From a candidate division WOR-3 bacterium (lineage in GTDB: Bacteria; Hydrothermota; Tepidihabitantia; B3-TA06), in the NCBI GenBank assembly GCA_965649265.1, contig CBFGKC010000001.1, forward strand, positions 126,516-190,515: a stretch of DNA of 64,000 nucleotides, in the 5' to 3' direction. Each line of letters opens with the position of its first letter. Position 1 is the stretch's first letter. The notes under the pieces are model-generated. The model saw nothing but the letters and a program-made list of their open reading frames with translations, was not told where the DNA came from and searched no databases. A program made the position numbers and the translations under genes. Of the stretch, positions 1-64,000 are shown one piece after another.

Positions 1-869
1 TCCGGATCGTGCCCGGCAAGCGGCGGCACGTCGAGGGGGGAGGGGAGGTAGTCAATGATGGCGTCCAGCAAGGGCTGCACGCCCTTGTTCTTGAGGGCCG
101 ATCCGCAGAGCACGGGCACTATTTTGCCCTCAAGGGTCAACCGCCTCAACGCTTTCTTGAGCGGTGCCGACTCGCTCTTGCGGCCGGCGAGAAAATCTTC
201 TAAAATCTCCTCTTCCACCTCGCTCGCCTCGTTGACGAGGCGCTCGCGCCAGCGCCTGGCCTCCTCCACCAGCTCCCCGGGAATTTCCTCCACTATGTAC
301 TCCGCTCCCAGAGTCTCGTCCTTCCAGCGCAGCGCCTTCCACTCGACTAAATCCACTATACCCTTGAACCCCTGCTCTGCGCCCCACGGGATCTGGACGG
401 GCACGGGCTTCTGCGAAAAGCGCGCCTGCATCATGTCGACGACGCGCTCGAAATCCGCAGCCACGCGGTCCATCTTGTTTACGAGCGCTATCCTTGGAAT
501 ATGATACCTGTCCGCCTGGTGCCACACGGTCTCCGACTGTGGCTCGACGCCCGCGACCGCGTCGAAGATGACCACAGCGCCGTCGAGAACCTTGAGCGAG
601 CGTTCCACCTCGATAGTGAAATCGACGTGGCCGGGAGTATCAATCACGTTGATGCGGAAATCTTTCCAGTACACAATCGTCGCCGCGGACGTAATGGTGA
701 TGCCCCTTTCACGCTCCTGCTGCATCCAGTCCATGGTGGTCGAACCCTCGTCCACCTCGCCCATCTTGTGAATCCTCTTTGCGTAGTAGAGAATCCTCTC
801 CGTAGTAGTGGTTTTTCCGGCGTCTATATGCGCGGCTATGCCTATGTTTCGAAGCTTTAAAAGGTCCAT
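1..869 (-). CDS. fusA: Elongation factor G (5' part; runs off the window start)
   Basis: Manual translation from the ATG at 869 gives [29 protein letters not shown]...[18 protein letters not shown]...[23 protein letters not shown], the EF-G G-domain motifs. Absent from the ORF track because no stop codon lies in the window. Confidence 0.95.
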
Positions 870-876
870 TGTCGGA

Positions 877-2328
877 TTAACGGGCTATTTCCTTGGCTAT
901 TTCCTTGAGGATGCCTGCGGATTTCATCCGGTCCGAAGGCAGGCAGGTCATGGTTTTGGTGTTGCGAACCTCCACCGAAACCTTTATCTCAGGTTTTGTC
1001 GGGTCCGTATTGATGACGAACGCCGGACCGGTGACCCGCTCTCTTAAAAGCGAAAGCGCAAAATTAAGATTGGCAACTTCCTCCTCCACTCCCGAATTCG
1101 CGAGAAGTATGATTCCCTGCACCTTTGCCACGAACGTCTGCCAGAGGGGCGCGAAGCGCTTGGCTCCCGGAAGCCCGTAGAGGTTGAACTGGTAAGGGCC
1201 TATCACCACCTTGCCGAAATTTAAAACCTTGTCCTCCGATTTAAGGGAGTCCTCCTCACCCGAAACGGTGTGGATGAAGATGTTTCGGGAATCCCTGTCG
1301 GTGCCTATAACGACAAGATTGAATACGTGCGTAATGGCCTGCGGCTTTAGCTCATCCCCGCCTGCCTCCTCGATATCCGCGCGCTGGCCCAGCTCCGCCA
1401 CTCCCGCCGAAATCATCGTCTTGAGAACCTCGAGGGTTCCGAAATCGGAGAAAGGGCTTTCCGTAAGCAGCTGGCGCACCGTCAGCTTTCCGTCCGCGAG
1501 CTCGGCAATGTAACTCTGCTCATCATTGAGCTCCCGTCCGTTGGCATGAATCACCGGGACGGCGTCCAGATTAAGCTCCTGCTTTATTCGCTCCGCCTCG
1601 TCCAGCTCCCGCAGCGACTCGAATATCGCCTCGTCGGTCTGGTTCTGTATCGAAGGGATCACTGAAAGACTCTCCGTGAGCTTCACCTTGAAGGTACCCT
1701 CGGACCACGAAAGCAGAGTGGGCAGAGCGGCGAGGCCGTGCTTGTTGCGGTAGTTGGCGGCTATGAGTTTTCCGGCGGCAAGGTAAAGGACTCCCTGCTC
1801 ACCGGAGGATTCCAGATACACCTCGCCCGTCTTCTGGCCGAAGGAGAGCATCTGTAAAAGATCAATAACACCGAGATCCTCGATTCTTCCCGATGTCGCG
1901 ACCTCGGACTCCTCCGAGCGCTTGAATGTCTCGCGGTAGCGCGCGTAGCGGTCCAGGAGAATTTCCATGCGCGCGAGCAACTCCCTGAACTCGAAGGGTT
2001 TCGTGAGATAATCGTCGGCTCCAAGCCTCAATCCTTTTACCTTATCCTGCGTGTCGGCGAGTGCCGAGAGAAATATGAACGGGATATTGCTCAGGTGCTC
2101 CGTTCCCCTTATGCGCTCGCAGAGCGCGTAGCCGTCCATTCCGGGCATCATTATGTCGGCAATCACTATGTCTGGCGCGTTTCCCTGCGCCTTCTCGAGC
2201 GCGACGTTCGCCGATGACGCCACCGTGACGTCGAAGCCTTGCTCCGAGAGCCTTATCTCCAGGAGATTCAAAAGATGCGGATCGTCGTCAACGACGAGGA
2301 CTTTGTATGTCGGAACCTTGGCGTTCAC
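877..2328 (-). CDS. Response regulator: REC + DUF4388 (PatA-N-like) + C-terminal degenerate MglA/CvnD-like small GTPase domain
   Basis: N-terminal receiver ([19 protein letters not shown]). Central '[27 protein letters not shown]' is typical of DUF4388. C-terminal '[25 protein letters not shown]' resembles MglA/CvnD GTPases. Confidence 0.8.
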
Positions 2329-2711
2329 GGCTTGTTCCTTGCAGAGGTGCGTTCAAGAACCGCCGCTATATCCGCCGCCACCTGCCGCGTGTCTATGGGT
2401 TTGGCTATGAAACCGTCGCACCCGCACGCGTTGACTATCTCCTCGTCATGCCTGTCGGATATTGCCGTGACCGCTATCACCGGTATCTTCTTCAAATCCA
2501 CATCTCTCTTTATGATTCGGGTCGCCTCGTAGCCGTCCATTCCGGGCAGATGCATGTCCATGAGAATCAAATCGGGTTTGAGTTCCCTTGCCAGCGCTAT
2601 GCCCTCATCGGCGGTCTGGGCGCATCTTACCACGTGGCCGACCATTTCCAGAAGCACGCGCAGGAGCTCCTGGTTGCCTTCGTTATCCTCAACCACGAGA
2701 ATGGTGCTCAC
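2325..2711 (-). CDS. Single-domain response regulator (DivK/CheY-like)
   Basis: 128 aa with ILVVEDN, DMHLPGMDG and KPI receiver motifs. Overlaps both neighbours by 4 bp. Confidence 0.9.
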   Translation of the reverse strand: MSTILVVEDNEGNQELLRVLLEMVGHVVRCAQTADEGIALARELKPDLILMDMHLPGMDGYEATRIIKRDVDLKKIPVIAVTAISDRHDEEIVNACGCDGFIAKPIDTRQVAADIAAVLERTSARNKP

Positions 2712-4261
2712 GACTGTTTCTCCTCGGTCGTCTGGCGGCCCAGGAGCTCGCCGATCTTGCGCCTGAGCGATGTACGATCGAGCTGGGCCTTGGTGAATAT
2801 ATCCCTGATGTTGCGGCCAAGATTGGCGCGGTCTATCTCCGTCAAATCCTTCGCGGTAAACAAAATCACGGGCAGGCTCTTCGTAATCTCATCCGACTCG
2901 AGCAGCCGCATGACGTCGAAGCCGTCGAGGTCGGGCATCATCAAATCGAGAACCACGAGGTCGGGTTTCTCCTTGCGCGCCGTCTTTACCCCCTCCACCC
3001 CGCTCGCGGCCTTCAGCACCTCGTAGCCGTCAATCTTGAGCATCTCCTCGATGAGACTTATATCCGCGGGATTGTCGTCAATGACGAGCACGCGGTGTGT
3101 CTTGCGGCCCTTCTGGGCGAGCCGCTCAATCTTGGACAGGAGTTCGAGTCTTGCGACCGGTTTGACCATGTAGTCCACGGCTCCAAGCGAGAGCCCGAAG
3201 CTCTTGTCCTCCACAATCGAAACGACGATTATCGGAATATCCTTTGTCTCCGGAAGCTCCTTTAACCGGTGAAGCACGCGCCAGCCGTCCATCTCGGGAA
3301 GAAGAATGTCCAGCGTTATCGCGGCCGGCAGGAGGGTTATTGCCTTGCGCAGCGCCTCCTCCCCAGTCGTTGCGACCTCGACCTTGTAGCCGGCGTCCGC
3401 GAGCCACACAGACATGAGATTTGCCGCAAGCTGGTTGTCCTCGACCACGAGAACGGGCTTGTCGGTGGGCGGAGGAAGCTTTTCCTTCAACTCGCCGGCG
3501 GCGGCCTCCATTGCCGGAGTCTTGGGCTGCTCGAACTTGACGAACGGGAGCTTTATCGTGAACGTGGAGCCCTTGCCGGGTGCGCTCGAGACGTCAATGG
3601 ACCCGCCCTGAATCTCAAGAAGCTTCTTTACGAGCGCGAGCCCGAGCCCCGTGCCCTCATATCTTCTTGTGGTAGATGCATCCACCTGATGGAATGCGTC
3701 GAAAACCTTTTTTATTTCCTCCTCCTCGATCCCTATCCCCGTGTCCGAGACCGAGACCACCAGCTTGTCACTTATCTTGCCGGCCTTGATGTTCACGTTG
3801 CCCTTCTCGGTGAACTTGACCGCGTTGGAAAGGAGGTTGTCTATAATCTGGGCAAGCTTGCGCCGGTCGGTCAACAAAGTCTCCAGAGGCTCAATCTCGA
3901 CAGTTATCTTTATTCCCTTTCTCTCCGCCAGCACGTTGTATGCCTTCAGGACATCATCCACAATCAGCGCGAGATCGGTCGGTTCGTTGAATATCTCGAG
4001 CATACCGGCCTCGAGCCTTGAGAAATCCAGAATGTCGTTCACGAGACGCAGAAGGTGGGTTCCCGACGAGTGTATGATGCTTATATAATGAGATTGCTTT
4101 TCGTTAAGACCGCCGACAAGACCGTCCATGAGGAGTTCCGAGAATCCTATTATCGAGTTCAAGGGCGTACGGAGTTCGTGGCTCATGCTTGCTAAAAACT
4201 GAGACTTGAGCCTTGCGGTCTCAATAATCTCCTGGGCTCTTTTGTTATCGTCCTGCTTCAA
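2708..4261 (-). CDS. Cytoplasmic hybrid histidine kinase (HisKA-HATPase-REC-REC)
   Basis: MSHELRTPLNSI H-box, NLLSNAVKFT N-box, DTGIGI and GTGLGL G-boxes, then two receiver domains. TTG start preceded by AGGAGG. Confidence 0.92.
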   Translation of the reverse strand: MKQDDNKRAQEIIETARLKSQFLASMSHELRTPLNSIIGFSELLMDGLVGGLNEKQSHYISIIHSSGTHLLRLVNDILDFSRLEAGMLEIFNEPTDLALIVDDVLKAYNVLAERKGIKITVEIEPLETLLTDRRKLAQIIDNLLSNAVKFTEKGNVNIKAGKISDKLVVSVSDTGIGIEEEEIKKVFDAFHQVDASTTRRYEGTGLGLALVKKLLEIQGGSIDVSSAPGKGSTFTIKLPFVKFEQPKTPAMEAAAGELKEKLPPPTDKPVLVVEDNQLAANLMSVWLADAGYKVEVATTGEEALRKAITLLPAAITLDILLPEMDGWRVLHRLKELPETKDIPIIVVSIVEDKSFGLSLGAVDYMVKPVARLELLSKIERLAQKGRKTHRVLVIDDNPADISLIEEMLKIDGYEVLKAASGVEGVKTARKEKPDLVVLDLMMPDLDGFDVMRLLESDEITKSLPVILFTAKDLTEIDRANLGRNIRDIFTKAQLDRTSLRRKIGELLGRQTTEEKQS

Positions 4262-4843
4262 CTGGCCTCCTAGGCGAAAAGCATAAAACCGTGGTAGATA
4301 TGTAGTTTAAGCCGGGTTTAAGAATTGTCAAGATGTAACGTTTCTAAAAAAGCGAAAAATTAAACGAATATCCCGGAAACTTAACACCGTAAAAACTTGC
4401 AGCAAATAAACGCTCGAGTCTTTCCCTAGGTGTGTAAAAAAGTGCCTCTTATTTCATCTTCTGTGCCGCGTATATTCATCCTCTATATAATATGTACATA
4501 CCGCACGAATCATTTTGGGACACTTAAAGCTGTCGGGAACCCCGTTCATCGAGCCCGTCATTTGGACCTGCTGCGGACCCCCTCCCCCCTGTCACTCGAC
4601 TCTCACCGATCTCCATCGACGAACGCCGGCTTTTACCCTTTGCTGCAAGCTCCTCTAAAAACAAGGTTCATACGCCGTTTAGCTCGCAGCCTTCAAGCCC
4701 CTGACGGTACTTAGCGCAGGCCGATTGTATCGGAGACATAATATTAATAGTTCTTGCTTGATTAATGTATTGTTTCTTAAATCGATACCGATTCGATACC
4801 TGCCTGTGGGGAGCATGGTCAAGTGGAATGGTGCTTACGAGTA

Positions 4844-4872
4844 TTGACATCCAAAACTTACAGGGGTATACT
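4844..4872 (+). promoter_or_regulatory. sigma70-type promoter of the large kinase/NtrC operon
   Basis: TTGACA-17 nt-TATACT about 100 bp upstream of the ATG at 4970. Confidence 0.65.
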
Positions 4873-4969
4873 ATCCTTGAATTTGGATCGGTTGTATGAA
4901 TTCCGGACAGGGGAATCACGCAACCTCCGTCTTAAACCAGGATTTGCACATCAAGGAGGGTAATGCCTG

Positions 4970-7900
4970 ATGGGCAGAAATTCCGGTGCGGCCGAAGGGC
5001 CTGTAACCGTCGAAAAAGAAAGGAAAATCAAGGACGTATTCCGCGTGAGGCTTATTCGTGGATTTCTGTTTTGGGGAGTGGTTGCAGGCGCGCTCATGTG
5101 GTTTACAGGGACCCTGATCGAGAGCGTCTTCTTTACTTACCGCCCGTATCTCGAGCAGCTGCTTTATCCGGCGACTTATACGCTGGTCGTTCACATCTCA
5201 TCGTCTTTGATATGCGTCGGTGTGGGTGTCGCACTCGAGCTCGCCCACAAACGCTACCGCAAGAGCCAGAACCGGCGTGCTGAGGAACTATCCACCCTTT
5301 TCGAAACCAGCGCGGCGGTATCTTCGACTCTTGATGAGTCCGACCTCAGACAGTTGATTGTCGACAGGGCGGGCGAGCTTTTGCGCGCGGACGGCTGCAT
5401 CTTTTACGGCTACGACGAGGTTCAAAAAGTGCTTGTGCCCATGGCCACGAGCGTCAACCTTTACCGGGAAGAGATAATGCGGTTCAACGTACCCATGGGC
5501 GAGGGAATCACGGGGCGCGCCGCGCTCGAGCGTCGTACGATTCTCGCGAATAAGGTGCATCTCAATCCCGAGGCAAAGCACATTCCGGGTACACCAAACA
5601 ACCCGACGTCGATTCTTGCGGCACCTCTGGTCTCGGGCAGCGAGTTCCTCGGCGCCATGAGCGTTCTTCGCCTGAGCGAAAGGGATTTCAACGAGCATGA
5701 CCTGGGCCTTTTCACCCTTTTCGTGAGCCAGGCTTCCGAGGCTGCGGGGCACTCAAGGCTCTTCAGCAGGCTGCGCGAATCGGAGAAGCGTTTCCGCAGC
5801 TTTGAAGGTGTGGTCACCGATATGATCTACCGGTACGATACCGGCCGCAAGGATTACGACTTCATCTCTCCTTCCTTCGAGACCATGACCGGATACACCA
5901 TCGCGGAGATCCGGAAAAACCCGCCGCATTTCTGGGAGAACCTCGTGTACCCAGAGGACGCCCAGAGGGTGAAAGACGAGATCAAGACCCAGCTCTCCAC
6001 CCGGGGGGGCGACGATTCGTACAACCTTGAATACAGGATCGTAGCCAAGTCGGGTGAGGTGCTTTGCGTGAACGAGCGCGGCAACTTCGAGCTGGACAGG
6101 GATGGTAATATAGCGAGCTTTAACGGCGTCGTAAGAGACATAACGGAACGCAAACACACCGAGCTTCTTAGAGAAGTTAAAGCCAGGCTGCTCGAAAAGC
6201 TGCGCCAGGCCGGGAGCATCGAGGACTGCCTCAACCGGGGCTGCCAGGCCGTCAGTGAGGCAAGGCTCTTCAAACGCGCGATTTTCACCACGAAGGACGA
6301 GAACGGTATGACCACCCACATCGGCCAGACCGGGATAGACCGGGCGCTGCTCGAAGAGATGAACAAAAAGCCGCCTGCTCCGAAAGAGCTGCTTGCGCGC
6401 GTCCTCAGGGAAGAGTTCAAGATAAGCCACTCGTACTTTGTAACCGCAGAATCGGGAGCCAACCTGGAGATAGCAAAAACCGGCCGGTATCTCTTGCAAG
6501 AGGAATCGTCCGGAGCGGGACCCAACGCCTGGCAAAGGGGAGACGAACTTCTCGTTCCGATGTTCGGTATGGACGGTTCGATGGAGAGTTTCCTTACCGT
6601 GGACACGCCTTACAGCGGCGCGCGTCCCGACAAGGCTACGGTGTTATATCTCGAAGACATTGCCGATATTGTGGCACGCCAGATTCACGAGATTGAGAAT
6701 CTCGAGGCACTCCGGACCTCGGAGGAGCTGAGCAGGACGGTAATTGAGCGTTCTCCTCTGGGGGTCTCAATACGAAACAAAAACGGCAAGCTTTTGAGTG
6801 CGAACGAAGCCTGGAAGAAAATCTGGGCTATGCCGGAAGTGGAATACAGGGCGGATTTGAAAAGGGAGAGACAGGAGCTTCACTTTGAAAAAAGGGACTC
6901 GTATCTTAAAACCTGGCAGCCGCAGGTCAGGGAGATATACGAGAAGGGCGGGTACCTGCATATCCCGGAGGTCCAGGTTCTGAATCCAAGGCCGGGCGGT
7001 GCCCTGTGGGTATCGCACCATTTTTACGCGATAAGGGGTTCGTCGGGTGAGGTAAGCAATGTGGTGATTCTCACGGAGGACATCTCGGACCATAAAAAGG
7101 CCGAAGAGGCGCTCATGGATTCGGAGGAACGTTACCGCAGCCTTACGGAGAGCGCTCTCGTGGGGATATACATCTTCTCGCCCGATAACCGCTTTCTTTA
7201 CGCGAACCCGGCTACCGAAAAGATTTTCGGATACACGCGCGAAGAGCTTATGGCGATGGAGAACCCCTGGGGTGTCGTCCTCGAAGAAGACATTGAAAAC
7301 GTCATAAACGAACGTGAAAGGATGCGGTTGCGCGGAGAGTTCGTGCCTCCGACGTACGACCTTCGCATACGCCGCAAATCCGGCGAGGTGGCGGTTCTCG
7401 AGATCAAATCGCACCCGATAATATTCGAAGGCAAAACGGCCTACCTGGGCAACTGCATCGACATAACCGAGCGTAAAAGAGTCCAGGATGCGCTTTCGAG
7501 GGAGCACAGCGCATTCAGGATAATAGCCGAGGCATCCATTCGCGCCGAGAATATTCCCGATTTGTGCCAGCGTGTGCTTTCGGGACTTGTTGACGCGCTC
7601 GGTTTCGACGCCGGAACCTTCAGGCTCTACGACGAGGGGGAAAGCGTTCTCGAACTGGTTGCATCTGTGGGCCTGAGGGAAGAGGAAAAAGCCAATCTCG
7701 TGTACTTGCAGACTATCGACGACCCTCGTTACGTGGCCGCGTTTACGGCGCGTACGCGCAAGCCGTTGATTGTTCCTGACGTCGCTAAGGAAGAAATGCT
7801 CGATCCTTACCTCGAAAGGCTGAATAAATTTTCCGAGCGCTCGCTCATATCATGGCCCATGCTCGGTGCGCGGGAGAATCTTCTCGGGATATGGCATCTG

Positions 7901-10204
7901 TGGTCGAGGGAAAGGGTCGAAATCTCAGGTACCGATCAGAGCTTCTTTGAACGAGTCTCAGGCATGTTCGGCGCTGCACTCGAACGCAAGCACGCGGAGG
8001 AGGCGCTTCGCGAATCCGAGGAGCGCTACCGCGCGTTCACCGAGGAGGCAATGGTCGGCGTTTACATATACCGCGAGGGCAGTTTCCTTTTCGTGAACCG
8101 GGAGATGGAGCGCATCTCAGGATACTCGAGGGAGGAACTCCTAGCCAACCCTCCCGACATCATGGTTCTTCCCGAGGAGGAGGAGAGTCTGAAGGCGCGT
8201 GAGCGCGACCAGAAGGAGGGCAGGGAGGTTCCGAGACAGTACAACATGAGAATCTATCGTAAGACCGGCGAGATATCGATGCTCGAGGTCCGCACGAGGC
8301 CCATCATCTACGGCGGCGAAATGGCCTTCCTGGGCAACTGCGTGGACGTGACCGAGGTCCGCAAGATGCAAGAAGCGCTTAGTGAATCCGAGGAGCGCTA
8401 CCGTGTTCTCACCGAGGAAGCCATGATGGGCATCTACGTCGCATCGGGCTCCAGATTCGTATTCGCAAACCCGGCCATGGAGAAAATAACGGGCTATTCG
8501 AGGGAAGAGCTTCTCGGGCTCTCGCTGGAGGATATTATCCATCCGGAGGAACTAGATGTAGCAAAGGAGCGCGAAAGTCAGCTTAAACCCGGTGAACCCG
8601 ACCAGTACAACATGAGAATCAAGAAAAAGGACGGTGGTCTGGCAGTGCTCGAGGTGCGCACCAGGCCGCTCTCCTCGACAGGGGAAGGGTCAGTCTTTTT
8701 GGGCAACTGCGTGGATGTGACCGAACTCGTGAACCAGAGGGCGCAAATCGAGCACGCGAAGCTTGAATGGGAACGCACCTTCGATTCGATACCGGACATG
8801 GTAATGATACTCGACATCCAGCAGAATATCATCAGGGCAAACAGAGCGGTGGCCGAATACATGGCAGTGGGCTTTCCGGAACTTTTGGGCAAGAAATACC
8901 TTGAAGTCTTTCACTTGAAAGGCAGGGAAAGCGCCGCGATCCGCAGGATACAGTCAAAGATTCCCGAGCACTTTGAGATAGCCGATCCCGTGACGAAGAG
9001 AACGTTCTCGGTCTCTGTCGCCCCTCTTCTCGATCCATCGGGCGAGGTGCTTGCGAGGGTTTACGTGGCCCGTGACATAACGGACATGAGGAGCATAGAG
9101 GAGGCGCTCGTTCAGTCCGAAGCACAGTTCAGAGGGCTTGCCGAAAGCGCACAGGACGTCATATTCAGCCTCGATCATGAAGGAAAAGTCCTCTACATCA
9201 ACCCGGCGCTGAAGGAGATTTTCGACTACGACCCCGCCAGTATAGTGGGGGTGACGGTAAGAGATCTTATCGAAACAAGGAACGTGCCGGCCTCGACGCG
9301 ATCGGTCATATACGAGAATCTCTTTGAGCGAACACTTAAGGGGAAAACGGCCGTTTTCGAGATAGAGATAGAGGATGCGTCCAAACGCATCCACGTTCTT
9401 GAGGTCTCTGTAAGAAAACTCCCGAACCAGATTCTGGGAATTGCTCGCGACATCACGAATCGCAAGCGAATGGAAGAACAGCTCATAAGGGCTTCCAAGC
9501 TGGCATCCATAGGCGTACTGGCCGCAGGCATCGCGCACCAGGTCAACAATCCCCTCGCGATCATGCTCGCCACTTCCACCGTGCTGCGGGATATTATTTC
9601 TTCGAACTCCCAGATACCGCCTCAGGTGTCCGAGGAAGCTTCAAAATACCTCGATACCATGGAGATACAGGTCGAGAGAACTCGCAGGGTCGTTTCAGGT
9701 CTCCTTGAATTCACCCAGCCCAAGCGAAGCGAGGTCGAGCCCTCGGACGTTAACGTGATTGTCAGCGAAGCACTCGAACTGCTTGCCGATCCGCTCGATT
9801 CATCCAACCTTGACCTCGACGTCACGTTCGACGACGATCTGCCGCTCGTACTGGTCGATCCTGTTGCCTTGCAGCAATCTCTCATCAACATTATCCAGAA
9901 TGCCTATGAAGCCATGAACGGAAAGGGCAAGCTTGAGGTAAAAATAGAAAGATCAGGGAGCGATACCATCCGCATTACGCTCTCCGATAACGGCCCTGGG
10001 ATTCCGCCTTATTTGAAGGAAGAAATATTCGAGCCGTTATTCACGACGAAGACTGACAGAAAGGGCACCGGTCTTGGGCTTCCAGTGAGTGTCATGCTCC
10101 TGGAACGCTTTGGCGGCAGTATTCGTCTCGAGGATACTCCCGGCGGCGGAGCGACGTTCGTTATAGAAGTTCCGATACGAGAAAAGGAGCAGGATGCAAG
10201 CTGA
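4970..10204 (+). CDS. Large membrane-anchored multi-GAF/multi-PAS sensor histidine kinase (NtrB-like)
   Basis: Two N-terminal hydrophobic helices, GAF domains, about 7 PAS domains ending in DITERK-like motifs, H-box AAGIAHQVNNPL, then N-box and G-boxes (DNGPGI, GTGLGL). Confidence 0.92.
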   Translation: MGRNSGAAEGPVTVEKERKIKDVFRVRLIRGFLFWGVVAGALMWFTGTLIESVFFTYRPYLEQLLYPATYTLVVHISSSLICVGVGVALELAHKRYRKSQNRRAEELSTLFETSAAVSSTLDESDLRQLIVDRAGELLRADGCIFYGYDEVQKVLVPMATSVNLYREEIMRFNVPMGEGITGRAALERRTILANKVHLNPEAKHIPGTPNNPTSILAAPLVSGSEFLGAMSVLRLSERDFNEHDLGLFTLFVSQASEAAGHSRLFSRLRESEKRFRSFEGVVTDMIYRYDTGRKDYDFISPSFETMTGYTIAEIRKNPPHFWENLVYPEDAQRVKDEIKTQLSTRGGDDSYNLEYRIVAKSGEVLCVNERGNFELDRDGNIASFNGVVRDITERKHTELLREVKARLLEKLRQAGSIEDCLNRGCQAVSEARLFKRAIFTTKDENGMTTHIGQTGIDRALLEEMNKKPPAPKELLARVLREEFKISHSYFVTAESGANLEIAKTGRYLLQEESSGAGPNAWQRGDELLVPMFGMDGSMESFLTVDTPYSGARPDKATVLYLEDIADIVARQIHEIENLEALRTSEELSRTVIERSPLGVSIRNKNGKLLSANEAWKKIWAMPEVEYRADLKRERQELHFEKRDSYLKTWQPQVREIYEKGGYLHIPEVQVLNPRPGGALWVSHHFYAIRGSSGEVSNVVILTEDISDHKKAEEALMDSEERYRSLTESALVGIYIFSPDNRFLYANPATEKIFGYTREELMAMENPWGVVLEEDIENVINERERMRLRGEFVPPTYDLRIRRKSGEVAVLEIKSHPIIFEGKTAYLGNCIDITERKRVQDALSREHSAFRIIAEASIRAENIPDLCQRVLSGLVDALGFDAGTFRLYDEGESVLELVASVGLREEEKANLVYLQTIDDPRYVAAFTARTRKPLIVPDVAKEEMLDPYLERLNKFSERSLISWPMLGARENLLGIWHLWSRERVEISGTDQSFFERVSGMFGAALERKHAEEALRESEERYRAFTEEAMVGVYIYREGSFLFVNREMERISGYSREELLANPPDIMVLPEEEESLKARERDQKEGREVPRQYNMRIYRKTGEISMLEVRTRPIIYGGEMAFLGNCVDVTEVRKMQEALSESEERYRVLTEEAMMGIYVASGSRFVFANPAMEKITGYSREELLGLSLEDIIHPEELDVAKERESQLKPGEPDQYNMRIKKKDGGLAVLEVRTRPLSSTGEGSVFLGNCVDVTELVNQRAQIEHAKLEWERTFDSIPDMVMILDIQQNIIRANRAVAEYMAVGFPELLGKKYLEVFHLKGRESAAIRRIQSKIPEHFEIADPVTKRTFSVSVAPLLDPSGEVLARVYVARDITDMRSIEEALVQSEAQFRGLAESAQDVIFSLDHEGKVLYINPALKEIFDYDPASIVGVTVRDLIETRNVPASTRSVIYENLFERTLKGKTAVFEIEIEDASKRIHVLEVSVRKLPNQILGIARDITNRKRMEEQLIRASKLASIGVLAAGIAHQVNNPLAIMLATSTVLRDIISSNSQIPPQVSEEASKYLDTMEIQVERTRRVVSGLLEFTQPKRSEVEPSDVNVIVSEALELLADPLDSSNLDLDVTFDDDLPLVLVDPVALQQSLINIIQNAYEAMNGKGKLEVKIERSGSDTIRITLSDNGPGIPPYLKEEIFEPLFTTKTDRKGTGLGLPVSVMLLERFGGSIRLEDTPGGGATFVIEVPIREKEQDAS

Positions 10205-11588
10205 AGAATCGAAAGAGAGGATAAGGGTTCTCCTTGTTGACGATGAAAGGTCCTTTCTCGAGGCGACGTCAAAGGCGCTGAACGTGAGAGGCTGCGATAT
10301 TGCCGTTGCATCGAGTGCGATGGACGCAATGGTCGAACTGGAATCGAGGTTCTTTGATGTTGTCGTTCTTGATCTCCGCATGCCCGGCATGGACGGGCTC
10401 GAACTCATGCGCAAGCTTAACGCCGAGCGCCCCACCCAAAAGGTAGTGATCGTCACGGGCCACGCCACGGTCTCGACGGCGGTGGAGGCAATGAAGCTGG
10501 GCGCATTCGAGTTTCTCTTGAAACCCGTGAGAATAGACGATCTCCTTCGCGTGATACAGCGCGGGGCCGAGCTGGGACATCTTGAGCGCCAGAACATCGC
10601 GCTTGCCGAGGAACTCGAACGGCAGCGCGGTTCGGACAAGATAGTCGGTGAAAGCCAGGCCATCAAGAGCGTCAAGGAGTTCATAGACGATGCGGCGGCA
10701 TCGAATCTTCCGGTGCTCATAACCGGTGAAAGCGGGACAGGTAAGGAACTCGTTGCCCGCGCGATACATGCGCGGAGCAATCGCTCGGCGAACCAGCTCG
10801 TGATCGTTGACGGCTCCACCCTTCGTGAAGAGCTCATCGCCTCCGAGCTGTTCGGACACGAGAAAGGCGCCTTTACGGGGGCCGTCACGAAAAAAGCGGG
10901 TCTGTTTGAGATAGCCGACAGAGGGTGTATTTTTCTCGACGAGATAGCCGAACTCTCCGCGTCCAACCAGGCCGCTCTGTTGCGCGTCATCGAGTACGGA
11001 ACGTTCAGGCCGCTTGGAGGGTTAAGGGAGGTTCACACGAACGTGCGCATCATTGCCGCGACCAACCAGGATACAAAATGCCTTGTCGCCGAGGGCAGGT
11101 TCAGGGAGGACCTCTTTTACAGGCTCGCCGGCCTGATCATAAAGATACCGCCCCTGCGCGAGCGCAAGGAGGACATACCCGTTCTGACCGATTTCTTCCT
11201 TTCACGCCACAACGTATCCAACGCGTCGCAGGTGAAAATATCCAGCCAAGCCCGGGAGGCTCTTCTCGAATACTCATGGCCGGGAAACGTGCGCGAGCTC
11301 TTGTACGTTCTGGAACGCGCCGCTCTCCTGGGCCGCAAGGAGGGTGTGATAACGGCCAACCTTGTTCCCGCGACCGACCGTAAAGATGAAGCGACCTCCG
11401 GCCAGCCTGCAGGGGAGTTTTGCCCAAAGGACAAGCCCACGCTCGCGGAGCTCTCGGCCCGTTACGAACAAGCCTACATAGGCAAGCTGCTTGCCGAGTT
11501 CGGCGGAAACAAGTCCGAGGTCGCAAGGGTGCTCGGGATAAGCAGATCCGTGCTCTACGACAAGCTGCGGAAGCTGGGACTGGAATAA
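10194..11588 (+). CDS. sigma54-dependent NtrC/Fis-family response regulator
   Basis: REC domain, Walker A GESGTGKE, intact ELFGHEKGAFTGA, FLDEI, WPGNVREL and a C-terminal Fis-type HTH. Confidence 0.95.
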   Translation: MQAEESKERIRVLLVDDERSFLEATSKALNVRGCDIAVASSAMDAMVELESRFFDVVVLDLRMPGMDGLELMRKLNAERPTQKVVIVTGHATVSTAVEAMKLGAFEFLLKPVRIDDLLRVIQRGAELGHLERQNIALAEELERQRGSDKIVGESQAIKSVKEFIDDAAASNLPVLITGESGTGKELVARAIHARSNRSANQLVIVDGSTLREELIASELFGHEKGAFTGAVTKKAGLFEIADRGCIFLDEIAELSASNQAALLRVIEYGTFRPLGGLREVHTNVRIIAATNQDTKCLVAEGRFREDLFYRLAGLIIKIPPLRERKEDIPVLTDFFLSRHNVSNASQVKISSQAREALLEYSWPGNVRELLYVLERAALLGRKEGVITANLVPATDRKDEATSGQPAGEFCPKDKPTLAELSARYEQAYIGKLLAEFGGNKSEVARVLGISRSVLYDKLRKLGLE

Positions 11589-11592
11589 ACCG

Positions 11593-11628
11593 CCCCATAA
11601 AAATACAGGGTGTTTTTATGGGGACCCC
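11593..11628. repeat. REP-like 14-3-14 hairpin element, copy 1
   Basis: CCCCATAAAAATAC-AGG-GTGTTTTTATGGGG-ACCCC, 4 nt after the stop codon. Same architecture as the copies at 14216, 17190 and 17235. Confidence 0.7.
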
Positions 11629-11922
11629 AAATAAACATCCCAGGAAACCGCTTCGAGTTTCCTTAGGGACAACACTACGTTATAGCTCCGAGAGTTTCAT
11701 CCTTCAGAACTACCCACGGCAGCTGCACCTTCGAATGGAAGCCCGGAAATCAGTTCCTGGCTTTCGGGAACCTTTTAAAAAAAACCTTCGCGGGCTTGCG
11801 AAAGCGGTATGACGATCGATTTTAAAAGAGAACCATCCTCGCCTGAGATACCTTGAGTCTGTTCGCGATGCTCCAATGCTTGAGGAGGAGGGGGGGCGAA
11901 GCGAATCGAGCCGACGATTACA

Positions 11923-11980
11923 TGTCCTAAAACCGGTCAGTTGCCCTAAAAACGGGCACCGTATGTACGGAATCCATACA
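11923..11980 (+). promoter_or_regulatory. Three tandem 17-bp dyad sites, candidate enhancer (UAS) for a sigma54 activator
   Basis: TGTCCTAAAACCGGTCA (11923), TGCCCTAAAAACGGGCA (11942) and TGTACGGAATCCATACA (11964), about 75-130 bp upstream of the -24/-12 promoter. Confidence 0.6.
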
Positions 11981-12052
11981 AGCAAGTCCAGGAATTCGAA
12001 AGCGCCCCCTCCCCATGTCTCAAAATCCTGAGACTTATGCTCAAGCGAGTCC

Positions 12053-12068
12053 TGGCACGGAACTTGCT
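12053..12068 (+). promoter_or_regulatory. sigma54 (-24/-12) promoter
   Basis: TGGCACG-GAAC-TTGCT, a perfect match to TGGCACG-N4-TTGCW. Confidence 0.85.
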
Positions 12069-12196
12069 CCTTTATTCGGGTGCGAGTTTTTGTGACGCGG
12101 TACAGGTATTGTCTTAGGGAAGACAAACCATCCTGAGAGAGTGGCTAGGGGGGTGAGGGGATAGCTTGCAAGCCGTGAACTTTAAACGGAGAGAAT

Positions 12197-12910
12197 TTGA
12201 ATAAGAGTAAGGCTAATATTCTATTTGTAGACGATGAGAGAGATTTCGCCGCAATGATGGCGAAGGTTTTGGAACTTCGCGGATTTTCAGTCGAAACTGC
12301 ATTTTCCGGCCCCAGCGCTCTTAAAACCTACCAGTCAAAAAGGTACGATCTGGTGGTTTCCGATCTCAGCATGCCGGGTATGGACGGCATCGAGCTGATC
12401 CGCGAGATTCGCAGAATCAATTCCTCTCAGCGTATCATCATAATAACAGGTTTCCCGTCGCAAGCATCCCAGAGAGAGGCATTCAAACTTGGGACAATCA
12501 ATTACATCGTCAAGCCTTTTTCCGTTAACAGGTTCCTTGAGGTGATTTCGGAGTCGCTAGAAGATGATGAGGAGGGTTTGCTGGGGCCGGTTCGTCTTAA
12601 ATGCGAGGATCTCATACAAATGTACGCGCTCGGCGCGCAAAACATTACCATAGAGATACTTAACGCTCGTACGGGCGAATTGGGCCGCGTTTTCATAGAA
12701 AAAGGCAAGGTTGTGCATGCCGAGGCGGGAAAACTCAAGGGCGAGCAGGCGTTTTACGAGATTCAGTCGTGGGACTCCGGTGTGTTCAGAACGGAACCTC
12801 TCAAGGGCAAGGTTCCCAGAACCATTGACCGCAGCCCCGATGCCCTCATCCTCGAGGCGGCGCGCAGGCTTGACGAAAGTCCTGGGGTACGCCGCAAGTC
12901 TGCAAGGTAG
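12197..12910 (+). CDS. Response regulator with DUF4388 output domain
   Basis: REC (ILFVDDE, DLSMPGMDG, KPF) followed by the DUF4388 pattern 'EDLIQMY...GRVFIEKGKVVHAEAGKLKGEQAFYEIQSWDSGVF'. Confidence 0.85.
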   Translation: MNKSKANILFVDDERDFAAMMAKVLELRGFSVETAFSGPSALKTYQSKRYDLVVSDLSMPGMDGIELIREIRRINSSQRIIIITGFPSQASQREAFKLGTINYIVKPFSVNRFLEVISESLEDDEEGLLGPVRLKCEDLIQMYALGAQNITIEILNARTGELGRVFIEKGKVVHAEAGKLKGEQAFYEIQSWDSGVFRTEPLKGKVPRTIDRSPDALILEAARRLDESPGVRRKSAR

Positions 12911-12919
12911 GAACTCCAG

Positions 12920-13243
12920 ATGCAAAAAAAGAAACAAGGCTTGAATTCATTCCATACCCTGGAGAAATTCGTGGCTCTGCTCGAGAATCTTCCCGGCGCC
13001 TACGAGGTGTACTTAACGTCCGAGGCGGGGGAGGAGGGGGTCCTCTTTTGCGGGAACAAGATAATTCGTCATGCCGCATGCAAGGATCTCTCCGGCATGA
13101 ATGCGATGAGCGAGATTCTTTCATGGAACGGGGTCAATTTTAACATCCGTCACGTTCCAACAAGCCCCGAACGCGAGATTTACATACCCCTGAACTACCT
13201 CCTTAAGGTTCTCAAGGAAAAGGTCGGGGCAGGGGTCTTCTAA
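12920..13243 (+). CDS. Stand-alone DUF4388-like protein
   Basis: 'EEGVLFCGNKIIRHAACKDLSGMNAMSEILSWNGVNF' aligns with the DUF4388 segments of the 877 and 12197 proteins. Confidence 0.65.
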   Translation: MQKKKQGLNSFHTLEKFVALLENLPGAYEVYLTSEAGEEGVLFCGNKIIRHAACKDLSGMNAMSEILSWNGVNFNIRHVPTSPEREIYIPLNYLLKVLKEKVGAGVF

Positions 13244-13358
13244 GGGCCGGTTTTCCGTCGTCTACTGAAAGCATAACAGACGTTTTTGACGAAAACATCT
13301 TGCGTCCCTCATTTTTTCCATTATAATATAGCAGTAAAGGATAAAAAGGAGGGCGTAA

Positions 13359-14210
13359 ATGCCCGAGGAGATTAGTAAACAAACGATTCCCAGCGTTTTG
13401 TTCGTCGATGACGAAGTGGATTTCGCTGAGGCCATGTCAACACTCCTGGGGGCTGAGGGTTTTGAAGTAAGCGTAGCACATTCAGGTGCCGAGGCTTTGA
13501 ATACATACTCGAAAGGGAAGTTCGACCTGATAGTGACCGATCTCAAGATGCCTGTGATGGACGGGATCGAGCTCGTGCGTAACATACGCAGGCAGAACCC
13601 GACACAACCCATCGTTATCGTTACCGGTTTCCCCGGCCAGCTTACACCCTGGAACCGCCGGTTTAACGATAAGGATGAGGATCTGGTGGAGCTTGGGTCA
13701 CTTAATTATCTCGTGAAGCCGTTCCAGCCAAAAAGACTCGTCGAGGTTGTCCGCGGCGCAATCGAAAAGCAGAAGGCAAGGCTTGCTCGCGCCAAAAGAA
13801 CCCCGCCTCTTTCGGTTGCCGTTGCCGAGCAGTCGGGGTTGAGCTGGGTGTCAAAGGTAGCCCAGAAGACCCTTGAAGAAAGCGCGGACGCCATAGACGG
13901 TCTCATGGCTTCAGGCATTGCCGATACATCGGGCCGCATTCTTGCCGAGATTAACCCGGCCTCGATCCCTCAGAACTTGTACTGCGGCCGCTTCGCGATA
14001 GTCATGGCCATACTGCGCGAGACCGCCCGCGACATGGGCAACGGCAAGGTGGTCGAGACAATCGTCGAGTCGGACTCGCACTGGAGCGTGGCTCACTTCA
14101 TAGGCCAGAGCAACTACTACCTCTGTGTCGTGGCCTCGCGCCAGACAACGCTCGGCAACCTGAGAACCCTTGTCCGCAAACTGGCGGAGCGTTTCGAGAA
14201 GGTGATATAG
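13359..14210 (+). CDS. Response regulator fused to a C-terminal Roadblock/LC7 (MglB-like) domain
   Basis: REC (VLFVDDE, DLKMPVMDG, KPF). The C-terminal ~115 aa 'AIDGLMASGIADTSGRILAE...ETIVES...YYLCVVASRQTTLGNLRTLVRKLAERF' is a Roadblock/LC7 pattern. Confidence 0.82.
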   Translation: MPEEISKQTIPSVLFVDDEVDFAEAMSTLLGAEGFEVSVAHSGAEALNTYSKGKFDLIVTDLKMPVMDGIELVRNIRRQNPTQPIVIVTGFPGQLTPWNRRFNDKDEDLVELGSLNYLVKPFQPKRLVEVVRGAIEKQKARLARAKRTPPLSVAVAEQSGLSWVSKVAQKTLEESADAIDGLMASGIADTSGRILAEINPASIPQNLYCGRFAIVMAILRETARDMGNGKVVETIVESDSHWSVAHFIGQSNYYLCVVASRQTTLGNLRTLVRKLAERFEKVI

Positions 14211-14215
14211 CTATT

Positions 14216-14251
14216 CCCCGTAAAAGTATGTCGTACTTTTGCGGGGACCCC
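14216..14251. repeat. REP-like 14-3-14 hairpin element, copy 2 (degenerate partner at ~14290-14325)
   Basis: CCCCGTAAAAGTAT-GTC-GTACTTTTGCGGGG-ACCCC. CGGGGACCCCGACGACTTT is directly repeated about 75 bp downstream. Confidence 0.7.
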
Positions 14252-14498
14252 GACGACTTTGCACCCCGGGAATAAACCCCGCATTTTTTCTCCGCAAACG
14301 TCGTCATTTCATGTCCGGGGACCCCGACGACTTTCAGAGAAAGTCGTTCAGAAGTTAATCTTCACTTCCTATTCAGGAAGATAAACTTCACCTGAGAATG
14401 ATGGCTCTTCTTGTAATCGATGTCTTTCCAGCGTCACGAAATATTCGCTCCTGCGGAGCGTTGGAAGTTTAACTCCTATAATCCCAGGAGGTTAAACT

Positions 14499-15731
14499 TC
14501 AGTCTAAAACAACGGCTTTTCTGACTATGCTTGAATGGCCAGTCTCTAGCCTGATAAAATACACTCCTATTGCCAGCCCCGCTTTCAAGCTCACGCTTCC
14601 CTCACCCTGGACCCGGATGCTCTCCACCCTGCGGCCTGCGGGATCGTAAAGGCTTATCGTGCCCTGCTCTCCAGGGGGGAGGGAGTAGCGTATCGAGGAT
14701 AGTGATGCAAAATCAAGCCGGAGGACAGAGGGGGAGGGGGTCTCACCAATGCCGCTGTACTCCCTGGTCAGAATATCGTCCTCGTCGCACTCGTCCGGGG
14801 ACATTCCTGCAAGCCCGCCCGTGACAACGGTCAGCGTGTATGTGCCGCCGCCCGAACCACCGGTATAATCCTTGAAGCTGACCTCGGTGGAGTCGTCCGA
14901 AGCAAGACTCGCTACGATCACCGTGTCCGCATAGGGCGTTGCGCCCTCTATTGTGGCTATCACCTTGACGTCAGTCTGATCCTCGCGGCCGTTGTTCCAG
15001 ACCACAGCCCGTGGATGCGCAAGGTCGCCCGATATGCGCGTGAGGCCGATGTCGTAGTCGGCCCAGCCGGTAAGCCGGAGAGCATCGAAAAACGCCTTCT
15101 GGGAGTACCATGATCCATTGTCATAGTTAGTGTTTGCACGAAGAGATATTGTGTCAAATTCTAAAAGAGTATCCAGATTTTTTACTCCGATTAAATCCTC
15201 TTTGACGCTTTTCCTCATCAAATACCATACGCCTTCTTCATTAATCGTATCGATGAAATACTTCTCATACTTATTATCTGGAGGTGTTGCTAGCCAAGGG
15301 TTGTACCAACTATAAATAGCGTCTACTCCGTGCGGATCAGATGCATTGAAAAACTCCAAGCAGAGGAAAAAACTACTCGTGGGTTGATTCCCTGTACCTT
15401 TAGCGAGGTACATGTAAAAACATTCCAAAGAATCCAAATCGCTGAGTTTTTTTCTAAGGCTAACACCTTGAATTAACCTTCCTTGAGCAACATAAGGACC
15501 CGATGGATTCGAGATGGGTTTTTTCCGCGTATCTATAGTCCCACTCCATTCACCAAGATAAAAGCTATCTGCATCGTGTTTGTTAACTAATATCGAATCT
15601 GTTCCCTCAGGAATGGTTCGGTATCTCCATAAACTACTTTCCAGCTCGAACCCCGCATCCTTGATAAGGTTCACCTTCTCAAGTGCCAGGAGCATTACCG
15701 GAATCAATGTGATGTAAAGTAATCTTCTCAC
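14499..15731 (-). CDS. Secreted protein with CARDB/Ig-like domain and T9SS-type C-terminal sorting domain
   Basis: Signal peptide, unknown N-terminal domain, 'DIGLTRI...VVWNNG' Ig-like domain, SGIGE linker, and CTD 'LYDPAGRRV...GVYFIRL...RKAVVLD'. Confidence 0.8.
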   Translation of the reverse strand: MRRLLYITLIPVMLLALEKVNLIKDAGFELESSLWRYRTIPEGTDSILVNKHDADSFYLGEWSGTIDTRKKPISNPSGPYVAQGRLIQGVSLRKKLSDLDSLECFYMYLAKGTGNQPTSSFFLCLEFFNASDPHGVDAIYSWYNPWLATPPDNKYEKYFIDTINEEGVWYLMRKSVKEDLIGVKNLDTLLEFDTISLRANTNYDNGSWYSQKAFFDALRLTGWADYDIGLTRISGDLAHPRAVVWNNGREDQTDVKVIATIEGATPYADTVIVASLASDDSTEVSFKDYTGGSGGGTYTLTVVTGGLAGMSPDECDEDDILTREYSGIGETPSPSVLRLDFASLSSIRYSLPPGEQGTISLYDPAGRRVESIRVQGEGSVSLKAGLAIGVYFIRLETGHSSIVRKAVVLD

Positions 15732-15819
15732 GACATACCTCCGCTTTAACTTTTTCTATTTTAGCGTTTTTCTAAAAGGAAGTCAACATTAATTTCAAAG
15801 TTCCGGGGGTTCATACTCC

Positions 15820-15849
15820 AAAAAAGGGGCCGGGACTTGCGTCCCGGCC
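15820..15849 (-). terminator. Rho-independent terminator of gdhA
   Basis: GGCCGGGAC-TTGC-GTCCCGGCC stem followed on the minus strand by CCTTTTTT. Confidence 0.7.
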
Positions 15850-15878
15850 AGGCTAAAGGGGTAGGTATTAAAATCTCG

Positions 15879-17147
15879 TCAGGGGAAGATGCCGCGTTCG
15901 CGGTAGACCTTCTCGATCCTCGCAAGCGCGACGATGTAAGCGGCGGTGCGCCAGTCGGTCTTGTAGTGCTTGGCGGTGTCGCGCACCTTTTCGTACGCGC
16001 GCAATATCTTTTTCGAGAGCTTGGTATCCACTTCCTCAAGCTCCCAGCGCTCGCTGCGCTTGTTCTGCAGCCACTCGAAGTAGCTGACAATCACGCCGCC
16101 GGCGTTGCAGAGGATGTCGGGAAGAACGTCAATGCCTTTCTCACCGAGAATCCTGTCGCCGTCCGGGTCTGTAGGGCCGTTTGCGCCCTCGGCCACGAGC
16201 TTCGTGTCCAGAAGCGGCGCAGTTTCAGCGGTTATCTGATTTTCGAGCGCGGAGGGGATGAAAATGTCGCACTTCGTCCCAAGAAACGTCTTGTGGTCTA
16301 TCGACTTCGAACCTGCAAATCCGGCCACGCCGCCCGTCTTTTTGACGTGCTCGGTGAGTGCGTCCGGGTCCATGCCCCTGGGATCGTACACGGCACCAGT
16401 GACGTCCTCAGCCGCGATAAGTATCGAACCATGTGGCTTTAAGAGCTTTGCGGCCCAGGAGCCGACGTTGCCGAAGCCCTGGACGGTGTATGTCGCGTCC
16501 TTGAGATTGAAACCCTTGTCCTTAGCCCAGGCCTCTATCGTAAAGACGACGCCCTGGCCGGTTGCCTTGTCGCGGCCGAGGCTTCCGCCCGACTCGATAG
16601 GCTTGCCGGTAACGACGTGCACGGAGCGCTGGCGCTCCGTGGGCGGGACGGTCGAGAGATAAGTGTCGAGAATCCATGCCATTATCTGAGGATTGGTGTT
16701 GACGTCGGGGGCAGGGATGTCGTACTCGGGACCAATGGTGTTGCCGAGCGCGTAGGTGAAGCGCCTCGTAATCCTCTCGAGCTCCTGTCTCGAATACTTC
16801 GAGGGGTCTATCTGGATGCCGCCCTTTGCGCCGCCGAGCGGGATGTCGGCGATAGCGGATTTCCACGTCATCCAGGTCGCGAGCGCGCGAACCTCGTCGA
16901 TGTTCACCGCGGGGTGGAAGCGCAGGCCGCCCTTGTAGGGGCCGAGCACGTTTGAATGCTGGACGCGGTAGCCGGTAAATACCTCTATCCGGCCGTCGTC
17001 CATCTTGACGGGGAAGTTGACCTCGACCTCATTGGTCGTTTTGGCAAGAATGGTGCGGATGTTGGGGTCCAGCCCCATGAGATCAGCCGCTTTGTTGAAT
17101 TGCCAGCCTACGTTTTCGTAAACGCTGGGCTTATTTTGGGTTTCCAT
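15879..17147 (-). CDS. gdhA: Glutamate dehydrogenase (Glu/Leu/Phe/Val dehydrogenase family)
   Basis: GPYKGGLRF, GGAKGGI, DIPAPDVNT, VTGKP, QGFGNVG, EGANGP and NAGGVIVSYFEW motifs. Confidence 0.93.
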   Translation of the reverse strand: METQNKPSVYENVGWQFNKAADLMGLDPNIRTILAKTTNEVEVNFPVKMDDGRIEVFTGYRVQHSNVLGPYKGGLRFHPAVNIDEVRALATWMTWKSAIADIPLGGAKGGIQIDPSKYSRQELERITRRFTYALGNTIGPEYDIPAPDVNTNPQIMAWILDTYLSTVPPTERQRSVHVVTGKPIESGGSLGRDKATGQGVVFTIEAWAKDKGFNLKDATYTVQGFGNVGSWAAKLLKPHGSILIAAEDVTGAVYDPRGMDPDALTEHVKKTGGVAGFAGSKSIDHKTFLGTKCDIFIPSALENQITAETAPLLDTKLVAEGANGPTDPDGDRILGEKGIDVLPDILCNAGGVIVSYFEWLQNKRSERWELEEVDTKLSKKILRAYEKVRDTAKHYKTDWRTAAYIVALARIEKVYRERGIFP

Positions 17148-17189
17148 CGGTTTTTATCTCCTCTTTTGAGGTTGTGTGAATCTCCTTTG

Positions 17190-17270
17190 CCCCAAACGTC
17201 TGCTTCGCATACGTCCGGGGACCCCTTCTTTTTACCCCAAAAGAATACGGAGTATTCTTTTGGGGGCCCC
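17190..17270. repeat. Two tandem REP-like 14-3-14 hairpin elements (copies 3 and 4)
   Basis: CCCCAAACGTCTGC-TTC-GCATACGTCCGGGG-ACCCC (17190) and CCCCAAAAGAATAC-GGA-GTATTCTTTTGGGG-GCCCC (17235). Confidence 0.7.
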
Positions 17271-17557
17271 TCTTTACGCATCTTCCGGCCACCATCCTGC
17301 ACCTCTCCCTTTTTCCTCTCGGATCCCCCTCCTGCCTGCCTTTCCCTTTCTCCGCCTGCCTCTTGCACGTCTCATTGATTACTTGAATTGGTTAGGATAT
17401 CTCAGAACACCTTATGCCTCAATTATATATAAGAAAGCTTCCGAGTCAAGGCAACCGAACCAAGTACCGCTTTCTTCCTCTCATATATGAAATATGTCTC
17501 ACCGTATCTCCCCTGGATGGGGTCAATCAAGTCTCGTATCGATGCGGCTTACAATAG

Positions 17558-19108
17558 CTACCTGATCTTCGTGACCTTCCGGTAAAGCGTTTGTTGGGGC
17601 GAAGTGAACTTCACGAAATAGACACCTTGCGGAACGTTTTCGGCATCCCAGGTTCTCTCGTACGTCCCGGCGGCGAAGCCGCCTTCCATAAGTGTCGCAA
17701 CTTTGCGGCCCACAGCGTCATAAAGGCTCAAATCGACGCGGGTTGCTTCTCCGAGCATAAGCTTCAACCCCAGTGAGGTGGTGAATGGGGAGGCAGTCAG
17801 GAGCTCGATTCCGGTCCGGGCCGGTTCAGGCTTCTCTTCAACACCTACGAAGTTAAAGGTATCGACGAGCGGCGGGTAGCTGATTTTCACAAGGTAAAAG
17901 TCTGTTGCCCAGAAGGTGATTACGTAAGTATCCAAATCAAGAAAGGCGGTATCAAATTCAGCCGTTACGGTGTCATATTTCTGAACTGCCGTCAAGCCGA
18001 TGGAATCCTCGTAGACTTTTTCCGTGTCGGACAGCCTGTTAATCCTGCAGCGCATGGTTATGCGTTCCAACTCCACCCCAAGCCGCTCGGCATAATCTGC
18101 GGTCGGCGGAAAGGCGACAAACTGATCCGGTGTTTGGGGCAATATCATTGTTATAGGGGTAAAATCGGCCCTTGAGGTGTTGAAGTTCTTGGTCATGCTG
18201 TTGTTCGAGGGGTTCTTGTCATCGGGATGCTGAACGGTGAAAGTGGCGGTGTATACCTTGTTGGCCAATGGAGTAAAGGAGTCAAACCCGGTAACGATAG
18301 TGGTTCCTGATTGGCAGGAATAATTGTTGAGAACGTCATCATAAACCGTTTGCTGTGAGACGATATCTTTTATGGCGCACCTGACCGATGCATGCGCGGT
18401 GGTGTCGAGATTGTTGTAAACCTTGCAAGATGGGAAGAACGGCACGCCTGGCTGTTCCTGGCTGAGCGGACGGATGATCTCGGTCAGCGCAAGGTCCAGG
18501 GTTTCGGGGGGAGGCACGGGAACGGATCCCCATACGTTAACGTCGTCCACCTCGTACCAGTAGGACTTGACCCCTCCCGAGAGCTCGTTGTAGACGAATC
18601 GAACCTGGCAGTTGGCCTTCCCGGCCGCCTGCGCGGTGATGTTTACGCTGTCCCTTTGCGTTACACGAGAACCGGGCATATACGCTTTTACGGTTGTCCA
18701 GCTGCCTGCACCGTTTGAGGCTTGCACGCTGGCCTGAAGCTCGACCAGATTCGGTTTAGGATACCAGTCAACGTCCCACGCAAACCACACAACCTGGTAG
18801 TTGGTTGCGTCGAAAGCCTTTGAAGTAAGCGTGTTGTTCCCGGCACGCGAGTTGTTTTGATTGCCGTCATCGTCGTTATCGGCGCAAAAGCCGTTTCCTC
18901 CGGGCGTAAAGTTGGCCCTGGAATAGAAATCGTTCCGGTACCACTGGTTGTTTCCATTCGTTTGACTCGTTGACCATCCGGCAGGTGGAAAAGAGCCTTC
19001 GAAACCTTCATTGAGAAGAGGAACAACCTGAGCGTTCACGGTCGTTATGGCGAACAATAAAACTACCCATAGTATCACTGTTCTCCATAAGAACTTGGTT
19101 CTTATCAT
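17558..19108 (-). CDS. Secreted protein: cleaved-adhesin/MAM-like beta-sandwich, Ig-like domains and T9SS-type CTD
   Basis: Signal peptide, 'EGFEGSFPPAGWS...YWYEVDDVNV' adhesin-like domain, VGVEE linker, CTD 'LYDAVGRKVATL...GVYFVKF...KVTKIR'. Confidence 0.8.
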   Translation of the reverse strand: MIRTKFLWRTVILWVVLLFAITTVNAQVVPLLNEGFEGSFPPAGWSTSQTNGNNQWYRNDFYSRANFTPGGNGFCADNDDDGNQNNSRAGNNTLTSKAFDATNYQVVWFAWDVDWYPKPNLVELQASVQASNGAGSWTTVKAYMPGSRVTQRDSVNITAQAAGKANCQVRFVYNELSGGVKSYWYEVDDVNVWGSVPVPPPETLDLALTEIIRPLSQEQPGVPFFPSCKVYNNLDTTAHASVRCAIKDIVSQQTVYDDVLNNYSCQSGTTIVTGFDSFTPLANKVYTATFTVQHPDDKNPSNNSMTKNFNTSRADFTPITMILPQTPDQFVAFPPTADYAERLGVELERITMRCRINRLSDTEKVYEDSIGLTAVQKYDTVTAEFDTAFLDLDTYVITFWATDFYLVKISYPPLVDTFNFVGVEEKPEPARTGIELLTASPFTTSLGLKLMLGEATRVDLSLYDAVGRKVATLMEGGFAAGTYERTWDAENVPQGVYFVKFTSPQQTLYRKVTKIR

Positions 19109-19469
19109 TTTGAACCTCCTGTATTTGGTTAAAATGACCTAGTTTTAGTTGACAAACCAGCTAGACTCGTCCTTTTTCTGGCGGTAACTTGTCAATAGCC
19201 CTCTAATTATCACTCATCATCATAATATAGGCACATTGAGGAGCTTGTCAAGGGGTGTCTCCTTTGCCTTCCTCAACTCCCAAAAGCGGTTTCCTTCTCA
19301 GGCGCTCGCTCTCGGCCCTCCTCAGCCTCCCTCAGTCCCCCTCAGTCCCTTCCCTCCCTCCTTGCTTTTGCACAACGTCGCTTGGCCTTGACCGGGCGGG
19401 AAAAATTCCTATCATTAGAGTATAATTTAAAAATACTTCGATTCATCTCATCTGATGTAAGGAGAAAAG

Positions 19470-19754
19470 ATGAAAAGATTCTTGATCGCAATTCCAGCCG
19501 TTGTTGTGGCTCTGGTTCTTGCCGCAGGCTGCGCCAAGAAGGACGTCTCAAAAATCGAAACCCAGCAAGCAGCGACGGTTGGCGAAATGCCCGAGATGGT
19601 CATTTGTTCAATCGATTCCACGGGCCAGGTTCAGATGACGGCCACCGATTCGATACCCAGGTTCGAATACAATGGCAAGACCTACTACTTTTCCTCAAAA
19701 GCTTGCAGGGACATAATCGTGAAAGAGCCCGAAAAGTATCTCGGCTCGGAGTAG
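19470..19754 (+). CDS. YHS-domain lipoprotein
   Basis: Lipobox LAAGC and the YHS-like 'EYNGKTYYFSSKACRDIIVKEPEKYL'. Confidence 0.75.
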   Translation: MKRFLIAIPAVVVALVLAAGCAKKDVSKIETQQAATVGEMPEMVICSIDSTGQVQMTATDSIPRFEYNGKTYYFSSKACRDIIVKEPEKYLGSE

Positions 19755-19802
19755 CTTCCGGAACAAAGCGGTTCTCGCGCCGCTGAAATCAAAAGTTTCC
19801 GC

Positions 19803-19840
19803 CCGCCCCGCCTCGACAAATAAGGCGGGGCGGAATTCTT
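19803..19840 (+). terminator. Putative terminator hairpin
   Basis: CCGCCCCGCCT-N9-AGGCGGGGCGG followed by AATTCTTT. Confidence 0.55.
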
Positions 19841-19896
19841 TGGTTCCCATCGCTCCAAGTACTTGACAAAGCGTCATTCAAGAGTACATTTATTTC

Positions 19897-22800
19897 ATGA
19901 TGGTGTTTCTACAAAAGATTCTCCTCACCCTCACCCTATTTAACCAGTGGCAGGGCTCGGGTCCCGACGGAGGCTTCGTGCGCGCAATCGCCGCGGGGAG
20001 CAATGCCGGGTATGCCTATACTGACCAGGGGCTTTTCAGGTTCGGAAGCGATGCAGTATGGAAGAGGATAGAAACTCCAAATCTCAACCTTATGAAGGAA
20101 GGCGGAGTCAACCAGCTCGCGCTTTTAGGAAACTTCCTCTTCGCGTGCACTCGCCAACACGGCCTGATTGTCAGCACGGACTCCGGCATAACCTGGCAAA
20201 ATGCACCGGGGGGTATCCCGGCGAACGCTGAGGTCGTGGGTATCGTCATGGCAAACACCAACAACATCTTCGTTGCGACCAGGAACCAGGGAATATGGAA
20301 GTACAACGATACAACCAGTTCGTTTTATCAGCCTGCGGGCTGGGAGTTCGCAGGCAGCCAGATAGCGGCAATTGGCGCCACACAAATGGGTGTGGGATAT
20401 GCGGCCGTTGCGATAGAGAATGAACGCATCATACGTATCTGGAGGCCTTTAACAAATGATAATTGGGATGACACGGCCTCCATTCTGAGCGCCCTGGGAG
20501 GAAGGATACTCACCCTCGGCTGGAACCCGGCAGCAACCGCAATATACGTTGGAACTTCGGAAGGGTTCGCTTCGGTTTCTTTTAACGTTATGAATTACGA
20601 CCACAACTGGAGCGCAAACGTGACGTACCCGGAGAGGTTAATCAGGAAGATTTATCCCTATCTGGGTCAACTTTTTGCAGGCACAAACACAGGTATTCTC
20701 AGGGGCGAAGCCTGGTCGGATGTAAATTCAGGGCTCGCTTCACTTGACGTATACACTATCGACTCACCTCCGCTGGGTTCACTTTTTGCGGGTGCATCCG
20801 ACGGCGTATATCAATACAACGGCTCGGGATGGAGCGTCTATGGCAAGCTCAAGGCGCAGACCTTTACCGGCCTCGAGATCGATCCATTGTACCCAAAAAC
20901 GTGTTTCGTCACCTCCAACGGCGGCGGATTCTACAAGAGCCCGGACGGATGCCTTACCTGGAAGCGCTGGGGCCTTGCGGAGTTCACGTCCGGTCTCTGG
21001 CTGTCGTCCTCAAGGGGAGCGGGTTCCAATGTCTACCTCTATGCGGGAAACGCTTCGGGGATAGCGGTTTCTAAGAACGGGGGAGAGGCATGGGTCCAGC
21101 ACCCCGACAATTTTGGCCGCTCTGTAATTTATGTCGCGGCAAGCCTTGCCGTTCCCGAGGAGTGCTGGTTCGTTACTAAACAAAATTTTCCCACGGCCGA
21201 TACCTTCGTGGTCTATCACAGCACCACCGCTTGTGAGAGCGGTGCCGAGGTTTACAATCTCCAGGCCGAAGTCCCGAGGGATATGGCCTACTCGCCTATT
21301 GACCGCAAGATGTTCCTTTTGACCGGCGAGGCTCTTTATCGCTCGAATACAACGGGCGGGGTCGATAAGGTTCCGACCGCTCTTCCTGCAAAAGGAATTC
21401 AGCTCGAGGCGGGGGGAGGGGGCAGGCTGTTTATGCTCGGTGAGTCGGGTAAGATTTATACGAGCGCCAATGCAGGAGACCTGTGGAGCAGCGTGCAGGG
21501 GCCATCGAGCACCGGAACGATCAAGAGAATCGCCGCGGACACATCCTCCGCCGGCTTCCTTGCAGCCGCGGTAGTCTCGGACTCTTATGTCTCCGTATTC
21601 TTCACGACCGACACCGGGAACACCTGGACCAGGATCGGCCAGCCCATCCAGGGTGAAGTGCAAGGACTCGAGGCAGTCGTCCAGGGCGAGCTCGGGCACG
21701 CGTACCTTGCGACACCGGCAGGCGTCAGCTATGGACAGTTCACGGTCTCCACCCAGCCGTCCGATCTTGCATTGACTATATCCCCTCAAACAGGCAGCTT
21801 CCAGCCCGAGATTGGCGCGCTCGCTATTTTCAATCTGGGAGGCGACGACATATCCAAAGTGACGTCCTGGAGCGTCGTCTACCGCGACACCGCAGGAAAC
21901 GAGATTTTCTCCCAGTCGGGAAGCAGCGAGCCTCCGGCCCAGGTCCAATGGGACGGGTTCACGGCCACCGGTTGGCTGCCGGCAGCGGGCATCTATACCG
22001 CCACTTTCTCCGGTCAGACAGGACAGGGAGGTGCATCCGGCAAGGCCGACGCCTCCGTGAATCTCATTATCGCAAACCCGCCCCTTGCGACATCAACGGA
22101 CGCTACGGCGGGCTCGAGACTCCTCCTCCAATACCCGCAGGCGGGCGGAGACCTCGGCAACCTATACTACCGCAGTCGTGACGTCCCCGAGCTTTTCGCG
22201 GTGTCCTACAACAGCGAAGGCGAGGGCAGCTTCTTCTACGGCCAGGGAATAAGCAATTCGCGGGACGTAAAGACGGCCCTGGCAAGCATCGCAATGGCCC
22301 AGGATGGAAGCAACTGGCATACATGGGTCGACGTTACGACCTCAGGGCAGACGTTTCTACTCGTCCAGCACAGCGTGCCGGATTATTCCGTCGATACAGT
22401 GGCAACCTTTGCACAGGACACCGGCATAGTCAATGCCGCAATAGTGACTGCAGCGGACAGCACACCCCTAATCGCCCTAGTCAGAAAAACTTCGTCAGGG
22501 GAGACCGGAGAACTCTATCACCGCTCATCCGGCGCATGGGTTCTCGATACCGTATTCTCGGTCACTGGGACGGACGCCGTTACCGACCTTGACGCCGTGA
22601 GGGTGTCGGACGGTGTGCACGTATTCTTCTGCCGCGGTTCCTCGGGCTACGATCTTTTCTGGAACGGAGCGGGAACGCTTGCAGCCCAGGACACTACGGC
22701 AGGCGCCGTAACGCTCTCGGCGGCTTCTCTCGGCGACGATAAAATTTATCTCGTGTACACGGACGGTTCCGGAAAGCTTTACTTCAAGGAGCGCGCATCG

Positions 22801-23736
22801 AATGTCTGGAGCACCGCTCTTGAACTCGACAGGGGTTCGACAGGCCCCGCATCCAACGTCTCATGCAACGTCAACACATCGGGCAAGGTGACCGTCGCCT
22901 GGCAGGCGGCAGGAGCCGTTTACTACAACCAGAGAACGGGAACGCTCTGGGGTGAGCCGCAGCTGCAGACGCCTCTGGGAAGCGCTTTCTTCCCTCAGCT
23001 TCCGCAGTGCACCTACTCTTCGTCACAGCCGCTTATCGCCTGGACCGAAGGCACAAGCAGGCCGTACTTCGTGCGGATTGTGCCGCTGGGCGAGACCCCT
23101 CCCCCGGATACCATCGCCCTCAGCCTCTATGCACCGCAGTCGCTGGTTCAGGGGAGTTCTCTTGAAGTCGCCGCAAAGACCCAGCGTCTGGTGGATGAGA
23201 TTAAAATTCATCTGCAAAGCATAGACTCCGCCACCGAGTACTGGCCCGACTACCGCTATCCGTCGGAGGATTCCGCGTCTTACGATACGCTCACTGCGAC
23301 CTTTGCAGATACGGTCACGGAAAATTGGCCCGCCGGCCAGTACCGCGTGATTGCCGAGGCCCACCTTGGAGGTATCAGCGCAAAAGTCGAGGACACTCTG
23401 GAGGTGACTTCAGTAGAGCCTGACACAACCGTCCTCGTCGATCCCGCAGAAGTCTTCTTCCTCCCGAACCCGGCGGTCAGGCAGGGCACTGCAAAGATAT
23501 ACTACAATTTGAGCGTCGACGCGACAGCGGTCGAAATCGAAATCTACACGGCCCGCGGCAAGAACATATCCAACTATGAAACGAGCGACCTCGGGGCAGT
23601 CTCCGCCGGCGTCAGGAAATTTCTTGAGATAGACATCTCCGGCCTCGGCTCCGACGTTTACTTCTTCAGATTCACGGCCACCGATGACAGTCTTGAAGCC
23701 GTGACCGTTATCAAGCCTTTCGTGGTGGTTAAATGA
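19897..23736 (+). CDS. Large secreted BNR/beta-propeller protein with FlgD-like Ig domain and PNP-type CTD
   Basis: Asp-box repeats (STDSGITW, SPDGCLTW, SKNGGEAW, TTDTGNTW), FlgD-like 'QWDG...GIYT', and C-terminal 'FFLPNP...IYTARGK...DVYFFRF...KPFVVVK'. Confidence 0.8.
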   Translation: MMVFLQKILLTLTLFNQWQGSGPDGGFVRAIAAGSNAGYAYTDQGLFRFGSDAVWKRIETPNLNLMKEGGVNQLALLGNFLFACTRQHGLIVSTDSGITWQNAPGGIPANAEVVGIVMANTNNIFVATRNQGIWKYNDTTSSFYQPAGWEFAGSQIAAIGATQMGVGYAAVAIENERIIRIWRPLTNDNWDDTASILSALGGRILTLGWNPAATAIYVGTSEGFASVSFNVMNYDHNWSANVTYPERLIRKIYPYLGQLFAGTNTGILRGEAWSDVNSGLASLDVYTIDSPPLGSLFAGASDGVYQYNGSGWSVYGKLKAQTFTGLEIDPLYPKTCFVTSNGGGFYKSPDGCLTWKRWGLAEFTSGLWLSSSRGAGSNVYLYAGNASGIAVSKNGGEAWVQHPDNFGRSVIYVAASLAVPEECWFVTKQNFPTADTFVVYHSTTACESGAEVYNLQAEVPRDMAYSPIDRKMFLLTGEALYRSNTTGGVDKVPTALPAKGIQLEAGGGGRLFMLGESGKIYTSANAGDLWSSVQGPSSTGTIKRIAADTSSAGFLAAAVVSDSYVSVFFTTDTGNTWTRIGQPIQGEVQGLEAVVQGELGHAYLATPAGVSYGQFTVSTQPSDLALTISPQTGSFQPEIGALAIFNLGGDDISKVTSWSVVYRDTAGNEIFSQSGSSEPPAQVQWDGFTATGWLPAAGIYTATFSGQTGQGGASGKADASVNLIIANPPLATSTDATAGSRLLLQYPQAGGDLGNLYYRSRDVPELFAVSYNSEGEGSFFYGQGISNSRDVKTALASIAMAQDGSNWHTWVDVTTSGQTFLLVQHSVPDYSVDTVATFAQDTGIVNAAIVTAADSTPLIALVRKTSSGETGELYHRSSGAWVLDTVFSVTGTDAVTDLDAVRVSDGVHVFFCRGSSGYDLFWNGAGTLAAQDTTAGAVTLSAASLGDDKIYLVYTDGSGKLYFKERASNVWSTALELDRGSTGPASNVSCNVNTSGKVTVAWQAAGAVYYNQRTGTLWGEPQLQTPLGSAFFPQLPQCTYSSSQPLIAWTEGTSRPYFVRIVPLGETPPPDTIALSLYAPQSLVQGSSLEVAAKTQRLVDEIKIHLQSIDSATEYWPDYRYPSEDSASYDTLTATFADTVTENWPAGQYRVIAEAHLGGISAKVEDTLEVTSVEPDTTVLVDPAEVFFLPNPAVRQGTAKIYYNLSVDATAVEIEIYTARGKNISNYETSDLGAVSAGVRKFLEIDISGLGSDVYFFRFTATDDSLEAVTVIKPFVVVK

Positions 23737-25733
23737 GAAACATCGGCCGTATCATCATTGCCTTAACCTTCACGCCTGCCGCCGTAACATCCCTTTCCGC
23801 TCAGCCGGTGGATACGGTATCGTTCCCCGGACTGTCTATCCTCGACATCTCATTCGGCGCGCGCGGCCTTGCCCTTGCAGAGGTCATGCAGGCCATGCCG
23901 GGCGACCGCTTCAGCATCTACAACAATCCTGCGACGTCGGCCCATGCGTCGCAGATAGCCGTGATGGCGGGCGAGCAGAACATGGGTTTCGTCAACTCGC
24001 TCGGCTTCATAGGAATCTTTCCTTTCAAGTTCGGCACGTTCAGCGTAGGCCTCAAGGCGGCGACCGTCACTGGAATTGAAATCAGGCCCGATCCCTCTGA
24101 TCCCGATTACTACGTGCAAAATTCCTCTGTGGTCGCGGCAATTCCGGCTATCTCCTTCGCCCGCAAGTTCGGATCATTCAGCGCGGGTCTTTCCCTTAAA
24201 ACCCCCACCCTCTCTCTCGGCTACAATCCGGATACGTCGAGCGCAAGCTTCACGGATAACCAGGTCAGTCTGGACGTAGGTGCCTACCAGGAGTTCGACA
24301 ATCTCAGCCTTGGACTCGTCATTCAGAATATCGGCCCCTCCTTCTATTTTATCGGTGATACCGCCGACTCTTCCGGTAACCCTCAGCCCTTCAACATATC
24401 AGGCTCGCTGCGTTACGCACTCCTCGATAACAAGCTCGCGCTTCTTGCAGGCGGCGGGTACGGCAAAGCCCGGGGCGTAGTCATCGCCGGGGCAGTCGAA
24501 TATTCTCCATGGAACGTGCTTGCCCTTCGCCTTGGTTACAGCACGGAAAGGCTCTCATCAGGACTGATCGACGGGCTTTCGGTGGGCTTGGGGCTGCGTC
24601 TTGCTAACCTCGAGCTCAACTACTCCTACCTTCCTAATACCCAGGGCTTCGGCGCAGGCGGTTTTCACGGCATCGACATTGGCTTTCACTTCGGAACGAG
24701 CGCGGAGGAGAAGGAAAGACTTCTCGCCGAGGCGCAGAAGGAGGCCGAGAAAAGAGCCCTCGAGATGCAGAAACAGACCAGCCAGAGCCTTTACGAGCAG
24801 GGCATGACCCAGTACAACATGGACCGTTATGACGACGCGCTTTCGAGCTGGGACATGGCTCTCATATGGTGGCCAGATAACGACCAAGCCAAGGAGATGA
24901 TAGCCAAGGTCTCGCTGGAAAAAGAAAAGATGGCTCTCGCCGCGCTCGTAGACCAGGCAAAACAGGCATACGTCAGCAAGAACTTCGTCGCCCTGACGGT
25001 GCTCGCTGAAGAGATTCTAGCCAGAGATTCCACTCACAGTCTTGCGAAGTTCTACAAGGAGGAAGCGCAGAAAGGTCTCGTAGAAGAGTTCATATCGAAG
25101 GCTCCCGCCGCAACACAATCCGATCTCAGGCAGGGCATAGATGCCCTTGCGAAACGTGACTATCATACCGCAATGAGTTCGTTCGAAAAGGTCCTGGAGT
25201 ACGATCCCTCCAACTCGATCGCCCAGGATTACATACGAAAGACCCAGGCGGAGGTAGACCGTTACATAAAAGAGGAACTCGTTACCGTGAATTCCCTTGT
25301 GTCGATGAACAGGTACGGGGAGGCAAAAACGAAAGTTCGCGAGCTTCTGAGCGTCGCACCCAAGAACGCGGAGCTTCTGCAGAAGCTCGGGGAGATAGAC
25401 ACCAGGATATCCGAGGACGTGCAGCGAAGGCTTGAACGAGCCAGTCAGAGCCAGGATCCGGCCCGTACGGAGAAGGAACTAAAGGCCGCGCTCGAGCTCG
25501 ATCCGACGAACAAACAGGCGCAAGAGAACCTTGCCGCCGTTCAGAAGAATGCACAGAAATCCTCCCAGGACGTGCAGAAACTATATCTCCTCGGTGTCGA
25601 ATCCTACTCCGAGAACAACTTTGAACTTGCGATAAGCTACTGGCAAAGGGTGCTCGCGATAGATTCAAATCACGTGAATGCCCGAAAGAATCTAGAGCGC
25701 GCGAAGGCCAAGCTCGCCGCCCTCGGCGGCTAG
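23733..25733 (+). CDS. PorV/PorQ-family beta-barrel fused to C-terminal TPR repeats
   Basis: Signal peptide, PorV signature 'LDISFGARGLALAE...SIYNNPA', alternating beta-strands, then helical TPRs (FEKVLEYDPSN, WQRVLAIDSNH). Confidence 0.8.
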   Translation: MRNIGRIIIALTFTPAAVTSLSAQPVDTVSFPGLSILDISFGARGLALAEVMQAMPGDRFSIYNNPATSAHASQIAVMAGEQNMGFVNSLGFIGIFPFKFGTFSVGLKAATVTGIEIRPDPSDPDYYVQNSSVVAAIPAISFARKFGSFSAGLSLKTPTLSLGYNPDTSSASFTDNQVSLDVGAYQEFDNLSLGLVIQNIGPSFYFIGDTADSSGNPQPFNISGSLRYALLDNKLALLAGGGYGKARGVVIAGAVEYSPWNVLALRLGYSTERLSSGLIDGLSVGLGLRLANLELNYSYLPNTQGFGAGGFHGIDIGFHFGTSAEEKERLLAEAQKEAEKRALEMQKQTSQSLYEQGMTQYNMDRYDDALSSWDMALIWWPDNDQAKEMIAKVSLEKEKMALAALVDQAKQAYVSKNFVALTVLAEEILARDSTHSLAKFYKEEAQKGLVEEFISKAPAATQSDLRQGIDALAKRDYHTAMSSFEKVLEYDPSNSIAQDYIRKTQAEVDRYIKEELVTVNSLVSMNRYGEAKTKVRELLSVAPKNAELLQKLGEIDTRISEDVQRRLERASQSQDPARTEKELKAALELDPTNKQAQENLAAVQKNAQKSSQDVQKLYLLGVESYSENNFELAISYWQRVLAIDSNHVNARKNLERAKAKLAALGG

Positions 25734-25837
25734 ATCCGTCGCATATAATCCTTACCGAGTCCCCTCCCCCTCTTGATCCAATAAATCTCAAATGGAACCG
25801 GTTTAAATGAGCTCTGGATTCTCGCCGAAAGCCTGCG

Positions 25838-27223
25838 TTAGAGGATGTATTGGCTCAAATCCTCATCGGCCACAATGGCGTCGAGCCTTTCCTTGACGAA
25901 CTTTCCGGTAATACTGATATCCCGTTCACCGCTCTCGGGAAGGTCATAGAGGTAGTCCTCCAGGAGTGCAGTCATCACAGTATGCAACCTGCGAGCGCCG
26001 ATGTTCTCCGAACGCTCGTTCAGGAGCGTGGCAATCTCGGCAACGGCCTCGACGCCGTCTTCGGAGAACGAAAGCGCTGTTCCCTCGGTCATAAGCAGCG
26101 CCTGATACTGCTTGACGAGGGCTGTTTCCGGCTCCGTGAGGATTCTCTGAAAATCCTCTTTGTTCAGGGAATCGAGCTCGACCCTTATGGGAAAGCGGCC
26201 CTGAAGCTCCGGAATCAAATCAGATGGTTTTGTCTTGTGAAACGCGCCGGCGGCTATGAAGAGGATGTGATCTGTTTTTACGAGACCGTACTTGGTCGAA
26301 ACGTTTGAGCCTTCAACAATCGGCAGAAGATCTCTCTGGACTCCTTCTCTTGAAACGTCGGGTCCGGAATGTGGTCCCTCAGTGCCCGCGATCTTGTCTA
26401 TCTCGTCCACGAATACTATGCCCGAGTTCTCCGCGCGCTCCCTCGCGAGCGAAGCCACCTCATCCATATCGACGAGCTTGGATGCCTCTTCTTGCGTGAG
26501 TATGCGAAGTGCCTCTTTTACGTTCACTTTCCGCGTCTTATGCTTCCGCGGCATTGAATTCTGCAGCATTTCCTGCAACTCCACATTGACCTCATCCATT
26601 CCGCTCATGCGGAAAAGATCGAACAGACCCTGAGGTTCGCGAGCAATCTCGATCTCAACGGTTCGGTCATCCAGGAGGCCCGCACCAAGCATCTTGCGGA
26701 GTTTAGCCCTTGTCTCCGCGTGCGAATCAGGCTCGCCCTCTGCCGGTTGCGGCATGGACGGTAGAAGTAAATCCAGAAGCCTCTCCCGTGCGTTTGCCTC
26801 AGCTTTCGGCAGCGCCTCCTGCTCCTTTTCCTTGCGGATCATCTTTACCGCAATCTCTACGAGGTCGCGAATCATTGACTCCACGTCGCGGCCCACGTAT
26901 CCGACTTCTGTGAACTTTGAGGCTTCCACTTTTACGAACGGCGCTTGGGCCAGCTGGGCCAGGCGCCTTGCTATTTCTGTCTTGCCCACGCCTGTCGGTC
27001 CTATCATTATTATGTTGGCGGGGTAAATCTCCTCCTTCAACTTGCCCTCTACCCTCTGACGGCGCCAGCGGTTGCGCAGCGCTATGGCCACCGCCCGCTT
27101 TGCCTCGTCCTGTCCGACTATGTATCTGTCGAGTTCCTTAACGATCTGTGAAGGCGTGAACATGCCGCCTTCCTTGATAAGCACCCCCAGGGGGGCATTC
27201 TTCTTTTCAATATCTTCTGCCAT
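25838..27223 (-). CDS. hslU: ATP-dependent protease ATPase subunit HslU
   Basis: '[25 protein letters not shown]', [27 protein letters not shown] and ENIGARRL. Start set at the ATG at 27223 from the promoter position. Confidence 0.95.
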
Positions 27224-27370
27224 GCCTTCAATCTTAGGTGCCGAAACCCTGATGTCAAGCGGTCTCGCGCGCAAAAGAATCCCCCGGTGCACCTGAGATC
27301 TGTCAAAATAGGATCATAATGGACGGTCTGCATTATCAAGTGGGAGGAAGGGAAGTATGTTGTCTCAGGT

Positions 27371-27850
27371 CTATCTTGAAAACTTCGATCTGAGCACAGC
27401 CTCGACCGCCGGCGGACAAAGCTCGGAGACGTCGCCGCCGAAGCGGGCTATTTCCTTGACTATCGAGCTCGAGATGAAAATGTAGCTCTCGGCCGGCATC
27501 AGGAATATGGTCTCGATCTTGGGGGCAAGTTTGCGGTTCGCGAGCGCGAGCTGAAATTCGTAATCGAAGTCCGACACCGCTCGCAGCCCCCTTATTATGA
27601 AATCCGCATTCCGCGACCTGGCGAATTCGATCAGCAATCCGTTGAAAGTCGCAACCTCCACTCTTGGCTCGTCATTGAGAACCTCCCTGATAAGCTCGGC
27701 ACGTTCTGTTGCAGTAAACAACGGGTTCTTCTCCCTGCGATCGGCTACGCCGATGATGAGCTTGTCGCAAAGAGAGAGCGCTCTCATCATAACATCGAGA
27801 TGACCGTTCGTGACGGGGTCAAACGTGCCCGGATACACTGCCGTTATCAC
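27371..27850 (-). CDS. coaD: Pantetheine-phosphate adenylyltransferase
   Basis: YPGTFDPVTNGHLD, RGLRAVSDFDYE and ISSSIVKEIA. Confidence 0.96.
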   Translation of the reverse strand: MITAVYPGTFDPVTNGHLDVMMRALSLCDKLIIGVADRREKNPLFTATERAELIREVLNDEPRVEVATFNGLLIEFARSRNADFIIRGLRAVSDFDYEFQLALANRKLAPKIETIFLMPAESYIFISSSIVKEIARFGGDVSELCPPAVEAVLRSKFSR

Positions 27851-28392
27851 TGGCGCCTTCTTATGAAGCTAAGGACAGTGTCGCCGTACTCCCTTGCATC
27901 CTCGAGTTCGAGCTTATCTGGAATTGAAAGCTCCTGGTCTTTTGCATGCTCCACTACTATCAGCGTCTCTCCCATAAGCCCGGGGTTCGCCGCAAGAAGT
28001 GCAAGGGTCTCGGAAGCCAGACCCGAGCGGTATGGCGGGTCGCAAAAGATATGGGTCGCGAAGAACTTAGACTGTTTGAGATAAGTTCTTACGTCCTGCT
28101 TCACGACAATTGAAATGTCCTCGACGCCCAGCATCTGGATGTTGGCCTCAAGCATGCGGCACACGTTGGGGTTCTGCTCGACGAACACGGCCTGCCTTGC
28201 GCCGCGGGAGAGCGCCTCGAGACCTAGCGCTCCTGCCGCTGCATAAAGATCGAGTACTCTTGCATCTACGATCTCGTCTCCAATAATAGAAAAGAGTGCT
28301 TCCTTGACCTTGTCCATAGTGGGGCGGAAGCGTTCGCCCTCCGGGTATCGCAAAACCCTTCCACCGAATTCTCCTGCGGTTATCCTTGGCAT
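27847..28392 (-). CDS. rsmD: 16S rRNA (guanine966-N2)-methyltransferase
   Basis: [29 protein letters not shown] and DPPY. Adjacent to coaD, as is common. Confidence 0.93.
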
Positions 28393-28883
28393 TTCTCCTC
28401 CTCGTATTGGAGTCGTTCAAAATGAACGCCGCTTTGGGAGAGCATCTGGGTACCCAGCTTGTCCGCGTAAGGCTCCAGATATACAATCCTGACTATGCCA
28501 GAATTGATCAGTAACTTCGAACACGTGACACATGGCTGGGTATTACAGTAAATCGTGCCGCCCTCGAGCGCTATCCCGAACCTTGAAGCCTGCACGAGCG
28601 CGTTCTGCTCGGCGTGTATTCCGCGGCATATCTCCACGCGCTCGCCCGACGGTATACCCAGCTCTTCCCTCAGGCATCCGGCTTCAAGACAATGCTCTAG
28701 CCCTTTTGGCGCGCCGTTGTATCCGGTAGCAAGGATGTGTTTATCCCTGACAACCACGGCTCCGACCTTGCGTCTTATGCAAGTGGAGCGCTCCGCGACC
28801 AGCTCCGCTATCTTCATGAAGTACACGTCCCAGGGAAGCCTGTCTCTCCTTTTATCAGCATGCATCGCGCCTTCTGCTCCCAT
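28380..28883 (-). CDS. dCMP/cytidine deaminase family protein (ComEB-like)
   Basis: [23 protein letters not shown] and PCxxC zinc motifs. Confidence 0.9.
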
Positions 28884-28891
28884 GCCGGCTC

Positions 28892-31321
28892 CTATTCCTC
28901 TTCCTCCGGAACCACCGCTATCTCCCTGGCCTCGTCTCCTTCCTTTATGGAAATCAGATGGACCCCGAGGCTCGAACGTTTCTGGAGCTTTACATCCTTG
29001 ACGTTGATGCGAATGCCTGTGCCGTTGCGGGTCACGATTATGGCGTGATCTTTTTCCCTGACCACCGCCGCGTCCACGAGAGGTCCCGAGCGTTCGTTGA
29101 CACCTATGGCGCGCATACCCTTACCTCCCCTGTTCGTGAACGCGCGAAGCTCGTCAAAGCTCATTCTTTTTCCGAAACCGTTGCGGGTCACGAAAAGCAG
29201 GAAGTAGCCCTCCCTGACAACGGTCGCGGCAACCAGCCTGTCGCCCTGGTCGAGCTTTATTCCCCTGACGCCTGCCGCGGTCCTGCCCATGGCACGCACG
29301 AGCTTGACCGCGAAACGAAGTCCCTGGCCTTTTGCCGAGAAGAGACAAAGCTCCACCGAATCGTCCGCCAGAATCGCGTCCTGTAGCCTGTCGCCCTCGT
29401 TGAGGGTTATCGCCACCAGGCCGGAGCGTCTCGTGTTCTCGAACATGGTAAGCGATGAACGTTTTATGACGCCCTGCTCGGTCACGAGCACGACGTGGAG
29501 GTTTTCCGAGAACTCCTTTACTCGCAGCAGACGCGTTATCCGCTCGCCGTCGGCGAGATTGAAAAGCTGGTACACGGGTTTTCCTCGGGCCTCGAATGAA
29601 CCCTCCGGGACCTCGTAGGCCTTCAGGAGATACGCCTTACCGAGGTTGGAGAAGAAGAGAATTGAGTCATGCGTGGAGCCTGTCAAAATCGAGGCGACCA
29701 TGTCCTCCTTGCCCAGATCGATGGTGCCCCTGCCTGCGCCGCCGCGTCCCTGCTTGCGGTATCCGGAGACAGGCATGCGCTTTATGTAACCCTGGTGAGT
29801 CAGAATTATCGTAACATCCTCTTCCGAAATCAAGTCCTCGAGCCTTATCTCCTCGGGCTTCTCGTCGCGAATCTCGGTGCGGCGCTCGTCGCCGAAGCGG
29901 CGCTTGAGGTCTGAAATCTCCTTCTCGATTACGCCCATTACGCCCGCACGTGATGCAAGAATCGCCTCGAGTCTCGCTATCTCCTTCATGAGCTCGCGGT
30001 ACTCCTCCTCGAGCTTCTCTCTCTCGAGTCCCGTCAACCTCGCAAGGCGCATGTCGAGAATGGCCTGGGCCTGGACTTCAGAGAAGGCGAAGCGCTTCAT
30101 GAGGTTCGTTTTTGCTTCCTTGGTATCAGGCGAGGTCTTGATTATCTTGACTATCTCGTCGATGTGGTCGAGCGCCTTCCTTAGCCCCTCCAGTATATGC
30201 GCACGCTCCTTTGCCTTACGAAGCTCGAACTCCGTGCGCTTGCGAACGGCCTCGTAGCGGAACTCGATGAACTCCTCAAGAAGCTTCTTTAGCGGATACA
30301 CGCGCGGGGTCATTCCCGCAATCGTCAAGAGGATTATCGAGAACGTCGACTGAAGAGGTGTGTGCTGGTAGAGCCTGTTAAGGAGAACTTCTCTCTGCGC
30401 GCCGCGCTTGAGTTCTATTACTATTCTTATGCCTTCCCTGTCCGATTCGTCCCTCAGATCGGCAATATCGGAAAGCTTCTTGGTCTTCACGAGCTCTACG
30501 ATGCGCTCGATCAAGATGGATTTGTTGAGCTGGTAGGGAATCTCCGTGATAACAATCGCCTCTTTGCCGGGCTTTGGTTCCTCGAAGCGAACCTTGCCGC
30601 GGACGGTCACCCTTCCCTTTCCGGTCATATAGGCTTCCTTTATTCCGTCCCTTCCCAGTATCAATCCGCCTGTTGGAAAATCCGGTCCGTGCACGATAGC
30701 GCAAAGCTCGTCGTCCGTCAGCTTGGGCTTGCGAATGAGTGCAATCGTCGCGTCCGCAATCTCCGTGAAGTTGTGCGGCGGGATCGACGTGGCCATGCCT
30801 ACCGCTATCCCTGAAGCGCCGTTTGTGAGAAGCTGCGGAAACGCCGCGGGCAGAACCTCGGGTTCCTGCCGGGACGCGTCGAAGTTGGGAACGAAAGTCA
30901 CGGTCTCCTTGTCGAGGTCATCAAGAAGCGACATCGCGAGCGAGGCCAGCCGCGCCTCGGTGTATCGGTACGCAGCCGGGGGGTCCCCATCAATAGAGCC
31001 GAAGTTGCCCTGACCTTGGATCAACGGGTAGCGCAGGCTGAAGTCCTGAGCCATGCGGGCAAGGGTTTCGTACACGGCCATGTCGCCGTGGGGATGGTAC
31101 TTGCCCAGAACCTCGCCGACCACGGTCGCGCACTTGCGGAAGGGTTTCGTGGGGTCCAGTCCGATGTCTTTCATGGCGTAAAGGATGCGGCGCTGAACGG
31201 GTTTGAGGCCGTCCCTTATGTCGGGAAGCGCGCGGCTCACGATAACGCTCATGGCGTAGTCGAGGAAGGACTGCCTTACCTCGTCCTCGATGTAAACAGG
31301 TTGTATGCGGCTTTCGTTCAT
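28892..31321 (-). CDS. gyrA: DNA gyrase subunit A
   Basis: [23 protein letters not shown], catalytic AAYRYTEAR and GyrA-box QGRGGAG. Start set at the ATG at 31321. Confidence 0.95.
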
Positions 31322-31414
31322 AACAGTAATTCTACGCCGCAAGAATGGGAAGTCAAACCCCTCCGTCCTCCTCAGTCTTCTCTAAAGCTCACTCTTGCGT
31401 GCCTTGGGTACGGA

Positions 31415-32716
31415 CTAAACGATTCTTTTGATTATCGTCTTATGCTTTTCAGTCTCACCTTCCCCTATCCTGAAACAACTCGCCAGTATTCCTGCGACCT
31501 CCTGCCCCTTCTGGCTCTCGTTTGTGTGAACGGTAGCCACAAGGTCTCCTTTCTCAATCATGTCGCCGATCTTTCTCTCGACCACGAAACCAACGGCCGG
31601 GTCAACCGCATCCTGACTCCTTCTCCTGCCCGCACCCAGCTCGACGGCCAGCATCCCTATCCTGTAAGTGTCTACTTCAGTCAAAACGCCTGTCTCGCAA
31701 GCCTTCACCTCAATCCTCTCCCTCGCCCGGGGAAGAATTGAATAATCATCAGCCGCCCTCTCATCGCCGTCTTGCTTTCTTACCATCTCCCGGAACTTCT
31801 CGAGCGCCTTGCCTGAGTCAAGATTCGAGACCGACCGCTCCCTCGCAGTCTCCTCATCAATCCCGGATAAGCAAAGCATCTGGCAACAAAGCTCGATAAC
31901 GAGCGTCCTCAAATCGGGGGGACCCCCTCCCTTAAGGCAATCGACAGCCTCTCGAACCTCGAGCGCGTTGCCCACGGCCCTGCCTGTCGGCTCGTCCATA
32001 TTGGTCAGAAGCGCGCGTGTGCGCACGCCGAACCCTGCGGTAATCCCCATAATCCTCCTCGCAAGCTCGAACCCCTCCTCCCCCGTCCTCATGAACGCAC
32101 CCGAACCGACTTTAACATCCAGAACTAACCCTTGCGAGCCCTCCGCTATCTTCTTGGAAGCGATCGATGCCGCGATCAGCGGTATGGACTCAACCGTCGC
32201 GGTCACGTCCCTAAGTGCGTATATCCTTCCGTCCGCCGGGCACAGCTGGGGTGTCTGGCCCATCATGGCCACGCCTATCTCCTCGAGATTCCTCTTGAAC
32301 TCATCCGCCGACAGATCCGTCCTGAACCCTGGAATGGCGGCGAGCTTATCCAATGTCCCGCCGGTATGCCCAAGTCCTCTTCCTGAAACCATCGGCACGA
32401 CGAGCCCGCAAGACGCGGCAAGGGGCGCGAGAACCAGCGAGACCTTGTCGCCCACGCCGCCGGTCGAGTGTTTATCCGCCTTGAATCCCTCAATCCCTGA
32501 CAGGTCGAATCTCTCACCCGACTCGATCAAGGCCCCGGTGTATGCGAGAAGCTCCTCATCCCCAAGCCCCTCAAAACTCACCGCCATCAGCCATGCAGAC
32601 ATCTGATAATCCGCCACCTTCCCGTCCATATACCCCCCCACAAACTCCCTGATATCTCCTGCATCAAGAACCTTCCCTAATCTCTTGGAACGGATGAAGT
32701 CGTAAGGTGAAATCAC
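31415..32716 (-). CDS. pdp: Pyrimidine-nucleoside (thymidine) phosphorylase
   Basis: DKHSTGGVGDK, SGRGLGHTGGTLDKL and LDVKVGSGAFM. The GTG start at 32716 is inferred from the promoter and expected family length. Confidence 0.92.
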   Translation of the reverse strand: MISPYDFIRSKRLGKVLDAGDIREFVGGYMDGKVADYQMSAWLMAVSFEGLGDEELLAYTGALIESGERFDLSGIEGFKADKHSTGGVGDKVSLVLAPLAASCGLVVPMVSGRGLGHTGGTLDKLAAIPGFRTDLSADEFKRNLEEIGVAMMGQTPQLCPADGRIYALRDVTATVESIPLIAASIASKKIAEGSQGLVLDVKVGSGAFMRTGEEGFELARRIMGITAGFGVRTRALLTNMDEPTGRAVGNALEVREAVDCLKGGGPPDLRTLVIELCCQMLCLSGIDEETARERSVSNLDSGKALEKFREMVRKQDGDERAADDYSILPRARERIEVKACETGVLTEVDTYRIGMLAVELGAGRRRSQDAVDPAVGFVVERKIGDMIEKGDLVATVHTNESQKGQEVAGILASCFRIGEGETEKHKTIIKRIV

Positions 32717-32750
32717 AAGCCATACTACTCGACCGATCCTATGTGTCAAC

Positions 32751-32778
32751 AAAAAGGGAGCCCTAAGGCCCCCTTTTT
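32751..32778. terminator. Terminator-like hairpin flanked by A and T tracts
   Basis: AAAAAGGGAGCC-CTAA-GGCCCCCTTTTT downstream of the 32793 ORF. Confidence 0.6.
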
Positions 32779-32792
32779 AAAGGTTAACTTTT

Positions 32793-33686
32793 CTACATTG
32801 TGGTGTCTACCACGCAATGAATCACAAATTTGCTTATCTCGTTATCTTTTTGAACGGCTGAAACGCTTACATCGAATGCATCGCCCTTTCGGAATCTTTC
32901 TCCTCTAAATACTACAAGAGAATATTCACCCGAAAAGCCGGGTGAAACATCCAACTTGTCTATGTTTTTTAATTCATTCTTGACAAGCATTCCTCCTTTA
33001 GGAAGTGCCTTGGTCGGAATAATTCGCGTTTCAATCTCGGCGGGTTTTTCTACCTTGATAAGAACTTCTCCTTTTATCTGCTGAAAGCCTACGTGGAACG
33101 GGAAGGAAAAGCTTGAGTCTTTAGAGGATATGTTCACAATGTCATAATTGGTATGGGCATAATTGTTGTTATACTCCTTGTCGCAAGGATGAAAAATATG
33201 TGCGTAGAAGCACACATGCGGTACACCAGCAGGAGTTATGAAATATGGTCCTGTAACCCACCGAGTGGTATTGGCTGGGATATCTGCTGCCACGGACCCA
33301 ATAGGGATGCCTTCATCAAAAAGGCCGAAGGCGAACCACTGAAAAACAACAGTAGCTCCGCGCACATCAACATTGGAGAAGTTGGTGACTTCGACTTGGG
33401 GCAGGTAAGGCCATAATGGCTTTAACTGTTGATAACTTCCCAAGATTTCAGTAGGTTGAGCCGGGAATTCGGTCAATGGATTTGTCCAAGACATCGTATG
33501 GAACTTGCCAGGCATGTAATGAGAGATATTCCCTTGGCGGGGTTTGAATATTCCGATCTCAATACTTGGGCAGCAGCATTGTTTTGGTCGAACGATTATG
33601 ATTATACCTATGACGATCACAATAGCGATTATGATCGTTATTATGATGTTTATGACTGGAAGAACAGTTCTTTTTTCTTCGGTCAT
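32793..33686 (-). CDS. Hypothetical membrane-anchored protein (low GC)
   Basis: 297-aa ORF with AGGAGG SD, Ile-rich N-terminal TM helix, CCC motif and a beta-rich domain. Confidence 0.7.
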   Translation of the reverse strand: MTEEKRTVLPVINIIITIIIAIVIVIGIIIIVRPKQCCCPSIEIGIFKPRQGNISHYMPGKFHTMSWTNPLTEFPAQPTEILGSYQQLKPLWPYLPQVEVTNFSNVDVRGATVVFQWFAFGLFDEGIPIGSVAADIPANTTRWVTGPYFITPAGVPHVCFYAHIFHPCDKEYNNNYAHTNYDIVNISSKDSSFSFPFHVGFQQIKGEVLIKVEKPAEIETRIIPTKALPKGGMLVKNELKNIDKLDVSPGFSGEYSLVVFRGERFRKGDAFDVSVSAVQKDNEISKFVIHCVVDTTM

Positions 33687-33923
33687 ATTGTGCCTCCTCG
33701 CCGGCTTATCCGACGTTTTTTTGTTAACGCCCTGCCTCTCCTTTCAGCCATATCCTTAGGAGAGTTTTTTCGGATAAAGAATTGTAATTAAAAACGAAGT
33801 TTTGTCAAGAGGTTAATGCCATTTTTTACGCAGAACTTCTGAAGAGCAAGACTCGTACGGCAGGCCCACTATCTTTTTTATATGAGACTTACAATGGGTT
33901 ATTAAAGGTTTGTCGAACCAGTT

Positions 33924-34256
33924 TCAGTAAAGCACCTCAACAGGTTTTAGTTCGAGTTCGACATCCAGGGAGACGTTTGTCTCACCCGGCTTGGGTTTGA
34001 ACTCCACCTCAAGGGGTTCGTAGTTGGGAGCGTTGAATTTGATGATGCCGGGCCTTGATGGGACTGGAGGAAGCCTGAAGTGTCCGGAGCTGTCGGTAAA
34101 AATAATCGTGTCCAGAGCGAAGGGCAGGACTTTTACTTCTGCAAGAGGCTTGCCCGAATTAATGTCTGTAACCTTGCCTTCAATACTTACCACCGTTCTT
34201 CCGCACGAGATCAGCGATAATGCGCAAACAACGTAAAGAATCAATGACTTCTTCAT
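33924..34256 (-). CDS. Lipoprotein with carboxypeptidase-regulatory-like (prealbumin-fold) domain
   Basis: GGAGG SD before MKKS, lipobox LISC, and 'IEGKVTD..GKPLAEVKV...TDSSGHFRL'. Confidence 0.75.
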   Translation of the reverse strand: MKKSLILYVVCALSLISCGRTVVSIEGKVTDINSGKPLAEVKVLPFALDTIIFTDSSGHFRLPPVPSRPGIIKFNAPNYEPLEVEFKPKPGETNVSLDVELELKPVEVLY

Positions 34257-34312
34257 CAAAAGTCCTCCGATAAGTTTATCCTTGAATAAAGATAGGCGTA
34301 TCCTGTCGTTTG

Positions 34313-35176
34313 TCAAGGTGTTGCGAACTCTCTCAGCCCCAGGGCTTTTGCAACTCTTAACGCGACGTCCGGCCTGTCCGTAATTATCCCATCTACACCT
34401 ATCTTTAAAAGATGCTCAATTTCTGCCGCTGAGTTTATCGTCCAAACATGTACTTCGATCCCCTTTTTGTGGCAGAGCCGTACAAATCCCGGAGTCACGA
34501 CGTGTACTGAGCCCGAATATTCGGGAACCTGAACCAGCCTCAATCCGCGTTTTGCGACGAAGCCGAGCCCCATCTTTTGCAAGAGGACGAGCGGTCTTAT
34601 TTCATCCTCGGAACCCGAGGTGACGATCCCAGGATCGAGAGCCCGAACCCTCTCGATAACGTCTTTGTAAACCGAGGCTACGACTACCCTCCCCTGCATG
34701 TCTTTTCTTTCAATCAATGCAACAAGACTGTCCGCTTCATGCAAAATAGAATCCTTGATCTCGATGTTAAAACGATCAGCTGGAAAGGAGTCGAAAACCT
34801 CGGCCAGGGTCGGCACCCGGACCCCTTTTCCGCGCCAGGGATAAGTAGCGCCTGAATCAGGCGTAAACCAGAAGGCGGCGTCCAGCTTGCGCAGTTCGGT
34901 ACAGGTCATCTCGCGAATAAGCCCAGCGCCGTCGGTGGTGCGGTCAACCGTCTCGTCATGAATTACCATAAGGCTGTCATCTGCGGAGAAGTGAATGTCA
35001 AGCTCCCACACGTCGGGATGACAAAGAATCTTTGTCACCCTCCAGCCGTCAATGGTGTTTTCGGGCACGAGCTGCGCGCCGGCCCGGTGAGCCATGATGA
35101 GCGGTTTAGAAATCAATGAATCCGCATCTATGCATAAAGGAAGAAGAAAGATGAGAAATAAACCTCGTGGGATCAA
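34313..35176 (-). CDS. Glycerophosphodiester phosphodiesterase (exported)
   Basis: AHRAG..PENT, ELDIH, HDETVDRTT, VWTIN and GVDGIITDRP. Confidence 0.92.
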   Translation of the reverse strand: MIPRGLFLIFLLPLCIDADSLISKPLIMAHRAGAQLVPENTIDGWRVTKILCHPDVWELDIHFSADDSLMVIHDETVDRTTDGAGLIREMTCTELRKLDAAFWFTPDSGATYPWRGKGVRVPTLAEVFDSFPADRFNIEIKDSILHEADSLVALIERKDMQGRVVVASVYKDVIERVRALDPGIVTSGSEDEIRPLVLLQKMGLGFVAKRGLRLVQVPEYSGSVHVVTPGFVRLCHKKGIEVHVWTINSAAEIEHLLKIGVDGIITDRPDVALRVAKALGLREFATP

Positions 35177-35188
35177 GCAGGCTCCGCT

Positions 35189-35659
35189 TTAATCTTCTTC
35201 GGGAAGAATGCGTTCTCTGGGCACCTCAAGAAGCGCCCTGGCGAGCTGCTCGAGGGAATCCATGAATATATCCAGATTCTGGGTAGGAAGGGTATCCATG
35301 ATACGTTTCCAGTCTTTGCGCTGCGCGTTCTGAAGTCTTTGCGCTATACGATGGCCTTTAGGCGATAGCGTTACGAAAACAACGCGCCTGTCCTCGTCCG
35401 AACGCATGCGCTCAAGCATCCGAGCGCGGACCATCCTGTCCACTAGTCCGGTCACGTTGGCCTTGGATACGCCAAGTGTCGAGGCAAGCTCGTTCATCTG
35501 CATTGCCTCCTTGCCCAGAAGCGTCTGAAGTATCAGGTACTGGGAGAAGGAAAGCTCGCCGCCGAAGGGCGTGGACGAACCGATGAGCTGAAGACCACGA
35601 ACAAGAATCGGTCCCAGCTCTTCAAGTTTCCTGACATGTTCATCAACCGAACGTCCCAT
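35189..35659 (-). CDS. MarR-family transcriptional regulator
   Basis: 'ELASTLGVSKANVTGLVDRM...DEDRRVVFVTLSPKG'. Confidence 0.92.
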   Translation of the reverse strand: MGRSVDEHVRKLEELGPILVRGLQLIGSSTPFGGELSFSQYLILQTLLGKEAMQMNELASTLGVSKANVTGLVDRMVRARMLERMRSDEDRRVVFVTLSPKGHRIAQRLQNAQRKDWKRIMDTLPTQNLDIFMDSLEQLARALLEVPRERILPEED

Positions 35660-35842
35660 ACTATTAATATGCTCAATAAATGTGATTTGTCAAGTGTACT
35701 ATTTTTGGAAAGGCACCATGTTCTTTCCCGGTCAATAGTTCTAAAGATACGCGTCGAGGAACCTTGGGACGGGAATTTACGATGTTACTCAAGAATTTAG
35801 CGGGCATGAAAACCCCATGATCATTTGCCACCCAACCACAGT

Positions 35843-37585
35843 CTACATTTCGTCGGGGGTCTCGATACCGAGGAGTGCAAGTCCTCTTCGCAGCACGCCG
35901 CCGGTCGCCTGTGTCAAAACCAACCGCGCCGTCCTTGCCTTGCTCTCCGCGCGAAGCACGGGCACCTGAGTGTAGAACCTGCTGAACTCGGTCGCTAAAT
36001 CGTATAAATATCCAGCAATCACGTGCGGCGAGTAGCGCTCGCGTGCCTCGATGACTGCCTGCGGGAAGCGTCCAAGCTGCATGAGAAGCTCGGTGCTCTC
36101 CGGTTCCGCAATCTCACTGACAACTGCGTGAACCTCCCCCTCGCCCAAATTCTCAAGCGGCTTGCGTTCCTCAGGCCCGACCTTCTCGAGGATCTTCGCG
36201 CATCTCACTGCCGCATACTGAAGATAGGGTCCCGAGTTGCCGTCGAACGCGAGCATCTTTGACCAGTCGAAGACGATGTCCTTGATGCGGTCCTGCGAAA
36301 GGTCCGCGTATATCACCGCACCGATTCCAACCTTCCTCGCGACCTCCTTCCTCTTGACTTCGGTCATCTCCGGGTTCTTTTCTTTTATAATCTCCCCGGC
36401 CCTGCGCTCGGCCTCGTCCAGCAGCTCATCCAGATACACAACTCTTCCCTCCCTCGTCGAAATCTTTCCCGAAGGCAGCGAGACCATGCCGAAACGGACG
36501 TGTTCGAGTATATCCTTGTGGCCTAATCTCTCGAGCGCTTTGGCAAGATTGGCAAAATGAAGATTCTGCTCGGTTGCGACGACGTAGACGAGCTTCGAAA
36601 CAGGCTTGAACATTTCCAGCCTCTCGAGCGCGGACGCGAGATCCCTTGACGCGTAAAGCGTGGTGCCGTCCTGCTTGCGGGCAACGAGAGGCGGTTTGTC
36701 TTCCTTGTCAGAAGTCCTGATTATCACGGCTCCTTCCGAGCGCTCGGCTACCCCCTCATCCAATAACCTGTCGATCAGGTCGTGCGCCTTGCCTTCAAAC
36801 TCGCTCTCGAACCAGTTATGGTCGAAGTGCACGCCCAGTCTCGCCACCGTCCTTTCAAAATCGGCAAGGCTTTCTACCCTGAATCGCTTCCAAAGATCGC
36901 GCTCCTTCTCACCGCCCTGTTCGAGTCTCATGAACGCGGCGCGGCCCTCGTCCTCAAGCTCGGGATGCGCCTCCAGCTCCTTGTGGAAGCGCACGTAAAG
37001 GTCAACGAGATGTTTTATCGGATCACCCTTGAACGCATCCTCCTCGCCCCAGCGTTCGTAGGCGTAAAGGAGCTTTCCGAACTGGGTACCCCAGTCCGAT
37101 AAAAAATTGATGCCCACCGTTCTCTCCCCGGCCGCTTCGAGGATATTAATGAGCGCCTGGCCTATGATGGTCGAGCGCAGGTGACCGACCGACAAGGGCT
37201 TCGCGATATTCGGCGAGCAGTAGTCAACAACCACCGTCTTCCCTGTGTCCGGATGATTCCCATACGATTGGCCCGTTTTGACCATATCGGCCACGATTCC
37301 TTCAAGCAGCAGGCCGGTTTTTGCATATACGTTCACGTAGCCGCGGTCGGCCTCGAACCTCTCAAATATTGAATCGCCCTCGATACCCTTACTCCATCTG
37401 GCTGCCAGTTCCTCTGCAAGCTTCGCAGGGTTGGTTCCTCTATCCTTTGCGTAACGAAAGCAGGGCACGGCATAAATAGCATGAGATTCCTGCGGCGGCC
37501 TGCGAATCTCCGGATGCTGGTCGGCGAACTCTGCCGACGCCAGACGCTCCACTTGCTCGTAAACGCTGTCGAATATGTACTTCAA
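35843..37585 (-). CDS. argS: Arginine--tRNA ligase
   Basis: DYCSPNIAKPLSVGHLRSTIIG, DWGTQFG, ISTREG, GPYLQYA and the C-terminal DALR domain. Confidence 0.95.
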   Translation of the reverse strand: MKYIFDSVYEQVERLASAEFADQHPEIRRPPQESHAIYAVPCFRYAKDRGTNPAKLAEELAARWSKGIEGDSIFERFEADRGYVNVYAKTGLLLEGIVADMVKTGQSYGNHPDTGKTVVVDYCSPNIAKPLSVGHLRSTIIGQALINILEAAGERTVGINFLSDWGTQFGKLLYAYERWGEEDAFKGDPIKHLVDLYVRFHKELEAHPELEDEGRAAFMRLEQGGEKERDLWKRFRVESLADFERTVARLGVHFDHNWFESEFEGKAHDLIDRLLDEGVAERSEGAVIIRTSDKEDKPPLVARKQDGTTLYASRDLASALERLEMFKPVSKLVYVVATEQNLHFANLAKALERLGHKDILEHVRFGMVSLPSGKISTREGRVVYLDELLDEAERRAGEIIKEKNPEMTEVKRKEVARKVGIGAVIYADLSQDRIKDIVFDWSKMLAFDGNSGPYLQYAAVRCAKILEKVGPEERKPLENLGEGEVHAVVSEIAEPESTELLMQLGRFPQAVIEARERYSPHVIAGYLYDLATEFSRFYTQVPVLRAESKARTARLVLTQATGGVLRRGLALLGIETPDEM

Positions 37586-37613
37586 TCAATCTCCTTTGCT
37601 AAGTGTACCGCCG

Positions 37614-38351
37614 TCATGCCGCGGTGTCAACGAAAAGTATTCCCTCCCCCTCCATCGGCAGGCTGGAAAGAACCCATCCCTTCTCGTCCACGAACCAGGC
37701 CCCGCCGAAGGAATCGTCAGTCCCCTCCCCCTCGTAAAGATTTACCGCGAGCGTTCTGGCTCCTATCATACTGAATCTCTTGCAGTATTCCTCAAGTTCC
37801 GCCGGCCACTCCTTGCCCGGATCCCGCGCTCTCAGGAAAGGATATAGAAGGTATTCGGGCTCGAGCGCCTTCATCCTTGCCACGATTCCATCGTCCCATA
37901 CATCCCCGCAAACGAGCACGCCCAGTTTTCCGAAAGGCGTCATGACGGTTTTCACCCCCTCACCCACACAATAGATCTGCGGATCATCTTCGGGTCTATG
38001 CCAGTGAGGATCAATCCTGCGATAGTGCAGCGCGAGGTTGCCTTCGGGGTCGAAAAAAACGTAGGAGTCGTAAATCCTGGCCCCCTCCCGCTCAAGCAGT
38101 CCTGCCGCGAACCACACTTTGCTCGACTTCGCGAAAGCGCCCCACTCCTCGCAGAGCGGCCCGGATACGGTTTCCGCAATCCTCAGATCGTGTTTCACCT
38201 CCCCTGTATCCGCAAGCCCTGTTGCAGCCGCCTCCGGAAACACGATGAGTTCAGCACCCATATCCAGTGCGCTCTCCGCGAGGGCAAGAATCGTTCTCCT
38301 GTTTTCCTCGAAATTCCCGGTCACTTTGTTTGAGACAATAGCGGCCTTCAT
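37614..38351 (-). CDS. Carbon-nitrogen hydrolase (nitrilase superfamily)
   Basis: IVFPEA, HYRRI and GVLVCGD. The catalytic Lys position appears as Arg. Confidence 0.85.
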   Translation of the reverse strand: MKAAIVSNKVTGNFEENRRTILALAESALDMGAELIVFPEAAATGLADTGEVKHDLRIAETVSGPLCEEWGAFAKSSKVWFAAGLLEREGARIYDSYVFFDPEGNLALHYRRIDPHWHRPEDDPQIYCVGEGVKTVMTPFGKLGVLVCGDVWDDGIVARMKALEPEYLLYPFLRARDPGKEWPAELEEYCKRFSMIGARTLAVNLYEGEGTDDSFGGAWFVDEKGWVLSSLPMEGEGILFVDTAA

Positions 38352-38354
38352 GCG

Positions 38355-41276
38355 CTAAAGCCTTCTCAACTGATCGAGCAAATCCGAGAAAGGTCCGGTC
38401 CCCCTGTACGTCCTGTCCGCGGTCAATATGAACCATGAATCCTTGTGATAACTTACCTTCGTCACCTTCTTTTTCCGGGCAAGAGTTCGCGCCTTTGCTA
38501 CCTCCAATATCTTCATTGCCTCGCCGGGCATTTTGCCGAAGCGATCCTCGAGCTCTTCCTTCAACGTATCCACCTCCCCCTCTTTTTCCACCGAGAGCAG
38601 CCGCTTGTAAAGCGACACGCGCTCGGACGAATCGCCGATGTATGTTTCGGGAAGGTATGCGCCGTGGTCTATCTCAAGCTCGGGCTCAGCAAACCATTCG
38701 TCGCCCTTGAGCCGCGCGACGGCCTCTGCCAGAAGCTTCGTGTAGAGAGTAAAACCTATCGCATTCACGTAGCCGTGCTGCTCGGTGCCGAGAAGGTTGC
38801 CCACGCCGCGCATCTCCATATCTCTCACCGCGAGGCGGTATCCCGCGCCAAGTCCGGCATACGCCCGAATCGCGGCGAAGCGCTTCTTTGCGTCGTCCGT
38901 GGTTCTTTTAGGAACTATGAAGAGCGCGTAACCCTGTCTTTCCCCCCGCCCTACACGTCCCCTTAACTGGTGCAAATCCGCAAGACCAAAGAGATCCGAC
39001 CTGTCAACGATTATCGTGTTGAGATCCGGTATATCTATCCCTGCCTCGAGTATCGCTGTCGAAAGGAGGATGTCGGTGTGGTGCTCGAGGAATTTGTCAT
39101 AAATCGTCGCAAGTTCGCGCTCAGGCATCTGGCCGTGCGCGACAAGGATGCTTGCCTGAGGCAACAGCCTTTCGATCCTGCGTCTGACCGAATCGATGGT
39201 CTCGATTCGGTTGTGGATGAAGAGCGTCAATCCTCCTCTCGATCGTTCTCTCAAAACCCACTCGCGAACCATCTCGTCCGACCAGCCCTCCACCGCTGTA
39301 ATCACGTCCTTTCGCCCGACGGGCGGTGTCTCTATCCTGGAAACGTCCCTTATCCCGACAAGGCCCATGTAAAGAGTACGGGGAATGGGCGTCGCGGTCA
39401 GCGCGAGCGTGTCCACTTCGGCCCTCGCTTTGCGAATCCTCTCCTTCTGCCTCACTCCGAAGCGGTGTTCGTCGTCTATAATCAATAAACCCAGGTCCGC
39501 CCATTTGACCGATTCGGCAAGAAGAGCGTGAGTGCCTATCAATATGTCCACCTTACCCTCCGCGAGATCGGCGAGAACTCTCGAGCGTTCGGCCGTTCCC
39601 ACGAATCTCGATAACATGGCGCATTTTACAGGGAGGTCCCTCAGCCTCGCGCTGAACGTTCGGTAATGCTGGAGCGCCAGGATAGTCGTCGGAGCCATGA
39701 GCGCCACTTGCTTGGAATCGAGCGCGGCCTTGAGAGCCGCCCGCACCGCCACCTCGGTCTTGCCATAGCCGACCTCGCCGCAGACCAGCCTGTCCATCGG
39801 GTGAGGTGTTTCCATGTCCGCTATGATGGAGTCTATTGCCTTCCTCTGATCGGGCGTCTCCTCATAAGGAAAAGTCAGTTCGACCCAGTCCATCTCTTCC
39901 TTGTGGGCGCCGAACGCGTGCCCGCGCGCCAGCGAACGCCTCGCATAAAGCGAGAGAAGCTCCTGGGCGTAAGCGTATGCCGATTGACGAGCTCTCCTGG
40001 TGGCAAGCTTCCAGCCCTCCGAACCCAGGCGGTTGACCCGCGGAAGCCTTCCTTCCGCTCCTATATACCGGTCCAGGAGTCCAAGGTTCTCAACGGGAAG
40101 GTAAAGGACGTCGGTTCCGCCGTAGGCAATTTGCAGGAACTCCTTCTCGCCCCCGCCGATCCTCAGGCGTTTTAGACCCTTGTAGATGCCGATTCCGTAA
40201 TCGATGTGAACGACATAGTCGCCTTCGTGGAGTTCAAGAAGCGCGTCCGAAGGCAACCCCTTGAAATGCCGGGGCAGCCTCCTTTTGTGCCGGACGCCGA
40301 AAAGCTCCTCGTCCGTGAAAACGGCGTACCCCCCCTCCCTAGAAATCCATCCCGCCGAAAGGTGTGCATCCACGATCATGAAACGCTCAAGATGGCTCGA
40401 GAGATAATTGGCGGCATGCTCCGGGTCGATAGCGAAGTACAGTTCGAGTCCCTGATCCTCCAGTTCCCTGAGGCCCTCGAAATGTCCGAGAACCCTTGAT
40501 GCTTGCGCGGCACCGAAATCGAAACGATCATATTCTGCATCCGAACCTTCAATTTTGTCCGTAATCAGGATTTCAGGCTTGCTGTCCTTTAGTTCCGAAA
40601 TCACGACCGCACCCTCGAGATAATGTCTGACTGAGGGTCCCTCTTTTGCTGGAGGTTTGTTAGATACAATCTCGATCGAACGAAGTTGTTTGCTCGAACG
40701 CTGGGTGAGGGGGTCAAAACTTCTGATCGATGCAACCCGGTCCGCCTCGAACTCAAGCCTTACCGGCTCCTCCCATTGCGGTGAGAATACGTCAAGTATT
40801 CCACCCCTTTGCGCAAACTCCGAGGGCTCAGTCACAATGCCCTCGCGCTCGAACCCTTCCGAGGCAAGCCAGAGCAAAGCCTCATCAAGGTCTGCCACAC
40901 CGGACACCTCGAAGTAGATTGACGCCCTTTCGCCACCACCTAACCTTTCCTCCGCCAACTCCCTCAGGCATATTATCAATCTAGATGCAGCGGCAGGAAT
41001 CCTTAAGAGATTCAGATCCTCGGGTTTTTTTAGTGTCACGATTCCCGGGGTCACGAGATCTTCCAAATCGTAAAGCAGTTTATCCAACTCCTCCTCGTCC
41101 TTCGCCAGGTATAGAATCTCCTCCTTTTCCCTCATTGCCGCAAGGAAGAACGACTTCAAGGCGCCCGCAAGACCTGAAATCAATGCCGGTCTTTCTTTAA
41201 GAGCAAGGAAGCGCTCGAAAGCCGCTGATTCAATAAAGCCCGCGTAGAGAGCTTTTTTGCTCGTGTATTCTTTCAT
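38355..41276 (-). CDS. mfd: Transcription-repair coupling factor
   Basis: UvrB-like N-terminus, CarD/RID 'VVHIDYGIG', GEVGYGKT, DDEHRFG, TATPIPRT, QLRGRVGR and TRCF domain. Confidence 0.95.
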   Translation of the reverse strand: MKEYTSKKALYAGFIESAAFERFLALKERPALISGLAGALKSFFLAAMREKEEILYLAKDEEELDKLLYDLEDLVTPGIVTLKKPEDLNLLRIPAAASRLIICLRELAEERLGGGERASIYFEVSGVADLDEALLWLASEGFEREGIVTEPSEFAQRGGILDVFSPQWEEPVRLEFEADRVASIRSFDPLTQRSSKQLRSIEIVSNKPPAKEGPSVRHYLEGAVVISELKDSKPEILITDKIEGSDAEYDRFDFGAAQASRVLGHFEGLRELEDQGLELYFAIDPEHAANYLSSHLERFMIVDAHLSAGWISREGGYAVFTDEELFGVRHKRRLPRHFKGLPSDALLELHEGDYVVHIDYGIGIYKGLKRLRIGGGEKEFLQIAYGGTDVLYLPVENLGLLDRYIGAEGRLPRVNRLGSEGWKLATRRARQSAYAYAQELLSLYARRSLARGHAFGAHKEEMDWVELTFPYEETPDQRKAIDSIIADMETPHPMDRLVCGEVGYGKTEVAVRAALKAALDSKQVALMAPTTILALQHYRTFSARLRDLPVKCAMLSRFVGTAERSRVLADLAEGKVDILIGTHALLAESVKWADLGLLIIDDEHRFGVRQKERIRKARAEVDTLALTATPIPRTLYMGLVGIRDVSRIETPPVGRKDVITAVEGWSDEMVREWVLRERSRGGLTLFIHNRIETIDSVRRRIERLLPQASILVAHGQMPERELATIYDKFLEHHTDILLSTAILEAGIDIPDLNTIIVDRSDLFGLADLHQLRGRVGRGERQGYALFIVPKRTTDDAKKRFAAIRAYAGLGAGYRLAVRDMEMRGVGNLLGTEQHGYVNAIGFTLYTKLLAEAVARLKGDEWFAEPELEIDHGAYLPETYIGDSSERVSLYKRLLSVEKEGEVDTLKEELEDRFGKMPGEAMKILEVAKARTLARKKKVTKVSYHKDSWFILTADRTYRGTGPFSDLLDQLRRL

Positions 41277-41347
41277 GGAGAAGCGATTCTAATCGCAGAA
41301 GCCGCCATGTCAAACCAGGGTCGAACGGCAAATGCCTTCCTTACCTT

Positions 41348-41375
41348 AAAAAAACCCCGGTCTTTCGACCGGGGT
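41348..41375 (-). terminator. Rho-independent terminator
   Basis: CCCCGGTC-TTTC-GACCGGGG stem followed by a 7-T run on the minus strand. Confidence 0.75.
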
Positions 41376-41395
41376 CAATGAATCAAGTCGATCTC

Positions 41396-43237
41396 TTAAC
41401 GTATGAGCATGATTTTGGCGTTCTCGACCTTTTGCTGCTGAACGAGTCTTATGAAATAAACGCCATTCGGGGCCGTTCTTCCCTGGTCGTCCAGTCCCTC
41501 CCAGAGAAACTCGCGCATCCCGGTTCCTTTTTGGGAATCGATGAGGGTGGATACGAGCCTGCCTCCGGCGTCATAAATGCCGAGCTGTACGGGGGTCGCA
41601 GGGGCAGAAGAGAGCAGGATGTGCCATGAAGAGTAACTTTTCGAACTGACTGTGAGCGCAACGACATCATTGGACTCCGCGCTGTTTGACGAAGGTAGTT
41701 CCAAAAGTTCGCCTTCATAATTGATTCGCACCTGCTCCAGACTAGGAAGGTTCGCAGGGTTGTCATACTCGAACGTGACCCGATACTGGATGTAGCGTTG
41801 ATTGCACCCCATGAGTGCAGTCTCAATTCTCTCATTATCGCACAGTTCGTGCCAGGGATCCTTACCAGTGGAGAATACGGTTGACGCTTCCGTTAGGAAA
41901 TCGTCGGGGTGCGCACCGGTTCTTATCGCAACGCGCACCTTGCTCGAGCCAGGACATGATGCATCGTACTCGTATTCGATCCAGTTCAAATCCATCTTTG
42001 TATCGTAGACGGAGGAGTAGTAAACTTCCTTGTTTTGCCGGTAATAGACGCTTCCGACTTCACGCGAGAAACCGTGGTGGCATCCCAAGTTGTCGAATGA
42101 TCCAGAAGGAGTGAAATCAGGTCCCCAGAAGAAGCGAGAACCTCCTCCCCATTCATATTCAAAAAGATCCATACAGCCGTCGTAATTGAAATCGGCTACG
42201 ATCCCGCCTGCGCCAACTCCAAATGATTCTGAGAGATCCTCGTAACGGGATGGGGAAATGCCGTCTTCGGCACCCCAGAATATCCTCGGTGGCACACCAT
42301 CGTTACCGAAGAAAACCAGATCCAGGTACTTGTCATTATTAAGGTGATTGATCGAACTACCACCGAAGGCCCTGTCCGGTAGGGGGAGGATATAATCGGC
42401 TTCTACAACCTGGGAGGTTCTGTAGACTTCTTTTCCTCCCCAGAGAATAGCAGCGTAGTAAGGTATGTTGGCGGAGTAAACAAGATCTAACCAGCCGTCG
42501 TTGTTCAGATCTGCAACACTCATTCCATGCGGGCCTCCATGCCCGTACTCCACGGTGGTGCGCTTTTCGATGTTGAATCCTTCAGAAGAGCCGTAGTAAA
42601 TATAGTGCTGCTGACCTTGATAGGTATTACCGGCTACAACTATCACGTCAAGCCAGCTATCCTTGTTCAAGTCTGCAACCTCGGGGTTGAATCCCGATTC
42701 GTTCACCGGCAACAGTGTAACGTTTGAAAGATCATATCCCGCCGGACTTCCCCAAAGGATACCCGTATTGTCGTTGTCAAGACATGATATGATCAAGTCA
42801 AGATAACCATCCTTGTTCAAATCAGCAACTGCAATACCTTCATTATTGTATCCCGGGACGTTAAAGACTTGGGGATTGTTTGGATCGGGACCAGTGTCAG
42901 TCCCCCAAAAGATACGTATTGTTCCGCACATGGCGGTCGTTATCAACTCCGGATAGCCATCCTGGTTCAAGTCGGCTCCGTCACAACCGCCATTTCCTGC
43001 GTAAGAAGTGATATTACCTTGGCTGTAACCTGTGGGTGAACCCCACATAATCCAGCTATGCGCTGGAACATCGATGTATCCATCGTTGTTGAAATCCCAA
43101 CGGCCCACAAACTCTATAGCCCCATCTCCAAGCTGAGAGGCGTAAAGGTTGCGTTCAAAAGCTCCGTCGGAGAAGTCTTCCTGGGTAGTTTCAATCCATT
43201 CTCCAGGAGACAAAGCAAGAAAGACGAAGAATAACAT
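41396..43237 (-). CDS. FG-GAP/VCBS-repeat secreted protein with FlgD/T9SS-type CTD (paralog 1)
   Basis: Repeated ADLNKDGYLDL motifs and CTD 'IYDAGGRLV...WEGLDDQGR..PNGVYFIRL...KIMLIR'. Start set at the ATG at 43237 (GGAGG SD, aligns with paralogs). Confidence 0.85.
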   Translation of the reverse strand: MLFFVFLALSPGEWIETTQEDFSDGAFERNLYASQLGDGAIEFVGRWDFNNDGYIDVPAHSWIMWGSPTGYSQGNITSYAGNGGCDGADLNQDGYPELITTAMCGTIRIFWGTDTGPDPNNPQVFNVPGYNNEGIAVADLNKDGYLDLIISCLDNDNTGILWGSPAGYDLSNVTLLPVNESGFNPEVADLNKDSWLDVIVVAGNTYQGQQHYIYYGSSEGFNIEKRTTVEYGHGGPHGMSVADLNNDGWLDLVYSANIPYYAAILWGGKEVYRTSQVVEADYILPLPDRAFGGSSINHLNNDKYLDLVFFGNDGVPPRIFWGAEDGISPSRYEDLSESFGVGAGGIVADFNYDGCMDLFEYEWGGGSRFFWGPDFTPSGSFDNLGCHHGFSREVGSVYYRQNKEVYYSSVYDTKMDLNWIEYEYDASCPGSSKVRVAIRTGAHPDDFLTEASTVFSTGKDPWHELCDNERIETALMGCNQRYIQYRVTFEYDNPANLPSLEQVRINYEGELLELPSSNSAESNDVVALTVSSKSYSSWHILLSSAPATPVQLGIYDAGGRLVSTLIDSQKGTGMREFLWEGLDDQGRTAPNGVYFIRLVQQQKVENAKIMLIR

Positions 43238-43355
43238 ATAAACCTCCACACAGTTTATTCGTCTTTTTTTACGGTAAGCTGCTGGATCCTTCCTTGAGCC
43301 CATCTTGCTCAAATTTGCTCAGAATTCTTCCATGCTTACCCCTCAATAGCGAGAG

Positions 43356-43371
43356 AGCATTTTTTATGCCA
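43356..43371 (-). promoter_or_regulatory. Candidate sigma54 promoter
   Basis: Minus strand TGGCATA-AAAA-ATGCT with correct GG/GC spacing, about 120 bp upstream of the start. Confidence 0.6.
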
Positions 43372-43510
43372 GTTATCCTCCTTGTTAAGATTCAAATCTT
43401 CTACACTTACGACACAAACAACCGATGTGTTTTTTATAAAGGTCTTTTTCTCTCATAGATACTGACACTTAAGTATAACTCCACTCGGGTTTGTTATCCT
43501 TCAAAATAGT

Positions 43511-45310
43511 TTAATGCAACATTACAAGCTTTGCTGTCTGACATTCTTCGTTGCCGTTTAATCGAACGAAATATACCCCTGATGGAGGAGGGGTGCTGGA
43601 ATTACCAATCAAACCGCTCCATGTAAGCGAATAGTGTTTTTGGGGCATATTTCCCTTTAAAAGGGTATGAACTCGAGAACCTTTACAATCATAAACAGCC
43701 AAATCAAGAGGTCCAGAGCTTTTTAAATCGAAAGAAATTTGCCAACACCCCTTTACAGGTGTAACTTTCAAATATCCTGAGGGTAAAACCGAATCTTCGT
43801 CTGCAATGCCTTCCCCCTCGCCATATATAACACGAACCTCCTTTAGAAGCGGTAACAGAACCGGGTTCGCATACTCAAAAAGTGTTTTGTAGCGAAGATA
43901 CCGATATTTGTTTGTAGAATCTTGCGGAATAATATACCGCTCATTTCTGTTTAAAGGAATCCAAGCGGACCAATTATTTACGGTGTCGTAAGATGATCCA
44001 AAGCTGACGAAAAAGTCCACCTTACTAGTGCCGGGGCATGAATCGACCCAATCGAGTTCTACATACCCTAGATCAAGCTGTGCATCGAATACCGAGGAGT
44101 AGTATTCCTCAAGATATTTCCTCGTATACACATTTCCGATTTCGCGCGAAAAGCCGTGATGGGAAGAGATTCCTAAGAATTTGGTTTGTGAAAACAGAGG
44201 ACCGTAGAAAAAGTAAGAGTTTCCGTTTAGATCATACTCGAAAATATCAAGGTTCCCGTCATTGTTGAAGTCCGCCACATAGCCACTAGAACCGACTTCG
44301 GGACGTTTTGACAAATCATTGTATTGTTCCGGATCGATACCGTCTTGGTCACCCCAGTATATTCTAGGCGGTACATCATCGTTGCCAAAGAAAACTATGT
44401 CTAAGTAACCGTCCTTATCAAGATCTGCAATCGAACTTCCTCCAAAACAATGATGAGACAGGGGAAGATAAAGGTTAACATCCACGTTTTCTCCAGGTTC
44501 ATAAGCGTTCTTCGAGCCCCAAAGAATTGCTGCGGAGTCGGGAATATTGCCCGAATAAACAAGATCAAGCCATCCGTCGCAATTAAGATCGGCAATGGAC
44601 ATTCCGTGTAGTCCTCCTTTTCCGTAAGTCACAGATGTACGTTTGTAAATGGAATATCCTTTTGCCGAGCCCCAATATATGTAGATTTCTTGTCCTGAAT
44701 AGGTGTCTCCTGTAATTAAGATTACATCTAGCCATCCATCTTTGTTAAGATCAGCCGCTTCCGGATTATAGCCTGTTTTGTTGCATGGCAAATTTGTTAC
44801 GTTATAGAGAGATAAACCTGTGTTCGATCCCCAAAAAACCGCTGCATTATCGTTGTCTACAGAAGCAATCAAATCCAGATATCCATCCTTGTTCAGGTCG
44901 GCAAGAAAGACACCTTCATTATTGTAGTTAGTAGTTCCTAAGGCTTGGGGTTTAGCAGGATTCGGTCCGTTCTTGGTTCCCGGGTATACCCTAACGGGTT
45001 CGCCTATCGAGGTGGTTACAAATTCGGGATATCCATCAAAATCGAGATCAGCCGCATCGCAACCGCCTCTTCCATAGTAAAGAGTAGTGTCTTCAACCGT
45101 ATACTCCGAAGATTGACCCCAAATTATCCAATTTGAACCTGGAATATCAAGATATTCGTCGTTATTCAGATCAAACCTCCCGACAAATTCTAAAGTCCCG
45201 CCATCCCTTAAAGAGGCGTATATGTTTCTTTCGTACCACCCGTCTTTGAAATCCTCTTGGGTGGTTTCAACCCATACTCCACCCCATAATAATACCGTAA
45301 GAAAAGACAT
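43511..45310 (-). CDS. FG-GAP/VCBS-repeat secreted protein with CTD (paralog 2)
   Basis: Same WxETTQEDF N-terminus and ADLNKDG repeats, EGIADE linker and CTD. Confidence 0.85.
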   Translation of the reverse strand: MSFLTVLLWGGVWVETTQEDFKDGWYERNIYASLRDGGTLEFVGRFDLNNDEYLDIPGSNWIIWGQSSEYTVEDTTLYYGRGGCDAADLDFDGYPEFVTTSIGEPVRVYPGTKNGPNPAKPQALGTTNYNNEGVFLADLNKDGYLDLIASVDNDNAAVFWGSNTGLSLYNVTNLPCNKTGYNPEAADLNKDGWLDVILITGDTYSGQEIYIYWGSAKGYSIYKRTSVTYGKGGLHGMSIADLNCDGWLDLVYSGNIPDSAAILWGSKNAYEPGENVDVNLYLPLSHHCFGGSSIADLDKDGYLDIVFFGNDDVPPRIYWGDQDGIDPEQYNDLSKRPEVGSSGYVADFNNDGNLDIFEYDLNGNSYFFYGPLFSQTKFLGISSHHGFSREIGNVYTRKYLEEYYSSVFDAQLDLGYVELDWVDSCPGTSKVDFFVSFGSSYDTVNNWSAWIPLNRNERYIIPQDSTNKYRYLRYKTLFEYANPVLLPLLKEVRVIYGEGEGIADEDSVLPSGYLKVTPVKGCWQISFDLKSSGPLDLAVYDCKGSRVHTLLKGNMPQKHYSLTWSGLIGNSSTPPPSGVYFVRLNGNEECQTAKLVMLH

Positions 45311-45425
45311 TAATTCTCCTTCCTTTATTTTTCCTCGTGTAAATAATACCTAAGAACAAACGTTTGTCAAGAGACCTTACCCCTCGTTCGTTGAAGGCTT
45401 TACTAAGGGTCGAAAGAATAGCTCC

Positions 45426-47198
45426 TTACTTTAGTATCAGCCTGAACTCAATCCTGCGGTTCATCGCCCTGCCTTCAAGGGTACTGTTTGATGCCAGTGG
45501 GTGTGTGTCACCGTAGCCGTTACATAAAAACATCTCGGTAGGAAGACCGCACCTGCCTACAAGATAAGACTTTACAGCTTCGGCCCTGGCTTCGGACAAG
45601 CGCTGATTATCCCCGTAGGGCGAATAAATAACCGGGATGCTGTCGGTGTGACCGGCAATCTCGATCTTGAGCCCCCTGTCGGCGTTGTCCTTGAGCACGG
45701 GGGCTATGGAATCGAGTATTGATTCAAACCCGGGGAGAATGTCAGCTTTTCCGGTCTCGAAGTTAAGACGGATAGTCATTAAGATATTACTTTCTTGTTC
45801 CCTTGATACATAAAGATCGGAGTTGAGCGTATCGCCGGCAGGTACCACAATCCTTTCCAGGCGGGGAAAGAGTTTAGGATTATCCGGCTCCACCTTTACC
45901 AGGTATTCTCCGGGGGGGAGGGGATTCGAGCTGTAGGTGCCCCATCCCGGGTTGGTCCGGACCGAATCCTCGACTTCGCCCTTGAATCTGACCGTTGCAT
46001 CCGCGGGATTGTCAGAACCTTCCTCTCTCACGAGGCCGGTCACTATTCCATAAGGAATAGAATCGAGCTTTACGACTAACACATTCAACTTCCCCGGTTC
46101 AAGGACGATTGAATCCGATCCTGGGTAGTGATGCGTGGCTTTGGTCAAAACTCCAAGCTCGCCAGGAGTTATCCAGTTTCGACGCAGAGTTCCATTTTGC
46201 TTCTGGACCCCTTCCTCTATAACACCACTCATAGTCACGGTCGCGTCCAAAGGAACCAAGGTGCCGCTATCAACTACTTTAACCAGAACGTCAGCTGTTT
46301 GGGGGCGTTCTTTAAGGTAATGGGAGATGCATATCGTATGAGCGATACCCAGGACGCCGTATGGCTCGAGTGCATACTCAACCCTGAAGCCTTTCCAGTA
46401 AAGAGCCACTCCGCCGGATGGAGCGGCTAAAGCCCCCCACTCGAGTACCGACCTGTTGAGCTTACCGCCAATGCGAATCGCTATGAGGTCAAGAGGTTTA
46501 TACTCCACACCGATGTTTCCTTCAAAACCTGCATCGCTTACGTATCCCCCTTTGAAAGTTGCATATATTCCCGGCAAAAAAGCAAAGGACATACCGGCAT
46601 CACAGGCCCAAGGAGTCTGGATTCTAAGAGTGTCGTAGTACAAACCAGGCCCAACGTCGTGAAGAGACACGCCAAGCGACATCCACGAATAGGGTCTCCA
46701 GCTGACGCCCAAATCGAATACCGACCCGGTTCCGGTCCGCTCAATCAGGTTTTCGTAAAGAAGCTTTGAGCCTACCCCAACACTGAGCTCTCTAGTTATT
46801 GAAAAGGCACAGCCCACGTCCAGGATGCCGCTCTGCGGGTATACCTTTCTGGTTGGTTCATTATTATCGTCCCAGCCCTGGACGGCTGTCAACGAATAGA
46901 ACGCTCCCAGTCCAAGGGTGATTCTGCGCCAGGGCCAGGCAAAACCCATGAACTGATCATGTATTCCCGCGACGAAGGAGCGGTAACCGAGCATAACTTC
47001 CCCCTGTGGTAAGGCTTCCAACCCTGCCGGGTTCCACCACAGCGCAGTGATGTCTCCTGACCAGGCTGTTCCGGCATCACCCAGCGCTTTTACCGAAGCA
47101 CCGTAACCGGTTCTTAAAAGGGCAAATGCGTTCTGACCGGTCTCCTGCGCGGAGATCGCGACCAGGCCAATCATCAATAGGATTAACAACCGTTTCAT
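45426..47198 (-). CDS. PorV/PorQ-family beta-barrel + Ig-like domains + OmpA-like peptidoglycan-binding domain
   Basis: PorV signature 'LRTGYGASVKALG...ALWWNPAGL'. C-terminal OmpA motifs NFETGKA, IAGHTD, NQRLSEARAEAV and NRRIEF. Confidence 0.85.
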   Translation of the reverse strand: MKRLLILLMIGLVAISAQETGQNAFALLRTGYGASVKALGDAGTAWSGDITALWWNPAGLEALPQGEVMLGYRSFVAGIHDQFMGFAWPWRRITLGLGAFYSLTAVQGWDDNNEPTRKVYPQSGILDVGCAFSITRELSVGVGSKLLYENLIERTGTGSVFDLGVSWRPYSWMSLGVSLHDVGPGLYYDTLRIQTPWACDAGMSFAFLPGIYATFKGGYVSDAGFEGNIGVEYKPLDLIAIRIGGKLNRSVLEWGALAAPSGGVALYWKGFRVEYALEPYGVLGIAHTICISHYLKERPQTADVLVKVVDSGTLVPLDATVTMSGVIEEGVQKQNGTLRRNWITPGELGVLTKATHHYPGSDSIVLEPGKLNVLVVKLDSIPYGIVTGLVREEGSDNPADATVRFKGEVEDSVRTNPGWGTYSSNPLPPGEYLVKVEPDNPKLFPRLERIVVPAGDTLNSDLYVSREQESNILMTIRLNFETGKADILPGFESILDSIAPVLKDNADRGLKIEIAGHTDSIPVIYSPYGDNQRLSEARAEAVKSYLVGRCGLPTEMFLCNGYGDTHPLASNSTLEGRAMNRRIEFRLILK

Positions 47199-50100
47199 CG
47201 CTCACCTCCAGCCGTACATATCGCTTTTGCCAGGATGTGGCGGGGGGCTCCTTGAGGAGGTCTGAAGTCTAGCAAAATAATATATATACCAGGAGCCAGC
47301 GGCCCTCCCGTATCCGAAGCCGCTCGCCAGAGATAAGAGTGCACACCAGCATTGCAGTACTCGTTGAAAACATTTCCAACAGGCCTTGCTGCCCTGTCCG
47401 CTATCCTGATGGTGACGTTACCGTCTTCAGGCTGGCTCCAAACAATGTGGGTTTCCTCCCTGAACGGATTAGGAAAGTTGTGCAGAGTAAGACTCGGCAG
47501 TGCCGTGGTCACAATTACTGCGGAATCGTGTACAACACCGCTTGAAGCGGAGCTTATGTAAACTACGGTAGTTTCCGGTGTAAATTGCTCAACCGAGATT
47601 GTATCAAGCGAACCTCGCGTAGGGTCATATTCTTCCGGCAGGCTGACGTCCACATAAAGCGTACAGAGGCCTCCGATAGGCTCAAGCTTGCCTACATCCG
47701 GGACACCATCCGCGTCAGAATCCGAAAGGGCGTTTCTGCCTGTCGAGTCGAGAAAAGCCAGGTCCCATCCCCGGTGACTTCTCGTTGTAATCGCCCCGAT
47801 ATCCGCCACATTACCATGATTGATAGCCTCAAGCGTATATCGGACGGTCGGCATATCAGGTGATACAGAACCCTTCTGATCGGGCCGTATCTCCAAAAGG
47901 CTTATTTCGACGGGATTGATGATAAGTGTGGCCAGATCCTTGACCGTCGTGTCCTGTGAGGATGTGCCGATTATGTAAACCGTGTCGGTTTCCCCCGCGA
48001 TCGCGTTCGCCGGAACTTTAATCCGCGTAGAGAAATAGCGGCGCTCGCCGCTGTTTGGGACCTCGCCCACGTCCGGCAGGCCATCTGTGTCGTTATCTCT
48101 TAACGGGGTAGCAGCCGCAGAGTCAAGAAGCTCTACTTGCCAACCGTGCATGCTCCAAGTTTTCAGGTCTATCACGTCATCCCATCTCCCGTGGTTGGCC
48201 TCCCACAAGGAAAACAAAACACTCTGCCCAGGTACTGCAAAGGTGTCCTGATCGGGCTCAACTTCAATCCACACCGGAGGCAACACCTGTATTATGAGAA
48301 TCGCAAGGTCGGTTACGGCTGTGTCTTGAGAGGAAATGCCGACTATACGCACCGTATCCGAGACATAGGGAATTGCCGTGTCAGGAATGTTGATCCTGGC
48401 TTTGAAATCCCTTCTCCCGCTTCGTGCCGGAACCGGCCCCAGATCGGGAATGAAATCCGCGTCGTTATCCTCCAGCGGAGTCAGCGCAGTTGAATCGAAC
48501 AACTGTACCTGCCAGCCGCGAGCGCTGATGGCTACAAGGTCTATCACGTCCGGGTCCTTTCCGTAATTGATACCCCACAGGCTACAATAGAGGGTTTGCC
48601 CCGGCCAGCCGACCGTGTCCTGGTTTGGGTCTACTAGAATCCTTACGGGTGCGAGGACGTATGTTACAACGATGGCCGAGTCGTAAAGCCCCGAAGGGTT
48701 AGACGAGCGACCAAAGACTATCATTGTATCGACACTTACGCTTGGGCTATCAGGAATACCCACCTTCACCAGAAGCCGCGTGGAGTCGCCCCCAGCGTCC
48801 AGTTCCCCGACATCGGGAGAAAGGTCGGTGTCAAAATCCCCGAGCGGGTTACCCAAAGAATCATTTGTTTCATGGAACCAATCTAGATTGTCGAAGACAG
48901 ATGATATTTCTATTACATCCGGTAAGTAGGTATAATTCAAGACTTCAAGGTTATAGGATACCGTATCACCGGGGAAGCCGGAGCCTTGCCTGTCCGGTCG
49001 CACTATTATTTCTTCCGCTATTAAATATTCAATTCCTACAAGAAACAATACCGGCAAGTACGCGGGGTTTGGATACTCGAACGTTGCCCGGTATTGTATG
49101 TATCGTGATCGAAGACTGCCTGGAATCTCGGTGTCGTTTTGAACCGTTACCCAATCGCTCCAGCCTGAAGAGGTGTCCGGGGTATCTCCTACCCTTACCG
49201 CCATTTTGAGCATCGAGTTTCCAGGGCAGGAGTCCTCCCAGTGTATTGTTGACCACGAGGCGTCGACGCCTGCATCAAATATGGAAGAGAAATACTCCTC
49301 CTTATTAACCCTCGAGTACACGTTGCCTATCTCACGGGAGAAACCATGGTGCGAGAAAGGTCCCACGTTTTGATAACTGGTGAACCCCGGGCCCTGGAAG
49401 AGGATGGTTCCGTCGTATGTAAGCTCAACGATATCCAGATGTCCGTCATTAGTGAAATCCGCGACAACACCCCCCGAGCCTACGCTTGGCGCCGCGCCGA
49501 GATCGCTGCGGCGATCGGGTGAAATTCCATCCTGGTCGCCCCAGAAGATGCGAGGCGGTACGTCGTCGTTGCCGAAGAAGACTATATCAAGATACCCGTC
49601 CTCGTTGAGGTCAGCGATGGAGCTTCCCCCAAAGGCACGGTCGCGCAAGGGCAAGTTGAGATCGACATTCACTTCGGTACCTGAACGATACTTATCAGCC
49701 GATCCCCAAAGTACGGCTCCATAATTAGGGTAATTTCCTGAGTATACTATATCAAGCCAACCGTCGTAATTTAGATCAGCAACCGATATGCCGTGAGGAC
49801 CTCCTTTGTCATATATGACCTTGGTAAAACGACTACCGGAAAACCCCCCTGGTCCACCCCAGTAGATGTATTCGTAAGCATCTTCTCCAGAAAGCACGAT
49901 GACATCAAGCCAACCGTCCTTGTTTAAATCCGCAACCTCGGGGTTGTATCCAGGTTTATGACAGTATAACGAAGTGCTGTTGTTCTGGGAGAAACCTGCG
50001 GCAGCCCCCCAAAAAACCGTTGATTCGTCATCACCCTTTGACGCCAGAAGATCAAGCCAGCCGTCCTTGTTAAAGTCGGCGGCCATAACACCTTCGTTGT

Positions 50101-50488
50101 TGTAGGCGGTTACCGGTATCGTCGAGAAATCGGCGGTATCGGGTCCATCGGGATTTCCCCAAAAAATGTGGTCGTCATTGTTAATTCCAGTGGTGACGAA
50201 ATCGGGGTATCCATCAGTGTTCAGATCGGCCGCGTCACATCCGGCCTGGCCGTTATATTCAGTAATATTTTGCTGGTTTAATCCTGCGGCAGCTCCCCAC
50301 ATTATCCAGGCATTTCCTGCAAGGTCTATGTAGCCATCGTTATTCAGGTCGAACCTGCCCGAAAACTCGATTGCGCCGTCACCACGATGCGAAGAGTAGA
50401 GATTGCGTTCATACCCGCCGTCCCTGAAATCCTCTTGTGTGGTCTCTAACCATTCCAGTCCGAAAAGAACGATTGTTATGAAAAACAT
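47195..50488 (-). CDS. FG-GAP/VCBS protein with four Ig-like Ca-binding repeats and PNP-type CTD (paralog 3)
   Basis: FG-GAP propeller, four ~120-aa repeats with DxDxDxxPD motifs, and CTD 'HNFPNPF...APGIYIILL'. Confidence 0.85.
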   Translation of the reverse strand: MFFITIVLFGLEWLETTQEDFRDGGYERNLYSSHRGDGAIEFSGRFDLNNDGYIDLAGNAWIMWGAAAGLNQQNITEYNGQAGCDAADLNTDGYPDFVTTGINNDDHIFWGNPDGPDTADFSTIPVTAYNNEGVMAADFNKDGWLDLLASKGDDESTVFWGAAAGFSQNNSTSLYCHKPGYNPEVADLNKDGWLDVIVLSGEDAYEYIYWGGPGGFSGSRFTKVIYDKGGPHGISVADLNYDGWLDIVYSGNYPNYGAVLWGSADKYRSGTEVNVDLNLPLRDRAFGGSSIADLNEDGYLDIVFFGNDDVPPRIFWGDQDGISPDRRSDLGAAPSVGSGGVVADFTNDGHLDIVELTYDGTILFQGPGFTSYQNVGPFSHHGFSREIGNVYSRVNKEEYFSSIFDAGVDASWSTIHWEDSCPGNSMLKMAVRVGDTPDTSSGWSDWVTVQNDTEIPGSLRSRYIQYRATFEYPNPAYLPVLFLVGIEYLIAEEIIVRPDRQGSGFPGDTVSYNLEVLNYTYLPDVIEISSVFDNLDWFHETNDSLGNPLGDFDTDLSPDVGELDAGGDSTRLLVKVGIPDSPSVSVDTMIVFGRSSNPSGLYDSAIVVTYVLAPVRILVDPNQDTVGWPGQTLYCSLWGINYGKDPDVIDLVAISARGWQVQLFDSTALTPLEDNDADFIPDLGPVPARSGRRDFKARINIPDTAIPYVSDTVRIVGISSQDTAVTDLAILIIQVLPPVWIEVEPDQDTFAVPGQSVLFSLWEANHGRWDDVIDLKTWSMHGWQVELLDSAAATPLRDNDTDGLPDVGEVPNSGERRYFSTRIKVPANAIAGETDTVYIIGTSSQDTTVKDLATLIINPVEISLLEIRPDQKGSVSPDMPTVRYTLEAINHGNVADIGAITTRSHRGWDLAFLDSTGRNALSDSDADGVPDVGKLEPIGGLCTLYVDVSLPEEYDPTRGSLDTISVEQFTPETTVVYISSASSGVVHDSAVIVTTALPSLTLHNFPNPFREETHIVWSQPEDGNVTIRIADRAARPVGNVFNEYCNAGVHSYLWRAASDTGGPLAPGIYIILLDFRPPQGAPRHILAKAICTAGGER

Positions 50489-50654
50489 ACAAAACTCCTT
50501 CCTGGTTTTTTCCTCACAAAGAGAATAGTCACCTTGGAGGACTTGTCAAGCGCAGGATCTCACGCGCATGAGCCGTTCTTTCCCCTTTACAAACGGGACT
50601 TGACAAGCCGGTTTAGGGGAATAGGATGTAGGTATCAAATTCAAAGGAGGAGTA

Positions 50655-51389
50655 ATGAAAAAGAGAACCGCGTTTTTAGTCCTAATACTTTCTGGTGTTT
50701 TTTTTCTCTCGGGCTGCAATATCATCGATCAGCTAAAACAGGGCGTTTACCATGCGGCCTCAAGGATAAATTCCATACAGGCGATAGGTTCATCCCGCGA
50801 ATTCGCGATGGTCGACATCGAATACGTTTTCACGAATGCCGTCCCGGCCAGCAAAGTAGTCGTAGGCAGGGAAGGTAGCTCAAAGCGCGACACGCTCGAT
50901 ATCGTGCTTGCCGGCACAGTCTATAACGATGTAGACACTCTCGAAACGGAAAAAACGTATAAATACCATCTCTGGCTCCTGGATGGTGGAGCGCTCAATG
51001 CTTACGATACAGTCGAGATCAAGACCTTGCCTGTTCTTGATGTGACCGCACCCGCGGATACGCTCACCGGGGATAAAATCACTGTGACGTTCAAGAAGAT
51101 CGTTTACGACGGCAAAGGGTACCTCGATTACAAGGTTGCCCTTTACGATGCCGAGGGTCTCGATCTGACTAACCCGGACCCCTCGGTTTTTCTCAACCTC
51201 GCAACGCCGATAGAGGAGAAGACCATCTCGATAACCGATAACGATACTGAAGGCTCAGTAAACCTCTCGGAACCGGCTCCAACCTTAATCAAGGGTTATG
51301 TTGTCACCGTCTCGACGACGAAACCGGTCTTCGGCGCGCTTGCCAATACATCCACCGGTGTCAAGCCTTTCTTCTGGGCTAATATGTAA
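50655..51389 (+). CDS. Hypothetical lipoprotein
   Basis: AGGAGG SD, lipobox LSGC and a beta-rich sequence. Confidence 0.75.
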   Translation: MKKRTAFLVLILSGVFFLSGCNIIDQLKQGVYHAASRINSIQAIGSSREFAMVDIEYVFTNAVPASKVVVGREGSSKRDTLDIVLAGTVYNDVDTLETEKTYKYHLWLLDGGALNAYDTVEIKTLPVLDVTAPADTLTGDKITVTFKKIVYDGKGYLDYKVALYDAEGLDLTNPDPSVFLNLATPIEEKTISITDNDTEGSVNLSEPAPTLIKGYVVTVSTTKPVFGALANTSTGVKPFFWANM

Positions 51390-51419
51390 CCGGAATCAAG
51401 GGAAAAAATTTCAAGTAAA

Positions 51420-51441
51420 GGCCCCCTCCCGGGAGGGGGCC
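51420..51441. terminator. Palindromic terminator between convergent genes
   Basis: GGCCCCCTCCC/GGGAGGGGGCC perfect inverted repeat. Confidence 0.6.
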
Positions 51442-51480
51442 AAAACTATTTTGATTGAAATTATCTTAAGATAATTTTAA

Positions 51481-54075
51481 TCAATCCTTCTTGTCCTTCT
51501 TCCTTTTTGAAAGCAGTGAAAGCGCAACTGCAAGCGCCACGAGTCCAAGTGAAATAAAAGTGATCCAGACGCCGGCCTTTACGTACGGTGATTTGAAGCG
51601 GAACTCCACCTTGTGAGTGCCGGGTTCTATCACTACCGCCCTCAGGGTATAATCGGCGCGGTAGACCTTCTGCTCTTTTCCGTCCACCCAGGCACGGAAC
51701 CAGGGGTACCAGTTCTCCGAGAGCACGAGCACCCCCTTGCGAGCCATCTGTGCCCGCAGCTCAATCACGTTGGGTTCGTACTTTGCGATCTCCACCATTC
51801 CTGCCGCAGTCGTATCCGTCGAGGGTACCCATCCCTGGGGCATTTCCTCGAGCACGACAGTCCTTCGGGGATCAAAGCCGGGAACTTTCATTCTGGAAAG
51901 AATCGCCGTGTCATCCTTGAGCACCTCTATATCCGAGGCTACCCACGCGCGGGAGACTGGCGCCTCGTTGCGATATATCGCATAGTTCTGACCGAGATAC
52001 ATCGGCCTGAAAGTACTCCGCGACGAATCCGTCCAGGGCGCGAAGTACTCTTTGAGCGCAAGGATAGTTGCCTGATCCTGCGGTGAATATATTCCGATTT
52101 GCGAGCTATCGGGCAATCTGAGACTTATCAAATATTTGACGTCCAGCATCGTAAGAAAGGGCAAGTAGCGCAGGTTAGCGGGATCCCTGAACATGATGGT
52201 GTTCGGCGCGCCTATGAACTCCTGGTAGCGGCGCAGCTGGTTGCCGTGGTAGCCGCCTACGGACTGGATATTATAGAGCATGAGATAGTCGTCCCTGCGG
52301 TAGATGTCATTTCCCATGTACTGAAGCGGGTAGACCCTGTAGACGCCGGCGTCGCCCTTAAGGTAGTTAACCACCTCGTCGGGTCCGTACATCTCTTCGG
52401 CCGATACGGGGTTATCGTTTCTATCCTTTACAATCCCGACGAAGTGTCGGTCAACCATCCATAAATCCGTAAACACGAAACCTGCAAGCAGGAGCCCCCA
52501 CAACCACGCCAGATTCTTGAAGCGGCGCCAGAGGATGATCAAAACGAATCCCGCGGCAAGGAAGAGGAATGCGAGCCAGAATCCGTTGGACGCGTTGCCC
52601 ACGTTTGCCTGCATGTGCGAAAGGAGAGTTGCGGCCTGCTGGGGGCCGTTGGTCCGCGTAAGCTCTCCCCGGGCCAACCCGCTCACGAAGTTCGAGAACC
52701 CATAGGAATCCGCGGAGGACCAAACGGCAAATATTAACATAAGCCCGGCGAGCACGGCAAAGACAATCGTTAAGACGTCCACCCCCCTACCCTTCTTCTT
52801 AAGAGATTTCTCCTTCTGAACGTTCGCTTGAGGCTTGGGGTGCGGGTTAAGCACCTCCTCGAGGCCGAGCGAGGCAAGGACAACGGCCGAGAAGGCGATC
52901 GTGAAGAATATCATTGCGGGGGCGCGAAAGCTCTTAATTAATGGAAGGATGTAGTAGGGAATATAGTAGAAAGGAGTGTTGCCTCCGAGAGCCATCAGGA
53001 GTCCGAATACTGAAAACCCCATGAAGAACTTGGTTTCCCTCCTGCGCCACGCGAGAATGATTCCCACTATCGCGAGTGCAAGGATTATTATCCCGAAGTA
53101 CTCCGAGTGCTGTTTGAAGGCATTGGTGCCCCAATAATTCTGAAGTATCCCCGAGAACCTCGCGTTAAATAGATCGAATACCTCAAGCCTCGGAAGCGAC
53201 CACGAGGTAGCGAAATCCCAGCCGCGGCCGCCTTCGGCTCGGGGAGAAAATCCCAGATACGAAATACCCGGCAGCATCTGCACTGCAGATATTCCAAGCC
53301 CGACGAGAACCGAAGATATGGACAAGAGGAAGGGTTTGAAAACAGGCCAGGCTTTGCTTGAATCCCTCCAGGCGATATACATCCGGTAGAGGACGTAAAT
53401 ACCGCAAATCATAAAGGTGTAATACATCATTTGCACGTTTGGACTTATTAGGCCCAGGCCGAACACGAGGCCGAGCAGTGCAAAATCGATGAGTTTACCT
53501 TCCCGGAATCCCCTGTGTATGAACAGCATGGCCCACGGAAGAAGAGACGCAATAACAACCTTGCTGTCGTGACCGGCCGAGACGAGCGAAACGATGATGC
53601 CCGTAAACATGTAAGCTACCGAGCCGATAACGGCTACGTAATCCTTGAGCTTGAGTTCCTTGAGAAACAAAAACATCCCGACCCCTGCCGCAATTATCTG
53701 CAGGATGAAAACGAGAGCCATTACAGTACCCACGGGGAATATGAATCGCAAGAGCATTGTGTAGTAGAACATGTCGCCGTGCATCGCGTCAATATAGGGA
53801 AGTCCTCCGAATATGTAAGGGTTCCATAAGGGGAATTCTCCAAAGCTGCGCAAGCTCTCCTGAGCAAAGGACTTGAACATATATCCGGCTATCAACTGAT
53901 CCGAACCCTCAATCAGGTGTCCACGAGCGAGAGTGTTAATGAACAAAAGGAAAACGAGAATGCTCATTCCCAAAAGAACCCAACCCCAACTTATCTTGAA
54001 ATCCTTGTTCTTAGGGGCCTGAGCATCTCCAGGCCCTTTCTTCTCAATCTTCTTTACTTCTTTTTTCTTTGACAT
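51481..54075 (-). CDS. YfhO-family (GT-C-like) polytopic membrane protein
   Basis: FPLWNPYIFGGLP, many TM helices, and the C-terminal YfhO motif 'LVLSENWYPWFRAWVDG...ADYTLRAVVIEPGTHKVEFRF'. Confidence 0.85.
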   Translation of the reverse strand: MSKKKEVKKIEKKGPGDAQAPKNKDFKISWGWVLLGMSILVFLLFINTLARGHLIEGSDQLIAGYMFKSFAQESLRSFGEFPLWNPYIFGGLPYIDAMHGDMFYYTMLLRFIFPVGTVMALVFILQIIAAGVGMFLFLKELKLKDYVAVIGSVAYMFTGIIVSLVSAGHDSKVVIASLLPWAMLFIHRGFREGKLIDFALLGLVFGLGLISPNVQMMYYTFMICGIYVLYRMYIAWRDSSKAWPVFKPFLLSISSVLVGLGISAVQMLPGISYLGFSPRAEGGRGWDFATSWSLPRLEVFDLFNARFSGILQNYWGTNAFKQHSEYFGIIILALAIVGIILAWRRRETKFFMGFSVFGLLMALGGNTPFYYIPYYILPLIKSFRAPAMIFFTIAFSAVVLASLGLEEVLNPHPKPQANVQKEKSLKKKGRGVDVLTIVFAVLAGLMLIFAVWSSADSYGFSNFVSGLARGELTRTNGPQQAATLLSHMQANVGNASNGFWLAFLFLAAGFVLIILWRRFKNLAWLWGLLLAGFVFTDLWMVDRHFVGIVKDRNDNPVSAEEMYGPDEVVNYLKGDAGVYRVYPLQYMGNDIYRRDDYLMLYNIQSVGGYHGNQLRRYQEFIGAPNTIMFRDPANLRYLPFLTMLDVKYLISLRLPDSSQIGIYSPQDQATILALKEYFAPWTDSSRSTFRPMYLGQNYAIYRNEAPVSRAWVASDIEVLKDDTAILSRMKVPGFDPRRTVVLEEMPQGWVPSTDTTAAGMVEIAKYEPNVIELRAQMARKGVLVLSENWYPWFRAWVDGKEQKVYRADYTLRAVVIEPGTHKVEFRFKSPYVKAGVWITFISLGLVALAVALSLLSKRKKDKKD

Positions 54076-55081
54076 TTTTCCTCCGCAGGAAGATTAGCGA
54101 GATTACCACGAAAGTCAACTCGGCAAGAGTAAACCACAATCTCTGGGCAAAAGAAAGAGCCACAGCCACGCCGGATCCCATGAGCCCTGAAAGAAATAGT
54201 GAGAGGAGCCCTTCACGAACCCCCAATCCCCCGGGTACGAATATCGCCAGAAGTCCGACGACGTACGATGCAGTGAACGAACCTGTCACGAACGAAATAT
54301 CGGAAAGGGGAAGGGGGCTTACCGAAAGAAGGAAGAGATAGAACGCTGCACCGTACATGAGCCAGCTCAATATATAAAGGAGGAAAAACCCCAGGACACC
54401 GGAATATGAAAGCCCGAATTTTATGGGCTGCCGTTTGAACAACCGGAGAAGCCAATTCGTGCAGGACTCAAGAATCTTTGGATGAATCAGAATGAGTGAG
54501 ATCGCGAGGGGCAAGAGCAGCCACCAGGGAGATATAGCACCCATCTTTAAACTTGTAAAGAGCGGGGAGAGGAGTCGCTTTTGTTCCAAGAGGAGGGCAA
54601 CGAGCGTTACAAGAATCCCTGAAATGATGGCAAGAATCTCGACCAGTATTGCCGCCCAGACCCCTGCCTCGGCGCGCACACCCTCCTTGTGTCCCAGGTA
54701 AACCATACCGACCATCTGCCAGACCTTGCCCGGCAGATAGCGGCCCATGTACGAAAGGGAAAAAATGCGAAAAGCCGAGGAGAGATTTATCTGCGCCCCG
54801 AGCTTGACAAGGTTCCAGCGCCAGAGAAAAATCATATAAAACTGGGTAACGAGGAGACAGGCAAACGAAGCCAAAAGAATCCACACATTGATTGATTGCC
54901 ACTGGAAGCTCTTTATCTGCTGCCAGTTAGTTACAACCGCTCTTGTTAGGAAAAAAGCAATTGCTCCGAGCACAATTATTTGCACAGTCCATCGCAGGAG
55001 CTTCTTCCATATCGGACGGTTCCCGGATGTACCCTCCAAGCGTTCACTCTTTTCGTTCTCTTTACTTGTTGTCAAGTTCAC
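54044..55081 (-). CDS. Lysylphosphatidylglycerol-synthase-TM / flippase-like domain protein
   Basis: 'GRYLPGKVW' and 'PGGLGVREG' motifs with multiple TM helices. Confidence 0.8.
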   Translation of the reverse strand: MNLTTSKENEKSERLEGTSGNRPIWKKLLRWTVQIIVLGAIAFFLTRAVVTNWQQIKSFQWQSINVWILLASFACLLVTQFYMIFLWRWNLVKLGAQINLSSAFRIFSLSYMGRYLPGKVWQMVGMVYLGHKEGVRAEAGVWAAILVEILAIISGILVTLVALLLEQKRLLSPLFTSLKMGAISPWWLLLPLAISLILIHPKILESCTNWLLRLFKRQPIKFGLSYSGVLGFFLLYILSWLMYGAAFYLFLLSVSPLPLSDISFVTGSFTASYVVGLLAIFVPGGLGVREGLLSLFLSGLMGSGVAVALSFAQRLWFTLAELTFVVISLIFLRRKNVKEKRSKED

Positions 55082-56204
55082 ATCCTAGAATTTCAAGAAA
55101 AGTTAAAGCGGCTTGTTTTGGGTCAGGCGGAACAACACTCTTATTCGGTTTAAGAATCGCTTTCCCTTCCTTCAATGCTTTCACCATCGCCTCGGTCAAT
55201 TCCTCAACTGCTCCTGCTTTGACTACGATGCCCTGTCCGAACTCGCGAATCGCCCGTCCGAGATCCCCAACGTCGGTTCCTATGACCGGAATGCCAGCCG
55301 ATTGAGCTTCCCAGAATGCCACAGGCATGCTCTCTGAACGCGAAGGAAGCACGAGGCAGTCTACTACCCTCAGGAAGGCGGCCACTTGCATGGGAGGGAC
55401 CGAGCCGTGGAAAATGACGGAATCCCCAAGGCTCATTTCATCCGCGAGTTTCTTTAATTCTTCCTTCATGCTGCCTGAGCCAAGGTAGTGAAGTTTCACT
55501 CTCTTGCTTGGAGGGATCTTCGTAATGAAATTCGCAAAGGCCCGCAGCAAAATGTCGGGTCCCTTGACAGGCTCAAGCCTTGCCACGCAAAGAAAATGGT
55601 ATGTTTCCTTGTCCAGGTCAGGAAGGAGTCCCTGGGGAGGTGTCTCCAGAGGTCTGTATGTCGGCAGATACACTGCTTTTCGTCCGGAAATACCTTCAAT
55701 CTTGGAACAAAGATCTTGACTGTTCGCAAAAAGATGATTGGCTGACTCGAAGAGACCTCTGAGCAAAAGCCTGGTGAAGGGATTAGAGATGAACCCTGAG
55801 ACGTCGGTACCCAAAGACCAGGTGGAGTAACCGGTACCCCTTTTTTTCTTTAAACTTCTTGCGGCGATTGCATTCGGGATAGCCCACACTACAAGGGTGT
55901 GGTCGAAACCCTCACGCTCGTCGAAGTCGAAAAGGGCCTTCCTTTGCATGGTTAGAAATCTGAAAAGAGAGAAAAGGTGTGCGGGTTTCCAAAGCTTCAG
56001 TTGTCCCAAAAGGGTTTGACTTCCCCAGTTGAAGACTTTAACCTGGTAAGAATAAACGAGCGGGGTCTCTTTTCCCATCCTGGGAGTGAGTACGTAAACC
56101 TTGTGTCCCCTTTTTGAAATTTCGTCCAGGAAGGGTAAGAGAAAATTCGCGGCCATGGGGTTGGAATCGGTAGGAAAGCCGTGAGTGACAACCGCCAGTT
56201 TCAT
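55062..56204 (-). CDS. Glycosyltransferase family 4
   Basis: VARLEPVKGPD, LPSRSESMPVAFWEA and PVIGTDVG. Confidence 0.88.
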   Translation of the reverse strand: MKLAVVTHGFPTDSNPMAANFLLPFLDEISKRGHKVYVLTPRMGKETPLVYSYQVKVFNWGSQTLLGQLKLWKPAHLFSLFRFLTMQRKALFDFDEREGFDHTLVVWAIPNAIAARSLKKKRGTGYSTWSLGTDVSGFISNPFTRLLLRGLFESANHLFANSQDLCSKIEGISGRKAVYLPTYRPLETPPQGLLPDLDKETYHFLCVARLEPVKGPDILLRAFANFITKIPPSKRVKLHYLGSGSMKEELKKLADEMSLGDSVIFHGSVPPMQVAAFLRVVDCLVLPSRSESMPVAFWEAQSAGIPVIGTDVGDLGRAIREFGQGIVVKAGAVEELTEAMVKALKEGKAILKPNKSVVPPDPKQAALTFLEILGCELDNK

Positions 56205-57118
56205 TCACGCCGCAGGTTTTTCTTTAAGCCGTCAATCTCGGCACGAAGCTGCGCCACCTGCTCGGCTATGAAACCAGCAATCACAAGGAGGAGTCCAACA
56301 ACGACCAGCAGAATAACGAGATAAAGGAGAGGTCTGAAGCCTGAGTTGAATATTCGAAGTATTATCGCCGTTATGCCCACTATTACCCCCAGTCCAAGAG
56401 TTGCTCCGCCAAGCGTACCGAAGAGAAGCATCGGTTTGCGCGAGTACCTCAAAAGAAACGCAACCGAAATCATATCCAACACCCCTATCGGTATCCGCCA
56501 GAACCCGAACTTCGATTTTCCGTGCAATCTGGGCTTTAGTGTTACTTCGACCTCGTCTATCCTCCATCCGTCATTTGCGGCCAGGACAACGAGATATCGA
56601 TGCCAGTCCTTGCGCAAGGCCAGCCCCTTGACCACCTCCTTACGGAAAGCCTTTACGGAATTAAGATCCTTGACGTCAACCTTGAAGAGCACCCGCGACA
56701 AAAGGTTGTAGATGCTTGAGACGAAACGCTTTTCGTATCTTCCTGCTTTGCGTCCGGTTACCAGATCGGCACGACCCTCAAGAATAGGTTTGACAAGCGC
56801 GGGTATGTCGGACGCCAGGAATTGAAGATCAGCAGGGAAGAAAACAAACACGTCACCTTTTGCGTTTTCGAACCCGGTCTCAAGCGCCCGTGTTATTCCG
56901 AACCGGGTACGGTGATTAAGGACTCTAAGGAATTTAGACTTTCCGGCTTCAAGAAGGGCAGCCTCACGGGTTTTATCCGTCGAGCCGTCATCAACGATAA
57001 GAACCTCGAAGTCGAACTTGACGGTTGCAGCCAGGTTGCGGAATTCCTCTATCAGTGGGGCGATATTAGCTTCTTCGTTGTTTGCCGGGACTATAATCGA
57101 AACCATATGCTTCTTCAC
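56201..57118 (-). CDS. Glycosyltransferase family 2 (polyprenol-phosphate sugar synthase, GtrB/ArnC-like)
   Basis: SIIVPANNEE, IVDDGSTD, ADLQ, RLHGKSK and two C-terminal TM helices. Confidence 0.88.
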   Translation of the reverse strand: MKKHMVSIIVPANNEEANIAPLIEEFRNLAATVKFDFEVLIVDDGSTDKTREAALLEAGKSKFLRVLNHRTRFGITRALETGFENAKGDVFVFFPADLQFLASDIPALVKPILEGRADLVTGRKAGRYEKRFVSSIYNLLSRVLFKVDVKDLNSVKAFRKEVVKGLALRKDWHRYLVVLAANDGWRIDEVEVTLKPRLHGKSKFGFWRIPIGVLDMISVAFLLRYSRKPMLLFGTLGGATLGLGVIVGITAIILRIFNSGFRPLLYLVILLVVVGLLLVIAGFIAEQVAQLRAEIDGLKKNLRRE

Positions 57119-57348
57119 ACATTAAGTGTATCATACATGAGAGGAAAAGTCAAGATGCATTTTTAACAACAAAATTAAGATGCAGATGTATCCTCTAACC
57201 CGTACAGGTTGAAACAACCAAGAACTTGTGAGTCCGGAGTTAACGTTTTTGTAAACCAGATTCCACTTAAAGCATAGTTAATGAGAGGGTACACCGTTAA
57301 TCGAAACGCCTAAGCTCAATAAAAATGCAACTTGGTTTAAGGCAGCCT

Positions 57349-57364
57349 TGGCACGTATCTTGCT
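57349..57364 (+). promoter_or_regulatory. sigma54 promoter
   Basis: TGGCACG-TATC-TTGCT, a perfect consensus match. Confidence 0.8.
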
Positions 57365-57482
57365 AAGGGTGGTACGATGTGTTATTGTCAAAAGTTGCGG
57401 GAAGCCAGGGGCCTGGACAAAACGGCTATGGTAAACAAAAGAGGAAATTGTTGCGATTGTGTTCAAGTTGCCTGTGAGGGAC

Positions 57483-57511
57483 TTGACAAAATCGCAGGAA
57501 ACCCCTATACT
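57483..57511 (+). promoter_or_regulatory. sigma70 promoter
   Basis: TTGACA-17-TATACT. Confidence 0.7.
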
Positions 57512-57635
57512 TCAAACAATGAACTGAAGAAGTGTATAAAAGAGAGGTGAGATGCAGACAAACCTTGCAAAGCGTGGAGGGTAACTATCCACACTCTTTG
57601 CTTAAAAAAACCTTTTTCGTAAGGAGGAAAACCTA

Positions 57636-60494
57636 ATGAGTAAAAAGCTTTTTGCAGTGGCGCTACTACTGAGCATAGCGGTAGTCGGCTTTGCCGTGAC
57701 ACCGAATCTAGCTCAGATTCAAGCGCTGCGTCAAGGTTGGGCTCAGCCCGTAGATGGCGGCAGTGTTCTGTGGAAGCAGGAGCCGACTGCGGCTACCGGC
57801 TGGTACTGGATGTATGACGGTACCTGTGGATCCGCCGGCGACGTTCCGTTCACTGACCCTATCATGCCGAGTCTTCCGACCTGGCAAGACATCTCAGGTT
57901 CGGCTTCAAAGCTTGCACCCTATAACGATCGTCCCTTTGCATATACACTGGTTGACTCTTTCTGGTATTATGGTCACTGGTATACCCCGGGCGATATCCT
58001 CTATATAAGCCCGGATGGTTGGGTCAGCTTTGACCCCGCCATTCAGAACGACGGTGCTCCTACGCCTCCGACTTCGGTTCCAGCGATGCCGAATGTTGCC
58101 GCGCCTAATGAGCTCTTTGCACCCCTTTGGGCGGATTACAACCCGACGCTTACTGCCGAGCCTTCAACTGCAAACCGTGTTTATTACATTGACGAGACGG
58201 TTAATACGATGGTACAGGGCATAGTTGTTCAGTGGAACCAGATCAAGAGCGCTTCAGGATCTGGTGTCTACACTTTCCAGCTTTCCCTTACCACGGGTGG
58301 CCAGGATCATCTTACGGTTGCAGGTTCCTGCGGCGTAATGTTCAGCCGTCACTACATTCACTTTATCTACAACTCAGCCACGCCCAACTGGACAGGCGAC
58401 AACGCCAGGACAGGCATTGAGAACCAGGGCGGGGACTACGGTATTCTTTACGGCGGCACCCTTGCCAACAACCGTGCAATCCGTTCCGGTTACAAGAAGA
58501 TCTTCAAACACGACGTATCAGCCTACAGCTTCCTTGCTCCCGGCCCAGTTGTTCTTCGCTGGACAAAGACCGAGCCTCAGATGGTTGTGGCCAACGTTGG
58601 AACTGAAACCGAGCACTTCACTTCGACTGTTGATATTTACGACGATAACGATTCTCTCGTGTACCACAATGTTCTTGGCACATTTGATCTTTTGCCCAAT
58701 GCTCGCGACACCGTCGTAGGTCCTTGCTGGACCCCCGGCGAGATAGGCGCTAGCTACAGGAAGGTTCTCCATGTTGCCTTGGCGAACGACGAGTGCAAAT
58801 ACAACGACAGCCTCGAAAAAACAAGCTTCGTTCACTGCGACGACACCTTCCGCTACGACTGGAACTTCGGTGACGGTCCTGGCGTGGGTTGGGGAATCGG
58901 TACAGATTACTTCCTGACCTGGTACGGCGTTGACGGCGGCGTGCTTGCCACCGGCGCTCGTGCGTACAGTTATGATGCCGATCCTACACAGGATAAGGGC
59001 CAGCTCGCGCTCTTTAAGGGCCAGACCGCAGGATGCGGCGCCCCGAATACGACTCCAGTGATGAGCGCAACAGCCCAAACGCACCAGTCAGGTTGGAACA
59101 AAGCCAAGTTCGGTGATTTCGGCGGATGGATAACTTCAGGCGAGCCTGGCGGTATCTTCGTCGGACTCACCACTTCCAACTCGAACGGTGCTGGACAGAC
59201 CGGTTGGTACGAAGAGTACGGTCTCAACTCGTGGCCGGCCTCCCATCCTTGCTACCAGGGTAATGGCCCCGGCCGCGGTGCATACCTCAGCGGAACCACT
59301 TTCTACTGGGGCGCAAACAGCGGCGACTATTATACCTGCGCGCTGGAAGTATTCGTACACCTCGGCTTCGGTCCTTACCCGCTTTCGCCCATGCCGGCAC
59401 CCCCGTGCTACTATGGTGAAGCGCACGACGTAAGCGCCTATGATATAACCAAGCCCAACAAGCCCTACGTTGAGGCTGGAGTGGCGCTCACGCCGGAAAT
59501 CGCAATCGTCAACATAGGTCGCCAGGCCGAGCCCGCTACTGGGTTCCTTCCCGTGAAGTTCATGGTAAAGAGAACGTCAGACGACAGCCTGGTTTTCGTG
59601 GATTCATCCCTGGTCGCGAAGATTGGCTATCTTGCTGATCCCACGGATGACCCTGACACTATGTACACGGCTATCAACGACTGGACCCCAGTTGGCAAGT
59701 GCGACAAGGACAAGGCCAACATCGGTATAGAATATGAGCTTACAGGTCTGGTTCGCCTGGGCGAAGTTGGTCCTGATGAGTCCGACCACTGCCCGTACAA
59801 CGACACAACTCGTCGTACCGTCACTGCGCTTCTTACGCATGACGTCGGCGTGATTGATCTTGTACGTTCGCCCGAACCCTCGACCCCTCCCGACATTTAC
59901 GAGACGGGTGCTCAGGTAACTATGACCGCCACGATTGAGAACTTCGGCTACAACCAGGAGCACAACGTTCCGGTTAAGATAGACGTTGTGGACAAGAGCG
60001 TATCTCCCGATACCCTTGTCTGGTCAAACTCCCAGGCCATAACGGTACTTGACTGGCGCGGCAATACGCTTGGCAATCCTTATACCGCCGACGTAATCTT
60101 CCCAGTCTTCACGGTTCCTTCCCAGAACTGGTTGACTGCGACCGCCAAGACCGAGCTCCCCGGTGACATGTGCCCGGATAACGACATCGGTCCTATCCTC
60201 AACTTCCACTCCGGTGCAGAGGAAATGCCTGCGGGCCTTCCTTACGCGCTTGAGTCAGCCACCCCGAGTGGTGTAACCTTCACGTTGCCTACGACGGTCA
60301 ACGTAAGCGTGAAGATCTACGACATCAGCGGTAAGCTTGTGACAACGCTGGTCTCCGGCAGCCAGACCCCTGGCCGTCACGAGATTCGTTGGAACGGCAC
60401 CGACAATGCCGGCCGTACGGTAGCCAAGGGCATCTACCTTGTCCGTATGGATTCAGAGAGCTTCAACGCGACGAAGAAAGTCGTGGTATACTAA
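57636..60494 (+). CDS. Large secreted surface protein (NIDO-like domain, CARDB-like Ig repeats, FlgD/T9SS-type CTD), tandem paralog A
   Basis: Signal peptide, NIDO-like 'FWYYG..LYISPDGWVSF..FAPLWADY..GIENQ', three HDV-initiated Ig domains, SGAEE linker and CTD 'IYDISGKLV..WNGTDNAGR..GIYLVRM..KKVVVY'. Confidence 0.82.
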   Translation: MSKKLFAVALLLSIAVVGFAVTPNLAQIQALRQGWAQPVDGGSVLWKQEPTAATGWYWMYDGTCGSAGDVPFTDPIMPSLPTWQDISGSASKLAPYNDRPFAYTLVDSFWYYGHWYTPGDILYISPDGWVSFDPAIQNDGAPTPPTSVPAMPNVAAPNELFAPLWADYNPTLTAEPSTANRVYYIDETVNTMVQGIVVQWNQIKSASGSGVYTFQLSLTTGGQDHLTVAGSCGVMFSRHYIHFIYNSATPNWTGDNARTGIENQGGDYGILYGGTLANNRAIRSGYKKIFKHDVSAYSFLAPGPVVLRWTKTEPQMVVANVGTETEHFTSTVDIYDDNDSLVYHNVLGTFDLLPNARDTVVGPCWTPGEIGASYRKVLHVALANDECKYNDSLEKTSFVHCDDTFRYDWNFGDGPGVGWGIGTDYFLTWYGVDGGVLATGARAYSYDADPTQDKGQLALFKGQTAGCGAPNTTPVMSATAQTHQSGWNKAKFGDFGGWITSGEPGGIFVGLTTSNSNGAGQTGWYEEYGLNSWPASHPCYQGNGPGRGAYLSGTTFYWGANSGDYYTCALEVFVHLGFGPYPLSPMPAPPCYYGEAHDVSAYDITKPNKPYVEAGVALTPEIAIVNIGRQAEPATGFLPVKFMVKRTSDDSLVFVDSSLVAKIGYLADPTDDPDTMYTAINDWTPVGKCDKDKANIGIEYELTGLVRLGEVGPDESDHCPYNDTTRRTVTALLTHDVGVIDLVRSPEPSTPPDIYETGAQVTMTATIENFGYNQEHNVPVKIDVVDKSVSPDTLVWSNSQAITVLDWRGNTLGNPYTADVIFPVFTVPSQNWLTATAKTELPGDMCPDNDIGPILNFHSGAEEMPAGLPYALESATPSGVTFTLPTTVNVSVKIYDISGKLVTTLVSGSQTPGRHEIRWNGTDNAGRTVAKGIYLVRMDSESFNATKKVVVY

Positions 60495-60517
60495 GCCGAC
60501 TAACTAAAATTACCCCT

Positions 60518-60548
60518 GAGGGGAGCCTTGTGGCTCCCCTCTTTTTTT
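60518..60548 (+). terminator. Rho-independent terminator
   Basis: GAGGGGAGCC-TTGT-GGCTCCCCTC followed by a T7 run. Confidence 0.85.
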
Positions 60549-60945
60549 GTCTAAAACGTTTGCCTGAGATATATTTCCCGTGAAAATCTCAATCCATAAA
60601 ATGAATAAGAATTCCATGGCGCTGAAAGCTTTAAAGGGGGGAATTTTCGGGCAGCTACACGATAATTGAGTCGGAAAAAAAGAAACCTCTTGTTTTCGGT
60701 GTGGCAATTAATAGAATAAGGCCATCAAAAAGATATATTGGGTGCTTATCCCATAAATAACCGGGGAGGGGGGAGAAACATATTGCCAGGGAAGGGAGTA
60801 CTATTCATGGAGAAAACCATCTTTCAGGACTTGAATTAACGTTTTCTTCAAAGAAGTTTACTAAAAGCTTATCGTCGGATTATCCGAAGGCCACCCCTTC
60901 TGTGCGCAAAGCTAGTTTTGACGTAACTTAAGGCAAAAACAAAGA

Positions 60946-60961
60946 TGGCATAAATCTTGCT
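60946..60961 (+). promoter_or_regulatory. sigma54 promoter
   Basis: TGGCATA-AATC-TTGCT at the position equivalent to the 57349 promoter. Confidence 0.75.
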
Positions 60962-61091
60962 TAAGAGTCATTCAAGTAAGGTTTTGTTCAATTTAATACT
61001 TTGAGAGGGAAAGTGGTTCTTTGGAAAATTCGGAGAGCTTTTTTGTGAATCCGTGATTGAAAGAATTTGTCTCAAGTTCCATTTAGGGGAC

Positions 61092-61120
61092 TTGACAAGA
61101 AGGGTGTGAACCCCTATAAT
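61092..61120 (+). promoter_or_regulatory. sigma70 promoter
   Basis: TTGACA-17-TATAAT, a perfect consensus match. Confidence 0.8.
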
Positions 61121-61251
61121 TCCGCAAAAAGAAAGTCTATGAACTGCCAAGGCTAAAGGAGGTGCAACATAGACAAACATAGCAAAAGGTGCAGGGGAAT
61201 TAGTCCACACCTTTATGCTAAACAAACCCTTTTTAAGGAGGAAAAAACCTA

Positions 61252-64000
61252 ATGAGTAAAAAGCTTTTTACGGTAGCACTCATGCTGGGCTTTGCCGCAG
61301 TTGCATTTGCAGCAAGCGGAGTCCCCGTGACCGCTACCACACCAATCGAGGGCGGCTCCGTTGTATGGAAGCAAGCCCCGACAAGTGCAACCGGTTGGTA
61401 CTGGATGTACGATAACACGGAAGCAACCCCTCCGTTTTCGACTCCACTTATGCCGGCTCTTCCCGCATGGGATGGCAACGTTGCTACAAGCGGCTCAAAG
61501 CTTGCACCGTACAACGATCGTCCCTTTGCCTATACGCTTCCTGACTCGTTCTGGTATTTTGGCTACTGGTATACACCCGGTGAGAAACTTTATTTCTCCC
61601 CTGATGGTTGGTTGAGCTTTGATGCGTCGATCGAGACCGACGGCGCACCCACGCCCCCGCTTGCGACCCCATCGATACCGCAGCCTGATGCCCCGAATGA
61701 GCTTTTCGCGGCTCTCTGGGCGGACTACAACCCGACTCTTACCGCAGAGCCATCGGCCACCAACCGTGTGTGGTATTACTATGATGCACAGATCAGGACG
61801 ATCAAGGTTCAGTGGAACCAGATCAAGAGCGCATCCGGTCCTGGCGTTTACACGTTCCAGGCATGGTTGCAGCTCGGCGGTCAGGCTTACATTGATCAGC
61901 TTGGTTCCTGCGGCGTAATATTCAGCCGTCACTACATTCACTTCCTTTACAACTCGAGCTCGAACTGGGCAGCCGACAACGGCAAGACCGGTATCGAGAA
62001 CCAGGGTGGCACGCAAGGTATTATGTATGCGGGCACCTTGGCCAACGGCCGCGTCATCCGTGCGGGCTACAAGAAGATCTTCAAGCACGACGTGAGAGCG
62101 GTAGCCTTCCTTGCCCCCGGCAAGATGGCTCTTCGTTGGACTGAGACCGAGCCAGCGGTACAGGTAGACAACGTAGGTACCGAGATGGAGCATTTCGCGG
62201 TCACAGTTCAGTTCAAGAACCTCGAGAACGACTCAGTAGTCTACCAGAACGTTCTGGGATCGTATGATCTTGCCCCCGGCGCCGTGATGACAATGAAGGC
62301 CCCTTGCTGGACCCCCGGCGAGATAGGCACGACCTATGAGAAGAAGCTGTGGGTAGCGCTTGCCAACGACGAGTGCAGAGCAAACGACACGGTGATCAAG
62401 AACACGTTCATCCACTGTGACGACAGCTTGGGCTACGACTGGAACTTCAACGAAGCATGGCCCGGCCCGTCGAACGGCTGGTTGACCGGTTTCTTCTATC
62501 CCAATGACTACAGCTTCACATGGTTCGGCGTATCCGGCGGTCTGTTCACCGGCGGTCGCGTTTACTGTGAGACCGGTTCATGGGCACCGAACTGGAACAC
62601 CTCCAAGTTCGTGCTTGCGAAGCCGACTACGGGTTGCGGCGCCACCACACCTGCGGGCGTGATCACGAGCCTCCCGATTCCTTCGTGGACATCCAACGGT
62701 CCTAACGCGGGCTGGAACAACGTGTCGTTCCCCGGATTCGGAATATACGTTCAGGCCGGCAACCCCGGCAACGTATACGCCGGCACCACACCCACGGACA
62801 ACAGCAACTATTCATGGGTAACAAACTACGGCATGAACACCTGGCCGGCGGCCCACGCCTGCTATCTTGGAGCCGGTCCTGGCCGCGGCGCAGCCATAGC
62901 CAGCACCTTCCACTGGGGTTCATGGGACAGCTACGGTTCTGAAAATGACTACTACACCGCAGCCAACGAGCTGTTCGGACACCTCGTATTCGGCGACTTC
63001 CCGCTTTCACCGAAGCCGCAAGCCCCTTGCTACTACGACGAGCCTCACGATCTGACCGCATACATGATGACCAAACCTGCGGATGACTACGTGCTTGATG
63101 GCCTTGCCCTCACGCCTGAGATCGCCATAGCCAACATCGGTCGCATGGAAGAGCCGGAAGTCGGCTTCTTCCCCGTGAAGTTCTATGCGGTAGACGTAGC
63201 CACAGGCGAGACGACGTTCACCGAACAGAGCCTTGTCAACCAGATCGGCTGGCTCGGTGACAATGCGGACAACCCCGACACGCTTTACGTAGCCACTAAC
63301 CCCTGGACTCCAGAGGGCAAATGCGCGAAGATAGCGGACGGCGGCCCGTTCGTCGAACTTGAGCTGATCGGCCTCGTGGACCTCGGCATCGTCGGTCCTG
63401 ATGAGTCCGACCACTGCCCGTACAACGACACCATTCGTCGCAACGTGACCGTTCTTCTTGGCCACGACGTCGGCGTGATTGATCTTGTCCGCTCGCCTGA
63501 TCCCACAACCCAGCCCGACATTTACGAAACCGGCGCCTCGGTTGTCATGACAGCCACTGTTGAGAACTTCGGCTTCAATCAAGAGCATGACGTTCCCGTT
63601 AAGCTGGAAGTCTCGGACAAGACCGCCGATCCTGACACCCTTGTGTGGCAGAATATCCAGCTCATCAGCGTTCTTGACTGGCGCGGCAACACGCTTGACA
63701 ACCCCTACACAGCAGAAGTAGTCTTCCCAGCCTTCGTAGTACCTTCCCAGAACTGGTTGACGGCTACCTGCAAGACCGAGCTCGTGGGTGACATGTGCCC
63801 GGATGACGACATCGGACCCATCCTTAACTTCCACTCCGGCATAGCGGAGAACCCAGTTGTTCTTCCGTTCGCGCTTGAGTCAGCCACCCCGAGTGGTGTA
63901 ACCTTCACGTTGCCTACGACAGCCAACGTAAGCGTGAAGATCTACGACATCAGCGGTAAGCTTGTGACAACGCTGGTCTCCGGCAGCCAGACCCCTGGCC
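61252..64000 (+). CDS. Large secreted surface protein, tandem paralog B (runs off the window end)
   Basis: AAGGAGG SD, then MSKKLFTVALMLGFAAVAFA...GGSVVWKQAPTSATGWYWMYD, colinear with 57636..60494 through to the CTD. Not in the ORF track because no stop codon lies in the window. Confidence 0.88.
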   Translation, partial: MSKKLFTVALMLGFAAVAFAASGVPVTATTPIEGGSVVWKQAPTSATGWYWMYDNTEATPPFSTPLMPALPAWDGNVATSGSKLAPYNDRPFAYTLPDSFWYFGYWYTPGEKLYFSPDGWLSFDASIETDGAPTPPLATPSIPQPDAPNELFAALWADYNPTLTAEPSATNRVWYYYDAQIRTIKVQWNQIKSASGPGVYTFQAWLQLGGQAYIDQLGSCGVIFSRHYIHFLYNSSSNWAADNGKTGIENQGGTQGIMYAGTLANGRVIRAGYKKIFKHDVRAVAFLAPGKMALRWTETEPAVQVDNVGTEMEHFAVTVQFKNLENDSVVYQNVLGSYDLAPGAVMTMKAPCWTPGEIGTTYEKKLWVALANDECRANDTVIKNTFIHCDDSLGYDWNFNEAWPGPSNGWLTGFFYPNDYSFTWFGVSGGLFTGGRVYCETGSWAPNWNTSKFVLAKPTTGCGATTPAGVITSLPIPSWTSNGPNAGWNNVSFPGFGIYVQAGNPGNVYAGTTPTDNSNYSWVTNYGMNTWPAAHACYLGAGPGRGAAIASTFHWGSWDSYGSENDYYTAANELFGHLVFGDFPLSPKPQAPCYYDEPHDLTAYMMTKPADDYVLDGLALTPEIAIANIGRMEEPEVGFFPVKFYAVDVATGETTFTEQSLVNQIGWLGDNADNPDTLYVATNPWTPEGKCAKIADGGPFVELELIGLVDLGIVGPDESDHCPYNDTIRRNVTVLLGHDVGVIDLVRSPDPTTQPDIYETGASVVMTATVENFGFNQEHDVPVKLEVSDKTADPDTLVWQNIQLISVLDWRGNTLDNPYTAEVVFPAFVVPSQNWLTATCKTELVGDMCPDDDIGPILNFHSGIAENPVVLPFALESATPSGVTFTLPTTANVSVKIYDISGKLVTTLVSGSQTPG

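Follow-up and report, generated by a model that had tools for sequence, protein, structure and literature searches.

Positions 877 to 14,210 of the stretch of DNA analysed here (64,000 nucleotides; the window) encode a receiver fused to a Ras/Arf-fold domain and, on a separate gene, another receiver fused to a Roadblock-fold domain. This raises the question whether the two fusions are parts of one MglA/MglB-like module, as proposed in the initial annotation, or belong to separate systems. Of that proposal, both C-terminal folds and the receiver fusions stand, whereas the GTP switch and the conserved pairing do not, and it is unlikely that the two fusions form a pair of GTPase and activator. 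The 13-kb stretch is rather likely to comprise two independently inherited two-component modules (A and B), placed back to back in the genome studied (G000) and both part of a large PATAN/Roadblock/small-GTPase signalling network; this grading is a joint one for the whole explanation, including the pseudo-GTPase and the phospho-switch described below.

Gene content and organization

The gene calls in this stretch match the initial description (check of the ORF list), and the features are summarized in Table 1. Two kinases, seven receivers and three PATAN/DUF4388 domains had been counted, and the same inventory was recovered with Pfam and a local profile, two of the PATAN/DUF4388 domains being clear and the third divergent and below Pfam grade. 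The receivers are encoded at 877-2328, 2325-2711, in the hybrid kinase (two), and at 10194-11588, 12197-12910 and 13359-14210 (Pfam); the four inspected by eye all retain the acidic pair, the phospho-Asp, the Ser/Thr and the Lys. The Pfam cut-offs are 25 bits for DUF4388 and 22.3 bits for Arf.

Table 1. Features of modules A and B (positions within the window; '.' denotes no strand)
Feature	Position	Strand	Evidence
EF-G gene, 5' part	3..869	-	GTP_EFTU 3e-69 (Pfam)
Module A: sensor-less hybrid kinase, REC protein, REC-PATAN-pseudoGTPase	877-4261, running on into EF-G gene	-	
Response regulator P0001, 483 aa: REC, PATAN/DUF4388, variable linker, pseudo-GTPase	877..2328	-	Pfam, family alignment A1
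Ras/Arf-fold pseudo-GTPase domain of P0001, residues 336-483	880..1323	-	Profile vs PDB, AF2 + Foldseek, hhalign
PATAN/DUF4388 domain of P0001, residues 146-245	1594..1893	-	DUF4388 7.1e-16, 58.8 bits (Pfam)
Receiver domain of P0001, residues 10-121	1966..2301	-	Response_reg 1.7e-29 (Pfam)
Single-domain receiver protein, 128 aa	2325..2711	-	Response_reg 1.4e-24 (Pfam)
Hybrid histidine kinase without sensor domain	2708..4261	-	HisKA 1.3e-24, HATPase_c 1.2e-30, REC, REC (Pfam)
Divergent intergenic region	4304..4872	.	Two best sigma70-like matches of 15 kb scanned: 4331-4304(-), 4844-4872(+)
Module B: giant PAS/GAF kinase, NtrC-type activator, sigma54 promoter, REC-PATAN, PATAN, REC-Roadblock	4970-14210	+	
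Giant GAF/multi-PAS histidine kinase, 1744 aa	4970..10204	+	Pfam, H-box
NtrC-type sigma54 activator: REC, AAA+, HTH_8	10194..11588	+	Response_reg 1.3e-29, Sigma54_activat 3.4e-61
Palindrome TGTACGGAATCCATACA, candidate activator binding site	11964..11980	+	73 nt upstream of -24 element
Sigma54 -24/-12 promoter TGGCACGGAACTTGCT, perfect	12053..12068	+	129 nt before REC-DUF4388 gene
REC-PATAN response regulator P0003, 237 aa	12197..12910	+	Response_reg 2.4e-27, DUF4388 2e-13, 50.9 bits
Stand-alone divergent PATAN-like protein P0004, 107 aa	12920..13243	+	Homology to PATAN-Roadblock protein, local profile
REC-Roadblock response regulator P0002, 283 aa	13359..14210	+	Response_reg 2.6e-24; profile; AF2 model
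Roadblock domain of P0002, about residues 169-283	13863-14207	+	Profile, model; closest to MglC

In module A, the HisKA domain of the hybrid kinase begins at residue 19 (H-box SHELRTPLN), and the protein contains two REC stretches (Response_reg 1.1e-41, Pfam). The gene of the lone receiver overlaps each of its neighbours by 4 nt and is conserved in all orthologous loci. Residues D14/D15, D58 and K110 of the P0001 receiver are invariant (alignment A1). The EF-G gene starts 7 nt after the P0001 stop codon, extends in full over L076:7319-9385 (688 aa, all EF-G domains) and probably closes the transcription unit of module A. The two sigma70-like matches in the divergent region agree at 10/12 and 11/12 hexamer positions, but are weak, and the scan total was not enriched (8 versus 7.1 in shuffles). 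The hybrid kinase and the lone receiver would form a phosphorelay ending on P0001; this and all other kinase-to-receiver assignments are inferred from gene adjacency.

The pseudo-GTPase domain

As a single sequence, the C-terminus of P0001 reached only a sub-threshold match to Arf (Pfam; E 0.0042, 17 bits). A profile of 11 sequences of the domain matched Arl8 structures at 1e-07 in a comparison with the PDB, and an AlphaFold2 model (pLDDT 84.7, pTM 0.81) matched Arl8b, Rab8 and RhebL1 (Foldseek; E about 1e-08, TM 0.68-0.74), so that the small-GTPase fold first assigned to this region is borne out. The MglA/CvnD-like switch role assigned along with it is not. The P-loop position (GxxxxGK[ST]) reads GTDRDSRN, switch II reads GLPGA and the G4 position INTDP; the Walker A Lys and Ser, the Asp and Gln of switch II and the NKxD motif are thus missing, which the initial annotation had overlooked. 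Profile alignment places QYSGKT of Arl8 opposite DRESRN, and an intact GTPase from the same genome aligns GKDEAGKS to GTDRDSRN and LFGTPGQTRF to the switch-II stretch (hhalign, 89% probability). G1, G3 and G4 are lost throughout the close family, with R and N invariant at the former Lys and Ser/Thr positions (11-sequence alignment). On these grounds the domain in its present form could hardly serve as a GTP switch of the MglA type or as the substrate of a GAP.

Rates of change were estimated for P0001 from two genomes, giving dN/dS values of 0.05 (REC), 0.016 (PATAN), 0.29 (linker) and 0.08 (G-like domain), which are rough, dS being saturated (1.4-1.9). On these ratios the G-like domain is under purifying selection and, as judged from sequence, it is a conserved pseudo-GTPase. 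The invariant R and N, beyond what decay would leave, could also be read as the mark of a nucleotide switch that still works through an unusual P-loop (Arg in place of Lys, Asn in place of Ser/Thr), so that the protein would combine phosphorylation and nucleotide state. Contact with phosphate might still be made by the Arg that replaces the Walker Lys, and GxxxSGKS is kept in 9/12 aligned members of a more distant REC-PATAN-NTPase subfamily. We regard this reading as highly improbable: G1, G3 and G4 have changed together, including the Gly before the Lys, the switch II Asp and Gln and the guanine-specifying Asp, and Lys-to-Arg replacement in the Walker A motif of P-loop NTPases generally abolishes activity. 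Eukaryotic pseudoGTPases likewise keep the G-domain fold under selection after nucleotide-binding motifs have been lost; the domain described here differs from them in being bacterial, fused to a phospho-receiver and without a known partner.

The G-like domain probably descends from a 'GxPGQxRF' MglA-like GTPase, with loss of the nucleotide-binding and catalytic residues. Its switch-II-like surface is strongly conserved. The switch in P0001 would be receiver phosphorylation instead of GTP/GDP exchange, making this surface, along with the PATAN domain, accessible to a partner.

The Roadblock domain and the putative sigma54-dependent operon

For the C-terminus of P0002, single-sequence Pfam matches were sub-threshold (MAPKK1_Int 0.0076, Robl_LC7 0.015). 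A 9-sequence Roadblock profile, built in part from free-standing Roadblock proteins that belong to other families in the phylum and on which the label 'MglC-like' is based, matched MglC (7ct3) at 8.2e-12, MglB at 0.02 and the CvnB5 structure 3leq weakly (E 0.14). The model of the domain (pLDDT 80.5) matches MglB (6h5b_C at 6.6e-08, and 3t1s; TM 0.66-0.70), and one P0002 homologue bears a source name that includes Roadblock/LC7/MglB. The Roadblock fold originally proposed is upheld by the MglC profile match and the MglB structure match. The closest paralogue of the domain is that of a REC-PATAN-Roadblock protein on contig C7 (33% identity, E 8e-21). The P0002 Roadblock domain may act by pairing with further Roadblock proteins, or with intact GTPases of the MglA-like type whose genes lie at other loci of the genome.

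The giant kinase at the head of module B has two N-terminal hydrophobic stretches, which in a crude hydropathy analysis suggest a membrane anchor. The adjacent NtrC-type activator contains an intact GAFTGA motif at residue 225, and rpoN is present in the genome. Perfect -24/-12 matches such as TGGCACGGAACTTGCT occur twice in the window (0.04 expected) and 25 times in the 2.74-Mb genome, and the promoter recurs at the same position in the same-genus genome G110 and in the paralogous C7 island of G000. The palindrome TGTACGGAATCCATACA upstream of it is the sole match in the window (0 expected), and similar GTAC...GTAC palindromes lie upstream of the sigma54 promoter in the same-genus genome. The perfect promoter, its recurrence, the neighbouring activator with GAFTGA and the presence of rpoN support the earlier proposal that the DUF4388 operon beside the Roadblock gene would be induced by the local sigma54 activator.

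The second gene of this operon, P0004, yielded no Pfam match even at E<=10. Over 95 residues it is 35% identical (E 6e-21) to the PATAN-like N-terminus of a PATAN-Roadblock protein encoded in G000, its score with the local PATAN profile is E 0.0019 among 14,491 ORFs, and its orthologue in the same-genus genome is 69% identical; we therefore classify it as a divergent PATAN-like domain that is not of Pfam grade.

The giant kinase may phosphorylate the NtrC-type activator, P0003 and P0002. The activator, bound near 11964-11980, would then fire the promoter at 12053 and raise the levels of P0003, P0004 and P0002, and the same signal would both induce and phosphorylate the output proteins in a feed-forward loop, with protein-binding domains as the outputs of the module. 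DUF4388 may, as suggested in the initial annotation, act as a common docking domain.

Conservation and linkage of the two modules

Among 201 genomes of the phylum, the pseudo-GTPase gene was found in 11 (one a weak match), module A in 10, and the REC-Roadblock gene with module B in four (G000, G110, G169 and G129); each absence in this survey is based on a single protein query, and the genomes are 89-96% complete. The core of module B (giant kinase, REC-PATAN, REC-Roadblock) is shared by these four, and giant-kinase orthologues of 1667-2199 aa head the module in the three relatives. Only in the two genomes of this genus is the core interrupted, between kinase and regulators, by insertion of the NtrC gene, an extra small PATAN gene and the sigma54 promoter.

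The gene order of module A with EF-G is conserved in G000, G110, G191, G129, G169, G143 and G189, seven of the eight loci checked with Pfam, and agrees by ORF sizes in a further two (G177 and G091); EF-G was not found beside the most distant module A locus (G187). The conserved neighbour of the pseudo-GTPase gene is thus the EF-G gene and not the Roadblock gene. This adjacency, which spans two families with a gap of 5-7 nt in most of the other loci (ORF coordinates), might indicate translation control, with phosphorylated P0001 acting on the downstream EF-G or on the ribosomal GTPase-associated centre as a mimic or competitor. The genome encodes two EF-G types (35% identical), one of which could be a regulated copy. 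However, both types (about 54% identical each) also occur in all five sampled genomes of the class that are without module A, so that this EF-G was not acquired with the module, and the adjoining copy is the top scorer on the canonical EF-G model TIGR00484 (863 bits versus 659.5 for the other copy; cut-off 659). Adjacency is the one argument for such a role, is absent at G187 and, as synteny conserved since one ancestor, amounts to one event; we consider translation control improbable.

A neighbourhood search for co-occurrence of the two fusions gave no conserved pair. Modules A and B share a contig, and are adjacent, only in G000; in the three relatives that carry both fusions (G110, G129 and G169) the genes for them are found on separate contigs, and in G110 module A is flanked by unrelated ferritin, rubrerythrin and hemerythrin genes. 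Six of the ten solid genomes (G091, G177, G191, G143, G189 and G187) have the G-like regulator without a REC-Roadblock gene, whereas none of the four genomes with a REC-Roadblock gene is without the pseudo-GTPase gene. This co-occurrence, and the adjacency in G000, leave room for a functional link. A single MglA/MglB-like switch, in which the G domain sits on a Roadblock dimer, gated by the receivers and docked through PATAN, would accommodate both folds and the distance of 11 kb between the genes in G000, and PATAN, Roadblock and MglA-like genes are linked across the genome and in print (in an excerpt of PMC4316618). Docking on a Roadblock platform would be conceivable even for a dead G domain. 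Such a model, however, has neither a GTP switch on which gating could act nor a GTPase that a GAP could stimulate, and the Roadblock domain is nearer to the non-GAP adaptor MglC than to MglB. Together with the separate inheritance, this makes a single switch unlikely, and two independent modules are preferred.

Relation to known systems and to the rest of the genome

The link of PATAN to MglA/MglB is already published: an excerpt of PMC4316618 reports PATAN genes near mglA/mglB and cites Makarova et al. 2006 for the PATAN domain and PatA-type regulators. PATAN is described as a protein-binding output domain in part of 10.1101/2021.06.11.447907, and RomR, MglC and MglB as one complex in part of PMC10329633. 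With the MglA/MglB/MglC/RomR system of Myxococcus xanthus and Thermus thermophilus, the proteins described here share a Ras-like G fold, Roadblock-fold partners (closest to MglC by profile, to MglB by fold) and a response-regulator protein. Unlike MglA, the G domain here lies behind REC and PATAN and is without G1, G3 and G4; unlike MglB and MglC, the Roadblock domain carries a receiver of its own, and the genes for the two fusions show no conserved pairing. The known output through type IV pili is missing: a search of the 96%-complete genome gave no match to the PilB/PilT (T2SSE) or PilC (T2SSF) families, nor were counterparts found there of PilB1 and PilC, the known PATAN partners. PATAN and receiver are combined in PatA-type regulators and Synechocystis PixE/PixG as here, but in the order PATAN-REC instead of REC-PATAN, and some of the present proteins have a third, G-like or Roadblock, domain. 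The actinobacterial conservons (CvnA kinase, CvnB Roadblock, CvnC, CvnD GTPase) also combine a histidine kinase, a Roadblock protein and an MglA-family GTPase (PMC4316618, in part); the present modules show neither the four-gene conservon order nor a CvnC, their G domain is fused as well as dead, and they include receivers. A literature search returned no paper on REC-PATAN-Roadblock regulators or on giant-kinase/REC-PATAN/REC-Roadblock units.

The genome contains 13 Roadblock matches (nine over the cut-off) and 16 DUF4388 matches (13 over). It also encodes an MglB-like/MglA-like pair as free-standing genes, and a locus that combines Roadblock, PATAN-like and intact-GTPase genes. The paralogous island on contig C7 comprises a PAS kinase, NtrC, a sigma54 promoter and a REC-PATAN-Roadblock gene, and a second single-chain REC-PATAN-Roadblock fusion is encoded on C11.

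Gene content and domain organization

The genes recognized at 877-14210, with the adjoining translation factor gene, fall into a minus-strand set (module A) and a plus-strand set (module B). The initial annotation had counted two kinases, seven receiver (REC) domains and three DUF4388 (PATAN, PF14332) domains here. The ORF listing and Pfam agree on the kinases and receivers. Regarding DUF4388, two domains score above the Pfam cut-off of 25 bits (58.8 bits in the 483-aa regulator and 50.9 bits in the REC-DUF4388 protein), whereas the third, in the 107-aa ORF, gives no Pfam match even at E≤10 and is PATAN-like by homology: it shows 35% identity (E 6e-21) with the N-terminal, PATAN-like region of a PATAN-Roadblock protein encoded in this genome, and a counterpart with 69% identity occurs in a same-genus genome. 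Translations read by eye show that the receivers keep the acidic pocket, the phospho-Asp, the Ser/Thr and the Lys, and phosphorylation is predicted; in the family alignment of the 483-aa regulator, the phosphorylation-pocket residues of the receiver are invariant throughout. Two further ORFs were rejected as genes: 4430-4714 (+), which has no Pfam match, and 11710-12126 (-), which has no Pfam match either, has an unprotein-like translation and spans the promoter region.

Genes of modules A and B and the adjoining EF-G gene (positions in the window)
Module	Gene product	Position	Strand	Features	Basis
	EF-Tu-class GTPase	3-869	-	start 7 nt past the 483-aa regulator gene	688-aa EF-G in whole genome
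A	483-aa regulator	877-2328	-	REC, DUF4388, weak Arf match	ORF listing, Pfam
A	128-aa receiver	2325-2711	-		ORF listing, Pfam
A	Hybrid kinase	2708-4261	-	HisKA from residue 19, HATPase_c, two REC stretches, without sensor domain	ORF listing, Pfam
B	1744-aa GAF/multi-PAS kinase	4970-10204	+		ORF listing, Pfam
B	NtrC-type activator	10194-11588	+		ORF listing, Pfam
B	REC-DUF4388	12197-12910	+	608-nt gap to the NtrC-type activator gene	ORF listing, Pfam
B	107-aa ORF	12920-13243	+	PATAN-like	no Pfam match; homology
B	REC-Roadblock	13359-14210	+	REC, weak Roadblock match	ORF listing, Pfam

Distribution and linkage of the two modules

Each C-terminal domain, the G-like domain of the 483-aa regulator and the Roadblock domain of the last gene of module B, was searched in 201 genomes of the phylum. 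Eleven of them, the one holding the window included, have the G-like domain; ten matches are solid and the eleventh (G142) is weak, covering 81 residues in a 291-aa frame. It occurs in all six genomes of family f1, in both genomes of family f2 and in one f11 genome. The Roadblock query matched in 35 of the 201 genomes, with receiver-fused frames (283-302 aa) in four only, namely this genome (G000), its same-genus relative G110, G129 and G169; the other matches were weaker (E 2.5e-10 or worse) and chiefly Roadblock proteins standing alone, about 125-150 aa long. No match to this query was found in the three genomes of genus g2 (89-95% complete), G143 and G187, all of which have the G-like gene, and G189, which has it too, yielded a 126-aa free-standing protein only. 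The Roadblock fusion was thus not found in six of the ten genomes carrying the G-like gene.

Neighborhoods were fetched and scanned with Pfam, except that G177 and G091 were judged by ORF sizes. Module A opens with the hybrid kinase and REC genes and closes with the REC-PATAN-G-like regulator and EF-G; f2 and f11 carry an additional GAF kinase in between. Module B consists of the giant kinase, REC-PATAN and REC-Roadblock in G169 and G129, with the NtrC gene and the small PATAN gene in addition in G000 and G110. The two modules share a contig in G000 only. In G110, whose proteins are 79-90% identical, module A sits in the middle of a contig, next to genes for ferritin, rubrerythrin and hemerythrin, and another contig carries module B.

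The stretch had been proposed to encode a single 13-kb, phosphorylation-gated MglA/MglB-like system, and a coupled pair of this kind would be expected as adjacent, co-inherited genes. The two fusion genes lie 11 kb apart on opposite strands with five genes between them, and are unlinked in G110, G129 and G169; among the 201 genomes, module A often occurs without module B. These data do not support the single system. A lack of co-occurrence of the two fusions, which had been named as grounds for dropping the proposal, applies in part: module A is often alone and unlinked, but module B was never found without module A. The most likely reading is that of two separate modules within one large PATAN/Roadblock/G-protein network, one of them ending in a conserved pseudoGTPase. 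What the initial annotation observed was confirmed, and its interpretation is partly supported; the one-system picture needs this correction, and treating modules A and B as one system would mislead experiments.

A candidate pseudoGTPase

Because single-sequence matches of the C-terminal domains were below the Pfam cut-offs and weak against the PDB, alignments were built from orthologous sequences of related genomes (11 for the G-like domain, nine for the Roadblock domain). The G-like profile matched Arl8 structures in the PDB at 1e-07, and the AlphaFold2 model (pLDDT 84.7) retrieved Arl8b (8e-09), Rab8, RhebL1 and Rab5 in Foldseek with TM scores of 0.68-0.74; the C-terminus of the regulator is thus predicted to have the G-domain fold of the Ras superfamily and MglA family.

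The nucleotide-binding motifs of these families are missing from it. In place of the G1 Walker A motif GxxxxGK[ST] stands GTDRDSRN, which HMMER aligned to QYSGKT of Arl8 and hhalign to GKDEAGKS in a 205-aa GTPase of this genome whose motifs are intact (89% probability, E 2e-06). All close family members read G-x-x-R-x-x-R-N at this position, with R and N invariant in 11 of 11 sequences. At G3 (DxxGQ, or TxxGQ in MglA) GLPGA is found, with neither the Asp/Thr nor the catalytic Gln; switch II reads LFGTPGQTRF in the intact 205-aa paralogue and LYTVPGQ in an MglA-like protein of the genome. At the place of the G4 motif [NT]KxD, which confers guanine specificity, the strand end reads INTDP (mapped by eye to the position following the fifth strand), and NKxD is absent from the domain. 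Since GxxxSGKS is kept in nine of 12 aligned members of a distant REC-PATAN-NTPase subfamily, and both GKS and PGQ are kept in the nearest free-standing relatives in a library of 1.84 billion proteins, the loss of motifs is derived.

Judged by its sequence, the domain is probably dead as a GTPase. It nevertheless does not appear to be decaying: dN/dS between G000 and its congener is 0.08 for the G-like domain, 0.05 for REC, 0.016 for PATAN and 0.29 for the linker, values that are rough because dS is saturated but that point to retention under selection. The family is rare. Fifteen library representatives matched at E≤1e-10, of which about eight are true members and the others giant repeat proteins hit over numerous short segments, which gives about eight clusters (50% identity) among 1.84 billion representatives. 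With its nucleotide motifs gone yet apparently retained under selection, the domain is a candidate bacterial pseudoGTPase.

A free-standing copy of the domain, a 174-aa ORF in G191 (L075:8035-8559, contig C77), likewise carries R..RN where the P-loop would be, and downstream of it come an ACT-domain gene and a gene for a 330-aa PATAN protein; an ACT-PATAN pair is found also on contig C4 of G000, there adjoining a Roadblock gene. The 167-aa ORF beside the free-standing copy (L075:8755-9258) matches neither the Roadblock nor the G-like profile.

The adjoining EF-G gene

The EF-G gene runs on beyond the window to G000:C1:125321. EF-G directly follows the regulator gene in seven of the eight Pfam-checked loci (G000, G110, G191, G129, G169, G143 and G189); module A of G187 has no adjoining EF-G, and ORF sizes in G177 and G091 match the arrangement. 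EF-G is encoded twice in the genome, with 35% identity between the copies: the one adjoining module A scores 863 bits against TIGR00484 (cut-off 659) and the other 659.5 bits. That the former is a lineage-specific paralogue acquired with the module was considered and rejected, both EF-G types being present in all five sampled genomes of the class that do not have module A. This EF-G is therefore a resident gene, beside which module A has stood since the ancestor of two families. From the adjacency, a functional link between them is possible.

The Roadblock domain

As a single sequence, the C-terminal domain of the REC-Roadblock protein falls below the Pfam cut-off (Robl_LC7, 15.5 bits versus 23). 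Its profile matched MglC best (8.2e-12), followed by archaeal Roadblock proteins (1e-08 to 5e-06) and MglB (0.02), which places it in the Roadblock/LC7 group, with the profile nearer to the non-GAP MglC than to MglB. The AlphaFold2 model (pLDDT 80.5) retrieved MglB (6h5b_C, 6.6e-08; 3t1s), Ragulator MP1/p14 and archaeal Roadblock structures in Foldseek (TM 0.63-0.71), and the alpha-beta-alpha Roadblock fold is predicted. The small-GTPase and Roadblock folds first assigned to the two C-terminal domains thus hold by profiles, AlphaFold2 and Foldseek. A predicted complex of two Roadblock domain copies with the G-like domain (score 0.03, mark 0.32) reads neither for nor against binding.

A probable large PATAN/Roadblock/G-protein network

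The 2.74-Mb genome has 13 Roadblock matches (nine above cut-off) and 16 DUF4388 matches (13 above). It also has, on contig C4, a gene pair encoding MglB-like (164 aa) and MglA-like (191 aa) proteins, two single-chain REC-PATAN-Roadblock regulators on C7 and C11, and a PATAN-like-Roadblock protein on C3. A locus on C5 (G000:C5:180856-182891; L052:4857-6892) encodes, in this order, a 156-aa Roadblock protein, a protein of 344 aa whose PATAN match is weak and whose tail looks like a Roadblock domain, and the 205-aa GTPase with intact GKS and GTPGQ, which among active relatives is closest to the dead domain. It is possible that this locus models the pre-fusion state of the pseudoGTPase regulator.

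Small Ras-like GTPases and their Roadblock partners set cell polarity in several bacteria. To our knowledge, the routes by which outside signals reach polarity GTPases are known in detail for Myxococcus only. Among published accounts, passages of PMC4316618 (citing Makarova 2006) describe PATAN genes joined to mglA/mglB in gene neighborhoods, a preprint on Synechocystis (10.1101/2021.06.11.447907) treats PATAN as a binding output domain, a link of PATAN and MglA to type IV pili is known from passages of these two sources, and a RomR/MglC/MglB complex is described in PMC10329633. No family match to T2SSE (PilB/PilT) or T2SSF (PilC) was found in the 96%-complete G000. The pilus link is therefore inapplicable here, an action of PATAN on type IV pilus motors was rejected, and the network would have to control an output other than the known pilus one. 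Open-access text yielded no paper on receiver-fused dead G domains and none naming both WOR-3 and MglA, and DUF4388 is named in five papers there.

The REC-PATAN-pseudoGTPase protein might be a phosphorylation-operated mimic of a small GTPase, in which the receiver would replace the nucleotide and expose or hide a frozen switch-II-like surface docking on a Roadblock platform, an MglA effector or EF-G; we regard this as rather unlikely. Were it true, a bacterial pseudoGTPase would serve as a signaling output and would illustrate how a two-component pathway can take over a G-protein switch, in an organism with a large PATAN/Roadblock/MglA network and no type IV pili. In G000, receivers are covalently wired to PATAN, Roadblock and G domain each, and the genome therefore offers a compact protein set for testing phosphorylation input into such networks.

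Directly 3' of the two REC-PATAN-Roadblock genes lie a 158-aa ORF (G000:C7:179747-180223), whose translation includes X positions, and a 163-aa ORF (G000:C11:96679-97170), which are mutually unrelated and have no family match. Local profiles and phmmer, used to see whether these or a 128-aa ORF on C7 encode G-like, PATAN or Roadblock domains, found no relatives, and the C7 ORF of 128 aa is probably spurious. Two glutamate dehydrogenase genes lie within a few kb of PATAN/Roadblock genes, one past module B (15879-17147, -) and the other ahead of the ACT-PATAN-Roadblock locus (G000:C4:41110-42360), which may be coincidence. T9SS sorting tails are common in neighboring genes.

Probable sigma54 control of module B

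The sigma54 site TGGCACGGAACTTGCT (12053-12068) is a perfect match, of which the window has two (0.04 expected) and the genome 25. The stretch from NtrC to REC-PATAN contains TGGCATGGAACTTGCT in the same-genus genome, and that from NtrC to REC-PATAN-Roadblock contains TGGCACAAAGATTGCT in a paralogous island on C7. In the module B loci of G169 and G129, both without NtrC, no site reached nine of 11 consensus positions. The activator has the composition of an NtrC-type enhancer-binding protein (REC, sigma54-interaction AAA+ domain with GAFTGA, HTH_8), the promoter has the -24 GG/-12 GC elements, and rpoN is present in the genome. A palindrome TGTAC-N7-ATACA, unique in the window, lies 73 nt upstream of the site, and similar palindromes occur in G110. 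From its position, the activator probably drives this promoter, and the earlier proposal of a sigma54-induced DUF4388 operon stands as far as promoter, GAFTGA, rpoN and the conserved sites in G110 and C7 can tell.

The approximately 460 nt between the NtrC stop and the promoter (11589-12052) are non-coding and open with a hairpin (CCCCATAAAAA...TTTTTATGGGG); in the C7 paralogue, a leader of about 390 nt follows the promoter instead. Further sigma54-type -24/-12 sites on the plus strand, at 57349-57364 (no mismatch) and 60946-60961 (one mismatch), precede, respectively, the gene at 57636-60494, whose 952-aa product carries a T9SS sorting tail, and an ORF of more than 916 aa without Pfam match (61252-63999). 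Sigma54 may control secreted cargo in this organism.
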